Shown: one piece after another, positions 1 through 64,000 of the stretch | How the letters are laid out: each line of letters opens with the position of its first letter | Position numbering within the stretch: the stretch's first letter is position 1 | Assembly: GCA_963807635.1 (NCBI GenBank) | Contig: CAWEDJ010000022.1 | Location: forward strand, 1 to 64,000 | Length of the DNA stretch: 64,000 nucleotides | Reading direction: 5' to 3' | Source of the DNA: an uncultured cyanobacterium | Lineage (GTDB): Bacteria; Cyanobacteriota; Cyanobacteriia; Cyanobacteriales; Microcystaceae | Made by a program: the position numbers and the translations under genes | The notes under the pieces: model-generated | Told to the model about the DNA's origin: nothing | What the model saw: the letters and a program-made list of their open reading frames with translations, nothing else | Database searches by the model: none

Positions 1-1521
1 ATTCCAAATTCAGAATGTAGCTAAAGACAAAAAAAACTCAAGCTTTTTACTGGCAAGGGTTTTACCTTGAAGATTTCCAAGTAAGAAATTAAGAAGAATT
101 GGAAGCAGCAGGAGAAAGGGGGTCATCAAGCATAAAATCTAAAAGATGATGCCAGCTTTCAAAGAGTAGATATTTGGTTAAAGAAAGAAAGTCTTGGAAG
201 AATCCCTTACGAGTACAGCGTTGGACGCGAATCCTCTGGTAACGTTCATCAACCAAACCCAAAACCGTGTGGAAGAGAAAAGCCAGTAGATTGAGAGTGA
301 GCAAAACGGAGGCAAGGTGTTGTTTTCCATGCCCAAAATTATGTTCTAAATGATAGCCCCGATTTTTGAGAATATTGTGATTCTCATTCTCCGTGCGCCA
401 ACGAGTCCGTCCAGCACGACAGACATCAAGAACGACTTGAGGGGTGAGAAAATGGTTGGTAATCCAACTATTGTGATGGAGGAGTTGAGCATCGGATTCG
501 CGGTAGACTTTTAGTTCACACCAGTTAACCAACAAAGCAGGCTGTTGCTCTCGCAGGGGGATTTGATTGAGATAACGACATTGCCAAATCTCAAAATACT
601 TCCCATTCCAGCGTCGGTGTTGAGTAGTTTTGAGTTCCCCGTTGGCTTCTAAATAGGCTAACCACTCATAAAGTGTGGGATGAGAAGTCGGCAAACAGAC
701 GAAGATAAAGTTGAAGTCGTGGTCTAGACTATGCTGACAAGTCGGCTGACGACTGAACAAGTCATCCCCTAGTAGCGTTATCTTCTGCCATGCAAACAAA
801 CTGGCATGATTACTTATCCAGCGTTTTGCCGCATTTTGCTCGCAATCCTGTTTTTCCGACCCGTCTTGAGGAGTGATAAATTCAGGAGCTAAGGAGAAAA
901 CTGATTCATGGTCTGGGGAAACAATCACTGGTAATAATGCTTGATGAAAGTAGGTGACTTTTCCCTGTTTTGACGTTTTGGTTGAACAGCATGGACAATT
1001 GACTTTCCCTGAACTGTGATAATTTGTTCCATCCATCGCCACTAATAGATTTCCCCCCAATATCTCATAAGATTTTAGGAATCCCATGTTTCTCAATGCT
1101 TGGTAAATCAACCCAAACAATGGGAATAGACTGCTCGCTGTTATCCCATCCACAATATTACGAATCTGCTCTACTGTCGGTATTTTGTTTAGTCCAAACA
1201 AACTTTGAGCATTATCTCGCCCACAACGACTGTTGAGTTGACGTTGGTACTCTAAAAATGACTCATTTTGCGTAAAAAAGGCGGCAAATGCACCCAATAT
1301 CGCCTCTCTTAGACTATATTTCGTTGCGTTACTCGCTGAGCGCGGGTCATCTATTTTTGCGATAACCTCGTTTAAACACTCCATGATTCCATCAAAACTT
1401 AGGTCGGTTACTTTCATTTCACACTCTACAAAACCAGCAAAAGTTTCTCTTCTTGTTCATAGACCCCTAAATGCGAATACCATTCTGTTTTTGTTTATAC
1501 CATTTGAATTTGGAATTGCTG
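1..1521 (-). mobile_element. ISNCY-family insertion sequence (left end cut by window edge)
   Basis: Contains transposase 89..1417. Window start ATTCCAAATTCAGAATG is a near inverted repeat of CATTTGAATTTGGAATTGCTG at 1501-1521. Confidence 0.8.
89..1417 (-). CDS. ISNCY-family DDE transposase
   Basis: 442 aa; AMDGT, LGDDL and RWRTENE..LK DDE-type motifs; HNFGHG typical of cyanobacterial ISNCY transposases. Confidence 0.85.
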   Translation of the reverse strand: MKVTDLSFDGIMECLNEVIAKIDDPRSASNATKYSLREAILGAFAAFFTQNESFLEYQRQLNSRCGRDNAQSLFGLNKIPTVEQIRNIVDGITASSLFPLFGLIYQALRNMGFLKSYEILGGNLLVAMDGTNYHSSGKVNCPCCSTKTSKQGKVTYFHQALLPVIVSPDHESVFSLAPEFITPQDGSEKQDCEQNAAKRWISNHASLFAWQKITLLGDDLFSRQPTCQHSLDHDFNFIFVCLPTSHPTLYEWLAYLEANGELKTTQHRRWNGKYFEIWQCRYLNQIPLREQQPALLVNWCELKVYRESDAQLLHHNSWITNHFLTPQVVLDVCRAGRTRWRTENENHNILKNRGYHLEHNFGHGKQHLASVLLTLNLLAFLFHTVLGLVDERYQRIRVQRCTRKGFFQDFLSLTKYLLFESWHHLLDFMLDDPLSPAASNSS

Positions 1522-1538
1522 ATTGATGACACGCTCTA
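1522..1538. repeat. Terminal inverted repeat fragment of an IS5-family element
   Basis: ATTGATGACACGCTCTA is 16/17 identical to 20133-20149, the right end of the IS5 element in this window. Confidence 0.75.
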
Positions 1539-1542
1539 AATC

Positions 1543-2613
1543 TTAGGGATTTTCAGAGGATAGATCGGGATTATTCAATCGGTAATAATCCAACATTTCT
1601 TTGATAAATCCCGTGCAGGGAACAGCAATTAAAATGCCTAAAATTCCTGCAATCTTAACGCCCACAATCAAAGATAACAAAACCCAAACGGGATGGACTC
1701 CTGTGAATTTTCCGAGTAATCTGGGCGCGATCGCGTTTTCAATAAGTTGATCCACCACTGTTGCGATCGCTAATACCTTCACGCCTAACCAAAAACTGTT
1801 TAAACTGGCGAGTAAACTAATCACCAGAATACTCAAGCCGCCCCCAAAGGGAAAAAGAGCCATTACCCCAATAATTAATCCAAATAACAGACCAAAGGGA
1901 ACATTAAGCACAACAAACGACAGAATCATGCTAATTCCTAACCAACTAGCCACCGTGATCTGACCAATATAATAATTGTGAAAACTACGTCGTAAACCTT
2001 GTCGAATTGGGATTCTTAAAGAGAGGGGAAACCACCGAAAAATTCCATCCCAAAAACTTTCTCCTTTTAGTAATAAATAGACCGTAATAATCGTAATTAA
2101 ACCCGCTTCAAAAATCCCCCCTGCCGCTCCCAACATAAAAGTAATCACTTGCCCCGTCAACGCTTGCAATTGTTCGGGTAACTTCTCAGAAAATTTATTA
2201 GCAAATTGACTAAAATCGGTGGGTAATTTCCATCTTAATGACCAATCTTGTAAAATCTTCAATTGATGACTACCCGATTCTCCCCAACGCGGTAAAATCT
2301 GTAAAAGTTGGTTAATTTGTTCTGCTAAGACAGGAATCAGTAATAATGCCAAAATAGTAATGAATAAAAAAGCAGTGACTAACACTAAAATAACTGCGTG
2401 TAAGCGTTGAATACGGGGATGACGTTGTAACCAATAGACGGGATATCCCAAGATAAAGGCTAAAAGATTAGCAATAATAAAAATGCGAATAGGAGATTGA
2501 AAATAATCTAAAATCAGCATTAAGACCCAACCGTTGAGGGCAATAATCGGTAAGGCCATTCCCCAACATAAATAACGAAAAACTTGAGGCGGTAGGGGGT
2601 TAAATTTCATCAT
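1543..2613 (-). CDS. AI-2E family (PerM-like) transporter
   Basis: 356 aa multi-TM protein with ENAIAPRLLG..TGVHP..LSL..G..GILG...AVP signature. Confidence 0.85.
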   Translation of the reverse strand: MMKFNPLPPQVFRYLCWGMALPIIALNGWVLMLILDYFQSPIRIFIIANLLAFILGYPVYWLQRHPRIQRLHAVILVLVTAFLFITILALLLIPVLAEQINQLLQILPRWGESGSHQLKILQDWSLRWKLPTDFSQFANKFSEKLPEQLQALTGQVITFMLGAAGGIFEAGLITIITVYLLLKGESFWDGIFRWFPLSLRIPIRQGLRRSFHNYYIGQITVASWLGISMILSFVVLNVPFGLLFGLIIGVMALFPFGGGLSILVISLLASLNSFWLGVKVLAIATVVDQLIENAIAPRLLGKFTGVHPVWVLLSLIVGVKIAGILGILIAVPCTGFIKEMLDYYRLNNPDLSSENP

Positions 2614-2784
2614 TAATTTGTTGGCATTGATTTTAGCTTGAGTCTTGATGATTAATTTTAATGATTTTAGTTAAGCAAGATTTTATAAACAATACGCAAT
2701 TGGATGAGATATCGGTAAGAGGTTTAAATTTTTTATTTCCAAACATCGGACAGAACATCAATATCCCTATGAGCAATTTAAAGA

Positions 2785-3735
2785 TTATTTTGCGGCAAAC
2801 TGGCGTTTTAATTCGTATCCTCCTAGACATAAACTCGCTAAAATCAGAGGAATCCAATAATAAATGACTCGATAAGCAAGCAGAGATCCTAACAGTTGAA
2901 TCGAAGGAATGGTAGAGGATAGGGTTAAAAGAATCACCGTTTCAAATACGCCCAATCCTCCTGGGATATTACTGATAATTCCTGCGATCTGTGCCAAGAG
3001 ATAAATTCCAAAAAATCCTGCATAGGAAAGGGAAAGACTAGGGGGTAATAAAACGTATAGAACGGCGGCGGCGAGACCCCAATCGATCGCGGTGACTGCG
3101 ATTTGAGTAAGGGATAGTTTAAAGGGTAAATGGGGAAGTTTCCAACGACCAATTTGTAGGGTTTTATGGGTGAATAAACTGAGAGCTAAATAGGCAACAA
3201 TAATGATTAAAAAAATCAATCCCAGGGGATGAACGGAAGAAAAAGGTAACTTGAGAACCTTGGGAACTTGTAATGGTTCAACTAGAAAAGTAACCCCTCC
3301 GACTGCCAATAGACCCAACCAAAAACTGAGATTACAAAAGGCAATAATACTGGCAATTTGTCGATTAGAGAGTCCCCAATGGGCATAGAAGCGATAACGG
3401 ATGGCACTACCACTTAAAAGGGCGAGTCCGACGCTATTACTAATGGCATAACTCATAAAACCGACAAAGGCTGTTTTTCGATAATCGAGTGATCCCTGGA
3501 TATAAATCATTGCCAGGGTGTCATAACTCGTCAGCATCACATAATTAACCAGCATTAGGGCGATCGCGGTGAGTAAATGCTGATCAGAAATCGCCTTTAG
3601 ACTTGCGAGGATATCTTGGGGGCTATATTTTGCCAATTCTTGATGAATGGCCCAAATTGAAAGGATAAACAGAATTAATCCCACTAAGGACGGGGCTAGT
3701 TGTTGAATCCATTTCCCATACTCATGTTTTTTCAT
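2785..3735 (-). CDS. Lysylphosphatidylglycerol synthase (MprF-type) transmembrane/flippase domain protein
   Basis: [22 protein letters not shown] and LLAYR..YY motifs; no C-terminal synthase domain; ATG at 3735 overlaps the queF 3' end. Confidence 0.8.
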
Positions 3736-4153
3736 GTTGGACTTCGACGACCATGTGGACATTGCCCCTCGGATTAAAATCGGCCCGAATTTTCACAAAA
3801 AGCGGATCACAAGCGGCAATAAACTCATCCAAAATGACGTTAACGACTTCTTCGTGGGAAATATAGCGATCGCGGAAAGAATTGGCGTAAAGTTTGAGGG
3901 CTTTGAGTTCGACCACTTTTTCGTTGGGACAATAGTTAATATAAAAAGTCGCAAAATCGGGATACCCTGAAAAAGGACACTTACAGGTAAATTCAGGTAA
4001 GGTAATCTGGACATCGTAACGCCTACCTGGGCTGGGATTGGGAAAGGTAATTAATTGTCCTGCTTCAATAATGCGTTCCCCATATTTAATCGATTCTGGG
4101 GTATTTTCGGGTTTTTCAGAGAGTATGGTGTCGGATTGGGATACTTGACTCAT
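3722..4153 (-). CDS. queF: preQ1 synthase (7-cyano-7-deazaguanine reductase)
   Basis: [29 protein letters not shown] and FNPRGN motifs. Confidence 0.95.
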
Positions 4154-4521
4154 GGATTTGATCAAAAAGTTCTAGGGTTATTTATAGTAACGATTATCGC
4201 AAAGGACGAGACCTTACTGGGAAAATTGGGTTAGCGAGTTCACCGCTATGCAAAAACGGGAACAAATTCGATTTGTCACAGTCAGCCTACAAACATAGAT
4301 ACGAGTATTAACAATCAAACGCGATCGCGCTTCAGAGACGGGCAAAAAAATTCGTAAAGTCATTTAAGACAAAGCTAACGTCCCATCCCCCAATTAATTT
4401 CCCACAAAATCACCCTGCACCCCTCTTTTTAGAATTACCATATTTAGTGTCTTAGTTCTACAATAAGACGACCCACACACTAGATTTAGTGCTTGCACTA
4501 TCTCGAAAGGATCATACTCCG

Positions 4522-7500
4522 ATGAATTATTTACAGGAATGGCAGCAAAGCTGTGTTGATGAACAGCTAATCCGCCTTAATGTAACTTGCCTGGCGGGAG
4601 AATCTCCCTCAGAACACCTACTCTATGCCGACACTCTACCCCGACGCAATGATGGGCGAGTCAGTAACGCGATTCTTGACCGCTATGAACATATTGAAGC
4701 GGGCGGCTGGTGGTGTTCAGGAATTGATTTATTAACGGGAGAATTGGATCTTTGGGGCTGTTTTAAGCCTGATTCCCCCCGAACTCATCCCCAAAAGGGA
4801 AAAATCATTAAATATGAACATCCTCCCCAGGCTCCGACGGGTTTGTTTGCTCTTCGAGTACCTTTGCAACTGTGGGAACGCATTGCTGAACGGGCAGGGA
4901 TTGCGATCGCCGAAGCCCAGATCGATCCAGAGCAACCTGATTTGGGCTTTTGGCAATGGTTGATGAATCATCCCCACGTGCCTTTGTGTATTACGGAAGG
5001 GGCTAAAAAAGCAGGAGCCTTGTTGTCCGCAGGATACGCCGCGATCGCCTTACCAGGAGTTCACAACGGTTATCGAACCCCGAAAGATGAAACAGGAAAA
5101 CGCATTGGCCATTCCCATTTAATCCCGCCCCTCAAAAAATTGGCCAATCCGCAACGAGAAATCTATATTGCCTTTGACCAGGACAGTAAACCCAAAGCCG
5201 TCGAATCGGTCAATAGTGCCATTAAACGCTTGGGTTATCTTTTTCAAAAAGCAGATTGTAAAGTCAAAATCATTACCTGGGACAATCAATTCGGCAAAGG
5301 CGTAGATGATTTTATTGCCGAAAAAGGGGAAGAGATCTTTACCGAAGCCTATCAAACCGCTCTGCCTTTTGATATTTGGAAAGCCCAGGGTTTAAGCCAA
5401 CTCACTTATCCCGCCGCTCTAAGAAGTCCATGCGCGCTATCTGCCGAATTTAGAAATTGCCGAAAACGCCCAACTCGTCGGCATCAAATCCGCTAAGGGA
5501 ACAGGCAAAACCCAGTTTATCCAAACTCTCGTCGCTCAAGCATTGGCTAAACATCAACCCGTTTTAGTGATTGGCCATCGGGTCAGATTAGTGGAAGAAC
5601 TGTGTTTGCGCTTTGGTTTACCCTACATTACGGAAGTTCGCGAGCATCCCCTCGGCCAAGTGTTGGGTTATGGATTGTGCATTGATTCCTTGCATCCCAA
5701 TTCCCAGGCGAAATTTGATCCTGAACAATGGTCAGATAGTCTCGTGATTATGGATGAAGTGGAGCAGGTTCTCTGGCATACCTTAAATTCCGATACCTGT
5801 CGTCATCAGAGGGTTTCGATTCTTAAATCCTTAAAATCCCTATTACAAAATGTCCTCAGTGGCGGTGGTCGGGTCGTCGTTGCCGATGCCGATCTGAGCG
5901 ATATTTCCCTGGATTATTTAATCGCCCTATCGGGAATTCCCCTTAATCCTTTTATTATTCAAAATCAATGGAAACCGCAGGAAAAAGAAGCCTGGACGGT
6001 TTATCATTACCCTGAAAATGACCCGAAACGCCTAGTTAAAAATCTGGTTAAACATATTAAAGAAGGTGGCAAACCCTTTGTTTGTTTATCGGCTCAAAAA
6101 ATCAGTAGTTCCTGGGGAACCTTAAACCTAGAATCCTATCTGAAAAATCAATTTCCCGATACCAAAATTTTGCGAATTGATGCCGAATCCCTTGCCGAAC
6201 CGAGTCACGCGGCCTATGGTTGCATGGCAAATTTGGATCAGGTTTTAGCAAATTATGATGTGGTGCTGGCGAGTCCTTCCATTGAAACGGGGGTGAGTAT
6301 TGACCTCAAGGATCATTTCACTTCGGTTTGGTGTATTGCCCAGGGCATTCAAACAGCGACTTCGGTTTGTCAGGCATTAGGACGAATTCGCGCAAATATT
6401 CCCCGTCATATCTGGGTTGCGGGTTATAGCTTTAACCAGGTCGGTAATGGTTCGACCTCGATCACGTCCCTGTTGACTTCTGGGCATCGTTTAACGGAAT
6501 TAAATATTCGTCTTCTGCAAAAATCCGATTTAGAAAATTTAGATGATCTCGATACAGGATTTCAGGCAGAATCTTTGCTGTGTTGGGCAAAAATGGCAGT
6601 ACGGGTCAATGCTTCTATGTTGCACTATCGGGATTCGGTTTTAGCTCTATTACAACAGGATAATCATCGTCTAGAATTAAAAATTCCCAAGGCCCCTCTC
6701 AAAACCGTTGCGGAAAATCAAGTCAGTCTCGCGGCTCAAAATCAACTGACGGACGCGATTCAAGAAGCCCGTGAACAAAATTATCAGGCCGAATGCCAGG
6801 CGATCGCCCTTTCCCCTAAACTCAGTGACCAGAAATATCAAAAACTGAAGAAAAGACTGGTTAAAAATGTGCAAGAGCGGCGGACTCTGCGGAAACATGA
6901 ACTCAAACAACGCTACGGTATTGAAATAACTCCAGAATTAGTCGTTTTAGATGACCAGGGCTGGTATCAGAAGTTAAGGTTACATTACTTTTTAACCGTC
7001 GGTCGTCATTATCTGGCTGATCGCGACACCAAATTTGCCAAAAATCTGATCGAACAAGGTCATGGCAGTTTGTTTCTCCCCGATTTCAATGGTTCCCAAT
7101 TAGGGGCAATTATCGGCACAATGGAGATTTTAGGGATTCCTGTGTTACTGGCCGATCCCCAGCGAGAACTTTGTCCCCAGGACGATGATTTACTGGCTCT
7201 CGCTCAAATTGCTATTCAAAATCGAGCCGATATTAAAACCGTTGTGGGCATTGGGATTGCCCATAATGCCAGCCCGATCACGATTATTCGCCGTTTTCTA
7301 GATTTAGTTGGCTATGATTTGCAGGTCTTAAAATCTAAACGAATCGGGAAAAAACAGGTCAGAATTTATCAAATTATTGTTCCCAGTGATGGTCGAGAAG
7401 CTGTCTTTCAACAATGGTTAATCCGCGATCGCGCTTTGCCTGGTAGTTCGGAGGGTTGGTTTGATGAATATTGCCTTAAGCTAAAATCTTCTGGGCAAAA

Positions 7501-7552
7501 TCACAAATCTGATGATGATCCCTATCTGCAATTGAGTTTAGATTTGGCTTGA
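4522..7552 (+). CDS. CyRepA1-family replication protein (DUF3854 primase-like + helicase-like domain); one frameshift near 5420
   Basis: ORF 4489..5496 has ITEGAKKA, IAFDQD and KGVDD (TOPRIM-like). In the shifted frame GIKSAKGTGKT (Walker A, ~5480-5512) leads into ORF 5543..7552 with VIMDEVEQV and SPSIETGVS. Confidence 0.8.
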
Positions 7553-8053
7553 AGAACAAAAAATGCAGCGATCGCCCTTTATTCCCAAAATTTTCAAAGA
7601 AATTAAAAATAAACCCCGAATGCTTTTGGAAATTCATGAAAAATCCTTGAAAGAGAATATTTTTAAAATTTCTCCAAAAACTTTTAGGCAATTAATCCAA
7701 TTTATACAATTAAACCTTTGCCTATACAGAATTTCAAACATTGCTTTGTCAGGCTGGGAAAAAACAATTAACCATTTAGAAAAATTGAGGAATAGTTCTC
7801 TGAAAAATCAAAGCGATCGCTAAAAATCTTGACTGGATTACCGAATGAAGTAATTAGCAATGTTCACAGCAAGCTCCCTATGGTATAAGCCCAGGATTTA
7901 GGACAAATAACCTGAAACCCAAGCTCACCATCCCCAAGGACTTGAAAGAAAAAGCTAATACCCTTGATGACCTCCTCGACCACATTCTGCCTAAAAACTC
8001 CTCAGACAACTCGTATTAACACTGATTTTGTAAACTTTTGGAACAAACCAATC

Positions 8054-8762
8054 ATGAAAATTACTTTTTGCCTAGCAGTGGGTTTAGTTACAGGTATAAT
8101 GCTACCCCTGATCTAATGCGTCTGAGAATCAGGTTCCTCAAACACCAGCAGTAGCCATCAATTCTCTTCAAATCTCTCCCCAATCTTCTCCGACAGGTTT
8201 CAATGAACGACTGAGTGATACCAGTAATGCGTCTGAAACTGTGAGTGGATCTGGGAAATCTACTGAAACGCTGAGTGATACCAGCAAGCCTTCTGTCAGT
8301 AAACCGTCTGTAACAGGAAGTGAATCCAGTCAGTCTCCCAACACGGTGAGCGATTCGTCTGATGGATCTACTAACACCGATTCAACACCAATCAAGAAAC
8401 CTAGCTCAGAATCCGTGACCCCAGACACAACTGAGGACAACACAGAAACTCCAATGACAACCAGTCCTACCCCTAAGACGGATGCTTCGGACTCTAAAAA
8501 CACCTCGACGGAAACAACCACCCCGCCAATGGGTACGTCAAGTCCAATGGGACAGATGAACAACATAAACGGTTCGCCTGCGGTCATTAAGGATGGTCAG
8601 ATGCCCCAAAAGCCTGATGCTCCTTCTAGTTCGTCCAAACCCACTTCACCCAACACAACTCCTACGACAACAACTTCACCGACCACAACTTCACCAAACA
8701 CAACTCCTAAGACAAATAAAACGACAAAAACAGTCCCAAGTGTTAAGACTGGTGAGTGGTAA
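8054..8762 (+). CDS. Secreted Ser/Thr/Pro-rich low-complexity protein; frameshift near 8111
   Basis: ATG 8054 encodes signal-peptide-like MKITFCLAVGLVTGIMLPL. The +1 frame is open from 8112 into ORF 8241..8762. Internal repeats LSDTS x2 and TSPNTTP x2. Confidence 0.6.
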
Positions 8763-8854
8763 TTGAAGCAGTTATTCTCTATCTGCAAACAATTTTCGAT
8801 TTTTCGGTTCAGGTGAATTCTTAATCTGAATTTCCCCTAACCCTGGTTTTTTCT

Positions 8855-8888
8855 AGAGGCGTACTGAAAAGGGTGCGTCTCTTTTTTT
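8855..8888 (+). terminator. Rho-independent terminator
   Basis: AGAGGCGTACT...GGTGCGTCTCT stem followed by a T-run. Confidence 0.6.
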
Positions 8889-8964
8889 ATAGACCCGTCT
8901 GCTAGGATAGGATTTGGTGACCGAGGGAATTCCTCAAATACTAGCTAAATCTCTATTTTTAAAG

Positions 8965-10157
8965 ATGAAACGTCAACTATTACCCTATCTTTTTAACCGC
9001 TATATTATTGCTTTTTTCTTCAGCTTTACGCTAATTTTTGGAGGATTATTTAACTTTTCTGCGATCGCAGCCCCTATTCCTGCTGTAACCCCTGAGCCTG
9101 CCCTAGCTCAAATTCCTATCCCCCAAAATAATCAGGAAAGTTTTGTCGCAAAAGCCGTAGCACGGACGGGGCGGCAGTGGTTCGCATCGATACAGAAACC
9201 GTCGTCACTCGGCGCAATGACCCGTTATTGAACGATCCTTTTTTTAGAGACTTTTTTGGTGGTCAATTTCCCATCAATCAGCCCCAAGAACAACGAATCG
9301 TGGGTCAGGGTTCGGGTTTTATTATTGACGGAACTGGGGTCGTTTTGACCAATGCCCATGTTGTGGATAATGCCAATAAGGTGACGGTAACGCTCAAGGA
9401 TGGTCGCACCTTTAAAGGGGAAGTGAAAGGGGTAGATGAGGTGACCGATCTAGCGGTGGTGAAAATTGATGCCCAGGGTTCGGCTTTACCCGTTGCACCG
9501 TTGGGGGATTCTTCCCAGGTACAAGTGGGAGATTGGGCGATCGCGGTGGGCAATCCTGTGGGGTTGGATAATACGGTCACCTTAGGGATTATTAGTACCC
9601 TGGGGCGATCGGCGGCTAAAGTCGGTATTCCTGATAAGCGAGTGGAATTTATCCAAACCGATGCGGCGATTAATCCAGGGAATTCGGGCGGGCCATTATT
9701 AAATTCCCATGGAGAAGTGGTGGGTATTAATACCGCTATTCGGGCCGATGCGATGGGTATTGGTTTTGCGATTCCCATTAATCAAGCAAAATCCTTAGAA
9801 AGTTTATTAGCTTCGGGTCAAAAGGTTCCCCATCCCTACATTGGTATTCAAATGGTCAATCTGACGGCAGATTTGGCTAAACAAAATAATCGTGATCCCA
9901 ATTCGCCGTTTTTGATTGCCGAAGTGGACGGAATTTTAGTGGTTCGAGTCATTCCGAATACCCCCGCAGAACGGGCAGGAATTCGTCGGGGTGATGTGAT
10001 TACTGCGGTTAATAATCAACCTATTCAGGACGGGGGCGAATTACAATCGATTGTCGATAAAACGGGACTGAATAAATCCCTAAAGCTTAAACTCCAACGA
10101 GGCGATCGCAGTTTAGAATTGACGGTGCAAACGGCCCAATTAGAGAGTGCCTCCTAA
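8965..10157 (+). CDS. hhoA: HtrA/DegP-family serine protease with PDZ domain; frameshift near 9170
   Basis: [18 protein letters not shown] and [14 protein letters not shown] triad motifs plus C-terminal PDZ; N-terminal signal/TM segment lies in ORF 8914..9231. Confidence 0.85.
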
Positions 10158-10268
10158 ACGGCAGAAGGGAGCAGAGGAGAGCGATCTCAGGTTTGAACTG
10201 GGAGGCCATGCCTCTGCTCTGGCGATCGCGGTTTGGATTAAAGTAAGGGGAATTGAAAGGGTCTTCCT

Positions 10269-11051
10269 ATGCGAACGGATACTATTTTTTATCAGTTGTT
10301 TCAGATTATGCCGAATCTTCTCAGTGAGTTGTTAGGCAGAGAGGAGGAGAAGTATCAATTTCAATCGGTGGAAATTAAGGAGTTATCGCGACGAATTGAT
10401 GGAGTCTTTTTGCCTGTGGGGGAAGATGCTAATCAACCCATTTATTTTGCGGAAGTGCAATTCCAGGGGGATGAACGACTCTATGAGCGGTTGCTCACGG
10501 AAACGTTTTTGTATTTGGGGCAGTATCGTCCTGAACGTCCCTGGTTATGTGTGGCGTTATGGGCAAGGCGTGGTATTGAAACTCCTATTCCCCGTCATTA
10601 TGAGGCGTTAGCGGAGGCAGGATTACTGAAAGTGCTATATCTGGAGGAGTTGGGGATAGGGTCGTTGGGTAAATCGGTCTTGCAGTTGGTGACGATCGCG
10701 GATGGATTGGTGCCTGGGGCGGTGGAACGGGTGGTGAGTGAGGTGAGGGCGTTAAGAGATGAAAGTTTTCAGCGACAGGTTATAGAATTGGTGGAGAGGA
10801 TGTTAGTTTATCGTTTTCCTGATTTTTCTAGGGAGGTTTTACAGGCTATGTTTACGGATGCTGATCTAAAAAAGACGCGCTTTTATCGTGAGGTTTTTCA
10901 AGAGGGACTTGAGGAAGGTCGTCAGGAGGGTCTTCGAGAGAGTCGGCGGCAGTTGATTGTGCGGTTACGGCAACGGGGTTTTTCTCAGCAGGAGGTGATG
11001 GAGATGTTGGATTTGTCTTTGGAGCAGGTAACGGAGTTATGGGATAAGTAG
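10269..11051 (+). CDS. Rpn family recombination-promoting nuclease / putative transposase (DUF2887-like)
   Basis: MRTDTIFYQLF start, RRIDGVF...FAEVQF PD-(D/E)XK core, C-terminal QEGLEEGRQEG repeats. Confidence 0.85.
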   Translation: MRTDTIFYQLFQIMPNLLSELLGREEEKYQFQSVEIKELSRRIDGVFLPVGEDANQPIYFAEVQFQGDERLYERLLTETFLYLGQYRPERPWLCVALWARRGIETPIPRHYEALAEAGLLKVLYLEELGIGSLGKSVLQLVTIADGLVPGAVERVVSEVRALRDESFQRQVIELVERMLVYRFPDFSREVLQAMFTDADLKKTRFYREVFQEGLEEGRQEGLRESRRQLIVRLRQRGFSQQEVMEMLDLSLEQVTELWDK

Positions 11052-11223
11052 GCGATCGCGTTTGGTCAGGATTGATGAAAATTAAACGTTAAATAGTTAG
11101 CTGATGGGCGTTCTAGGGTTGGCGGGGTGTTGGTCTGGTTTACGATGAGCGGGGGGAGTGGGCAATTTTAGGCGATCGTGTCATGATCGTGGTGTGGCCT
11201 CAATTATTAAAGAGAGGTGAGTT

Positions 11224-11358
11224 ATGAAAGGTAAACATCCGAAGATGGAAATTCCGTCCCATGAGGGTAAGTTTCCTAAGATCATGATGCTCCACCCACA
11301 AACGAGTTTTCGGCATCAAAGTCGTGGGGGGCAACAAGGCAGAAACAGACCTCGTTAA
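11224..11358 (+). CDS. Small basic protein, 44 aa (MKGKHPKMEIPSHEGKFPKIMMLHPQTSFRHQSRGGQQGRNRPR)
   Basis: Intact ATG..TAA frame directly after a strong SD (AGAGAGGTGA, 11211-11220); below the ORF-track cutoff. Confidence 0.55.
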   Translation: MKGKHPKMEIPSHEGKFPKIMMLHPQTSFRHQSRGGQQGRNRPR

Positions 11359-11547
11359 GGTTTGATTTTTTCGTTAAAAATTGGCGATCGCTTTTTTCAA
11401 TCTAGGAGAAGGCGATCGCTTTTGGTTAGGGTTTTGGATTTTGGGCGATCGCGATTACAGATTTTTTGAGTTGGTAACAAAATTTTGTCATCTGTTTGTT
11501 GAAAAAGGGTAAAATTCAACAATGCTCGTTTAAGGTGACTCAATTTA

Positions 11548-13113
11548 ATGGCAAAGGCAACTAAAACAAAAAGTATTGAAGAAACGCTCTGGGATTCGGC
11601 GAATAAGTTACGCGAAACGGTGGAGTCGGCGGAGTATAAGCACGTTGTTTTGGGGTTGATTTTTCTTAAATTTGTCAGTGATAAGTTTGAGGAGCGCAGA
11701 TCGGAGTTGCTCGCGGAGGGGAAGGAAAAATATATTGAGATGGTGGAATTTTACACGATGAAAAATGTGTTTTATTTGCCTGAAATTTCCCGTTGGGCTT
11801 TTTTAATCGAAAATGCAAAACAGGATGATCTGGCTCTCAAGGTAGATACGGCTTTGGCTACGGTCGAGAAAAATAATCCTTCGTTAAAGGGTGCTTTACC
11901 TGATAATTATTATTCGCGTTTGAATTTGGATGTGAGTAAGTTGGCTTCGTTGTTGGATACTATCAACAATATTGATACTTTGAAGGATAAGCAACAGGAT
12001 ATTGTGGGGCGGGTTTATGAGTATTTTCTGAGTAAGTTTGCGTTGGCTGAGGGGAAGGGAAAAGGTGAGTTTTATACACCGAAAAGTATTGTTAATTTGA
12101 TTGCAGAAATGATCGAGCCATACAAGGGCAAAATTTATGATCCTGCCTGTGGTTCGGGGGGAATGTTTGTGCAGTCTATTAAGTTTATCGAAAGTCATCA
12201 CGGGAATCAAAAGGATGTTTCGATTTACGGTCAGGAATATACGGCGACAACGTACAAACTGGCTAAGATGAATTTGGCGATTCGGGGGATTTCTGCGAAT
12301 TTGGGGGAGGTTCCAGAAAATACGTTTATGAAGGATCAGCACAAGGATTTGAAGGCGGATTATATTATGGCGAATCCTCCTTTTAATCAGAAGCAATGGC
12401 GATCGGATAATGAGTTAGTGGATGATCCGCGTTGGAGTGGTTATGATGTGCCGCCGACGGGGAATGCGAATTATGCTTGGATTTTGAATATGGTGTCGAA
12501 GTTGTCGGAAAATGGGGTGGCGGGTTTTATTTTGGCGAATGGGGCTTTGTCGGGTGGGGGAACGGAATATAATATTCGCAGGAAGTTGATTGAAAATGAT
12601 TTAGTGGAAGCGATTTTAGTATTTCCCAGTTCTATGTTTTACACGACTGACATAGGAGTTTCCTTTTGGATTATTAATAAAAATAAAAAATCACGAGTGA
12701 CTGAAATTAATGGCAATATTAAAAAATATCGTGATCGTCAAAAAGAAATTTTATTTATGGATTTAAGACAGATTGGTATTCCTTTTGAAAAGAAGTTTGT
12801 CCAGTTTTCAGTTGATGCAGTCAAAAAGATAACGGATACCTATCACAATTGGCAAAAAATTGGTTTTGAAAAAACATATCAAAATATTCCAGAATTTTGT
12901 TATAGCGCAAAATTTGAAGAAATTAAAGACAAGGATTTTTCCCTAGTTCCGAGTAAGTATATTGAGTTTATTAATCGGGATGAAAATATTGATTTTGATG
13001 AAAAAATGCAGGCTTTGCAAGCTGAGTTTGCGAAGTTATTGAGGGCTGAAGAACAGTCTAAGCAAGATTTATTAACTGTGTTTAAGGAGTTGGGTTATGA
13101 GATCAAATTATAA
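11548..13113 (+). CDS. hsdM: Type I restriction-modification methyltransferase subunit
   Basis: GEFYTP, YDPACGSGG (SAM binding) and NPPF (N6-adenine MTase). Confidence 0.95.
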   Translation: MAKATKTKSIEETLWDSANKLRETVESAEYKHVVLGLIFLKFVSDKFEERRSELLAEGKEKYIEMVEFYTMKNVFYLPEISRWAFLIENAKQDDLALKVDTALATVEKNNPSLKGALPDNYYSRLNLDVSKLASLLDTINNIDTLKDKQQDIVGRVYEYFLSKFALAEGKGKGEFYTPKSIVNLIAEMIEPYKGKIYDPACGSGGMFVQSIKFIESHHGNQKDVSIYGQEYTATTYKLAKMNLAIRGISANLGEVPENTFMKDQHKDLKADYIMANPPFNQKQWRSDNELVDDPRWSGYDVPPTGNANYAWILNMVSKLSENGVAGFILANGALSGGGTEYNIRRKLIENDLVEAILVFPSSMFYTTDIGVSFWIINKNKKSRVTEINGNIKKYRDRQKEILFMDLRQIGIPFEKKFVQFSVDAVKKITDTYHNWQKIGFEKTYQNIPEFCYSAKFEEIKDKDFSLVPSKYIEFINRDENIDFDEKMQALQAEFAKLLRAEEQSKQDLLTVFKELGYEIKL

Positions 13114-14242
13114 AAAATTAGGTGATTTTATTCGTCGTTGTGATGAATTTAATATTGGTATGGAGGTTAAAGAACTTTTGGGAATTAGCAATAACAAATA
13201 TTTCCAAAGGTCTCATACAAATACAATTGGAATTGATTTATCTACCTATAGAATTGTGAGAACAGGACAGTTTGCTTATAACAGAGCAACAACAAGAAAT
13301 GGTGATAAAATTTCTATTGCGTTAAGACAGGGAAATGATTGTATTGTTTCGCCTTCCTATCGTGTTTTTCAAGTTATTGATGAAAATCAACTGCTCTCAG
13401 AATATTTGATGATGTGGTTTAGAAGACCAGAGTTTGATCGTTATGCACGTTTCAGAAGTCACGGAAGCGCACACGAGTTTTTTGAATGGGAAGAAATGTG
13501 TAACGTGGAATTGCCTATTCCTGATATTGCGAAACAAAGAGAAATTGTCAAGGAATATAATGTTTTAGTAAACCGTATCGCGCTGAATAATCAACTCATT
13601 CAAAAGCTAGAAGAAACGGCTCAAGCGATTTATAAACAATGGTTTGTTGATTTTGAGTTTCCTGATCAAAACGGAAAACTTTATAAATCTAATGGTGGTG
13701 AAATGGTAGAAAGTGAATTAGGAGAAATTCCAACAGGGTGGAAAATTGGATGTTTGTTTGATTTAATCGAACTTCAAAGAGGTTTTGATTTACCCGTTCA
13801 AAATAGAAAACCAGGTAACTATCCGATCTATGCCTCGACTGGTGTTACAGAAAAACATAATGAATATAAAGTTAAAAGTCCTGGAATTGTTACAGGAAGA
13901 AGCGGCTCTCTCGGTGAAGTATTTTATATTGATGAAGATTTTTGGCCACTGAATACAACATTATGGGTAAAAAACTTTAAAAATGCTACGCCTATCTTTA
14001 CATTTTATGTATTAAATGGAATCAATATTATTGATTATAATAGTGGCTCTGCTGTTCCAAGTCTAAATAGAAATCATATTCATTTACATAAACTAATAGT
14101 TCCTAAAATAGAAGTTATCGAAAAATTTGAAGTCATAGAAAAGATTTTTTTTACACAGATAAAATCAATAAAAAATCAACAAATAGCTCTGGATAAATTT
14201 AAAGAAATATTACTTTCTAAACTTGCCACAATGGAAAATTAA
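13097..14242 (+). CDS. hsdS: Type I R-M specificity subunit
   Basis: Two TRDs separated by a conserved ELPIP..QREIV...LEETAQAIYKQWF..GEIP.GW spacer; overlaps hsdM. Confidence 0.92.
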   Translation: MRSNYKKLGDFIRRCDEFNIGMEVKELLGISNNKYFQRSHTNTIGIDLSTYRIVRTGQFAYNRATTRNGDKISIALRQGNDCIVSPSYRVFQVIDENQLLSEYLMMWFRRPEFDRYARFRSHGSAHEFFEWEEMCNVELPIPDIAKQREIVKEYNVLVNRIALNNQLIQKLEETAQAIYKQWFVDFEFPDQNGKLYKSNGGEMVESELGEIPTGWKIGCLFDLIELQRGFDLPVQNRKPGNYPIYASTGVTEKHNEYKVKSPGIVTGRSGSLGEVFYIDEDFWPLNTTLWVKNFKNATPIFTFYVLNGINIIDYNSGSAVPSLNRNHIHLHKLIVPKIEVIEKFEVIEKIFFTQIKSIKNQQIALDKFKEILLSKLATMEN

Positions 14243-14244
14243 CA

Positions 14245-17200
14245 ATGAAATTCACCGAAGAATCCCTAGAATTTGCCATCCTAGAACTCTTTGCCACCGA
14301 GCAAATAGCCTATCATAGCGGCCTACATATCCACAAAGAAATTAGCGACGTTTTACTGCACCAAGACCTAAAACTATTTCTCCTCAATCAATACCCAGAC
14401 ATCACCCTCAACGAAATAACCACCATCATTCGCCAACTCGAAAACTATCCCAGTTCCACCCTCTACGATAGCAACAAAACCATCCTCAAACTCATTGCCG
14501 ATGGCTTTCCCCTCAAACGCGAAGACCGTAGCCAAAAAGACCTTTTTATTCAACTAATAGATTACCAAAACCCCGAAAATAACACCATTAAAATTGTTAA
14601 TCAACTCGAAATTCAAGGCTACGAAAAACGGATTCCCGATGCCATTATTTATATCAACGGCTTACCCTTAATCGTCTTTGAATTTAAAAGTGCCGTCCAA
14701 GAAAATGCCACCATTAAAGATGCCTTTATCCAACTCACCAACCGCTACCAAAGAGACATTCCTGAACTGTTTAAATATAATGCTTTTTGCGTCATTAGTG
14801 ACGGCGTAAATAACAAAAGTGGATCAATTTTTGCCGACTATGACTTCTTTTATGCCTGGCGCAAAACCGACATCAATAGCCAACCTGCTGACGGTATCAA
14901 CTCCCTCCATACCCTGATTAAAGGACTGTTTAATAAAACCCGATTACTCGATGTGATCAAAAACTTTATTTACTTTCCCGATACCTCCACCAAAAACGAA
15001 AAAACTGTCTGTCGCTATCCCCAATATTACGCCGCCAATAAACTCTTTGAAAACATCAAAACCCAAAAACGACCAGCAGGTAACGGAAAAGGCGGAACCT
15101 ACTTCGGCGCGACAGGCTGTGGCAAAAGCTATACCATGCTTTATCTAGCTCGACTGCTCATGAAAAGCACCGAATTAGCCAGCCCGACCATTATTTTAAT
15201 AACAGATCGTACCGACTTACATGACCAACTCGCAGGACAATTTACCAACGCCAAAAGCTTTATCGGCGATCAAGAAATCCTAGAAGTTGAAAGCCGTGAA
15301 GACCTGAAGAATAAACTTTCGCAAGGCCGCAAAAGTGGCGGCGTTTTCTTAACAACTATTCAAAAATTTACCGAAACCCTAGAACGTCTCGGCGAAAGAA
15401 ATAATATTATTTGTATTTCCGATGAAGCCCACCGCTCCCAAATTAACCGAGATCGAAAACTTAAAATTACTAAACAAGGCGTAGAACAAAAATATGGTTT
15501 TGCTAAATATTTATATGATTCTCTTCCTAATGCTACCTATGTCGGCTTTACTGGAACCCCCGTTGATGGAACCTTAGACGTATTTGGGGCAGTGATTGAT
15601 GCCTACACCATGAAAGAATCCGTCGAAGATCAAATCACCGTGCGAATTGTCTATGAAGGTCGCGCCGCTAAAGTGTTATTAAAAGACGACAAACTCAAAG
15701 AAATTGAAAATTACTACAAACAATGTGCCGAAGCAGGAACCAACGATTATCAAATTGAAGAAAGCAAAAAAGCGACTACTAAATTAGACGCAATTTTAGG
15801 CGATCCCAAACGATTGAAAGCAATAGCTCAGGATTTTATCGCCCATTATGAAACCCGCGTTAGTGAAGGATCAAGCATTAAAGGAAAAGCCATATTTGTC
15901 GCCTCTAATCGCACTATTGCGTATGATTTGTATAAAGAAATTATTGCCCTACGTCCCCAATGGGCTGAACCGAAAGAAAGCGATAATGGTGTTGAATTGA
16001 CCGACAAAGAACGTCAAGAAATAAAACCCATCGAAAAAATCAAACTGGTGATGACCCGCGACAAAGACGATCCTAAAGAACTTTATGACATCATTGGCCC
16101 CAAAGAATACCGTAAAGAATTAGACCGCCAATTTAAAGACCCCAACTCCAACTTCAAAATTGCGATCGTCGTAGATATGTGGATGACAGGTTTTGATGTG
16201 CCATTTTTAGATACGATCTATATTGATAAACCTATTCAACAACATTCACTGATTCAGACCATTTCACGGGTTAATCGCGTCTATGAAGGAAAAGAAACGG
16301 GCTTAGTGGTTGACTATATTGGCATTAAAAGTAATCTTAATTTAGCCCTTAAAAAATATTCGACTATCGAAGAAAATGATTTTGAAGATAGTGATAAAGC
16401 CGTTGTTATTGTTAAAGATCAACTCGATTTATTAGCCAAACTTTTTATCAAATTTGATACCCAAGACTATTTTAATGGCTCACCTTTGCAACAGTTAAAC
16501 TGCTTAAACCGTGCGGCGGAATTTGTGCAACTGACCGATGAACTGGAAAAGCGATTTATGGGCATGGTCAAAAAACTGAGGTCTGCCTATAGTCTTTGTT
16601 GCTCCAGTGAAGACCTCTCCGAAACGGAACGCGATCAGATTCATTTTTACTTTGCGATCAGGGCGATCGTTTTTAAACTGAATAAAGGCGATGCTCCCGA
16701 TATTGCCAAAATGAATGAACGGGTTAGGGAAATGATCCAGGAAGCTCTGCTCAGTGAAGGAGTAGAAGAAATTTTAAAACTCGGTCAAGACAACCAAGAA
16801 GGGGCGATCGATATTTTTAGTGATGAGTATCTCGCCAAAATTGATCAAATCAAATTACCCAATACCAAAATTAAACTTCTACAAAATCTTTTAAACAAGG
16901 CGATCGCTGCCTATCAAAAAGTCAATAAAATTAAAGGCGTTGATTTTTCTAAAAAACTTAAAGCATTAGTAGATCGCTATAACGAACGCCCTGATAATAT
17001 TACCTTTGCCAATGATGTACTTGAAGACGTAGCCCAACAATTTGCTGATCTATTTAAAGAATTACAAAAAGAACGAAATTCTTTTATGGATTTAGGTATC
17101 AACTTTGAGGAAAAAGCTTTTTACGATATTTTAAAATCCGTCGCTCAAAAATATAACTTTGAATATCCTGAAGACAAATTGATTAAACTTTCCCGTGAAG

Positions 17201-17388
17201 TCAAAAAAATAGTAGATGATAAAGCAAAATATACCGATTGGTCTTGTCGAGAAGATATTAAAGCCGAATTAAAAGTAGATTTAATTTTAGTGCTTGCTGA
17301 TAATGATTATCCCCCTGTTCCCAAAGATGAAGTATTCAAAGAAATTTTTGAACAAGCTGAAAATTTCAAAAAATATAACCAAGAATGA
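14245..17388 (+). CDS. hsdR: Type I R-M restriction subunit
   Basis: RIPD...FEFK nuclease, ATGCGKS Walker A, DEAHRSQ, FTGTP and TGFD helicase motifs. Confidence 0.95.
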   Translation: MKFTEESLEFAILELFATEQIAYHSGLHIHKEISDVLLHQDLKLFLLNQYPDITLNEITTIIRQLENYPSSTLYDSNKTILKLIADGFPLKREDRSQKDLFIQLIDYQNPENNTIKIVNQLEIQGYEKRIPDAIIYINGLPLIVFEFKSAVQENATIKDAFIQLTNRYQRDIPELFKYNAFCVISDGVNNKSGSIFADYDFFYAWRKTDINSQPADGINSLHTLIKGLFNKTRLLDVIKNFIYFPDTSTKNEKTVCRYPQYYAANKLFENIKTQKRPAGNGKGGTYFGATGCGKSYTMLYLARLLMKSTELASPTIILITDRTDLHDQLAGQFTNAKSFIGDQEILEVESREDLKNKLSQGRKSGGVFLTTIQKFTETLERLGERNNIICISDEAHRSQINRDRKLKITKQGVEQKYGFAKYLYDSLPNATYVGFTGTPVDGTLDVFGAVIDAYTMKESVEDQITVRIVYEGRAAKVLLKDDKLKEIENYYKQCAEAGTNDYQIEESKKATTKLDAILGDPKRLKAIAQDFIAHYETRVSEGSSIKGKAIFVASNRTIAYDLYKEIIALRPQWAEPKESDNGVELTDKERQEIKPIEKIKLVMTRDKDDPKELYDIIGPKEYRKELDRQFKDPNSNFKIAIVVDMWMTGFDVPFLDTIYIDKPIQQHSLIQTISRVNRVYEGKETGLVVDYIGIKSNLNLALKKYSTIEENDFEDSDKAVVIVKDQLDLLAKLFIKFDTQDYFNGSPLQQLNCLNRAAEFVQLTDELEKRFMGMVKKLRSAYSLCCSSEDLSETERDQIHFYFAIRAIVFKLNKGDAPDIAKMNERVREMIQEALLSEGVEEILKLGQDNQEGAIDIFSDEYLAKIDQIKLPNTKIKLLQNLLNKAIAAYQKVNKIKGVDFSKKLKALVDRYNERPDNITFANDVLEDVAQQFADLFKELQKERNSFMDLGINFEEKAFYDILKSVAQKYNFEYPEDKLIKLSREVKKIVDDKAKYTDWSCREDIKAELKVDLILVLADNDYPPVPKDEVFKEIFEQAENFKKYNQE

Positions 17389-17434
17389 CTTCATCTTTTC
17401 GCGATCGCAAAATCTGTAAATTAGAGGAATTAGA

Positions 17435-18428
<994 letters not shown>

Positions 18429-18676
18429 GGTCTTTTGGTGTGATTAATGTTTGTTGACTAAAAGCCCCATTCTAGGGCGATCGCGACTTACTCTTGCGAG
18501 TTACTTAACCTTTTGTAATCTAATGTTGAATGTCTAAAAGAATGAAAATAGCCTCTAATTACCCGAAAATGCTTGATTTTGGATAAAGTTTTACGATATA
18601 GTTAGGAGTATGAATCCGTATTTTTCCTTCATTTTTTTAATCAACTTCAAACTTAAACCACGCGATCGCAAATCCT

Positions 18677-19104
18677 ATGAATTTATGCCGTCTGATTTAT
18701 AGTAGCTATGCTAGTCCTGATACTGGCTATGAAGACTTAAAAGACATTATGGAAAAATCTGAACGAAATAATCGACGTGATGGACTGACAGGAGTACTTT
18801 GTTACGGAGATTCCATGTTTTTACAAGTTTTAGAAGGAAATCGCAAAATTGTCAGTAAAACGTACCACCGTATTGCAACAGATAAACGCCATCACACTCC
18901 TGCGCTGATCGAATGTGTTGCGGACGAAGTCGTCTATTTCAAAGTTGGTCAATGCAAGCCGTCAAATTAGTGGACTTAAATGCAGAAGAGGTTAGACAAT
19001 TAATTTTGCAATATTCGGATACCACTACTTTTCAACCTGATTTGATGACTGCCCAACAATGCCTTAAATTCATCTACAAATTATCCGAACTTAAGAAGAA
19101 ATAA
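18677..19104 (+). CDS. pixD: BLUF blue-light photoreceptor (PixD-like); frameshift near 18922
   Basis: RLIYSS (Tyr), NN..GLTG.L, FLQVLEG (Gln) and RH, then R.F.SWSM in the second frame. Confidence 0.75.
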
Positions 19105-19132
19105 GCTGTTAATTATCTAAAACACATACAGG

Positions 19133-19152
19133 CAAGGGGCTTAAGCCCCTTG
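19133..19152. repeat. Perfect 20-bp REP-like palindrome
   Basis: CAAGGGGCTTAAGCCCCTTG downstream of the BLUF gene. Confidence 0.7.
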
Positions 19153-19232
19153 TTAAGATACTTTCAGCAAAATTATTATGCAATCTAAATTTTTAACACC
19201 TTAAAGCAATTAACTTAATTAAAATCATTGGT

Positions 19233-20150
19233 CTAGGACGTGTCATCAATTAGGGGGGTTGACATCAGTGACAAATAATGCATAGAGTATCAAGTGACAA
19301 AATAAATATTGAAGAGAGATGTGAATATGACAAGACGTTATGCTTTACGAGATGACCAATGGGAAAGAATCAAAGATCTATTGCCTGGAAAACAGGGAGA
19401 TGTGGGAGTAACGGCTAAAGATAATCGTTTATTTGTCGAAGCTGTATTATATCGATATAGAGCAGGAATTCCTTGGAGAGACTTGCCCGAAAGGTTTGGA
19501 GATTTTCGAGTGATTCACACGCGCTTTACGCGATGGACGAAATCAGGAGTGTGGGAAAAGGTATTTAAGCATTTAGCAGAGGAAGCCGATAATGAATACG
19601 CAATGATAGATGCAACGATTGTGAGAGCGCATCAACACAGCGCAGGAGCAAAAAACAGTAGTGCAGAGGAAGAAGACATAGGAAAGAGTAAAGGAGGATT
19701 AAGTACGAAAATCCATACAGTAGTGGACGCATTGGGGAATCCGGTCTCTTTTTTTCTAACACCAGGTCAAGCTTGTGATTTAGACGGAGCAGATGTTTTG
19801 CTGCCGAACGTGGAAGCAGAGGCAATGCTAGGGGACAAAGCCTATGATGCAGACGAAAGAGTCATTAAGGTTTTAGAAGAAAGAGGGATAACGCCTGTGA
19901 TACCTTCGAAAAGTAATCGAAAAGAACCTCGCCCTTATGATACCTTTTTGTATAAAGCCCGCCACTTAGTCGAAAACTTCTTTGCGAAACTCAAACAATA
20001 TCGTGCTCTTGCGACTCGTTACGACAAGCGCTCAGCCAATTTTCTGGGTGGCATTTATCTGGCAGCATCAGTTATATGGTTAGCGTAGCCCAACTTGATC
20101 AACATAATTGTCCACCAATGTCAAGTGGCTTAATTGATGACACGCCCTAG
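19233..20150 (+). mobile_element. Complete IS5-family insertion sequence
   Basis: Ends CTAGGACGTGTCATCAATTA and TAATTGATGACACGCCCTAG; the imperfect IR extends to ~48 bp with TTGACAT in both ends; TA/CTAG target duplication. Confidence 0.92.
19327..20088 (+). CDS. IS5-family transposase
   Basis: GIPWRDLPERFG, IDATIVRAHQH, GDKAYD and R.LVENFF..LKQYR..ATRYDK motifs. Confidence 0.92.
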   Translation: MTRRYALRDDQWERIKDLLPGKQGDVGVTAKDNRLFVEAVLYRYRAGIPWRDLPERFGDFRVIHTRFTRWTKSGVWEKVFKHLAEEADNEYAMIDATIVRAHQHSAGAKNSSAEEEDIGKSKGGLSTKIHTVVDALGNPVSFFLTPGQACDLDGADVLLPNVEAEAMLGDKAYDADERVIKVLEERGITPVIPSKSNRKEPRPYDTFLYKARHLVENFFAKLKQYRALATRYDKRSANFLGGIYLAASVIWLA

Positions 20151-20210
20151 TAATTGAGGAGAAACTTTCACTTTTACTAGGCTTTTTTTTGATAGATTTT
20201 TCTTGGAAAT

Positions 20211-21027
20211 TTAATGTCCATCACAATGATCAGAGAAAACTCGATGGGGTAAACCATGACTAATTAAATCCACAGGGCATTGATAGGCTTCTTCTAACAT
20301 CGTTTGAGTGAGTAACTTTTCTCCGTGATAATGCAAACGCCGATTCAGACAACCGACAGTTTTAACATAACGGGCGATCGCACCTACGTCATGGGAAATC
20401 ATCAAAATCGTGATCCATTGATTCAGTTCTTCCAACAGAGTATAGATACTGGTTCTAATTTGCGGATCGACACTCGCTGTCGGTTCATCCAAAATCAAAA
20501 TCCTGGGTTCCGTCGCCAAGGCTCTAGCAATATAAACCCGTTGCCGTTGACCCCCCGACAACTCCCCGATCACTCGATGACGCAAAGGATAAAGATCAAC
20601 GAGATTTAAAACCTCTGCCACTTTTTCTTCGTCTTGACGTTGATAGGGCTGAAATAAACGCCGCTTTCCCAAACAGCCCATTTTCACCACATCCCAAACA
20701 TTAATCGGAAAAGAGTGATCGCTATTGACAAATTGGGGAACATAACCAATATATTTTCGGACCTTGTTCAATCGATTTTCCTAAAACTTTGATCTCTCCT
20801 TTTGCAGGTTTATGAAGTCCCAATAGAACTTTTAAAAGGGTTGTTTTGCCGCCCCCATTGGGGCCAATAATGCCAATAAAATCTAATTCTTTGACCGATA
20901 AATTAATATCTTCCAACACCATATCATGACCATAGGCCGCCCATAAATGACGAATAGAAATAATTTCTGGGGGGTCAGTTTTTGTCTTTGATAAGGGCGT
21001 TTTAGTTTGGTGGGGAAGAAAGCTCAT
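20211..21027 (-). CDS. znuC: Zn/Mn ABC transporter ATP-binding protein; frameshift near 20762
   Basis: GPNGGGKT, LSGGQRQR and LDEPT; C-terminal CLN..LHYH and CPVDLISHG.PH. Confidence 0.85.
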
Positions 21028-21041
21028 TATTTTCACTTTGA

Positions 21042-21974
21042 TTATTTTTTTGGGAGTTCCGTCGCCAAAGTTTGACTCACTTGACGCAAATTATTTAACC
21101 AGTCGGGACTAAAACCGTTGATGGGAATCACTTTTGCCCCGATTTCTTGGGCGATCGCCTGGGCAGTTTGGGGACTAAATTCAGGTTGGCTAAAAATCAC
21201 TTTAATCTTATTTGCCTTAGCTTTCTTAATAATATCTCCTAACTCCCCCGCACTGGGTTCATTTCCTTCTACTTCGATCGCGATCATACTTAGATTATAA
21301 TCTTTAGCAAAATAGCCCCACTCAGGATGAAAAACCATAAAAGTTCTATTTTTCAAGGGGGTTAATTGTTGACGAATTTCCTGGTCTAAACTGTCAATTT
21401 CTTTGATGAATCGGTCTAAATTTGCTTGATATTCAACCTGATGTTTCGGATCAATTTTAACTAGAGATTGAAAAATCGTTTGCGCCTGTTGTTTAACCCG
21501 TTGGGGCGATAACCAAATATGAGAATCGAGGGTTTCGCCTTCCTCTGAATGGTTCTCATGTTCATGGGCGACCATTGGTAACTTCTGAACCCCCTGACTG
21601 GTATCCACAATATTTAACTGATTATTTGCCGCTAATAATCGGGGTAGCCAGGCCTTTTCTAAGTCGCCACCGATGCTAAAATACGCCTTTGAACTGGCTA
21701 GAGAGCGCATTTGCTCAGGTTTGGGTTCGTAGGTATGGGGATCAACCCCTGTCTGCACCATGACGTTGACCTTAACGCGATCGCCGCCAATCCGTTCAAC
21801 AAAATATTTTTGGGGTTCGATGCTAACCGTGACGGGAATTTTATTAATTTTGTTAGTCTTATCAATTTGATCAGTTGATTGAGTTTGTTGAGTGCCAGGA
21901 GCGGGACGACAAGCGGTGAGGGAAGTTGTCCCCAGCATCAGGGCAATTAGAGCAACTCGTAAAACAATCGACAT
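21042..21974 (-). CDS. znuA: Zn ABC transporter substrate-binding lipoprotein
   Basis: LTAC lipobox, DPHTYEP, His-rich loop, DSHIWLSP and FHP.WGYF. Confidence 0.9.
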   Translation of the reverse strand: MSIVLRVALIALMLGTTSLTACRPAPGTQQTQSTDQIDKTNKINKIPVTVSIEPQKYFVERIGGDRVKVNVMVQTGVDPHTYEPKPEQMRSLASSKAYFSIGGDLEKAWLPRLLAANNQLNIVDTSQGVQKLPMVAHEHENHSEEGETLDSHIWLSPQRVKQQAQTIFQSLVKIDPKHQVEYQANLDRFIKEIDSLDQEIRQQLTPLKNRTFMVFHPEWGYFAKDYNLSMIAIEVEGNEPSAGELGDIIKKAKANKIKVIFSQPEFSPQTAQAIAQEIGAKVIPINGFSPDWLNNLRQVSQTLATELPKK

Positions 21975-21996
21975 GGGCAGGAATCCAAAACAAGAT

Positions 21997-22011
21997 TGAT
22001 AATCATTCTCA
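21997..22011. promoter_or_regulatory. Zur box upstream of znuA
   Basis: TGATAAT-C-ATTCTCA, one mismatch from the cyanobacterial 7-1-7 consensus TGATAATNATTATCA, just upstream of the znuA start. Confidence 0.7.
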
Positions 22012-22144
22012 TTTTATTCTAAACCACTTATGTCTGATCTCCGAATCCGCGTTGCCGAAGATGTCTGCTGTCACGTGAAGTTCTCCAGCAAAATTGAGCG
22101 AGATACTTCACAATATCAATAGGCGCGATCGCCTACCCGCGAAA

Positions 22145-22187
22145 GTTACCTAGATTACAATTCGCGATCGCTGAAAAAGCATAGACT
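22145..22187 (+). promoter_or_regulatory. Putative NtcA-type promoter for glsF
   Basis: GTT-N8-TAC at 22145-22158 (one mismatch from GTA-N8-TAC), then 23 nt, then TAGACT (TAN3T) at 22182-22187. Confidence 0.4.
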
Positions 22188-22213
22188 TTAATACAACCTA
22201 CTCACCTGCAACC

Positions 22214-25200
22214 ATGACAGACAACACTTCCAAGCCTTCCCTCAATCCCTTCCTTGGTCAACCCTGGCTCGTCGAAGAACGCGATGCCTGTGGAGTTGGT
22301 TTTATTGCTGATGTCAAAGGTCAAACCAGTCACAAGCTCGTTCAACAAGCCCTCAAAGCCTTGGGATGCTTAGAACATCGGGGCGGTTGTAGTGCAGACA
22401 GCGATTCGGGCGATGGAGCGGGGATCATGACAGGGATTCCCAGGGAGCTTTTGGAACGCTGGTTTACTCAACGTGATCTAACCATGCCAGCAGTAGAACA
22501 ATTGGGGGTAGGCATGGTCTTTTTACCCCAGGAACCCAGTGCCAGGGAAGTGGCAAAAGGTTATGTCGAAGAAGTGATCAGAGCCGAACAGTTAACGGTA
22601 TTGGGCTGGCGAGAAGTCCCCGTTAAACCCGAAGTATTGGGCATCCAGGCCCGCAATAATCAACCCCACATGGAACAAATTTTGGTAACTTGTCCAACGG
22701 GTTGCTCAGGGGATGAATTGGATCGCCGTTTATATATTGCCCGTTCAACGGTGGGAAAAAAATTAGCCGATGATTTTTATATTTGTTCCTTTTCCTGCCG
22801 CACTATTGTTTATAAAGGCATGGTTCGCAGTGTAGTTTTGGGAGAATTTTATTTAGATCTCCAAAATCCTGCTTATCAGAGTAATTTTGCCGTATATCAC
22901 CGCCGTTTTAGCACCAACACCATGCCCAAATGGCCCCTTGCCCAACCCATGCGTTTATTGGGTCATAACGGTGAAATTAATACGCTTTTAGGCAATATCA
23001 ACTGGATGACTGCCAGGGAAAGAAATTTACGGGCAAAAGGTTGGACAAAGGAAGAATTACAATCCCTAACTCCGATTGTGAATAACGCTAATAGCGATTC
23101 TTACAATTTAGATAGTGTGATGGAAGTTTTAGTCAGAACGGGTCGTAGCCCCCTGGAAGCGGCCATGATTCTCGTGCCAGAAGCCTATCAAAATCAACCC
23201 GATCTCAAAGATCATCCTGAAATTGTTGACTTTTATGAATATTACAGTGGTTTCCAAGAACCCTGCGGACGGCCCCGCCTTATTAGTCTTTAGTGACGGA
23301 AAAACCGTTGGGGCTGGTTTAGACCGTAATGGCCTGCGTCCCGCTCGTTATAGCATCACCAAGGACGGTTATGTAGTCGTTTCCTCCGAAGCAGGAGTGG
23401 TAGATTTACCCGAAGCAGAAATTATTGAAAAAGGTCGTTTGGCTCCAGGTCAAATGATCGCCGTAGATTTACAAAATAAAGAAATTCTCAAAAACTGGGA
23501 AATTAAAGAGCGGATTGCTAAAAAAAATCCCTACGGCGAATGGATTGCCAGTCATCGTCAGGGGATTCGCTCGGAACTTTTTTCTGAAGAAACTTTGTTT
23601 GAGAATGCAGAGACAGTTTTACAACAACAAACGGCCTTTGGTTGCACCGCAGAAGATCTGGAAATGGTGATTATTTCGATGGCAACCCAGGGCAAAGAGC
23701 CGACTTTTTGTATGGGGGATGACACACCCCTGGCGATCCTCTCCAGTAAACCGCGATTGCTCTACGACTACTTTAAACAACGATTTGCTCAGGTAACGAA
23801 TCCTCCCATTGATCCTTTACGGGAAAGTCTGGTAATGTCTCTCAATATGTCTTTGGGAGAACGGGGTAAATTATTAGAACCCAAGCCTGAATCAGCAAAG
23901 TTATTACGCTTAGAGAGTCCCTTTCTCAATGAATTAGAGTTAGCGGAAGTTAAAGCTTCTGGGTTAGACTGCACTGAACTTTCAACGTTATTTGAGATAG
24001 AAACAGGCCCCGATGGATTAGAAAAAGCCTTGGCTAATTTGGTTCAAATGGCCACAGATGCGGTTAATTCTGGTGCAAAGATTTTGATTTTAAGCGATCG
24101 CCCTAACAATCAAACCCTAAGCGAAACTTCTAGTTTTATTCCGCCTCTTTTAGCAGTAGGAGCCGTCCATCATCACCTGATTCGGGAAGGATTACGTTTA
24201 CAAGCTTCTTTAGTTGTCGATACCGCCCAGTGTTGGAGTACCCATCATTTTGCTTGTTTGATTGGTTACGGTGCATCAGCGATTTGTCCCTATTTGGCCT
24301 TAGAATCCGTGCGTCAGTGGTGGCATGATCCCAGAACGCAGAACTTGATGGAAAATGGCAAAATTGATAAAATTGCCCTACCGAAAGCCCTAGTGAACTA
24401 CCGTAAATCAGTGGAAGCGGGTTTACTGAAAATTCTATCCAAAATGGGAATTTCTCTGTTGGCTTCCTATCACGGGGCGCAAATTTTTGAGGCGATCGGT
24501 CTAGGGCCTGAATTAGTGGAATTAGCCTTTGCAGGAACCACCAGTCGAGTCGGCGGCTTAAATCTATCAGAAGTTGCTCAAGAGGTGATGACCTTCCATG
24601 CCAAGGCTTTCCCTAGTTTGACGACGAAAAAACTGGAAAACTACGGTTTTGTGAATTACCGTCCGAGTGGGGAATATCACATGAATTCTCCCGCAATGTC
24701 CAAGGCTTTACATAAGGCTGTTCAGACGTTTCGATCCCCCCTAACCCCCCTTGATAAGGGGGGCAACGAAGAAGCTTATAACCACTATGAAGTTTATCGC
24801 AAGCATCTAGAAGGTCGTCCTGTAACTGCTTTGCGAGATTTATTAGACTTGAATTCTGACCGTGACTCCATTCCCCTGGAAGAAGTTGAATCTGTCGAAA
24901 ATATTGTTAAACGCTTTTGTACAGGCGGAATGTCCCTCGGTGCATTGTCCCGTGAAGCCCATGAAACTCTGGCGATCGCCATGAATCGATTGGGAGCCAA
25001 ATCCAACTCAGGGGAGGGGGAGAAGATCCTGTTCGTTATTTAACGCTGGATGATGTGGATAGCGAAGGAAATTCGGCAACATTGCCCCATTTAAAAGGAT
25101 TACGCAATGGAGACACGGCCAACTCTGCCATTAAACAAATCGCATCAGGACGCTTTGGGGTAACGCCTGAATATTTGATGAGTGGGCAACAGCTAGAAAT

Positions 25201-26869
25201 TAAGATGGCTCAAGGGGCAAAACCTGGGGAAGGGGGACAATTGCCTGGCCCGAAAGTGAGTTCCTATATTGCCATGTTGCGCCGTTCTAAAGCAGGAGTA
25301 ACCCTCATTTCTCCGCCTCCCCACCATGATATTTACTCCATTGAAGATTTAGCGCAATTAATCTTTGATTTACACCAGATTAATCCCGTTGCTCAAGTTT
25401 CCGTTAAACTCGTGGCTGAAATCGGCATCGGCACGATCGCGGCAGGAGTCGCCAAAGCTAACGCAGACATCATCCAAATTTCAGGCCATGACGGCGGAAC
25501 AGGAGCTTCACCCTTGAGTTCCATCAAACACGCGGGATCGCCTTGGGAATTGGGTGTTACCGAAGTTCATCGAGTGTTAGTGGAAAATCAACTCCGCGAT
25601 CGCGTTTTATTACGGGCTGATGGCGGTCTGAAAACGGGTTGGGATGTGTTGATGGCGGCCTTAATGGGAGCCGAGGAATTTGGCTTTGGTTCCGTTGCCA
25701 TGATCGCCGAAGGTTGCATTATGGCGCGGGTTTGCCATACCAATAATTGTCCCGTCGGGGTGGCGACTCAACAGGAACGGTTACGCGCTCGGTTTAGTGG
25801 CGTTCCTGAAAATGTGGTCAATTTCTTCTATTTCATCGCCCAGGAATTGCGATCGCTCCTCGCCCACCTCGGTTATCGCAGTTTAAATGATGTCATTGGC
25901 CGTGCCGATTTATTAAAGGTGCGATCGGGTATCAATTTGACCAAAACCCACGCGCTGAACCTAGATTGTCTGCTCAATCTGCCCAACGTCAAAGAACATC
26001 GAGCATGGCTAAATCATGAAAAAGTCCACAGTAATGGCCCCGTTTTAGATGATGAAATTCTAGCTGATATCGACATTCAAGAAGCCTTGACCCATCAAAC
26101 TCAGGTGTTCAAAAGCTATAAGTTGGTTAATACCGATCGCTCGGTGGGAACTCGTCTAGCAGGAGAAATTGCGAAACGCTACGGCAACAATGGTTTTGAA
26201 GGAGAAATTACCCTCAATTTCCAAGGTGCGGCGGGTCAAAGTTTTGGAGCTTTTAATATCAACGGTGTCACCCTCCATTTGCAAGGAGAAGCCAATGATT
26301 ATGTGGGTAAAGGCATGAACGGCGGCGAAATTGTCATTCTTCCCCCCAAAGATGCAGGATATGCCCCTGAAGATAACGTGATTATCGGTAATACCTGTCT
26401 CTATGGTTCAACGGGCGGTAAACTGTTTGCGAATGGTCAGGCGGGAGAGCGGTTTGCTGTGCGGAATTCTCTCGGTCAAGCGGTCATTGAAGGGGCAGGC
26501 GATCACTGTTGCGAATATATGACAGGCGGTGTCGTCGTTGTTCTCGGTAAAGTCGGGCGGAATGTGGGAGCAGGAATGACGGGGGGATTGGCTTATTTTC
26601 TGGATGAAGATAACAGTTTGCCCGAAAAAATCAATTCTGAAATCATCAAACTTCAACGGGTAATTGCGATCGCGGGTGAGGAGCAATTGAAGTCGTTAAT
26701 TGTGTCTCATGTTGAACATACGGGCAGTCCTAAAGGTAAGCGTATTTTAGCGAATTGGACTGACTATTTAGGTAAGTTCTGGCAAGCGGTTCCCCCTTCG
26801 GAAGCAAGTTCACCAGAGGCTAATCCTGATGCTATTTTAGCGGAGGAGAAAACTTTAGCCTCGGTTTAG
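22214..26869 (+). CDS. glsF: Ferredoxin-dependent glutamate synthase; frameshifts near 23265 and 25020
   Basis: [10 protein letters not shown]-terminal nucleophile, [48 protein letters not shown] (3Fe-4S) and GxGxG repeats across three ORFs; no gltD follows. Confidence 0.92.
24735..24763. repeat. Short palindromic dispersed repeat inserted in frame in glsF
   Basis: TCCCCCCTAACCCCCCTTGATAAGGGGGG (hairpin CCCCCCTT-GAT-AAGGGGGG), read as [10 protein letters not shown]. Confidence 0.7.
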
Positions 26870-26894
26870 TTGATTAGTTTGTTTACGAATATTT

Positions 26895-26922
26895 AAGGGA
26901 GGCTGTTTAGTCTTCCCTTTTT
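26895..26922 (+). terminator. Rho-independent terminator after glsF
   Basis: AAGGGAGGCT...AGTCTTCCCTT stem plus T-run. Confidence 0.55.
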
Positions 26923-27064
26923 ATTTTATGGTTGCTATAATGATTCACAATATCTATGATGCTGGCGCGTTGCATTTCGTCTCTCCCCTATACGGCTGGC
27001 AATTAGACTGTGTTCCTGGTTCAAATCATATTAAGTTCACAACACAGCGAGGAACTATTAAACA

Positions 27065-27559
27065 ATGAATATGTACTTAAGTAATGGCTTTGACAAATCG
27101 ATTAAAGAACTCTTTTTAAGGCTAGTTTCTTTAATCTGTATTGTATTGATGTTATGGGTGTCTCCATTGCCTGCATTAGCTGAAGAAACTATGCAGATAG
27201 AACAAAACGCTACTGGCAACATAATAAACCACTTTAATGAAGGCCCCTCAAAAGAGGCTCTAGTCGGCGCACTTGCTGGTACTGCGGCTGGTACTGCCGC
27301 TGGGGCTGTTGGCTCGATAGCTTTTGTCTCTGCGGCTGGTACTGCTGGACTTAGTGCAGCAGGTCTGACTTCTGGTTTGGCCGCACTAGGCACGATTGCG
27401 GGTGGTGGCATGGCCGCTGGACTTACTGTAGCCGCCGCCTTACCTGTTCTTGGGGCAGTTGCTGTCGGTGGTGCTACTTATGGTGCTGTCAGTTTAGTTC
27501 AAAGATTTTTTAACGAATCAAAAGATTCAAAACAAGAGAATAGTGAATCACAAAAGTAA
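27065..27559 (+). CDS. Glycine-zipper membrane/secreted protein
   Basis: Signal peptide ending PALA, then a long Gly/Ala hydrophobic stretch (AGLSAAGLTSGLAALG...GGGMAAG). Confidence 0.7.
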   Translation: MNMYLSNGFDKSIKELFLRLVSLICIVLMLWVSPLPALAEETMQIEQNATGNIINHFNEGPSKEALVGALAGTAAGTAAGAVGSIAFVSAAGTAGLSAAGLTSGLAALGTIAGGGMAAGLTVAAALPVLGAVAVGGATYGAVSLVQRFFNESKDSKQENSESQK

Positions 27560-27573
27560 ATAGGATTTTAAGT

Positions 27574-28035
27574 ATGTTTCTTTCTAAAACTCTCAGGATA
27601 TTTCTTATCTCTATTGTTGTTATAGTGACTTTTTTAATATATCCACAAACGTCTAGCGCATTAAGAATTGAGCATCTTGAGCAACATGCAAGAGGAAACA
27701 TTATAAACTGTACAAATACAAATATTTTTGGACAAAGTTCTTGTATCCAAGATGCATCAAGTAAAAGATCAGAGTCTGTAACTTTGATTCAACAAAAAGA
27801 AGGCTCAGGCCAGAGTTTAGATAAAAATCTAATTCCCCCTCATAAAGTCAATGCAGAAAACACCATAAAAACTGACAAGATAAACAGCTTACCTGTAGGA
27901 GTTGTTGGCTCATTGGCTGTAATTAGTGGAGTGACTCCTGTTTATTTCGTAACAAAAAGACTTTTTGAAAAAAAAGAAATAAAAGGATTAAAAGAAAGAA
28001 TTGAAGTGATAGAAACTATCGTTACCAAAGAATAG
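27574..28035 (+). CDS. Hypothetical secreted protein with C-terminal TM and coiled tail
   Basis: 153 aa; N-terminal hydrophobic signal; motif IEHLEQHARGNIIN is shared with the upstream ORF. Confidence 0.6.
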   Translation: MFLSKTLRIFLISIVVIVTFLIYPQTSSALRIEHLEQHARGNIINCTNTNIFGQSSCIQDASSKRSESVTLIQQKEGSGQSLDKNLIPPHKVNAENTIKTDKINSLPVGVVGSLAVISGVTPVYFVTKRLFEKKEIKGLKERIEVIETIVTKE

Positions 28036-28110
28036 ATTTGATTGCTTGGAACATATTCCTAATAAGCACGCTACTTTTTCTTACTTGAATAACTCTTTAA
28101 CCACATTAAA

Positions 28111-28458
28111 AAAATCATTGGAACCTCCTTTGAAGTCCATAAATTCCTCGGTAACGGCTTCCAAGAAGTCATCTATCAACGCGCCCTACAGTATGAAATG
28201 CACCAAGCAGGCTTAACTTTTCAGCGTGAAATAGAACAATCTATTTATTACAAAGACTTACCCCAACCCATTGGAACTCGTCGGGCAGATTTCGTCGTAG
28301 AAGATTAAGTATTAGTCGAGCTAAAAGCCGTTATCCAGTTAGAAGATGTCCATCTTGCCCAAGCATTAAACTACCTAAAAGTGTATAAATTAGAAGTCGG
28401 ATTATTGATCAACTTTGGCAGTAAAAGTCTAACCTTTAAACGATTAATTAGAACCTAG
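28111..28458 (+). pseudogene. GxxExxY PD-(D/E)XK protein, 5'-truncated, with internal stop at 28306
   Basis: Frame reads KIIGTSFEVHKFLGNGFQEVIYQRAL...RADFVVED*VLVELKA...QALNYLK...GLLINFG; no start codon. Confidence 0.85.
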
Positions 28459-28567
28459 AACGCGGATTAAGACAGATTTTAGGATTACATAGATTGCAGT
28501 TATAATTTTCAATCAACGTAATCAAAAAAAATCCGAGAAATCAGCGTAATCCATTCAATCCGTGTTC
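28458..28567. repeat. Hairpin element of ~9-bp (c)GGATT / AATC(c) units
   Basis: GAACGCGGATT (28458) pairs with AATCCGTGTTC (28557-28567); periodic GATT units on the left and AATC units on the right. Confidence 0.65.
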
Positions 28568-28763
28568 CTGGTGAATAAGTGGCGATCCTAAAATCGGGTG
28601 ATGAACCTTTATCCAGCCCCAAACCGATGATTGCAAATAGCGTAAATACTTCACAGCGATCGCTTAAAACATCAACATCGGTACAATGGCTTGATTCATC
28701 ATGGTAGTAAAACGTTGGCCAGATGGAATGCTAAATTAAGTAATCCTCTTACTGGAGTCTTGT

Positions 28764-30094
28764 ATGTCTGCTCTCATTGGCCCGAAAACTAATCCCCTTG
28801 TACAATTAATCCAATGGTTAAGAGATCCGTTGGACTATATGGAACGCAATAGTCAGGCTTTTGGGGACGTTTTTAAGAGCTATTTTACGGGAAAACCCTG
28901 TGTAATGGTAAGTAGTCCCCAGGGTTTGCAAGAAATTTTAACGACTCCCGCCTTTACTGCCCCAGGGACATTGAATGAAGTCGCTCGTCCTTTGTTGGGG
29001 CCTAATTCTTTGATCTTACTTAGCGATCCCGAACATAACAGTCGTCGCAAGTTATTAATGCCAACTTTTCATGGTGATCGCCTGTTTAGTTATGGACAAA
29101 TCATCCAAGAAATAACCGAAAAAGTTATAGAAAATTGGAAACTTGGCGATCCCTTTGATGTCCGCGAATCCATGCAGGAAATAACCCTAAGAGTCATTTT
29201 AAAAGCCGTATTTGGTCTCCAAGAAGGCGATCGCCTAGAGACATTAAAAAGAGCTTTAGTCAAACGATTTGAAATGACCGCAACAGGGTTAGGTTCAACC
29301 TTTATATTTTTGCCTTTTTTGCGAAAAGATTGGGGACAATGGAGTCCCTGGGTCGTATTATGTCTCAGCAAAGAAGTTGCGATGAATTGATCTATGCGGA
29401 AATCCGCGATCGGCGTGCCAATCCCGATCCTAACCGCATTGATATTTTAAACCTCTTATTAACCGCAACAGATGAAGCAGGAGAAAACCTGACCGATGAG
29501 GAATTGCGAGATGAATTGATGACGCTCCTCTTTGCTGGCCATGAAACAACGGCTACGGCATTAAGTTGGGCATTGTATCTCATTCATCAACACCCTGACG
29601 TATATCAAAAGTTGACGGAAGAATTAACCAGTCTTGGCTCTTCCCCTGATCCGATTACGATCTTTAAATTGCCCTATCTTACTGCGGTTTGTAATGAAAC
29701 CTTGCGACTCTATCCTGTGGGAATGCTGACTTTCTGCCGATTAGCGAAAGAACCCGTCTCTCTGCTGGGATACGACCTCGAAGCGGAATCCGTTGTCGTT
29801 GGCTCTATTTATCTCACCCATCGTCGTCCCGATATTTATCCCGAACCTGAACAGTTTAAACCCGATCGCTTTTTAAATCGTCAATTTTCTCCTTATGAAT
29901 TTATTCCTTTTGGGGCGGGAAGTCGTCGTTGTATCGGTGTTGCTCTGGCCCAATTTGAGATGAAGTTAGTATTGGCCACCGTCCTTTCTCAAGTGAAGTT
30001 ACAACACCACAGTCCGACCCGTCCCCTCAAACCCCAGCGTCGCGGAGCCTTACTAGCGATGGAATCGGGTTTTACAATGGTTAGAATGACTTGA
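28764..30094 (+). CDS. Cytochrome P450 (CYP110-like); frameshift near 29350
   Basis: FAGHETT I-helix, ETLR, FKPDRF and FGAGSRRCIG heme-ligand motif. Confidence 0.92.
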
Positions 30095-30135
30095 ATTTGA
30101 CTGCAATACAATGGAGGGTTTGAAAAATTGCTAAC

Positions 30136-31755
30136 TTAAACGCAAATCGCGCAGGTCACTAAACGCAAACCGTATTCAATGCCCTCCACAACCGCCTGAT
30201 AGGAGGCATCCAAAATATTGCCCGAAACGCCGATTGTCGTCCATCGTTCCTTCCCGTTACTGGATTCAACCAAGGTGCGGGTTTTAGCTGAAGTGCCAGA
30301 GCCACTATCCAAAATTCTCACCTTGTAATCCGTGAGATGAAAATCCGCAATTTGGGGATAAAAACGGACAAGAGCTTTTCGTAAAGCCCGATCCAAGGCA
30401 GAAACAGGGCCATTTCCTTCAGCGACCTCTAAAATATCTTCGTTATTGACTGTGACTTTAATCGTCGCGATCGCGTTGCTGTAGGGAAGGATCTCGGCCT
30501 GCAAGAGATTGCAATGCACCTGAAAACCCTTGATCAAAAAGAGGGGCTGACGTTTTCCCATTGCCTCGTGCATTAATAATTCAAAACTGGCCTCTGCCGC
30601 CTCAAACTGATAACCTTCCTGTTCTAAAATCTTTAATTTATCTAGAATTTGCCGACATGCAGGATCTTCTTTACTGAGCTTCAGCCCGTAGAGTTGAGCT
30701 TTCGAGAGAATATTACTCAAACCCGCCTGTTCTGACACCACAATACGCCGTTTATTGCCGATCGCTTCGGGTTGAATATGTTCATAGGTGAGGGGATTGC
30801 GTTGCACCGCAGAAACATGAATTCCCCCCTTATGGGCAAAGGCAGAACGACCAATAAAGGGCGCGTGGTCATCGGGCGCGAGATTGACAATTTCGCTGAT
30901 CAATCGACTTGTATCCGTCAATTGGGTTAATTTTTCGGGTTCTAGGCAATTATAGCCCATTTTTAGTTGTAAATTAGGGATGATTGTGCAGAGATTGGCA
31001 TTACCACACCGTTCTCCATAACCGTTGATCGTTCCCTGGATCATCCTGACCCCTTCTAACACCGCACTGAGGGAATTAGCCACCGCCGTTCCTCCGTCAT
31101 TGTGGGCATGAATCCCTAGTTGAATTTTGGGTAAAGTTTGATCTGTGTCCCATTCCTTGATGGTTTCCCCTACTTCTCGAACCGTTTGGCTAATTTCCTG
31201 GGGAAGGGTTCCGCCATTGGTATCACAAAAAACGAGCCATTCTGCCCCCGCTTCTTTTGCCGTTTTTAGGGTTAAAAGGGCATATTCGGGATTGTGTTTA
31301 TAACCATCAAACCAATGTTCCGCATCATAGATCACCCGTCGGCCCTGACTCCGTAGGTAGGCGATCGTATCCGAAATCATGGCTAAATTTTCTTCTAGGG
31401 TCGTTTTTAAGCCTTCAATGACGTGCAGATCCCAGGATTTCCCAAAAATCGTGACCCAACGAGTTCCTGCTGACAGAATTGCTTGAAGCATTCGGTCTTC
31501 TTCAGCTTTGCGATTAGGGCGACGAGTGGAACAAAAAGCCACCACTTCGGCTTGGGTGAGGGGTTGTTCCTGTAATTGCCAAAAAAATTGTACGTCCTTG
31601 GGATTCGCGCCTGGCCAACCCCCTTCAATAAAAGGAATTCCCATTTGGTCGAGTTTGCGGGCAATTTTTAATTTGTCTTCCAAGGACAGGGATATGCCTT
31701 CGCGTTGTGCGCCATCTCGGAGGGTAGTGTCATACAGCCAAATGGGGTTGGTCAT
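30136..31755 (-). CDS. cimA: Citramalate synthase (LeuA/CimA family)
   Basis: DTTLRDGAQ, EGGWPGANPKD, FGKSWDLH, DAEHWFDG, HAHND and GERCGN. Confidence 0.85.
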   Translation of the reverse strand: MTNPIWLYDTTLRDGAQREGISLSLEDKLKIARKLDQMGIPFIEGGWPGANPKDVQFFWQLQEQPLTQAEVVAFCSTRRPNRKAEEDRMLQAILSAGTRWVTIFGKSWDLHVIEGLKTTLEENLAMISDTIAYLRSQGRRVIYDAEHWFDGYKHNPEYALLTLKTAKEAGAEWLVFCDTNGGTLPQEISQTVREVGETIKEWDTDQTLPKIQLGIHAHNDGGTAVANSLSAVLEGVRMIQGTINGYGERCGNANLCTIIPNLQLKMGYNCLEPEKLTQLTDTSRLISEIVNLAPDDHAPFIGRSAFAHKGGIHVSAVQRNPLTYEHIQPEAIGNKRRIVVSEQAGLSNILSKAQLYGLKLSKEDPACRQILDKLKILEQEGYQFEAAEASFELLMHEAMGKRQPLFLIKGFQVHCNLLQAEILPYSNAIATIKVTVNNEDILEVAEGNGPVSALDRALRKALVRFYPQIADFHLTDYKVRILDSGSGTSAKTRTLVESSNGKERWTTIGVSGNILDASYQAVVEGIEYGLRLVTCAICV

Positions 31756-31889
31756 GGAGGTGTAAGGTTACGTTTAAATTGCGCTTAAATTGCGTTGAGA
31801 TAAAATTTTCAGCGATTCGGTTAGCGTTCGATTTTTGCTAATGCAGACTTAAAACCGCGCCTAAATTGAAACCCTTAGTTTTGAAGCTC

Positions 31890-31973
31890 GCCCCCTAAAT
31901 CCCCCAATTCTGGGGGACTTTGAACTCAGAAAGGTTATAAACTCTCCCCCCAAAGTTGGGGGGCTGGGGGGGC
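31890..31973. repeat. Paired C-rich/G-rich palindromic intergenic repeat
   Basis: CCCCCTAAATCCCCCAATTCTGGGGGACTTT...CCCCCCAAAGTTGGGGGGCTGGGGGGG; a second copy lies at 63443-63511. Confidence 0.75.
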
Positions 31974-32084
31974 AAAAAACTTTAGTTCTCAAACTAGAGG
32001 GGGTTTAGGATGGATTTTTTAATCGCGATCGCCATTTTTAGGATAATCTAAAACACTGGAATTATTCGTAATCTTTGATGCGAT

Positions 32085-33792
32085 TTAACCTAAATGATCC
32101 CGACTCTCAAAGGCCGCGATCGCTTCGTGAATAGTGAGATAAATATGGTCAGGCCCAAGGCGATCAACTAAGCCTGATTTTCTTAATTGGGCATAGAGTT
32201 CCTGCTTTACCTTAGCTAAACCGAAAATAATCCCTTTTTTTGCTAATTCTTGACGTAATTCTTCCAAGATATCGGCGGCAGTAATATCAATTTCAATAAT
32301 GGCTTCTGTGTTCAAAATAAACCACTGGACAGGATCGGTTTCTGAGGCGATCGCCTGTAAAGCCCGATTTTTAAAATTTTCGGCATTCGCAAAAAATAAA
32401 GGGGCATCGTAACGATAAAGCACTAGACCAGGAATCGTTTTTGCATTTTGCCAATCATTAATGGTATGAAATCCAGGCAGATTCGGCACTTCTCCCAAAA
32501 CTCCCGCGTGGGGACGGGCAACACGGGCAAAAAGCTCCATTCCCGACAAAGCCACCGCGATCGCAACTCCTCGTAAAATATCTGTCCCCAATACGCCAAC
32601 GGTGGTAATGATCGCCAACATAAACTCACTACGCTTAAAAGATTGCAACCGCCGAAATTCCGACAGTCGAATGAGCTTCAATGCCGCATAAATGACGATC
32701 GCCCCCAAAGCCGCCTTGGGAAAAAGAGCCAATAAGGGCCGCAGAAATAACAACACTAAAACGACACAGAAGCCTGCAACTAAGGAATAAACCTGGGTTT
32801 TACTGCCCAACGAATCGGCGATCGCGGTGCGGCTCCCACTACTACTGACGGGAAAACCCTGCAAAAAACCTGTTCCTAAATTGCAAAATCCCAAGGCCAG
32901 CAACTCCTGATTCGCATTAATTTTATGACTATGATTGATTGCAAAGGCTCGTCCCGTTAGCACATTATCGGAATAACCTACGATCGCAATCCCTAAGGCG
33001 GACCCTCAGCAACGAAGTAATATTTTTAAACGTTATTCCCTGAAAGCTCACAAAATCAGGTAATCCTGAAGGAATTTCTCCCACAATCACTACTCCATAG
33101 CGTTCCAAATGGAAAATCGCTACCATCATCGTCGCGAGTAATACGGCCAAGAGGGGAGCAGGAGCATTGGGAAAATAGTGTTGGACTAGTAATAAAAAGG
33201 TTAAAACCCCGATTCCCATGCCAAACGTTAGCCAGTGAATGTGATCAAAACCGTAAAAAAATCCCTGAAATTCTCCTAAAACGGTTTCTGATTCAATCTT
33301 GATGCCGCTAATTTTGTCTAGCTGTCCTGAAATCATAATAATGGCGACTCCCGCCATATAACCCACCAGGATCGGTTTCGAGAGTAAATCTGCCAAAAAG
33401 CCTAATCTTGCCCAGTAGCCAATGAGACAAATAACCCCGACTAAAACTGCCAATAAACTGGTGTAGAGCGGATAACTGGCATTACTACGGGCCACTAAAG
33501 GCGCGATCGCAACGGCGGTCATTACAGCAGTCGTAGATTCAGGGCCGACAGAAAGTTGAAGAGACGACCCAAAAAGAGCATAAATCAGCATAGAGGGTAA
33601 AATTCCCCACAAACCCGCTACAGGCTGAACTCCTGCTAATTCTCCATAGGCCATACATTGGGGGATGAGATAGGCCGCAACGGTTATTCCTGCTAATCCA
33701 TCATTGCGTAACCAAGCGGATTGATAGGCTCGTAAAGGATGAATACCAGGCAAAAAAGAAGTTAAATACGTTAAAAAAGGTTTTATTTTCAC
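32085..33792 (-). CDS. SulP-family anion transporter with STAS domain; frameshift near 33005
   Basis: AGITVA..IPQ.MAY..LAG, GP motif, NQELLALG..N, GFPVSSSGSRT and LFFANA STAS region. Confidence 0.9.
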
Positions 33793-33834
33793 GGATAGAA
33801 TAAATCGAATTAGTTTATAACAAAAAACAAAATG

Positions 33835-33915
33835 GTAGGGACATAATATATTGTGTCATTAAATGTTTTGTGATGAAAAACAGTTGAAAAAAGGGCGAAC
33901 GCAATTCGCCCCTAC
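33835..33915. repeat. GTAG-type REP-like doublet
   Basis: GTAGGGACATAATATATTGTGTC and AGGGCGAACGCAATTCGCCCCTAC hairpins in inverted arrangement. Confidence 0.6.
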
Positions 33916-33990
33916 GAATATTTTGTGAAATGCTGACTCCGCAAATAACAATTTTAGTTATTTATCTAAATGCCCATTATTTTAAAATTT

Positions 33991-36333
33991 TCAACGAGAT
34001 TTAGTCAAAAAATGTAAGGATTTTTCCCGTTCCATACTCCGAATTAAAGCATTCAATTGTTTTTGTAAATACTCAAGATTAGGAGTCTGTTCTCCATATC
34101 GCCAACTCACATAGGCCAAAGAAATTTCTTCGATAATTTCTAATCGTTCTGTCGATAATTTTTCCCGTAAAGAGTCCAGATATTCCATCGGCGTTTGGGC
34201 AAAGTTTTTCGGATAACCCTGGTTTTTGAGTAATTTTAATAATTGTTGATAAAGCCGAGACATGGGCGGTAATTTAGCCAATCGACGACGATAGAGCCAA
34301 TTTTTTAGCTGTTGCCAACCGAGCCAGCCTAAAAATCCTGCCGCGATCGCACCGATTAAACCTAATAACGCTCCCAGTAAACTGCCTGAAATAAAACGCC
34401 AGAGCCAACCCAAAAAGCCAAAGAAAGCCTGGAGTACATTAGTAAAAAACAAACTGAAAAAATTCGTCACAGGGGAAGGCAACCATCCCGCTACCCAATT
34501 CCAAAGTTGTTTTAAGACCCCAAAGTTTCCTTCATCTTCAAAGGACGGGGGAAATAAGTCGTGGCCAGGAACGGGATCAAAAGCAAACCAACCATAACGG
34601 GGGAAATAAACCTCTGTCAAAACGTAGGCATCCGTATTTCGCACTAAATAGTATCCCGTAAAAGGATTAAATTGACCTGGGGCAAAACCCGCCGTTAAAC
34701 GGGACGCAATACCGATGGAGCGCAACATCACGGTTAAGACTGTTGAAAAATGGTCGGGATAGCCGCCTTGATATTTGAATAAAAAGGCTTCGACTAAATC
34801 ATCTTCTTTGTCAAAATAGGGCAAATCCGTACGGACAGTGTAATTTTGCTTGAGGGATTGGGTTAAAAATAAAGCCGCTTCATAGACTGAGTGAATGGGC
34901 TGGGGCGATTTAGAGAGTAATTCAATGGCTTTTTTACGAACTTTATCGTTAATTTCAGGGGGAATTTGTAAAAAACGTTTTTTGATTCCCTCGCTATATT
35001 GGTAGGGAGCTTGACGCAATGCAGTGCGATCGCGGTAAGGGACTTCAGAAATCACTGTATAGGTCAGACCCTCTACCAATCCCACAGGCGATCGCAGACT
35101 ATTATTTTGATCTAAACCAATTTCTTTCGTTGGAAAATAAATCGACTTAGGGACAGCTAAATTGGGAATCACATTCGGCAACTCTTTAACCACTGTATAG
35201 GTCTGGATAATTCGTTTACTTTCCCCAAAGCCAGAATTAGGAAACAAATCAAATCGGTACGACCAGGGCGATCGCCGAACCGTCTCAATATTTTGATCCC
35301 CGCTAATCTCCCAACCTTGCCCTGTGTAGTGATCAAAGGAGAGGGCTTGCCAAAATCCAGGAGCCTGGGAACGAATCCGCAACACGACTTGGGGTTTCAT
35401 GGTTCCCCGCAAATTTTGATTCATTTTACTATTAAAGCCGTAGTAAAACGTATCATCCATTAAACCTGCTCCACGTGTTGGACTATTTCCCCCTTGTCCC
35501 TTACCTCCCTTGCCTTCCTTACCTTCCTTGACGTAGCCAGGATTAATTAAATCCTTATTTTTATTGTCAAATTGTCTGTCTTTGATATCAGTCGGGCCGC
35601 CAACGGGAAAGCTCTGGAGTTGATAACTGGGAAAACGGGGCATAATGGCAAAGAAGACCAGTCCCAACGCGAGGGTGATCCCCAAAATAACGATTAATCG
35701 TTTGGGATAAAGGGTTTGATAACATACTTTTTGACTTTTTTCTTTGTTTTTTTTACCTGAAAACCAGGGAATTTCCTGATCAATTCTTTCTAATCCCAAA
35801 CGAGAGCGATAGTCTAATACCAAGGCAGGTAACGCAATCGCCAAAAAGAGAAGTAACCAGGGCGCAAAGACCATGGTTTGGGAAACCGTTCCCGCAACCC
35901 CTAGCAAAATTAGACCAATCACCATTGAATAGCCCAAATCCTTACGGCGGGGCAAATCAAAACTATGAACGACCTGCAACTGTACCAACAATCCTGCGAG
36001 GGTCGTGCGACTATCGTTTAAATTCTCGACGAGATTACTCAAGAAAAGAAAGAGAACCCCCAACATCGCGATCGCCAGCAAGAATTTGAGGGTAATGTTG
36101 CGATAGCTCCGACGATACCAACTAAAAACAGCCCCAATAATACTGAGGGGAACGGCCCAAAGACTCCAATCCGTTTGGGCGGCAACATCGGTCGCAATAA
36201 TCCCGACAATGACTAAGGCTTGGACTAAAATCCGAAAAACAATGGATTCCTCAGTTTTAGGGGCGGGAAGTGCTTCTATGCGCTGTTGTACCTGCTCAAA
36301 CCAACTGGATTTAGGGGAAGCGGTATTTGTCAT
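33991..36333 (-). CDS. Transglutaminase-like membrane protein (TgpA/DUF3488 + DUF4129 type)
   Basis: N-terminal TM bundle, FDHYTG.GW, G.P.HFST...LRSIGI.SR..GF and EVYFP..GW..FDP. Confidence 0.85.
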   Translation of the reverse strand: MTNTASPKSSWFEQVQQRIEALPAPKTEESIVFRILVQALVIVGIIATDVAAQTDWSLWAVPLSIIGAVFSWYRRSYRNITLKFLLAIAMLGVLFLFLSNLVENLNDSRTTLAGLLVQLQVVHSFDLPRRKDLGYSMVIGLILLGVAGTVSQTMVFAPWLLLFLAIALPALVLDYRSRLGLERIDQEIPWFSGKKNKEKSQKVCYQTLYPKRLIVILGITLALGLVFFAIMPRFPSYQLQSFPVGGPTDIKDRQFDNKNKDLINPGYVKEGKEGKGGKGQGGNSPTRGAGLMDDTFYYGFNSKMNQNLRGTMKPQVVLRIRSQAPGFWQALSFDHYTGQGWEISGDQNIETVRRSPWSYRFDLFPNSGFGESKRIIQTYTVVKELPNVIPNLAVPKSIYFPTKEIGLDQNNSLRSPVGLVEGLTYTVISEVPYRDRTALRQAPYQYSEGIKKRFLQIPPEINDKVRKKAIELLSKSPQPIHSVYEAALFLTQSLKQNYTVRTDLPYFDKEDDLVEAFLFKYQGGYPDHFSTVLTVMLRSIGIASRLTAGFAPGQFNPFTGYYLVRNTDAYVLTEVYFPRYGWFAFDPVPGHDLFPPSFEDEGNFGVLKQLWNWVAGWLPSPVTNFFSLFFTNVLQAFFGFLGWLWRFISGSLLGALLGLIGAIAAGFLGWLGWQQLKNWLYRRRLAKLPPMSRLYQQLLKLLKNQGYPKNFAQTPMEYLDSLREKLSTERLEIIEEISLAYVSWRYGEQTPNLEYLQKQLNALIRSMEREKSLHFLTKSR

Positions 36334-36515
36334 TGGCTTTTGGGGAAAGAAGGGGAAAAGATCAGAAAAATCAGACCTGTTTAATTTTATCCTTTTGCTT
36401 GGAAATAGGTTAAAGAATAATCCCTTGAATCAGGCTACACTAGGAAAGTCGGTCACAACAAAAACCGCAATACAAAACCGAAATTCAAGAAAATTTAGCT
36501 GTAACTTTAACCATT

Positions 36516-37481
36516 GTGGAGATTACTTTTTTAGGAACGAGTTCTGGTGTGCCGACGCGATCGCGGAAATGTCTCCAGCATAGCCCTCAGACTCCCCCAA
36601 CGGGCCGAAGTCTGGTTATTCGACTGTGGAGAAGGAACCCAACACCAACTTCTTCGTAGTCATGTCAAAAGTTCCCAACTTACCCGTATTTTTATCACCC
36701 ATCTCCACGGGGATCATATTTTCGGTTTAATGGGACTGCTGCCAGTTGTGGACTCGCGGGGACGGGGCAAGATGTAAATATCTATGGGCCATCGGGCTTG
36801 GCGGACTATCTCAAAGCCTGTGCTAAATATTCCTACACCAATCTTTCCCAAGGCGTAAAAGTTCATACGATCCAGGAATCAGGATTGGTTTATGAAAACG
36901 AAGAATTTCAAGTCCACTGTGAGTTGCTAAAACATCGCGTTCCCGCCTACGGTTATCGTATTTCAGAAAAAGACCGCCCTGGTAGATTTAATGTGGAAAA
37001 GGCGATCGCGTTGGGTATTCCTTCTGGGCCGCTCTATGGCAAACTCAAACGGGGTGAAACGGTTACACTTCCCGACGGTCAACGCATTCAGGGAACAGAT
37101 TTGTGTGAACCCACTGAAACGGGTCGAAAATTTGCCTACTGCACTGATACGGTTTTTTGTGAATCGGCGATTAATTTGGCCCAGGACGTTGATGTTTTAA
37201 TTCACGAAGCGACTTTTGCTCATCAAGATGCCCAATTAGCCTTTGATCGCCTGCATTCCACTTCAACCATGGCCGCCCAAGTTGCTCTAGCGGCTCAAAG
37301 CAAACAGTTGATCATGACCCACTTCAGCCCCCGCTATGCTCCAGGGAATGCTCTACAACTAGATAATTTACTCACAGAAGCTAGGGCGATTTTTCCGCAA
37401 ACCATGCTGGCCTACGATTTTTTAACCTACGAAATTCCCCGCCGCCAATCGGTTGAATCTCCTAATCTCGTTTTATCGTAA
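36516..37481 (+). CDS. rnz: Ribonuclease Z; frameshifts near 36566 and 36741
   Basis: GTG start gives [36 protein letters not shown] and THFSPRY. Confidence 0.93.
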
Positions 37482-37561
37482 AGAAAAGTTTCAGCAGGAA
37501 TAGGTGGCGATCGCCACTTGGAATAATGATTAGATAGACAGGATTAAATGTTTAAAAATTG

Positions 37562-38194
37562 CTAAGCCATACTTTGTGCCAATTCTCGACGAACAACCAT
37601 CCTCAATTTACCCAATAGATCCGATTCTTCTAAAACGGGAATAAATCGGTGAATTGACCGCGTTTTTAAAGGGCTAATTTGGTTAGCCGCCTCTATCCCA
37701 ATGAAGTTTTCTGACTCCTCAACCGCAACAGGTTCACTAAAAATTCCCTCTAGTGGCTCATCCTCGGAAATAACACTAGAAACTTGATTAAGAATGGGTT
37801 CCAACAACGGTGGTGGTGAGGGAAAACTAGGTAGGGAGAATTTTGGGGGAACTGATAAAACAATTTCATCGTCCTCCGATTTAACGGTCAAATCTAAGTC
37901 TGCTTTATAACTTTTCGGTAGATTATGGGTAATGAGTCGCTCAAACTCACTACTAAAGCGAAAACTAGGTTCTCCTCGCCGTGACCAAAAGTTAAGTAAA
38001 TGTTCAACGGAAATAGCTTTGTAACGACCTTGATAGAGAGCCTCTACCACTGCCCACCGAATCCACAGAGGAGAATAGCTCTTCAGCCACTCTTCGATCA
38101 ATCCCTGGGGCGTTAACCCCCGCAGATCGAAACCGTAGCAGATCAACAGAGCAGAGGTTTCTATAATCTCGACATCTTCTTTTTGCTGTTCCAT
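37562..38194 (-). CDS. ftn6: Ftn6-like cell division protein (N-terminal DnaD-like domain)
   Basis: YGFDL...W...WIR.AVVEALYQGRYKAISVE.LL..W.RRG.P N-terminal domain followed by a low-complexity tail. Confidence 0.65.
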   Translation of the reverse strand: MEQQKEDVEIIETSALLICYGFDLRGLTPQGLIEEWLKSYSPLWIRWAVVEALYQGRYKAISVEHLLNFWSRRGEPSFRFSSEFERLITHNLPKSYKADLDLTVKSEDDEIVLSVPPKFSLPSFPSPPPLLEPILNQVSSVISEDEPLEGIFSEPVAVEESENFIGIEAANQISPLKTRSIHRFIPVLEESDLLGKLRMVVRRELAQSMA

Positions 38195-38289
38195 AAAATA
38201 TTAAAATCAGATTTTGTTCCTTAAGGAATCCATAATATCTTAAGATTGTTGGATTTGTTGTTAGTATAGACTGCAATGGTGGAGTTTTC

Positions 38290-38529
38290 GTGAGGATTGA
38301 GACGATGAAACGATTCGGCTTATTAACAACAACATTTTTATTTACCGTCAGTTTGGCAGTCTATTCTCGCAATTCCCCTGTGACCTTGACTTTTTTACGA
38401 AACCATACTGTGGCGTTGTTTTCCTCTTCCTCTACTTCAATGCAAACTGGATTTCAGCGATCGCTTAATAGGGTGTTCGAGAAGACTAAAAATAATCCTT
38501 TCTCCCGAATGACGAAGGAACCAGAGTAG
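38290..38529 (+). CDS. Hypothetical small protein
   Basis: 79 aa ORF with N-terminal hydrophobic stretch, co-oriented with the EVE gene; no family recognised. Confidence 0.3.
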   Translation: MRIETMKRFGLLTTTFLFTVSLAVYSRNSPVTLTFLRNHTVALFSSSSTSMQTGFQRSLNRVFEKTKNNPFSRMTKEPE

Positions 38530-38580
38530 GGAAAATGATTGGTTGTGTTATAAAAACCTGAGATTTGAATCACGAGATCG

Positions 38581-39030
38581 ATGAATTATTGGTTAATGAA
38601 ATCTGAACCAGAGGTCTATAGTATAGACAATCTGAAAAAAGAGGGACAAACGCTCTGGGAAGGCGTGCGAAATTATCAAGCTCGCAATTTTATGAGGACA
38701 ATGGCGATCGGTGATTCGGTGTTTTTTTACCATTCCAACACCAAACCGCCTGGCATTGTCGGACTGATGGAAGTCATCGAAAATAACGTCATTGATCCCA
38801 CTCAATTTGATCCCCAGAGCGATTACTATGATCCCAAATCGTCTTCTGAAAATCCCCGTTGGCAGACCGTGAAGGTAAAGTTTGTTCGAGCGTTTCCCCA
38901 GATCATTTCTTTAGATAAGCTCAAAGAAACCTTTAGACCAGAAGAACTATTAGTCGTCAAAAAAGGGAATCGTTTATCTGTAATCCCGATCGCAACTAAT
39001 ATTGCTGAAAAGATTTTGATATTGGTTTAA
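38581..39030 (+). CDS. EVE domain protein
   Basis: YWLMKSEP, WEGVRNYQARN, FFYHS, YYDPKS and RLSV.P. Confidence 0.92.
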   Translation: MNYWLMKSEPEVYSIDNLKKEGQTLWEGVRNYQARNFMRTMAIGDSVFFYHSNTKPPGIVGLMEVIENNVIDPTQFDPQSDYYDPKSSSENPRWQTVKVKFVRAFPQIISLDKLKETFRPEELLVVKKGNRLSVIPIATNIAEKILILV

Positions 39031-39140
39031 ATACAGCATTTTTTGTTTTGATAAAGTTATAGGGGTGAATAGATATCAGCCCCTACACCATTGCGTTGTC
39101 ACATGGCAATCTACTTTATTTGACAAAAAAACAATCTAAA
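39031..39140. repeat. Decayed MITE-like element with internal REP-like hairpin
   Basis: ATACAGC..GATAAAGT / TACTTTATTTG ends resemble 45481-45577; internal hairpin TAGGGGTGAATAGATATCAGCCCCTAC at 39060-39086. Confidence 0.4.
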
Positions 39141-39151
39141 TCATCCAAATA

Positions 39152-39292
39152 TTAACCGACAACGTAGGCAACTTTTAATGCCCAAACGACTAGGGCAACA
39201 ATGCCACCCAGGACGACGACAGAAGAAATAACGACGATCGCGGGTTTGTCGGCTCCATCGAATTTCATGATGCCACGATTTAAGTCTGACAT
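39152..39292 (-). CDS. ndhQ: NDH-1 small subunit NdhQ (46 aa)
   Basis: MSDLNRGIMKFDGADKPAIVVISSVVVLGGIVALVVWALKVAYVVG; the NRGIMKFDGAD + TM + W...AY pattern is characteristic; absent from the ORF track. Confidence 0.88.
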   Translation of the reverse strand: MSDLNRGIMKFDGADKPAIVVISSVVVLGGIVALVVWALKVAYVVG

Positions 39293-39502
39293 GGAAGCTT
39301 GGCTCCTTATTTCAGTATTTCAGTTTGAATCTTGCGATCGCGGAAGTGCGACCCCTAAATAGTCTATCGCTATCTGAAAAAAAATTAGGTTTTAATCTTT
39401 ACTTTAAGTCTTAAGTTTATCTAAATTTATTGACATTCATGGCTCCCAGTCAGAAAAGCCAAGGGACTTTTGAGAGAAAATCGGCTATTTTTTTAGTAAT
39501 CC

Positions 39503-40639
39503 TTAGAGATTGGCATTAATTCCTACGGCTTGGGAGATATGAGTCAAATTATGGTCTGTTAACCTATTTCCTAATCCTTGTAAAACGTCCTTGACCATCC
39601 AAGGGCCTTGGTAAATCCAGCCTGTATAAACTTGTAGTAAACTCGCTCCTGCGGTGATTTTTTCCCAGGCATCTTCCGCCGTAAAAATGCCCCCAATACC
39701 AATAATAGGAATACTACCCTGGGTTTGTTGATAAATAAAACGGATGATTTCCGTAGAACGTTGACGTAGGGGCATCCCACTCAGTCCTCCCGCTTCTTCT
39801 TGGATTTTATTGCCTGTTTTGGGTAGAATTTGCGTTTTTAATCCTTCTCGTTGAATCGTCGTATTAGTCGCCACAATGCCTGATAGTTGATAGGTTTTGG
39901 CGAGATCAATGATCGTCCTAATCGCGACTTCATCTAGATCGGGAGAAATTTTAATGAGTAATCTTTTTTCTCCTTGATTGACTGACTGTAACCCCTTCAG
40001 GATTTTTTTGAGTTCCTCCGATCCTTGCAGCGATCGCAATCCAGGCGTATTAGGCGAACTCACATTAATCACAAAATAATCGGCTAGGTCTTTTAAATAC
40101 TGAAAACTGCCGATATAATCTTCAGCGGCGGCTTCTAGGGGAGTAATCTTGGATTTAATCAGGTTTATGCCAATGGGAATCGAGCGACGATGATTATGCC
40201 AGGTTTCCTGCAAGGTTTTCGCCATCACCTCTGCGCCCAGATTATTCCCACCCAGACGATTTAAGACCGCTTGATCCAACGGCAAACGAAATAAACGCGG
40301 TTGGGGATTTCCTACTTGAGCATGAAGCGTTACGCCCCCTAGTTCAGCGAATCCGAATCCTAAATCGGGCCAAATCGCGGCGGCTTCTGCATCTTTATCA
40401 CAGCCCGCAGATAATCCTAAAATATTGGGAAAATTTAACCCCCAAATGTCTTGGGAAAGTCTTTGATCGTTTTGGCAAAAAGAGTGCGCTAATTGATCCA
40501 GAATCCATTGTCCCCGACCCTCTCGACTGAGGCGATCAAAACCTTGGAGCGTCTTGATCATTTGGCGATGACCCCATTCGGGATTGGATTGAGTGGCGGC
40601 TAAAACGAGGGGATAAAAAGGCTTGGCAAAGGTGAACAT
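39503..40639 (-). CDS. pyrD: Quinone-dependent dihydroorotate dehydrogenase
   Basis: [36 protein letters not shown] and GGLSG. Confidence 0.95.
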
Positions 40640-40690
40640 TTTAAAAGTAGAAATTACGGCTTGTTCGATAAATGAATGAGTAATAGATCT

Positions 40691-41353
40691 TTATCTCCAA
40701 GGTAAAACAGGAGGCGGAGCATGGGAATGTTTTTCAGGCTGATTTAGTCCAGGTAACCAAACTCTCAATCTTTGCCAAATATGGATAAAAGTCGTTATCA
40801 CGCCAAACATCTGACTTATTGATATATCTTCTGCTAAGTTGTCATAGAATTGGTAATTGAGTTGATCTTGAATCTCTTCACATTTCTGTCTAATTTTTTC
40901 TAATAAATCTTGAACTTCTGCTTGAGTTTGTGCTTGAGGAAAGTTTTCATAAATTAATAAAAAAGTATCCGCAAATAATTGCAATGAGAATGGTTCATCA
41001 ACATAACAGTTTATTGCATCTGAATATCCCCACCAAATTCCTCCCTGTTTTGCGACACTTTCTCCTAATTCTACGGCGGTATGACAAGCAAAAATATAAG
41101 CACTTCGTTTCTCTAAAATGAAAGCATCGTCAATAGATAATGCAATTTGACTATCTTGAGCGCGTAAGATATTAGTGTCACCATGTGACATTGCAAAAAG
41201 AGGTGAGTCAGTATTCTTCAAAAAATCCAATAAATTATCTCTAGTTGCCTGTTTTTCAAGGAGAATAACAAAATTAGAGGGGAATTTGAAGGTTTGAGCA
41301 AGATTAAAATTAGATTGAGTCGCTTCATCGTAAGCAGGCACAAAAACAATCAT
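40691..41353 (-). CDS. Putative caspase-fold (clan CD) cysteine protease
   Basis: LLEKQATRDNLL, FAMSHG (His) and IFACHTA (Cys) in caspase/CHAT/gingipain order and spacing; ATG overlaps the upstream TGA. Confidence 0.6.
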   Translation of the reverse strand: MIVFVPAYDEATQSNFNLAQTFKFPSNFVILLEKQATRDNLLDFLKNTDSPLFAMSHGDTNILRAQDSQIALSIDDAFILEKRSAYIFACHTAVELGESVAKQGGIWWGYSDAINCYVDEPFSLQLFADTFLLIYENFPQAQTQAEVQDLLEKIRQKCEEIQDQLNYQFYDNLAEDISISQMFGVITTFIHIWQRLRVWLPGLNQPEKHSHAPPPVLPWR

Positions 41354-42122
41354 TGATTATTTCTCCTTTTGGCCATACTTTTGAGAAAATCTCTTGATAC
41401 TCTTAAGACATCTGAAGCATATTGAAGACCAATTTCTGAACCTGATTCTATTTCATGAGAGATTTCTTCAGCAGTTAAAGTTCTTCCTTGGGATGTTTTC
41501 CAAAGGACAGTATCTGATGGTACAACTTCATTAACTAAACCAGCAAAAACTTTTAGATTAATATTAGAAGCTACATCTTCTTTCTGTATTAAAAGCTTAT
41601 TAATACCTTCAATAAAATCTTTTAAAGAGGAAGAAGATTTCATTGCTTCATCAATATTGATATGTTTTAAAAAGTCCCATTCGGAATATTTTTCACCAAA
41701 TATCACTTTCGCGATCGCTTTATTTTTATTGTCCGAAATTTCATCTGGGGCAGGCAAGTCTTCGATTAATTTTTTTCCCCAGTCCGACTTGACATATTTT
41801 ATCGCAGTTTTTTTATCTGCAAATAACCAAGAAGTAACATCAGGAACTGCATAAAATAAGGTTATAAAAGAATTAAATTGATTATCGATTTTTGATTTTA
41901 GATCAGAGTCACAAAATTTTTCCAGATCAACACTAACCAGTACAGCATAATTTTTTGCTATATTTTGGCCAGATTATTGACAAATTTAATAATATTTTGT
42001 CTCCCTCTCATTGGTGTTACAACAATCTGCTCAGAAGAGATTTTCGCCGCCTGAAAAATCCACTGAATCAATTGGGCATCAGCAGAGTTTTCAACTAACA
42101 AAGTAAGATAGTTATTAGACAT
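41350..42122 (-). CDS. DUF4276/TOPRIM-like protein with extra C-terminal domain; frameshift near 41970
   Basis: Reconstructed ~257 aa from ATG 42122: LLVENSAD, VSVDLE, AVPDVTSWLFAD and SSSLKDF resemble the DUF4276 VEG.D / D.D / E.E.WLLAD / SPSF motifs. Confidence 0.55.
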
Positions 42123-42194
42123 CGTTTTTCATATTGAAACAACTAGAATTTTAACTAATTTGATTAATTTTGGCTTGTCTAACCATACCAAACC

Positions 42195-43079
42195 TTACCA
42201 ATTGCGCCAGCCGCCTTTTTCCGAATCCTCCAGCTTATTTGACCGTAAACCGATGCGATCGCCTTTTAAAAGATCCTGATAGGCTTGGGTCGTGGCCCAG
42301 CGATCGATTTCCTTGGCTCGGAGAACGGGGACAGGATGGGTCAACTGTTCAGTTTGCATGGATTTGAGCATCGCGCCTAGTTCATTATCACTGATGCTAT
42401 GGTAATCCCTCGCTTGGTCGATAAAAGCGTCTAGATTTAATTGGGGAGCCAGGGTCGGAGATCCTCCCGCTAATTTCATCAAGACCGACATCACAATTTT
42501 GGGGTCTTGAACGGCTAATAAGGCCGCGCGATCGCAACTAAATTCTGCACAACGCACCCATTCCAACATTTGTCCCTGGAGAGATTGGGCTACCACCGTT
42601 CCCCAACTGGGCAAAAGTCCTGCCGCTAAAACTAGAATATTCGCCAAGGTCAGATAAACCCCATGCTCACACTTGAGATGGCCCAACTCATGGGCGATCA
42701 CCGCCTGAATTTCTTCGGGAGTCAGCATATCGATCAGAGAAGTATGCAGCACAATAAAAGGCTGTTTTCCCCGCATTGCAAAGGTATAAGCATTGGGGAC
42801 AGGATTTTGCTGGATATACATTTCGGGCGGCTCTAGATCCAAGACCCGACAGGCATCTAATAATAATTGATGAAGATGGGGCAGTTGCTTTTCACTGATC
42901 CGTACACTGGAGGCTAAATTATTGAGGGCAAAAAACTGTTCTGCAACGGAACCCAATAGGCTACGCACCGCTAAATCCATTCCAGGTAATTGTTTGAGGG
43001 TGTTAGTGGCTTCTCGGTCTAGGGGATGGCGAAATTGATCGGCTTTGAGTCCCAGTAATAAGGTTGGAGTGAATCCCAT
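42195..43079 (-). CDS. M48-family zinc metalloprotease
   Basis: PNAY, AHELGH, EFSCDR and THP. Confidence 0.9.
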   Translation of the reverse strand: MGFTPTLLLGLKADQFRHPLDREATNTLKQLPGMDLAVRSLLGSVAEQFFALNNLASSVRISEKQLPHLHQLLLDACRVLDLEPPEMYIQQNPVPNAYTFAMRGKQPFIVLHTSLIDMLTPEEIQAVIAHELGHLKCEHGVYLTLANILVLAAGLLPSWGTVVAQSLQGQMLEWVRCAEFSCDRAALLAVQDPKIVMSVLMKLAGGSPTLAPQLNLDAFIDQARDYHSISDNELGAMLKSMQTEQLTHPVPVLRAKEIDRWATTQAYQDLLKGDRIGLRSNKLEDSEKGGWRNW

Positions 43080-43242
43080 AGAAATAAAAAAAGATGGATA
43101 GGAGTGGTTTGTAATGGCTCACTTCTCATTTTACAAAATTTTACAAACAATTTAATAAGATAGGTAAGGTCGCTTCTTTTTCAAGAAATTAAGGACGAGG
43201 AAGGGCGATCACGTAGATTTAGCAAAATTTATTGAGATTTTT

Positions 43243-44145
43243 TTGATCGTGAAACCCTTTTTTTTTCCTGATTCTGCTAGTCATTTTGCTTGGTTTAGAC
43301 TTCTCGGTTTTAAGGGATCGGTCATTCCCGCAATTTTACCCAGGGTTGCTATTTGTATGATTTTCGCGATCGCCGTTACGGTCGGTCATTTTCTTGGATG
43401 GAAACTCTCTATGTCTTTTCAAGTTGTGCCGAGTATTGTCATCGGTTTATTACTGGTTTTTCGGACAAATACAGCCTATGAAAGGTTTTGGGAAGGTCGT
43501 AAAGCCTGGGGAACATTGATTAATACCGTGCGAAATCTTTCCCGTTCTATTTGGATTGCGATCAGAGAACAGGAACCAACTGATCGCCAGGAAAAAATTG
43601 TTGTTCTACGGCTTTTAGTGGCCTTTGCGATCGCAACTAAACTCCATTTACGCTCCGAAAATCTTGGTCAAGAAATTGCTGATTTTCTTCCCAAGGACTA
43701 TTACGAAAAACTCCAAACCATGAATAATCCTCCGCTAGAAATTGCTTTTTGGATTGGAGATTATCTTCAAAAAAAATATGAAAAAGGTCGCATTCATCCT
43801 TATCAATTATCAGCAATGTTGAAATTACTAGACAGCATGGTTGATGTCTTAGGTATTTGTCAAAGAATTCTTAAAACCCCCATTCCCCTCGCCTATATCA
43901 TTCATTTACGCCAATTAATTTTCCTCTATTGTTTTACGGCTCCCTTTGAACTGATTAATAATTTAGGCTGGCTAACTCCTTTATTTGTGGGAGTGATTGC
44001 GTTTACCGTATTCGGGATTGAAGAAATTGGGGTAGAAATCGAAAATCCCTTCGGTCATGATGCCAATGATTTACCCCTCGATCAAATCTGTCGCACCATG
44101 CAAGTCAATATTGATGATCTGATTCGGGTCGGTTCTCAAGACTAA
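43243..44145 (+). CDS. Bestrophin-family (YneE-like) channel
   Basis: LLLVFRTNTAYERFWEGRK.WG, RI..TP.P..Y and EIENPFG.D.NDLP. Confidence 0.9.
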   Translation: MIVKPFFFPDSASHFAWFRLLGFKGSVIPAILPRVAICMIFAIAVTVGHFLGWKLSMSFQVVPSIVIGLLLVFRTNTAYERFWEGRKAWGTLINTVRNLSRSIWIAIREQEPTDRQEKIVVLRLLVAFAIATKLHLRSENLGQEIADFLPKDYYEKLQTMNNPPLEIAFWIGDYLQKKYEKGRIHPYQLSAMLKLLDSMVDVLGICQRILKTPIPLAYIIHLRQLIFLYCFTAPFELINNLGWLTPLFVGVIAFTVFGIEEIGVEIENPFGHDANDLPLDQICRTMQVNIDDLIRVGSQD

Positions 44146-44250
44146 CGATTCTTTCTGGTTCAAGTTAAAAAGGCGATCGCATTCACAGAAAAGTAATTAT
44201 GCTGTACAATCAATCCGAAAACAGTTATAAGCATTTTATCAAGAAAATAT

Positions 44251-45477
44251 ATGAAACGTTTTATTCTCCTGGGAACCAGCCTTTTAGCCGCTTCAAGCCT
44301 ACTAATCACAGCCTGTGGTCAGAATACTCCGACGGTTTCTAACAGTCCCAAAGCCACCACTCAGCCGACCGAAACAAGCAGTAAGGAAATTCCCATTGGA
44401 ATCGCCCTTGCCCAGACCAGTAACGTTGCCCTCTTAGGTCAGGAAGGGGTTGCAGGGAGCAAAATTGCCGAAAAATACTTTAATGACAAGGGTGGCATCA
44501 ATGGAACCCCCATTAAATTAGTTGTACAAGATACAGGAGGAGATGAAGCAGGAGCAATCAACGCTTTTCAAACCCTGATCACCCAAAATAAAGTCGCTGG
44601 TATTGTCGGGCCAACCCTTTCCCAGCAAGCGTTTAGTGCCGATCCCGTTGCGGAACGTGCCAAAGTTCCCGTGATCGCCGCGTCTAATACGGCCAAAGGG
44701 ATTCCCGAAATCGGAGACTATATTGCCCGTGTGTCTTCTCCTGTGACGGTGGTTGCGCCCAATTCGGTCAAAGCGGCTTTGAAAATCAATCCTAATATTA
44801 AAAGAGTGGCGGTTTTCTTTGCTCAAAATGATGCCTTTAATAAATCGGAAACCGAAGTTTTTCAAAAAACGGTTAAAGATCAGGGTCTAGAGCTGGTTAC
44901 CGTGCAGAAATTTCAAACTACCGATACGGATTTTCAAACCCAGGCGACTAGTGCTTTGAATCTTAAACCCGATTTAATTATTATTTCTGGATTAGCCTCT
45001 GATGGCGGAAATTTAGTCCGACAACTGCGAGAATTAGGTTACAAGGGTTTAATTATTGGCGGGAATGGTTTAAATAGTTCTAATATTTTTGCGGTCTGTA
45101 AAACTCAATGTAATGGGGTGTTAGTGGCCCAAGCCTATAGTCCTGCTCACAAAAATGCGGTGAATGAGGCTTTTCGTGAAACTTATTTGAATCAATATAA
45201 AAAACAGCCTCCCCAATTTAGCGCACAAGCTTTCGCCGCCGTACAGGTTTATGTGGAAGCTCTGCAAGCTCTGGATAAAAAGACTCCTATTAAAGATCTT
45301 TCCTTGGAGCAATTACGCACTGATTTAAATAAACAATTACTCACAGGAACCTACGATACGCCTATTGGATTGATTTCTTTTTCTCCGACGGGGGAAGTTA
45401 ATCAAAAAGATTTTTATGTTGCGGAAATGAAGGTAGATAAGGATGGTAATAATGGACAATTTGTTTACTTAAAATAG
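44251..45477 (+). CDS. Branched-chain/neutral amino acid ABC substrate-binding lipoprotein
   Basis: ITAC lipobox, GGING.PI.LV..D and GP..S; LivK/NatB-like. Confidence 0.88.
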   Translation: MKRFILLGTSLLAASSLLITACGQNTPTVSNSPKATTQPTETSSKEIPIGIALAQTSNVALLGQEGVAGSKIAEKYFNDKGGINGTPIKLVVQDTGGDEAGAINAFQTLITQNKVAGIVGPTLSQQAFSADPVAERAKVPVIAASNTAKGIPEIGDYIARVSSPVTVVAPNSVKAALKINPNIKRVAVFFAQNDAFNKSETEVFQKTVKDQGLELVTVQKFQTTDTDFQTQATSALNLKPDLIIISGLASDGGNLVRQLRELGYKGLIIGGNGLNSSNIFAVCKTQCNGVLVAQAYSPAHKNAVNEAFRETYLNQYKKQPPQFSAQAFAAVQVYVEALQALDKKTPIKDLSLEQLRTDLNKQLLTGTYDTPIGLISFSPTGEVNQKDFYVAEMKVDKDGNNGQFVYLK

Positions 45478-45480
45478 GCT

Positions 45481-45577
45481 CTATGGCGGTATGCAATGGA
45501 ATGAGGTAGGGAAAAGGTTTTTAAACGACTTGTTTATGAATATTGAGAATACTTTACTCATGTGAATACCGCTATAG
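45481..45577. repeat. MITE-like element, copy 1
   Basis: CTATGGCGGTATGCA ... TGAATACCGCTATAG terminal inverted repeats (13/15). Confidence 0.7.
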
Positions 45578-45625
45578 TAGAGATGTTTGTGAAAAAATAG
45601 TAATTAGAGTTAGTAAGGTATAAAA

Positions 45626-47493
45626 ATGACTGATCATTTTCAATTAGCAGAAGAGTTTTTTAAGCAAGGGGAATTTGAGAAGGCTTGCGAAGAATATGAA
45701 CAAGCTATCCTCCTTCAATCGGATCATGTGGAAGCTTACATCAGCTGGGGAGATGCGTTATTTAATCTCAAGAACTATGAAGAAGCAATCACTAAATATA
45801 AAGAGGTAATAAAACTTAATCTCGATTATGTTGCTGAAGCTTACAACAGACTGGGGAGATGCGTTATTTAATCTCAAGAACTATGAAGAAGCAATTACTA
45901 AATATCAAGAGGTAATAAAACTTAATCTCGATTATGTTGCTGAAGCTTACAACAGACTGGGGAGATGCGTTATTTAATCTCAATGAATATGAAGAGGCAA
46001 TTAAAAAATATAATCAAGCTCTAGACAAGAATTCTGATCACTTTCTTTCTTCTTATAATATTGCTCTTGTTTATTGGAGGCAAGGTGCTTATAAAGATGC
46101 ACGAAAAAGGTGGAATTCTGCGGCTGAAATTTATGAGGGTTTACAATCCAAAGCAGAACAGGATAAAAATGCCGATCATTTCTTTATTTATGGCAGTATA
46201 CTTGAAGATTTAAACGAATTGGATCGAGCCGAAAATATATATAAAAAAGGACTAGAAATTGATCCCAATAATATAGATATTTTGACAAGGTTAGTCGATT
46301 TTTATCTTGATAAAAAAGAGCAAGAAGTGGATGATTCTTCTCCGTCCTGTTTGGTTAAAGCTAGACAATATTATCTTAAAGCTCGTAATTGTTTGAAAGA
46401 TGAACTTAATAAATTAGAAGATACAACGACTCTACTCACACTAGCTAAACTTCACCTTAGTATGGATGAGTATCAAGAAGCTGAAAGTTACCTTTTAAAA
46501 GCCCTTGAAAAAGAGAGTGATGTTGCAGATATTTATACCAGTTTAGGAACCCTATCTATTAGGAAAGAAAGCTTTAGAGACGCGACTGATTATTTTAAAA
46601 AAGCTCTTAAAATCGCGCCATACGATCTCGATATTTGGAGTAAACTTGCTGAAGCTTATCTAAAACTCAAACAACTTTCACAGGCAGAAAGTGAGTATCG
46701 TAAAATCTTAGGTATTGCTCCCTGTCACGTCGAATCTCACATCGGACTAGGGGAAGTTTATGTTGAAATGGGAGATGAAGGAGAATCAGATCTTTATAGT
46801 CAAGCCATTAAGCATTTTGATAAAGCAATTAAAATTAGTAATCAACGAGAAGGATCTAAGATTCTTAATAAGAAAGAATTATCTGGAATTTACTATTTAA
46901 GAGGTTACGCAAGAGTGAAAATTTATGAAAATTCTGTAGGAATAAAAGATAGCTATTTATTATTAGAAGCACAGGGAGATTTTGCAAAATGTATTGATAA
47001 AGATCCTGAAAATAATAAAGGAATCACAGCACATAAAAAAGTTGAAAAACAGATGGAAATTCAAACAATCCAAAGCTTTACCACTATTTTCGGTTCAGGA
47101 ATTATATGGTTTTCATCAATCCTTATTTTAGGGATAACTAATCTAGTCTTTTGGCAACCTTTTTTAAGCAATAATCAGAATAATAAAGTATCAGTTTCTC
47201 AACCATCACCACAAGCAATACAAACACCAAAACCAAACGCATCTCCCAACTCGAAAAACTCTACGCAATCTCAAACAAAGATCGGTGTAAATAAAACATC
47301 AGAACCCAATAGAATTAATACAACAGAATATTTTCTATTAACTTTCGGTTCATTAACCTTTAGTCTGATCAGCTTATATCTGCCTCAACTTTTGAAACTT
47401 AAAATTGGAGGCACAGGTATAGAAATTGAAAAAAGTTCTATTGATCAAATCAAAACATCCCAAATTCCAACCTCTTTGGGAATTAAAAAATAA
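45626..47493 (+). CDS. TPR-repeat protein with two C-terminal TM helices; two frameshifts inside a tandem duplication
   Basis: Multiple TPR motifs in ORFs 45626..45871 and 45934..47493; low GC; C-terminal hydrophobic helices and LKIGG..IE motif. Confidence 0.75.
45745..45982 (+). repeat. Near-identical 106-bp tandem duplication of one TPR unit
   Basis: CTGGGGAGATGCGTTATTTAATCTCAA recurs at 45745, 45851 and 45957. Confidence 0.9.
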
Positions 47494-47504
47494 TTCAATC
47501 TCTG

Positions 47505-47583
47505 ATAGCGGTATGCAATTGAATGAGAGACAAGGAATTTAATATAAAAACTGGAAATACTTTACTAATGTGAATATCGCTAT
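47505..47583. repeat. MITE-like element, copy 2
   Basis: ATAGCGGTATGCAATTGAATGAG ... AATACTTTACTAATGTGAATATCGCTAT; same ends and orientation as copy 1. Confidence 0.7.
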
Positions 47584-47597
47584 ATCTCTGAGAGATA

Positions 47598-48896
47598 TTA
47601 AGCAACCCATAAATGTTGGGCAAAACGAACCGACATTAAAACTAATAATAATCCAAAAAATCCCATTACATTAAAACCCCAACGAGGATGACGAGATAGG
47701 AGAAACCCAAAGGCAATACTGGCTGAAATAATGCCATAAACGTAGCGATTCAAAGAAGAAGTTCCTCCAGAAGCAATCAACATTCCTAATCCACAAAATC
47801 CGTAATTCACAACCACTAGGCTCAAGTCTTTTCTCAATTTCCAGAGTAAATAAATTGAGCCTAAAACCGATACCGTATTAAGGAGGGGATCGCCCACCAG
47901 TATCCACAAAACCATAAACAGAAAAAAGTAGCCGTAATCCACAAATTTAGAGCCAATCTTTTCTTTAAATCTCCATAACAACCATCCCAATAAACAAATT
48001 ATCCCAAAGATTAAGGGATGAGTAATATCCTTTAATCCACCAGCATTCCAATTGCTTCCCCCTGCCAAAATTTCTACAATCATCCGTGACCATTCTGCCC
48101 CATCCAAACCCCGACTCCGATCCCATTGACTGTATTGAACCGTAATAAAAGCGAGGGGATCGCCAAAGGTGAACCAACAATAAATGCCATAAACCATTAC
48201 TCCCGTTGCCGTACTAAGGCTGGCAAGATAGGCAGATAAGGGGTATTTTCGGAAAAAAGCGGTTAATAACAAGGCAGGAATAATAGCTAATCCTGTCACT
48301 CGCGACGCGGTTGCCAAACTTCCCCACAAAGCCGATCGCCAAAAGGATTGACGGTCAAAATCTCTGAGGGCGGCAGTACTAAACAACAGAAATAACCCTT
48401 CGCTATAGACCACACTGCAAAAAAGAGAAAGGGGACACCAGGCCAAAACCGCCGTACTCCACCGTGCCGCCTGGATTCCGTTGGAAGATTTCACCCAATC
48501 ATAGACCAACACCAGGGTTCCTAAAAAAGCCAGATGATTGAGAAGGGTTCCTGCGATCGCGGTAGAAATGCCGAGCTTGCTTAATAAATAAATGGCGACG
48601 GGAAATAGGGGAAAAAAAGCAACATTCGCGCCAGGTTGCTGGTTTTCTAGGATCTCGTAGCCAGAATTAGCAATTTTTTCGTAAAACGTACTATCCCATG
48701 CAGAAAAAACCTCCCAACCAAAATGGGCTTGAATGCCTCCTTCTGGGGCGGGGAGGAGCGGCGCAATCAACAACATTGCCACTAAAATTACCATGCGACT
48801 GAGTAGCCACATATACACAGGAAACGCCAGACTGTCTTTATTGATTAGACCCAGTTTAGCGGGAAATTTTAGCTCTGATGTTGCCGATTTAGACAT
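47598..48896 (-). CDS. Membrane mannosyltransferase (PIG-V-like, GT-C)
   Basis: WDS.FY..IA..GY, AFFPLFP, YSE.LF and LA...R..G motifs. Confidence 0.85.
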   Translation of the reverse strand: MSKSATSELKFPAKLGLINKDSLAFPVYMWLLSRMVILVAMLLIAPLLPAPEGGIQAHFGWEVFSAWDSTFYEKIANSGYEILENQQPGANVAFFPLFPVAIYLLSKLGISTAIAGTLLNHLAFLGTLVLVYDWVKSSNGIQAARWSTAVLAWCPLSLFCSVVYSEGLFLLFSTAALRDFDRQSFWRSALWGSLATASRVTGLAIIPALLLTAFFRKYPLSAYLASLSTATGVMVYGIYCWFTFGDPLAFITVQYSQWDRSRGLDGAEWSRMIVEILAGGSNWNAGGLKDITHPLIFGIICLLGWLLWRFKEKIGSKFVDYGYFFLFMVLWILVGDPLLNTVSVLGSIYLLWKLRKDLSLVVVNYGFCGLGMLIASGGTSSLNRYVYGIISASIAFGFLLSRHPRWGFNVMGFFGLLLVLMSVRFAQHLWVA

Positions 48897-49050
48897 GAGT
48901 TAATCTCAGAAAGAAAAAGTAAATAATTGAGATCTTGTTGAGATCCCATATTAAGATTAAAGCGGCGTAAATAATCTATCAAATTGCCCATAATTCTTGA
49001 CAATATTGTAAAATAATTAATTCTAATCTCCCTTGATCCGACAAAATACG

Positions 49051-50000
49051 ATGGATATATCCCTACTTCTCCAAAATTTCTTGAATGGTTTATCGATTGG
49101 TAGCATTTATGCAATTTTTGCCCTGGGTTATACCCTGATATTTTCCATTTTAGGGATTATTAATTTTGCTCATGGTGCATTATTTACCCTGGGAGCCTAT
49201 TTTACCTATGCTTTAATGGGGGAAGCGTTTGGTTTTAATGGCTTACTTGCGAATTTACAATTACCCATAAAACTACCTTTTTTTCTCGCTTTATTGATCG
49301 GTAGTACGCTTGCAGGTTTCGTCGGGGTAGCAATTGAATATATTGCCTTTCGTCCCCTCAGAAAACGAAAAGCTGATTCCCTATTAACGGTGGTATCCAG
49401 CTTAGGAGTTGCTTTAATTATTGTCAATTTAATTCAATATTTAGTCGGGGCTGAAAGTTATACGTTTCCGAGTAATACCTATGGGAGTTTACCTGCCGCG
49501 ATTAACTTTGGGTCAGTCGATAAGCCGATCCCGATTCGGACTGTACAAATTGTGATTTTTGTGGTGTGTGGGAGCATTTTAAGTCTGCTCACCTATGCCA
49601 TTAATTTCAGTCGATTTGGGAAAGCGATGCGGGCTGTTGCCGAGGATCAAGTAACGGCTAGTTTACTCGGTATTAATACCAATTTATTTATTGTCTCAAC
49701 TTTTTTTATTAGTAGTTTTTTGGCGGGATTAGCAGGAACCTTAGTGGGATCTAGTGTGAGTATTTCTGCCCCTATTTGGGAATTACTTTTGGATTAAAAG
49801 GGTTAGCTGTCATTGTGTTAGGGGGGTTAGGTAGTATTCCAGGGGCGGTTTTAGGGGGATTGCTCATTGGGATCACCGAAGCCTTTGTTCCTGCTGATTA
49901 TTCTGCCTATAAAGATGCTGTTGCTTTTAGTATTTTATTAATCATGTTATTAATTAAACCAGAGGGATTATTAGGTCGTCGCTTTATTCAAAAAGTTTAA
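49051..50000 (+). CDS. livH: Branched-chain amino acid ABC permease; frameshift near 49768
   Basis: GSIYA..ALGYTL...INFAHG, GKAMRA and VLGGLGS..GA..GG. Confidence 0.85.
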
Positions 50001-50033
50001 ATTTTTTAAATTATTGTTGAATTGTCAAAGTCT

Positions 50034-50990
50034 ATGGTTAATTTACTCAACGATTATGCTCCTTTAATCATTTCGATGATACTAGGAGCTTTGTTAGGAA
50101 TTTCTTTATATTTACCTCTCATGACGGGACAATTATCCCTAGCCAGTCCAGGTTTTTATGCGGTTGGGGGTTATGTTGCGGCAATTTTTTCCACCAAAAT
50201 TTTTCCCACATCGGGATTATATCCCTGGTATTTATTATTATTAGAAATGGTTGTTGCCGCTTTAATCAGTACCTTGCTCGGCTTAGTGGTAGGAATTCCT
50301 GTTTTACGGCTAAGGGGAATTTATTTGGCGATCGCGACTATTGCCTTTGTGGAAGTGTTGCGAATTTTTTCCTTGAATTTAGAGATTACAGGGGGAGCGG
50401 TGGGTCTTTTTGGGATTCCCCAGCCGTTTAATAATACGTTGGAATATCTTTGGGTTGTGTTACCCCTATTAATGATGAGTGGTGTCATTCTTTATCGACT
50501 CGAAAATATCCGAGTGGGTAAGGCTTTTATTGCTATTAGGGAAGATGAATTAGCCGCCGAAGCAATGGGAATTGATCCCACCCATTATAAGGTTCTAGCT
50601 TTTACGTTAGGGGCAATTTTAGCGGGAGTTTCAGGCGTGATTGCGGCTCATTTTTTAAATACCTGGAATGCTCGTCAAGGAACTTTTGATGCTAGTATTA
50701 TTTATTTAACATCGGTTTTAATCGGGGGAACCAGAACCTTTGTTGGCCCCATTTTAGGCGGTATGATGTTCACGGCTTTACCTGAAATTCTGCGATCGCT
50801 GGCGAATATTCCTAATTTACCCCTTTGGTTAGTCGGCTTTTTTAAAGATGGCCGTCTGATTATTTTTGGGGTTTTGATTGTGATAGGAACGCTCTTTTTT
50901 CCCCAGGGATTAGTGACTCCTGATTTATTCAATAATTTTTCCAAACTAATGCGTACTGGGTTGAATAAAGTGAGATTAAAGAAAATATGA
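50034..50990 (+). CDS. livM: Branched-chain amino acid ABC permease
   Basis: GQLSL, LRLRG.YLAIAT.AF and AIREDE.AA.AMG. Confidence 0.85.
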   Translation: MVNLLNDYAPLIISMILGALLGISLYLPLMTGQLSLASPGFYAVGGYVAAIFSTKIFPTSGLYPWYLLLLEMVVAALISTLLGLVVGIPVLRLRGIYLAIATIAFVEVLRIFSLNLEITGGAVGLFGIPQPFNNTLEYLWVVLPLLMMSGVILYRLENIRVGKAFIAIREDELAAEAMGIDPTHYKVLAFTLGAILAGVSGVIAAHFLNTWNARQGTFDASIIYLTSVLIGGTRTFVGPILGGMMFTALPEILRSLANIPNLPLWLVGFFKDGRLIIFGVLIVIGTLFFPQGLVTPDLFNNFSKLMRTGLNKVRLKKI

Positions 50991-51781
50991 TGAATTCAGT
51001 CATTAAAGAAACCGATAATCAGCCGATGTTAGCCGTTAACCAAATCACCCGACGCTTTGGGGGATTAGTGGCAGTGAATGAAGTGAGTTTTGATGTGCAT
51101 AATCAGGAAATTTTTGGTTTAATCGGCCCCAATGGGGCGGGAAAAACCACTTTATTTAATTTAATTACAGGATTAATTGAACCCTCTAGTGGGCAAATTT
51201 TTTCCCAAGATCAATTAATTTCTAATCTTAAACCCCATCAAATCGCGGCGAAAGGGATTGCCAGAACTTTCCAAAATATTCGACTTTTTGGAGAATTATC
51301 TGCCCTAGAAAATGTGATTGTAGGACGACATTTACATACTAAAAGTAATTTTGTTACAGGAATCTTAGGATTACCCCAAGCATCCCACGCAGAAAAACAA
51401 GCTAAACAAAAAGCACAAGAATTAATTGAATTAGTCGGGTTAGGCGATCGCCTTTTAGAAAAAGCTAAAAATTTATCCTACGGCGATCAAAGACGGTTAG
51501 AAATTGCTAGAGCTTTGTGCCCAGAGCCTTCCATTTTATTACTAGATGAACCTGCGGCGGGTATGAATCCCAATGAGAAACAAGTTTTAAGTACCTTTAT
51601 TCGGGATTTACGAACCCAATTTAACCTGACGATTATTTTAATTGAACATCATGTTCCCCTCGTCATGGGATTATGCGATCGCATTGCGGTTTTAAATTTT
51701 GGTAAATTAATTGCCCTAGGTCAACCTGAAATTGTTAGGAATGATCCTGCCGTTATTGAAGCTTATTTAGGAGTTGATTAA
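50987..51781 (+). CDS. livG: Branched-chain amino acid ABC ATPase
   Basis: GPNGAGKT, RTFQN, LSYG.QRRLEIARA and LDEPAAG. Confidence 0.9.
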   Translation: MMNSVIKETDNQPMLAVNQITRRFGGLVAVNEVSFDVHNQEIFGLIGPNGAGKTTLFNLITGLIEPSSGQIFSQDQLISNLKPHQIAAKGIARTFQNIRLFGELSALENVIVGRHLHTKSNFVTGILGLPQASHAEKQAKQKAQELIELVGLGDRLLEKAKNLSYGDQRRLEIARALCPEPSILLLDEPAAGMNPNEKQVLSTFIRDLRTQFNLTIILIEHHVPLVMGLCDRIAVLNFGKLIALGQPEIVRNDPAVIEAYLGVD

Positions 51782-52507
51782 TGTTAGTTTCTCCCTCCCA
51801 TCGTTTGTTAGAAATTACTGATTTATGTGTGAATTATGATGGTATTAAAGGCCTTAGAAAATATTAATTTATACATCGAGCAAGGGGAAGTTGTCACCCT
51901 CATCGGAGCCAATGGAGCGGGCAAAACCACTACTCTACGGGCCATTTCTCGTCTAATTAATCCCCGTAACGGGCAAATTTCCTACAATGGTCGTTTAATT
52001 ACCTCTCTTTCTGCCTATAAAGTTGTTAAACTGGGTCTAGCCCATTGTCCTGAAGGTCGGCGGATTTTAACCAAACAAACGGTTCTCGACAATTTGGAAT
52101 TAGGAGCCTATGTGCGCTCAGATTTTGCGGGAATTCGCCGAGATATGGATGATCAGTTACAATTATTTCCCCGTTTGGCCGAACGTCGTCATCAGTTGGC
52201 AGGAACCCTGAGCGGCGGAGAACAGCAAATGCTCGCGATCGCCCGTGCTTTGATGAGTCGTCCCCAATTATTGCTTTTAGATGAACCGAGTTTAGGGCTG
52301 GCTCCTGCGATCGTGCGCGAAATTTTTACCATTATCCGTAATTTCCGCGAAACGGGGGTCACGATTTTATTAGTGGAACAAAATGCTAATCTGGCTCTCG
52401 AAATCAGCGATCGCGGTTATGTTTTGGAAGGGGGACGAATCACGCTTAATGGTATTGCGTCAGAATTGTTGCATGATGAGGCGGTAAAAAAAGCTTACTT
52501 GGGTTAG
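51781..52507 (+). CDS. livF: Branched-chain amino acid ABC ATPase; frameshift near 51849
   Basis: ATG overlaps the livG stop; GANGAGKT, PEGR, LSGGEQQM, DEPSLGLAP and VEQN. Confidence 0.9.
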
Positions 52508-52604
52508 ACAAATTATGCTAATCATTGCCAATATTTTTCTTCTATCAAAATATTAATTCTGCTATACTTTAGCAATCATTCTTTTAGTATAAATTTCAAT
52601 TATT

Positions 52605-53270
52605 ATGTCGCCTTCTACTCCCTATCAACCCATTTTATTAAGAATATTACATAGCGTAAACGCCATACTCGTTTTTTCGGCTCTTATTACGGGTTTTTTG
52701 GTTTATAATACCTACGATAAACGCTGGGGAAGCCTGACTTTACCAAAATTAGAGGCTATTCAAGGTATTCATGGAACGATTGCCCTAACATTTTTATTAA
52801 CACTTCCAGTCTTTGTTTTATACAGTTTTCGTATTGGTTATCGTCGTTTAGTACAAGATCAATCTTTTAGTCATTTAACGGAAGTTGGTAAGCCAATTTG
52901 GTGGGTATCAATCCATCGTATTGCTAATACATTAACTTTGTTGTCTGCAACTTTTGCTGTGATAACGGGGCGTATGATGAAAGAAGAATGGCTTCCTGCG
53001 GGAGAAATTTCTCACTCATGGTATATTGCCCATTTAGTTGCTTGGCTTTGTGTATTTTTCAGTGTGGCGTTCCATTTATTATTAGGAATAAAAGTGGGAG
53101 GTGTTCCCCTATTAATGTCGATGTTTAATAGGACAAGACGGAGTGAAGATAAGCTATCGAATTGGTTGCAAGATCTCCGACTTGAGCGGGCTAGTAAATT
53201 TCTAAAAATGCTAGAAATTGTTATCATTGGCGGAATTATTTTGGCATTTATTTTGCCAGTTTTTAATTAG
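52605..53270 (+). CDS. Cytochrome b/b6-domain (di-heme) membrane protein
   Basis: TM helices carrying His ligands (RILH, GIH, AH...FH). Confidence 0.75.
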   Translation: MSPSTPYQPILLRILHSVNAILVFSALITGFLVYNTYDKRWGSLTLPKLEAIQGIHGTIALTFLLTLPVFVLYSFRIGYRRLVQDQSFSHLTEVGKPIWWVSIHRIANTLTLLSATFAVITGRMMKEEWLPAGEISHSWYIAHLVAWLCVFFSVAFHLLLGIKVGGVPLLMSMFNRTRRSEDKLSNWLQDLRLERASKFLKMLEIVIIGGIILAFILPVFN

Positions 53271-53472
53271 TTAAAATCAAATTTTAGTACCCCCTAAAAA
53301 AATTGATAGTTTAAGAAAAGATTTCTGTCAAAGCGAGACAATGATGCTGATTCGTTGACTACACAGTGTAAATAGTTGACAATTTAGGCGATCGCAACTT
53401 TCCCTATTTCTGTCGCGATCGCGCTAATCAACTTTTTCCACAGAAAAGTGATCGCATCTTAAATCATTTAAG

Positions 53473-54057
53473 TTAGTTCGTTTTAAACTCAATGTCATCA
53501 TAGACTTCTAACAAGGAAATTTTACAACTAATTGATGTCAGATTTATATAATCTTCTGAGTTATTATATTCGCTAAAAATCCATTGATTAAAGCCAGATT
53601 TTGAGTAGTGTTCAATATGTTGACTATATTGATCAATTAATAAATATTCTTGAAAGCTGGGAATAGTGCGGTAGGCTGAAAATTTTTCATCTTTATCATA
53701 ATTCTTGGTAGATTGAGAAAGAACTTCTGCAATAAAAATGGGATTTGTAACTGTATCTTTTCGTCCTATTTGCAATTGAATCGGACGTTGGACTATCATC
53801 ACATCAGGATAAGTATAAAGCTTTTTTTCAGGAATCCACAATCTTTGATCGGCGATAAAAATGCTATAGGGTTTTCCTTTGAGGTTAATTCTTAGTATGG
53901 CGTTAAGAATACTGGCAATTTCATTATGTTCAGGGGTTCCACCTGTCATTGGAATAATTTCTCCGTTAATATATTCATGTCTTGTCTCTGAGGAAATTTC
54001 GATCGCAAGATATTCTTCGGGGGTATAAGTAATTTTCGTCTGGGCTGGCATAATCAT
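53473..54057 (-). CDS. Uma2-family endonuclease
   Basis: EYINGEI..M.G...H, YPD, EVLS.ST..YD..K and EYLLIDQ. Confidence 0.92.
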   Translation of the reverse strand: MIMPAQTKITYTPEEYLAIEISSETRHEYINGEIIPMTGGTPEHNEIASILNAILRINLKGKPYSIFIADQRLWIPEKKLYTYPDVMIVQRPIQLQIGRKDTVTNPIFIAEVLSQSTKNYDKDEKFSAYRTIPSFQEYLLIDQYSQHIEHYSKSGFNQWIFSEYNNSEDYINLTSISCKISLLEVYDDIEFKTN

Positions 54058-54247
54058 CAGTTTATACCTTTTTTTTATAAGGGAAGGTTGCTTTTATTAT
54101 AGTGAAGATAAGCGCGATCGCTTTCAGGGGTAAAGTAAAGTTTAATCAATTGTTCACTTTTTAACGAGTTTGGTTAATGTATTCAGTATTTTACCTTGCA
54201 GTTCAGCATTATTACTCCCTAATTCTAGAATAGATCACGCTCAATGC

Positions 54248-54276
54248 TTGACGTATTACGCAAAACAGAATAGTCT
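54248..54276 (+). promoter_or_regulatory. Sigma70-type promoter of higB (probably leaderless transcript)
   Basis: TTGACG-17 bp-TAGTCT, ending 6 nt before ATG 54283. Confidence 0.6.
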
Positions 54277-54282
54277 TTAAAC

Positions 54283-54561
54283 ATGATTCAATCTTTCCGA
54301 TGTAAACAGACTCGTTCGTTATTTGAAGGTGGTGATCCTCTTCGATTTCGAGCTTTTAAAGAGACTGCTATTCGGAAGTTGACTCAGTTAGAGGCAGCCC
54401 AAACTTTAGAATTTCTTCGTTCTCCACCAGGCAATCAACTAGAGGGTTTGAAAGGCGATCGCAGAGGTCAATACAGTATTCGTATTAATAGTCAGTTTCG
54501 GTTATGTTTTATTTGGACGGAGAATGGCCCGACTGATGTTGAAATTATTGATTATCACTAA
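54283..54561 (+). CDS. higB: HigB-like (RelE superfamily) toxin
   Basis: MIQSF..K, PPGN.LE.LKGDR.GQYSIRIN.Q.R.CF.W and VEI.DYH. Confidence 0.92.
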   Translation: MIQSFRCKQTRSLFEGGDPLRFRAFKETAIRKLTQLEAAQTLEFLRSPPGNQLEGLKGDRRGQYSIRINSQFRLCFIWTENGPTDVEIIDYH

Positions 54562-54570
54562 TAATTTGTT

Positions 54571-54884
54571 ATGACAGAACGACCGATCAATCAAATGCGT
54601 CCCGTTCACCCAGGGAAATTCTGCGTGAGGATTTTCTTGTGCCGCTTAAGATGAGTGTTAATGCTTTAGCGTTGGCTTTAAATGTTCCTGTGAGCCGAAT
54701 TCACGAAATTGTTAAGGAACGTCGTTCAATTACAGCAGATACGGCAGAAAGATTGGCTCGCTATTTTGGTGGAGATGCGGTTTCTTGGCTTAATTTGCAA
54801 GCGATGTATGACCTAAAAACTTTATCGACTCGTGATGAGATTAATCAACGGGTTCAGCCTCGTAATACGGAGCAAGTTGCTTAA
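54571..54884 (+). CDS. higA: HigA HTH antitoxin; frameshift near 54615
   Basis: PVHPG(E)ILRE.FL.PL, LA..L.V..SRI.EI..RSITADTA.RL and WLNLQ..YDL. Confidence 0.9.
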
Positions 54885-54988
54885 GATTCAGGGGCAAAGT
54901 AAGGTTTAATCAATTGTTCATTGAGCCGCAGAAAAAAATCGAAATTTATGTTTGTCGCGATCGCATTTTTTAAATTCCGTTATCCCAA

Positions 54989-55702
54989 CTAACTGCGATC
55001 GCCTGATATCTCTAACTGGCTAAAGTAACCTATTAACGCAACTTTTGACATTTTTGCGTAACCTGCTACACCTCTTTCTTTGGCGATCTTTCTAAGTTCT
55101 GTTACTTTTAAGGCTTTCAACTCATCAATTGGAGGTAATGGTGGTGGTGGGGGAGGTGGTAAAGGAGTTAAATAAAAAGCTGTTTTAAAAGTATCTAATT
55201 TTTTGCCTTTTGTAATTCCACATTTTAAACTAATTACAGGATCAAAATTGTTCCAATACTCCCTAGAAGCTTGTTCTAACTTCTCTGTAGCGGATAATAA
55301 ACTAACCGTTTTTAACGGGCTACCTGGTTGACTAATTAAATATTTCAGAGTCGCTTTAATTTCATCTCTTGAAGCATTAGATAAATTAACTTTAGGGATT
55401 ATTTCTTTCGCTAAGACTTTAATTGTTTCTTCTGCTTCGGGAGTCGGTTCGATGACAATGCACCAAACTTTTTCAAGCCCTGCGGCTTCAGCAACGGTAT
55501 GAATAAAATTGCTTCCAACAACTTGATATTGATCTAATCCAATTTCTTTAACCATTAAAGGAATCCAGTTTCGCCCGCCATTTTTAGCTAAAATTTTAGC
55601 GGTCGCATTAACCAGAAATTCGGATTCATGACTATCTTCATTAGGGACAATATTTTCAAGATAAAAATATTTTAATTTTCCGATATCACTAAAATCACTC
55701 AT
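54989..55702 (-). CDS. ParB/Srx-like + HhH-like + poly-Pro + Rho N-terminal domain protein
   Basis: NWIPL.V...YQVVG.....A..AG.E.V.C.V, VNLSNASRDEI, a poly-Pro linker and LKVTELRKIAKERGV.GY..M.K..LI. Confidence 0.65.
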   Translation of the reverse strand: MSDFSDIGKLKYFYLENIVPNEDSHESEFLVNATAKILAKNGGRNWIPLMVKEIGLDQYQVVGSNFIHTVAEAAGLEKVWCIVIEPTPEAEETIKVLAKEIIPKVNLSNASRDEIKATLKYLISQPGSPLKTVSLLSATEKLEQASREYWNNFDPVISLKCGITKGKKLDTFKTAFYLTPLPPPPPPPLPPIDELKALKVTELRKIAKERGVAGYAKMSKVALIGYFSQLEISGDRS

Positions 55703-57129
55703 GATATAAAATATTCCTCAGCTAATTGTTTGTAATATTCAAAGGCTGTTTTGTGGGCATAAGTTGCGGGTTTTTGAGAGAATGCGTAATTGGCAATTAT
55801 TTCATACTCTGGCAAGCAGAAAATCTCCTGTTCAATACTCCTGGTTTGATTTTAGGAAAAAAATATGGCTCAAGATTTATCTTTGATCTATATCGATGTA
55901 AAATTTTTTGAATTTCTTGTTGTATTTTTTCTTTTTTAACATCATTCATTTTTCCTCCGTTGAAAAAAATAGGAAGAGCAACTGCGACAAAATCATAAAT
56001 TTCATTATTTGTTTGACGTGCTTTTTGGACTTCAGGAATAAAATCGGCGATCCCAATAGCAGCATTTTCTAGGGAATAAATATTGTTATGTTTAGTTGGA
56101 ATCAAAACAACATCGGCCGCATAGACCGCACTTTCGCTAAAAAAGTTCCAGTTGGGTGGTGTGTCAATGAGAATATAGTCATAATCATTTTTTAAAGAAA
56201 TTAATAAGTTATTCATACTTCTAGGACTAAATTTAGCACTCAAACTTGAAATACTTTGAAAACCTGGACTTGCGGGAATAATATCAAAGCCCCTAATTTC
56301 TTTTTTTCTTTTAATAATAATTTCGGTCTTATATTTACCAATAGCATTAGTTATCGGTATAGTTTTTGGATTATCTAAAGCATCATATAAAGTACTTTGG
56401 GGCTTAGTACTATGGATACCGTTTATTTGTATCGAATGAGTGAGATCCATTTGATGAGGATCAAAATCAATCACTAAAACTTTCTTACGAGCAAGGGATA
56501 AGACACTAGCTAAATTAACAGTTGTTGTCGTTTCAACACCACCTTTATTATTGTAAACTGCTATGGTTAAAGCTTTAGGATGATTATTAATCCAATGCTT
56601 GACTTGATCAGCAATTTTTATGACATTATCTGGATTTTATTTCTATACAGGGCATAACAGGATGAATGGCTTTTCCATGTTTCCTAAATACCTGTATATG
56701 ATTGCCATTGGTGATAATGCCCCATTTCACACTTGTACAACAATGAGGATCTTTAAAATACCCTGTAAGTTGTCGAACTGTTGATTTATAGAGAGCGGTT
56801 CCATAGGATAAGTTAAGAAAACCTGCATCGGTTGCTCTACCTTTTGCTTCTACAATAATTTCAGGTAAACTGCTTTTGGGAGATGTAGTTGCTATCGATA
56901 CAAATGATAGTGAATCACTGGGGTTACTTTTCCGAAGTGCGTAATCAACTGTTCTAGGAGTAGGTGTACTGTTTGTAGGAAAGCCTAAAATTATATCTGT
57001 GAGGGGGTTAAATCCCAAATATTCCAAAAAATGTGTGATAAAGTTAGCACAAACAGTTTGCTCTTTTGCATCAATCGGCAATTGTTCTAATAATTGAGCA
57101 AGATCAGAAGTTGTATGAGGTGAAGACAT
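55699..57129 (-). CDS. HsdR-N-like PD-(D/E)XK nuclease fused to ParA/Soj ATPase; frameshifts near 56636 and 55828
   Basis: TVDYAL...IVEAKG...QL..Y...WGIITNG, then IAVYNNKGGV..TTTVNLA, VIDFDP.Q, YDYILIDTPP; the reconstructed stop overlaps the next ATG (ATGA). Confidence 0.75.
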
Positions 57130-57256
57130 ATTTTCATCAAATTGAAACACAAATATTCTAAATGATAGGCAAGTATTTTGCAAGATTGATTAAATTATCG
57201 TAACAAAGCGCGATCGCCGATTTCATTATTGATTTTGCACAGGGTTAGTCACTATT

Positions 57257-58030
57257 TCAAGAAAAAAGATCACTAAAAGCGCGATCGCCTTCAGGAAACT
57301 CAAAATTAGCCGTCACATTTTGCACATCATCCAAAGACTCCAACGCATCCATTAACTTGAGTAACATTTTTGCCTGATCAATATCATTTACTTCTATCGT
57401 ATTTTCAGGAATCCAACAAATATCAACCTCCTCAATCTTAAAATTATGAGCCTTGAGAGTTTGGCTCAAAACTTCTAAATTAGCCACTTCCGTATAAACT
57501 TCCGCCCCTCCCCCTTCAGCTTCCTCTAACCATTCATAGGTATCCGCTCCCCCTTCCACCGAAGCTTCCAACAGCAGATCTTCCGAAATATCCCCTCCTA
57601 AACGAATCACCCCTTTTTCCACAAACATCCAACTCACACAGCCCGTTTCCCCTAAATTTCCCTTATTTTTACTAAACGCAGACCGTAAATCCGCCGCCGT
57701 GCGATTGCGATTATCCGTCAACGCCTCAATCAAGACCGCAACACCCCCCACACCATAACCCTCATACCGCACCGCCTGGAGAGCCGCGCCCCCATCCCCG
57801 TAGGTTCCCGCACCTTTCGCGATCGCCCGTTCAATATTTTCATTAGGAATATCTGCCGCCTTGGCTTTTTCAATAGCTGTCCGTAGCTGAAAATTTCCTG
57901 CGGGATCGGCGACCCCACTACTCGCCGCCACAATAATCGCACGGGACAATTGAGCAAAGGTTTTTCCTTTTTTAGCATCAACACGAGCCTTTTGTCGTTT
58001 GATATTCGCCCATTTACTATGACCTGCCAT
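57257..58030 (-). CDS. yebC: YebC/PmpR family protein
   Basis: MAGHSKWANIK, YEGYG..GVA, LTDNRNRT and DDVQNV..N. Confidence 0.95.
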   Translation of the reverse strand: MAGHSKWANIKRQKARVDAKKGKTFAQLSRAIIVAASSGVADPAGNFQLRTAIEKAKAADIPNENIERAIAKGAGTYGDGGAALQAVRYEGYGVGGVAVLIEALTDNRNRTAADLRSAFSKNKGNLGETGCVSWMFVEKGVIRLGGDISEDLLLEASVEGGADTYEWLEEAEGGGAEVYTEVANLEVLSQTLKAHNFKIEEVDICWIPENTIEVNDIDQAKMLLKLMDALESLDDVQNVTANFEFPEGDRAFSDLFS

Positions 58031-58282
58031 TGGCTAAAATTGGTATTGAAATTTACAAATATAGCTTACTACGAAAGGATTAATTATACAGAATTACATT
58101 CAATTGTAACGATTCTTAAATTTAACTATACAAAAATCGACGAGGCAATGTATCATCGTGAAACATAATTTACTATGAACTTTAAATATCGTATTTTTAT
58201 ATCTTTAATCCCCCAACACATCAAAGATGGAAGCCTTATTTTGAGTACATTAACCGCGATCAAACCCCAAGAAACCAGTTCG

Positions 58283-58477
58283 ATGAAATTAGGGCAAATT
58301 TTGCTCAGAAAAAATATCATCGCTCCTCAACAACTAGAAGAAGCGATTCAGGAACAAAATATCTATCCTCTCAAGCTGGGTGAAATCTTAATTCAGAAAG
58401 GCTGGCTGGCTCCCCAGGCATTGCAAGAAGCTCTTCAAGAACAAAATTGGCGAAAAAAAGGGTTCTGGATTATTTAG
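58283..58477 (+). CDS. Stand-alone MshEN-like protein
   Basis: Tandem KLGQILLRKNII..QQLEEAIQEQ / KLGEILIQKGWL..QALQEALQEQ; the ORF could start as far up as 58175. Confidence 0.65.
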   Translation: MKLGQILLRKNIIAPQQLEEAIQEQNIYPLKLGEILIQKGWLAPQALQEALQEQNWRKKGFWII

Positions 58478-58674
58478 CTCATCATTAATTGAAGATCAAG
58501 ATAAAAGCTATTTTTTTCCCTACTTTCTTGCCCCATAGAAGAGGTGAGGAGTTACTGTGCTAATTTTTGCTGAGAAGGATAGGCATTCTTTAAAGCCCTG
58601 TTCGCTTTTTTATTGTCGAAGGAAACTGTTACTCTAGTATTTAGGTCTTCCAGATTACTGACAATATTTTTCTC

Positions 58675-59019
58675 ATGACTAAACCGAGCTTGGAAATCAG
58701 CGTTCAAGAATTAGCTCTCCGCTTGTCCGACAGGAAACCCGATCTACAACTGATTGATGTCCGTGAACCCCATGAGGTCGCGATCGCCCATTTAGAGGGA
58801 TTTGATGTTCTTCCCCTGAGTGATTTTGCCAATTGGTCAGAAACTATCCAGTCTCGTTATCAATCGGATCTAGAAACTCTGGTGATTTGCCATCACGGAA
58901 TGCGATCGGATAGGATGTGCCAATGGTTACGGAATATCGGTTTTAGCAATGTTAAAAATATAGTAGGTGGTATAGATGCCTATTCGCTTTTTGTTGATCC
59001 GAAAGTTTCACGCTACTAA
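58675..59019 (+). CDS. Single-domain rhodanese
   Basis: LIDVRE..E, CHHGMRS and GGIDAYS..VDP.V.RY. Confidence 0.92.
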   Translation: MTKPSLEISVQELALRLSDRKPDLQLIDVREPHEVAIAHLEGFDVLPLSDFANWSETIQSRYQSDLETLVICHHGMRSDRMCQWLRNIGFSNVKNIVGGIDAYSLFVDPKVSRY

Positions 59020-59072
59020 ATGCGAATCATCGTTATTGTTAGAAGATTGTTAGAAGTTATTTTGATTCAACC

Positions 59073-60149
59073 ATGCTAAATAAAACCCATTTGACCGAGC
59101 GTTATCAAAATATTCTTCGTGCCACCATTCAACACTATATTGCGACGGCTGAACCCGTTGGCTCCAAAACCCTTTTAGAAGAATATAAATTTAGGATTAG
59201 TTCTGCTACGATTCGGAATGCTTTGGGAAGTTTAGAAAAAGCAGGTTTACTCTATCAACCCCACATTTCGGCTGGGCGCATTCCCTCGGATTCGGGTTAT
59301 CGCATTTATGTCGATCAGCTATTAACATTTAATGCGAATAAAAAAGAAAAAATTGATCAATCCCTACAGCAACAATTGACTTCCCAAGGCTGGAGTTTAG
59401 AAACCCTTTTACAACGGGCAACCCAAATTCTAGCGAGTCTGAGCGGTTATATTGCCCTCATTACCTTTCCCCAAACTACGACCATTCAACTGCGTCATTT
59501 GCAACTGGTTCAGGTTTCCCCAGGGCAGGTCATGATTATTATTGTGACGGATGCCTATCAAACCCATTCTATTTTAATGGATTTACCCCAAAATTCAGAA
59601 TTAGAAACCCCTATTTCTCCTGAAGATTTTGAAGAAGAATTACAGATTTTATCCAATTTTTTAAATAGTCAACTTAAAGGTAAAAACCTATCAGAATTAT
59701 CTACCTTAAATTGGCAGGAAATGGATCAAAAGTTCACTTCCTATACGGATTTTCTGAAAATTTTATTAAAAAAACTAGAGCCATTCTTACAATCCTCTGC
59801 ACCAATGGTAATTCATGGCGTTTCTGAGGTCATTCGTCAACCTGAATTTTCCCAATTAGAACAGGTACAAATGTTACTGCGTTTATTGGAACAGGAGCAA
59901 GATCAACTTTTTCCCCTTATTTTTGAATTGCCCGATCGCGACCATCTAGCAAAATCCGTCAGTATTCGCATTGGGGCAGAAAATCCCTTGGAATCGATGC
60001 GTCCCTGTACCCTAGTTTCAGCGTTATACCATCAGGGTGATGTTCCCGTCGGTAGTGTGGGGATTATTGGCCCGACTCGGATGCTCTATGAACAAACCAT
60101 TCCTCTGGTGGAATCCACCGCTAATTATCTATCAGAAGCCCTGAGTTAG
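59073..60149 (+). CDS. hrcA: Heat-inducible transcription repressor
   Basis: EPVGSK, SSATIRN, QPH.SAGRIP..GYR.YVD and IIGPTRM.Y. Confidence 0.95.
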   Translation: MLNKTHLTERYQNILRATIQHYIATAEPVGSKTLLEEYKFRISSATIRNALGSLEKAGLLYQPHISAGRIPSDSGYRIYVDQLLTFNANKKEKIDQSLQQQLTSQGWSLETLLQRATQILASLSGYIALITFPQTTTIQLRHLQLVQVSPGQVMIIIVTDAYQTHSILMDLPQNSELETPISPEDFEEELQILSNFLNSQLKGKNLSELSTLNWQEMDQKFTSYTDFLKILLKKLEPFLQSSAPMVIHGVSEVIRQPEFSQLEQVQMLLRLLEQEQDQLFPLIFELPDRDHLAKSVSIRIGAENPLESMRPCTLVSALYHQGDVPVGSVGIIGPTRMLYEQTIPLVESTANYLSEALS

Positions 60150-60182
60150 GCGATCACAGATTAACCTTTTGTACTCAAAATT

Positions 60183-60413
60183 ATGGAAATTCAACTTCAG
60201 CAATTCCAAACTCAATCTCTCCAACTCATTGAACAATTAAAGCAGACAGGCGAAGAAATCACCCTGACAGAAAATGGAAAAGCGATCGCCAAAGTTGTCC
60301 CGATCCTCTCCCAAAAAACAAGTTCATTTATTGGCTATATGCAAGGTAGTATTGTCGTTCATGGTGACATTATTGAACCAGTTGGTGACAGATGAGAAGT
60401 GAGCGAATCATGA
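60183..60413 (+). pseudogene. Phd/YefM-family antitoxin with premature TGA at 60393
   Basis: GEEITLT.NGK.IAKVVP...GDIIEPV; reading through TGA gives EVSES*, whose stop overlaps the toxin ATG. Confidence 0.7.
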
Positions 60414-60557
60414 GCCAAAAGCTGCTTTTATTAGATACTCATATCTGGATTTGGGCTGTTAATAAAGAGGTCGATAAATTATCCGTTACGCTTTAAATAC
60501 TATTGCTCAAGCTGAATTTAGCCAAAACTTAGCAATCTCTGCTATTTCTGTTTGGGG
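60410..60557 (+). pseudogene. vapC: Truncated VapC/PIN toxin
   Basis: MSQKLLLLDTHIWIWA, a frameshift, then AISAISVW, after which similarity stops. Confidence 0.75.
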
Positions 60558-60707
60558 TAATGTTTTAGACCTGTGAATCGTGTTTCTGAAAGGCAGTCAG
60601 CCCATTCATTGTGACGTGTCTTATCTACAGATTCAGGACATTATCAAGGCAGATTTGGGACTGAGGGATAGGATAATCCGCGATTGCCCTCTATTCAATT
60701 ACTAGCA

Positions 60708-62257
60708 TTAATTGTTGATTAACCCCTTAGATTGTAAAAAAGATCTAGCGGATTCCTCCACAGATTTAACTTGATTATCCACTTGATAATTTAATTGTTG
60801 CATTTCTTCCGCCGAAATTTGACCTGATAACTTTAAAATAGCCGCCCGTAATTGGGGATATTTTTGGAGAGTTTTTTCATTAAAAACGGGAACCGCATCA
60901 TAGGGGGGGAAAATAATGTTTATCATCTTGCAAAATCACTAACTTTAAAATGGGAATCAAACCATCCGTCGAGTTTCCTGCAACTAAATCGACCTGTTTA
61001 TCTGCCAAAGCCCGATACATTAAACCTAAATCCATTTCCTTGGGAGCCTTCGCAAATTCTAAACCGTAGGTTTTTGCTAAACCAGGAAAACCATCTTCTC
61101 TCGCTAAAAATTCATAGCCAAATCCTGCTTGCCATTGATTTGTATAACGAGCGGCTTCTGAAAGAGTTTTAATCTTTAAACGTTGAGCATCGGCTCCACG
61201 AATGACGATCGCGAAGGTATTTTCAAAGCCCAGGGAAGGCATCACGGTTAAATCAAATTGCTTTTGATAGGCTTGTTTGACTAGACGATAAACCTCTTGG
61301 GAATTATTAATAATCGGTTCTTTTAAAATCGCCGTTAATGCCGTTCCCGTATATTCCAAATAACCCGCAATTTTGCCTGCTTTGACTGCTTCATGGCAAA
61401 TAAAAGTTCCCCCTAAATTAAACTTGCGATTAACTTTTAGATTGGTATTATGCTCGATTTGTTGGGCTAGTATTTCACTCAAAATCACTTGTTCTGTGAA
61501 GTTTTTAGAACCAATGGTAATTTCGCCTCCACTTTTATTATTAAAGTTTATTTGTTGATAAAAAAGACCAATAGAGCTAAATAATAGAAATCCTGCTAAA
61601 CCTAACCAAATTAACCGCTTTTTTCGAGAAAAAGGTTGGCGGGGAGTTCGTCGGGTTAATTGTTTTTCTAACCAACCGATTCCCCAATCAGCACCTAGTG
61701 CAATCATAGCAGAGGGAATGGCTCCTGCTAAAATGAGTTGATTATTAACCGTTGAAATTCCTCGAAAAATAAAGGTTCCCAACCCCCCTGCTCCGATCGC
61801 GGCAGCAATGGTGGCAATGCCCACACAGATGACCGTCGAAACTCGAATCCCTGTCAAAATGACTTTTGAGCGCGAGGGGTAATTCGATATAAAACAAGAC
61901 TTGTCGGCGGCTCATTCCCATGGACAAACCCGCTTCGATGAAGCCTGGATCAACTTGATTTAACCCTGTATAGGTATTAGGATCAGGGGCAAGAGGGCAT
62001 AGAGGGTCAGGGCAACAATGGCAGGAATTTTGCCGATCCCACCGAGCAAGGGAACCGTGATTAAAAAACCAAAAATTGCTAGACTAGGAATGGTTTGAAT
62101 GGCGTTGGCAACCACCAAAATGGGCTTGGCAAACTGTTTCTGGCGAGTGATAAAAATTCCCAAGGGAATGCCAATGATGATCGCGACTTGCCATTGCAAT
62201 CAAAACCAAAACAAGATGTTCTCCCGTTCTCAGCAGAATTTCAGTAATTAGTTCCAT
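60708..62257 (-). CDS. Osmoprotectant (glycine betaine/choline) ABC permease + substrate-binding fusion; several frameshifts
   Basis: QTIPSLA, ALTLYALLP, ELPLA, IGAGGLG, GSKNFTEQ, EYTGT, GFENT and FPPYDA across consecutive ORFs. Confidence 0.85.
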
Positions 62258-62405
62258 AAATTATTTATTTTGACCTATAAACTCGAAAATTTCAGGGGAA
62301 GACGACGAATTACAGGGTTCCCGAAGTGAATTTTTCTCACTTAACCATACAGTGCCACCAGACCCGATAGGATAGTTATTAAACCCTTTTTCCGAGAGTA
62401 GCCCT

Positions 62406-63407
62406 ATGGATTTAATCAGCTTAGAAAACCTTCTGGATAATCTTTCCTTTTTAGTCCTTTTTGTGACCATGTTGGTTTATTGGACAGGGGCGGCTTTCCC
62501 GACGACCTGGCTTGCCAATCTCGGAACCGTCGGTGTGGCGATCGCGAATCTCTGTATGGCGGCATTGTTGGGAGCTAGATGGTTAGAAGCGGGTTATTTT
62601 CCCATTAGCAATCTCTACGAATCCCTCTTTTTCCTCGCTTGGGGCGTAACAACGGTTCATTTAATTGCCGAAAATATGAGTCGGAGTCGTCTGGTTGGTG
62701 TCTTTACCACTCCTGTAGCGATGGGAATCACAGCCTTTGCAACCCTCACCTTGCCCGCCGATATGCGTCTATCCGCGCCCCTAGTTCCCGCCCTCAAGTC
62801 CAATTGGTTGATGATGCACGTCAGCGTCATGATGATTAGTTATTCGGCGTTGATGGTCGGTTCATTGCTTGCGATCGCGTTTTTAGTAGTGACAATGGGG
62901 CAATCGGTAGAATTGCGCGGAAGTTCTATTGGAACGGGTAGCTATCGACCAGGGCAACTGTTAAAACAAGCGGCAACGGTTCAAACCAATCTTAATCAAC
63001 CTTTAGAAATTTCGACGAATAGCAATGTCGCTGTTTTCAGAAGCCGTCACGACGCTAACCGAAAATATTTCCCTTTCTCCCCAACGTCTGAGCCTCGCTG
63101 ACACTTTAGACAATATTAGTTATCGCATTATCGGTTTAGGTTTTCCCCTCCTGACCATCGGCATTATTGCAGGAGCCGTCTGGCCAACGAAGCTTGGGGT
63201 TCCTATTGGAGTTGGGACCCGAAGGAAACCTGGGCTTTAATTACCTGGTTGGTTTTCGCGGCCTATCTTCATTCACGGATTACCAAAGGTTGGCAGGGTC
63301 GTAAACCCGCAATTCTCGCCGCAACAGGGTTTTTCATGGTCTGGATTTGTTATTTAGGAGTCAATATTTTAGGAAAAGGCTTGCATTCCTACGGTTGGTT
63401 TTTCTAA
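62406..63407 (+). CDS. ccsB: c-type cytochrome biogenesis protein (CcsB/CcsA); frameshifts near 63038 and 63184
   Basis: [28 protein letters not shown] and GLHSYGW. Confidence 0.93.
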
Positions 63408-63442
63408 ACTGGCTCTTGAAAAATAGATGTTATTTCACTACT

Positions 63443-63511
63443 CCCTAAATCACCCAATTTTGAGGGACTTTCGATGTTATTTCCTCCAAAGTTGGGGGGG
63501 GGCAGGGGGAC
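63443..63511. repeat. Second, degenerate copy of the 31890-31973 palindromic repeat
   Basis: CCCTAAATCACCCAATTTTGAGGGACTTT...CCTCCAAAGTTGGGGGGGGCAGGGGG between convergent genes. Confidence 0.7.
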
Positions 63512-63520
63512 TTTCAATCA

Positions 63521-64000
63521 TTACAAATCTAAAATTACCTGAATCCAGTTGGGAGGTCGCGGAATCGGATTTCCCAGGCGATCAAATACCAGTAATGCCA
63601 CCAGATGCACCGCAAAAACGTAGATAAAACTATTAACAAAAATCATCAAAGCCGCGATCACCTGAATTAAGGTAAAGTCTGGCTGGGCAAGAATATTCAG
63701 TTTGAGAAAAGCCCAGTCAAAGAAATTGGTCATTTGAATAATGGCGTATTGCCAGAGATTTTCGCCTAATAATAAGGAAAAAAGCGAAACTCGAAAGAAA
63801 AAACCAAAAGTTCCGATCAGCGACCCTGTAAAAATAGAAAATAGCCAGGAAGATTGTCTCTGCCAACAAAATCCCAATTGTAGGCTTAATAATCCGTAGG
63901 GAATCAGGAAAACAATACTACGGGTCGGCCCCATCAAAACACAGAGCAACAATCCCGCGACAATCACCCCTTTAAGCGCAGAACGATATCCCCATCGTAA
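63521..64000 (-). CDS. DUF2232-like membrane protein (5' end outside window)
   Basis: LMGPTRS..F.IPYG, LLGENLW and LGNPIP.PP.W motifs. Confidence 0.7.
   Translation of the reverse strand, partial: LRWGYRSALKGVIVAGLLLCVLMGPTRSIVFLIPYGLLSLQLGFCWQRQSSWLFSIFTGSLIGTFGFFFRVSLFSLLLGENLWQYAIIQMTNFFDWAFLKLNILAQPDFTLIQVIAALMIFVNSFIYVFAVHLVALLVFDRLGNPIPRPPNWIQVILDL

Follow-up and report, generated by a model that had tools for sequence, protein, structure and literature searches.

The cassette, its broken reading frame, and its site

On the minus strand of the window, by which we mean the entire 64,000-nucleotide stretch of cyanobacterial DNA analysed here, two short genes form a cassette between a gene that we take to be pyrD and one that is presumably an M48-like gene; these names, like those of other flanking genes for which no scan is mentioned, are based on the translations. 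The upstream gene A (41350..42122) encodes an OLD-type, DUF4276-like TOPRIM protein, 257 aa long when intact, with a distinct C-terminal domain (residues ~186-257, encoded at 41350..41565), and the downstream gene B (40691..41353) encodes a predicted stand-alone cysteine protease of 220 aa with the fold of clan CD (caspase/CHAT/gingipain). The TGA stop codon of gene A overlaps the ATG start codon of gene B by 4 nt (ATGA, 41350..41353), both in the window and in a natural allele of the pair, L001, an arrangement indicative of translational coupling. The motifs listed in the initial annotation were all recovered: LLVENSAD in the 54-aa 5' piece of gene A (41958-42122), VSVDLE, AVPDVTSWLFAD, and SSSLKDF in the 206-aa 3' piece, and QATRDNLL, SHG, and ACHT within the 220-aa open reading frame of gene B.

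The two pieces of gene A are out of frame with each other, and the proposal that repair of a single frameshift would yield a protein of about 257 aa is borne out by L001, which comes from a Merismopediaceae MAG, the closest named relative of the window among the loci: this 98%-identical allele, with one extra base near position 41966, specifies an uninterrupted protein of 257 aa. The 1-bp deletion in the window is probably an error of the source assembly, because the extra base is present in the contigs of all three DNA runs compared (from two studies) and because the segment 20000-39500 of the window contains six more private 1-bp indels, at each of which two relatives, G218 and G403, agree against the window. 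Two of these six disrupt the coding sequence of RNase Z; all four relatives (4/4) have an intact copy. Inasmuch as the frameshift is probably an artefact, it gives no sign that the lone protease is tolerated, and the idea of a natural knock-out proving that the protease alone is harmless was dropped in view of this density of private indels (six in 19.5 kb). Programmed frameshifting in gene A is not needed either, because the close alleles are intact.

The cassette is AT-rich, as had been noted, with a GC content of 0.332 compared to 0.409 for the genome; values this low are found in 4.7% of 5466 equal-sized genome windows. A scan of the cassette for promoters and terminators gave results at chance level. 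In one RNA run (X17), contigs extend over parts of both genes; as contigs show neither level nor strand and may stem from DNA carry-over, they do not count as evidence of transcription. The 11/13 direct repeat said to flank the pair (40652..40664 on the plus strand and 42166-42178) is present, but its interpretation as a mark of mobility did not hold up: a match of at least 11/13 was reached by 55 of 1000 shuffles and by 95 of 1000 random AT-rich genome pairs, and this chance-level score, together with the absence of both copies from the empty site of G218, led us to reject a target-site duplication; the repeat is not a functional part of the cassette. In G218, a close relative with 97%-identical flanks, what separates the M48-like gene from the opening codons of pyrD is an unrelated spacer of 115 bp in place of the variable segment (40631..42189); the difference between the two genomes is a replacement and not an insertion with target duplication. 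Among five genomes of the same genus, the cassette occupies the same site in G403, lies elsewhere in G404, and has no match in three. One run (X1) contains contigs of the cassette along with a loose end that matches the start of the empty-site spacer.

Predicted folds and active sites of the two proteins

The AlphaFold2 model of the gene B product (pLDDT 96, pTM 0.92) agrees with the caspase-type fold that had been suggested, with clan-CD proteins heading the match lists. In Foldseek, the TPR-CHAT protein of Craspase is the best match (E 6.6e-4), accompanied by caspases, SAVED-CHAT, legumain, and gingipain, and among the matches listed nearly all belong to clan CD. The VIA comparison places SAVED-CHAT first (Z 10.7, rmsd 3.6, 156 residues aligned), followed by DdvA (10.3), gingipain Kgp (9.8), and, both at 9.7, separase and metacaspase; the first rows recognisable by title as lying outside clan CD appear near Z 6.5. 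In an alignment of 142 homologues of at least 190 aa, from which shorter ones were dropped, His57, Gly58, and Cys90 are invariant (142/142), and Asp9 (141/142), Thr12 (138/142), and Ala89 (133/142) are nearly so. In the model, as placed by secondary structure, His57-Gly58 follow strand 3 (residues 52-55) and Ala89-Cys90 follow strand 4 (84-88); residues 121-194 form a three-helix insertion, and the accessory sensor domain is absent, so that the protein is a bare protease.

The family is a sizeable one, with 642 representatives retrieved by a profile search at E<=0.001 and 199 at 1e-10, and homologues of the protease occur in Thermoanaerobaculia and Halomonadaceae, among others; fused domains are not evident among the 150 of the 642 that were listed, which are 113-238 aa long. 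Searches of NCBIfam, PADLOC, and PHROGs assigned the protease to no family, consistent with the initial suggestion that the pair falls outside the named systems. Pfam gave no meaningful match, with none of the 142 members above the cut-off for CHAT, Peptidase C14, or C25 and a lone CHAT match at E 0.044. PDB sequence searches with the protease and its partner returned helical or designed-protein noise only, and in the ESM Atlas the protease falls into unnamed clusters, the nearest named one being CHAT at 0.87, which we treat as a lead only. Given the fold matches, the placement of the His/Cys motif, and the lack of any family that names it, gene B is predicted to encode a minimal protease of clan CD whose family has no annotation. 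That a protein has an intact dyad is no proof of its activity, as pointed out in the accessible text of PMC5756287, which also describes non-metazoan C14 caspase homologues that cut after basic residues by means of an acidic pocket. Judging by its position and conservation only, Asp9 may acidify the S1 pocket of the gene B protease, which would predict cleavage after Arg or Lys.

The gene A product was modelled from the intact allele L001 (pLDDT 92.7). Its residues ~1-180 comprise a TOPRIM domain plus a helical subdomain, and the best structural matches are OLD nucleases, in agreement with the TOPRIM fold expected at the outset. The VIA matches are led by the OLD nucleases of Burkholderia (6nk8, Z 11.6, rmsd 3.6, 169 residues aligned) and Thermus (6p74, 10.2), with PH0156 and AriB (8.0 each), GajA (7.7), and the retron Eco2 and Eco8 proteins (6.9 and 6.8) further down; all of them cover residues ~1-187, and the C-terminal regions of the OLD nucleases match best. 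Foldseek agrees weakly, its top six rows all being OLD proteins (best E 1.1e-3). The organisms with named homologues of gene A are Snowella, Coleofasciculus, Corallococcus, a Myxococcales bacterium, Sphingomonas, and Novosphingobium. At the level of profiles, the 21 homologues examined match DUF4276 (18/21), OLD-like_TOPRIM (7/21), HEC-01B (21/21, best E 4.5e-12), and mad4, all weakly; the gene A protein itself reaches 18.1 bits against DUF4276, under the Pfam cut-off of 30.2. The ESM Atlas places it in a DUF4276/OLD-like cluster. A weak PADLOC match to GajB (E 1.8e-6, 4/21 members) was set aside, the fold not being that of a helicase.

At the candidate catalytic positions, the window allele has E11, D15, S64 (D in the family), D66, D72, T97 (E/D in the family), and D103. 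The initial annotation described these acidic residues as partly degenerate, which is true of the window lineage, at S64 and T97, but not of the family, where the set is largely intact: E11 in 49 and D15 in 44 of 52 sequences, D64 in 49/56, E/D97 in 51/56, and D/E66, D/E72, and D103 in all 56. Other cyanobacterial copies carry N64, H15, or K11, and most of the other sequences retain the full acidic set. The spacing fits E400/E404/D455/D457/E508 of the Burkholderia OLD nuclease (BpOLD), the equivalence being drawn from spacing and secondary structure and not from residue superposition. As far as the accessible text of PMC6755086 describes it, the two-metal set of BpOLD consists of E400/E404/D455/D457/T506/E508 plus the catalytic lysine K562, for which K/R133 (52/56) or R163 (52/56) are candidate equivalents in the gene A family. 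In BpOLD, single mutations are tolerated and combined ones abolish processive cleavage (PMC6755086), so that an enzyme with a partly degenerate site may still be active. Because the predicted nuclease site is partly degenerate in the cyanobacterial lineage, the activity of the window copy may be weakened.

The extra C-terminal domain announced for gene A is apparent in both the model and the alignment as a conserved tail of ~70 residues. In the full-length model, it consists of a helix, a beta-hairpin, a helix, and a long helix, and no other part of the protein is as well conserved, the mean column entropy being 1.32 for residues 190-253 against 2.10 for residues 1-180. The tail belongs to no recognised family, with no match in the PDB, PHROGs, or phages and no convincing one in plasmids; a viral structure search returned nothing at E<=0.001. 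The tail alone was not found in 301 genomes of the phylum, and the only match to its profile in the genome of the window is the cassette. The linker that precedes it has no invariant candidate cut site: R190 is present in 48/56 sequences and missing from the window lineage. Small two-gene modules in which a short protein resembling the tail accompanies a small caspase-like protein occur in bacteria and archaea with reduced genomes.

Linkage, patchy distribution, and genomic surroundings

The pairing of the two genes is conserved elsewhere, in distantly related bacteria, as the initial annotation had anticipated. In searches started from the protease, gene A lies directly upstream of the protease gene at all four genome loci (4/4) and at 19/19 readable metagenome loci; metagenome loci number 20, the twentieth of which starts inside the protease, and they include duplicates, such as L027/L028 and L044/L045. 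The stop and start codons overlap by 4 nt at 17 of 22 loci and by 1 nt at three, with gaps of 9 and 13 nt at the other two. Six more pairs were inferred from protease and TOPRIM records that share the size of their longest contig (96237, 36495, 7360, 5579, 2477, and 2172), five of them from 20 proteases looked up and one from elsewhere; the TOPRIM search being word-limited, the non-matches in this set are uninformative. These pairs fall in congruent places on the two trees, which are near-congruent overall, and the pairwise identities of the two genes are correlated (Spearman 0.87, n=22, permutation p 0.0005), with the qualification that kin are not independent and that shared ancestry by itself would produce some of this co-divergence. 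The linkage looks obligate in a sample of loci that is biased toward close relatives of the query motifs and covers the partners of a minority of the 642 protease representatives.

The distribution of the pair is very patchy. Of 401 genomes from the order, eight are matched by the TOPRIM profile and eight by the protease profile, the genome of the window included; seven contain both genes in tandem, and any piece of the cassette is found in nine, with only a TOPRIM remnant in G560 and, in G647, a remnant in which a deletion has joined parts of the two genes. In an even sample of the whole phylum, also of 401 genomes, only the genome of the window and one weak, unrelated-looking match, to an open reading frame of 551 aa in G217 (E 7.7e-4), were recovered. 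The cassette is present in one and absent from another of two relatives that are 97% identical. Both genes are under purifying selection, with dN/dS of 0.11-0.29 in nine of ten comparisons and 0.51, on three differences, in the tenth. Copies also decay repeatedly, and in each broken copy outside the window it is the protease that is damaged: L002 is truncated, L038 and L046 are frameshifted, and L057 and L068 are remnants, although the breaks in L038 and L046 may be assembly errors.

That no ATPase is part of the operon, as was originally stated, is supported on two counts: neither protein has an ATPase domain, and an ABC-ATPase profile finds a neighbour at only one of 26 loci, many of which are short-flanked. 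This exception is L038, where two HEC-01A-like ABC ATPases lie right downstream on a short contig; of the nine loci whose flanks extend for at least about 1 kb in either direction, none has an ATPase nearby. Elsewhere, the genome of the window encodes at least three pairs of an ABC ATPase and a DUF4276 protein, and the three ATPases examined each adjoin their own TOPRIM gene. It is very improbable, in our view, that a HEC-01/PARIS-type ABC ATPase exerts control over the TOPRIM protein in trans and that the protease is an add-on, a reading for which these extra pairs, the L038 neighbourhood, and the HEC-01B matches of all 21 TOPRIM homologues speak, but against which stand the lack of ATPases at nearly all loci and at all nine well-flanked ones, the three host ATPases examined being provided with TOPRIM partners of their own, and the restriction of tail matches in this genome to the cassette.

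The enrichment in defence islands that the initial annotation had put forward for checking is weak. Seven insertion sites have flanks on the kilobase scale (window/L001, L002, L003/L004, L027/L060, L059, L040, and L044), and one of them, L044, is a clear island, in which the cassette has an Avs4-like STAND gene (E 2e-11) on one side and the Tiamat gene TmtA (E 0) on the other; the short contig of L038 with its HEC-01A-like ATPases may be added to it, and this sample is small and biased toward cyanobacteria and short contigs. The five cyanobacterial sites have mostly housekeeping neighbours, some with Uma2 or small toxin-antitoxin-like genes close by. Flanking proteins were scanned against PADLOC (46 proteins) and Pfam (36), and the flanks of L059-L061 were assessed by eye only. 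Searches of phage, plasmid, and viral-contig collections found no copies of the cassette. Islands thus lend weak support to a role in biological conflicts, and the case for it is built on the domain content of the pair, its patchiness, the swapping of the cassette, and its repeated decay.

A putative protease-controlled nuclease, its rivals, and its relation to known systems

The cassette is real and conserved, and to all appearances undescribed: a two-gene module that joins an unannotated caspase-fold family to an ATPase-less OLD-type TOPRIM protein with a new tail. None of the outcomes that the initial annotation had named as refuting it, such as a missing clan-CD fold, a variable His/Cys, genes that do not co-occur, or a match to a named system, was encountered. 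Our preferred reading, to which we would grant slightly less than an even chance, is that of a translationally coupled accessory pair whose minimal caspase-fold protease would govern an OLD-type TOPRIM nuclease, taking over from the ABC ATPase known from OLD, Gabija, PARIS, and HEC-01, and so cause cell arrest. Under this scenario, the two proteins would form a complex via the conserved C-terminal domain of the TOPRIM protein, phage infection or a related stress would turn the protease on, the active protease would cut or release that domain, and the freed nuclease would degrade DNA or cut RNA, so that the infected cell is arrested or killed. Counting in favor of such control are the folds of both proteins, the invariant His and Cys, the acidic set retained in most homologues, the linkage, the selection on both genes, and the patchy pattern of gain and loss. 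Counting against it are the single clear island among seven sites and the absence from mobile-element collections, the linker without an invariant cut site, the protease without a sensor domain, and the failure of HEC-01, the PADLOC family nearest to the TOPRIM protein, to give defence when tested. Furthermore, the cyanobacterial TOPRIM proteins are degenerate and nevertheless evolve at dN/dS of 0.11-0.29, which fits the role of a non-catalytic partner.

This last point leads to the main alternative, which we regard as unlikely, albeit serious, namely, that the role of effector falls to the protease and that the TOPRIM-tail protein serves as its inhibitor and as a sensor, in the manner of toxin-antitoxin modules or of securin and separase. 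The tail would then block the protease, the TOPRIM domain would sense a nucleic acid or a phage protein, and release of the protease would result in cleavage of a host target. Such an arrangement would suit the status of the tail as the most conserved region of gene A, as well as the invariance of the dyad in 142/142 proteases against the decay of acidic residues in cyanobacterial TOPRIM domains that remain under purifying selection. Antitoxin genes are usually located upstream of the toxin genes and translationally coupled to them, and gene A is placed likewise; the damage to the protease in every broken copy outside the window fits a toxic gene being lost first. However, two of these breaks, in L038 and L046, might not be real, and outside cyanobacteria most sequences keep the full OLD-like acidic set, which is hard to account for with a pure inhibitor. 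The tolerance of BpOLD to single substitutions, as described in the accessible text of PMC6755086, likewise leaves room for activity in the degenerate copies.

Rather improbable, in our estimation, is a module for stress response or housekeeping that is unrelated to phages, for instance, an RNA-processing nuclease similar to RNase M5 or a DNA-repair nuclease under a dedicated protease. The active-site layout is common to RNase M5 according to the same source (PMC6755086), most insertion sites lie among housekeeping genes, and mobile-element collections lack the cassette. But a housekeeping function is at odds with the occurrence of any piece of it in only 9 of 401 genomes of the order and with its presence or absence between nearly identical relatives, and the sites that differ between genera, low GC content, and recurrent decay appear typical of accessory conflict genes.

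A survey of the open full-text literature found no description of a TOPRIM-caspase pair, although supplementary tables of candidates may hold the pair unnamed. The texts compared, in their accessible parts, were PMC12799240, PMC13069673, PMC12065111, PMC10568477, PMC6755086, PMC5756287, and PMC12839542, along with the preprints bioRxiv 10.1101/2024.01.29.577857 and 10.1101/2024.10.26.620412. In the parts of these texts that we compared, the control of immune nucleases with an OLD-type TOPRIM domain is ascribed to ABC ATPases (or retron parts), and HEC-01 gave no defence in its one reported test (bioRxiv 10.1101/2024.01.29.577857). A precedent for caspase-activated nuclease defence is Canu (KaeCanABC; Tuck et al., PMC12799240), which, as far as the accessible text describes it, resembles the cassette in having the gene for a caspase-family protease next to that for a nuclease and in the logic of protease activation of the nuclease that we propose here. 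In Canu, however, the nuclease is a gated DNase of the metallo-beta-lactamase fold encoded downstream, the caspase is MALT1-like and carries Ig/TPR domains, and the system includes a third gene, whereas the cassette has a TOPRIM protein encoded upstream, a bare protease of 220 aa, and two genes only; the word 'toprim' is absent from the main text of the Canu paper (PMC12799240). Most likely, the cassette would work like Canu, with a different nuclease and without the sensor domain.

The second group of relatives comprises the ABC ATPase-TOPRIM systems, that is, OLD classes 1-3, GajA of Gabija, AriA/AriB of PARIS, HEC-01, Mad4 of MADS, and the DUF4276 effectors of Menshen. The cassette shares with them the TOPRIM plus helical-subdomain fold and, judging by spacing and in most homologues, probably the acidic constellation but differs in having no ABC ATPase domain or partner, an extra tail of ~70 aa, and a protease as the partner. 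The defining feature of OLD, Gabija, PARIS, and HEC-01, an ABC ATPase that is either part of the TOPRIM protein or the product of an adjacent gene, is absent here, and the cassette belongs neither to these systems nor to Canu. On the protease side, the fold and the His/Cys dyad motif are common to gene B, Csx29 (the Craspase TPR-CHAT), SAVED-CHAT, the type IV Thoeris caspase, and DdvA. These four carry or depend on sensor modules (TPR, SAVED, or a TIR signal), and bacterial immune caspases in general usually come with a large sensor module, whereas the members of the gene B family are 200-240 aa long, have no accessory domain, and are 8-16% identical to them. Finally, the orthocaspase MaOC1 of Microcystis is another cyanobacterial caspase homologue encoded beside a partner gene; it adjoins a type II toxin-antitoxin module and, according to the accessible text of PMC7935541, is reported to cleave the product of the neighbouring gene. 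The differences are that MaOC1 belongs to the C14 p20 enzymes and adjoins a toxin-antitoxin module that is a separate pair of genes, and the protease of the cassette has no C14 match and a single partner with the TOPRIM fold.

Regardless of the mechanism, the cassette defines a family of clan-CD proteases that current family libraries have missed and a conserved domain without a family match. If the control of the nuclease by the protease is real, two proteins of about 220 and 257 residues that do without an ATPase and a sensor would imply a different way of gating TOPRIM nucleases and would provide a very small, easily cloned model for the restraint and switching of a caspase-fold protease without a sensor domain. 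It is possible, although we would stop short of calling it probable, that the cassette is the founding member of an undescribed immune or cell-death system spanning multiple phyla, in which an OLD/TOPRIM protein swapped its usual ABC ATPase for a sensor-less minimal caspase of a new clan-CD family, the two being coupled by a new domain of ~70 residues that would serve as a portable module for caspase docking or gating. Caspase-activated nuclease immunity would then have been invented in bacteria a second time, independently, and in the smallest possible form.

Genomic neighbourhoods of the pair

At several other loci that carry the pair, an ABC ATPase, an ECF sigma factor or defense-related genes lie next to it. 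Two tandem HEC-01A-like ABC ATPase genes (L038:987-2915) are located immediately downstream of the pair at L038, the sole ATPase-adjacent locus among those examined, where the protease gene is frameshifted. In the GC-rich clade (L030, L031, L033 and L035), a convergent gene for an ECF sigma factor, assigned through Pfam matches at L031, L033 and L035, is found 3' of the protease gene, and the four pairs probably occupy one common chromosomal site. On a marine metagenome contig (L044), the pair is flanked by genes for a STAND-like protein of 1675 aa (L044:2-5029; Avs4 match, E 2e-11) and for Tiamat TmtA (L044:7203-12594; match at E 0).

The genome from which the window derives encodes three ordinary ABC ATPase-DUF4276 pairs away from the cassette, on contigs C65, C63 and C62 (L047-L049), and a fourth TOPRIM-like match outside the cassette (C41:54019-54600).

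Decayed cassettes and assembly indels

Decayed remnants of the cassette are present in two genomes of the same order, G560 (L057:1477-1890) and G647 (L068:2552-2863); through a deletion in the latter, a piece of the TOPRIM gene continues in frame into the protease segment that runs from His to Cys.

Judging from sequence comparison, the assembly of the window is itself prone to indel errors, so that other reports of pseudogenes or frameshifts in the host genome become doubtful. The RNase Z gene (window 36547-37481), unbroken in all four relatives, is disrupted here by two 1-bp indels, at 36569 and 36742, and four further private 1-bp indels, at 20761, 23266, 25016 and 33002, fall within 20000-33002. 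An AT-rich TPR-repeat gene (45626-47493), which was not found at the matching end of the retrieved portion of L001, the locus of the 98%-identical allele, is divided into two ORFs of 81 and 519 aa, possibly through the same type of error as in RNase Z.

Repeats and the M48-pyrD junction

An element of 90-160 bp (window about 31853-32010), which recurs at dozens of sites in G218, a close relative, and G403, a genome of the same genus, is probably a MITE or a REP-type repeat. At the empty cassette site of G218 (L009), the 115-bp spacer contains a short, perfect REP-like palindrome. Additional spacer variants at this junction come from sequencing run X1 and RNA run X17, and the gap between the M48-like gene and pyrD is, therefore, a variable site.
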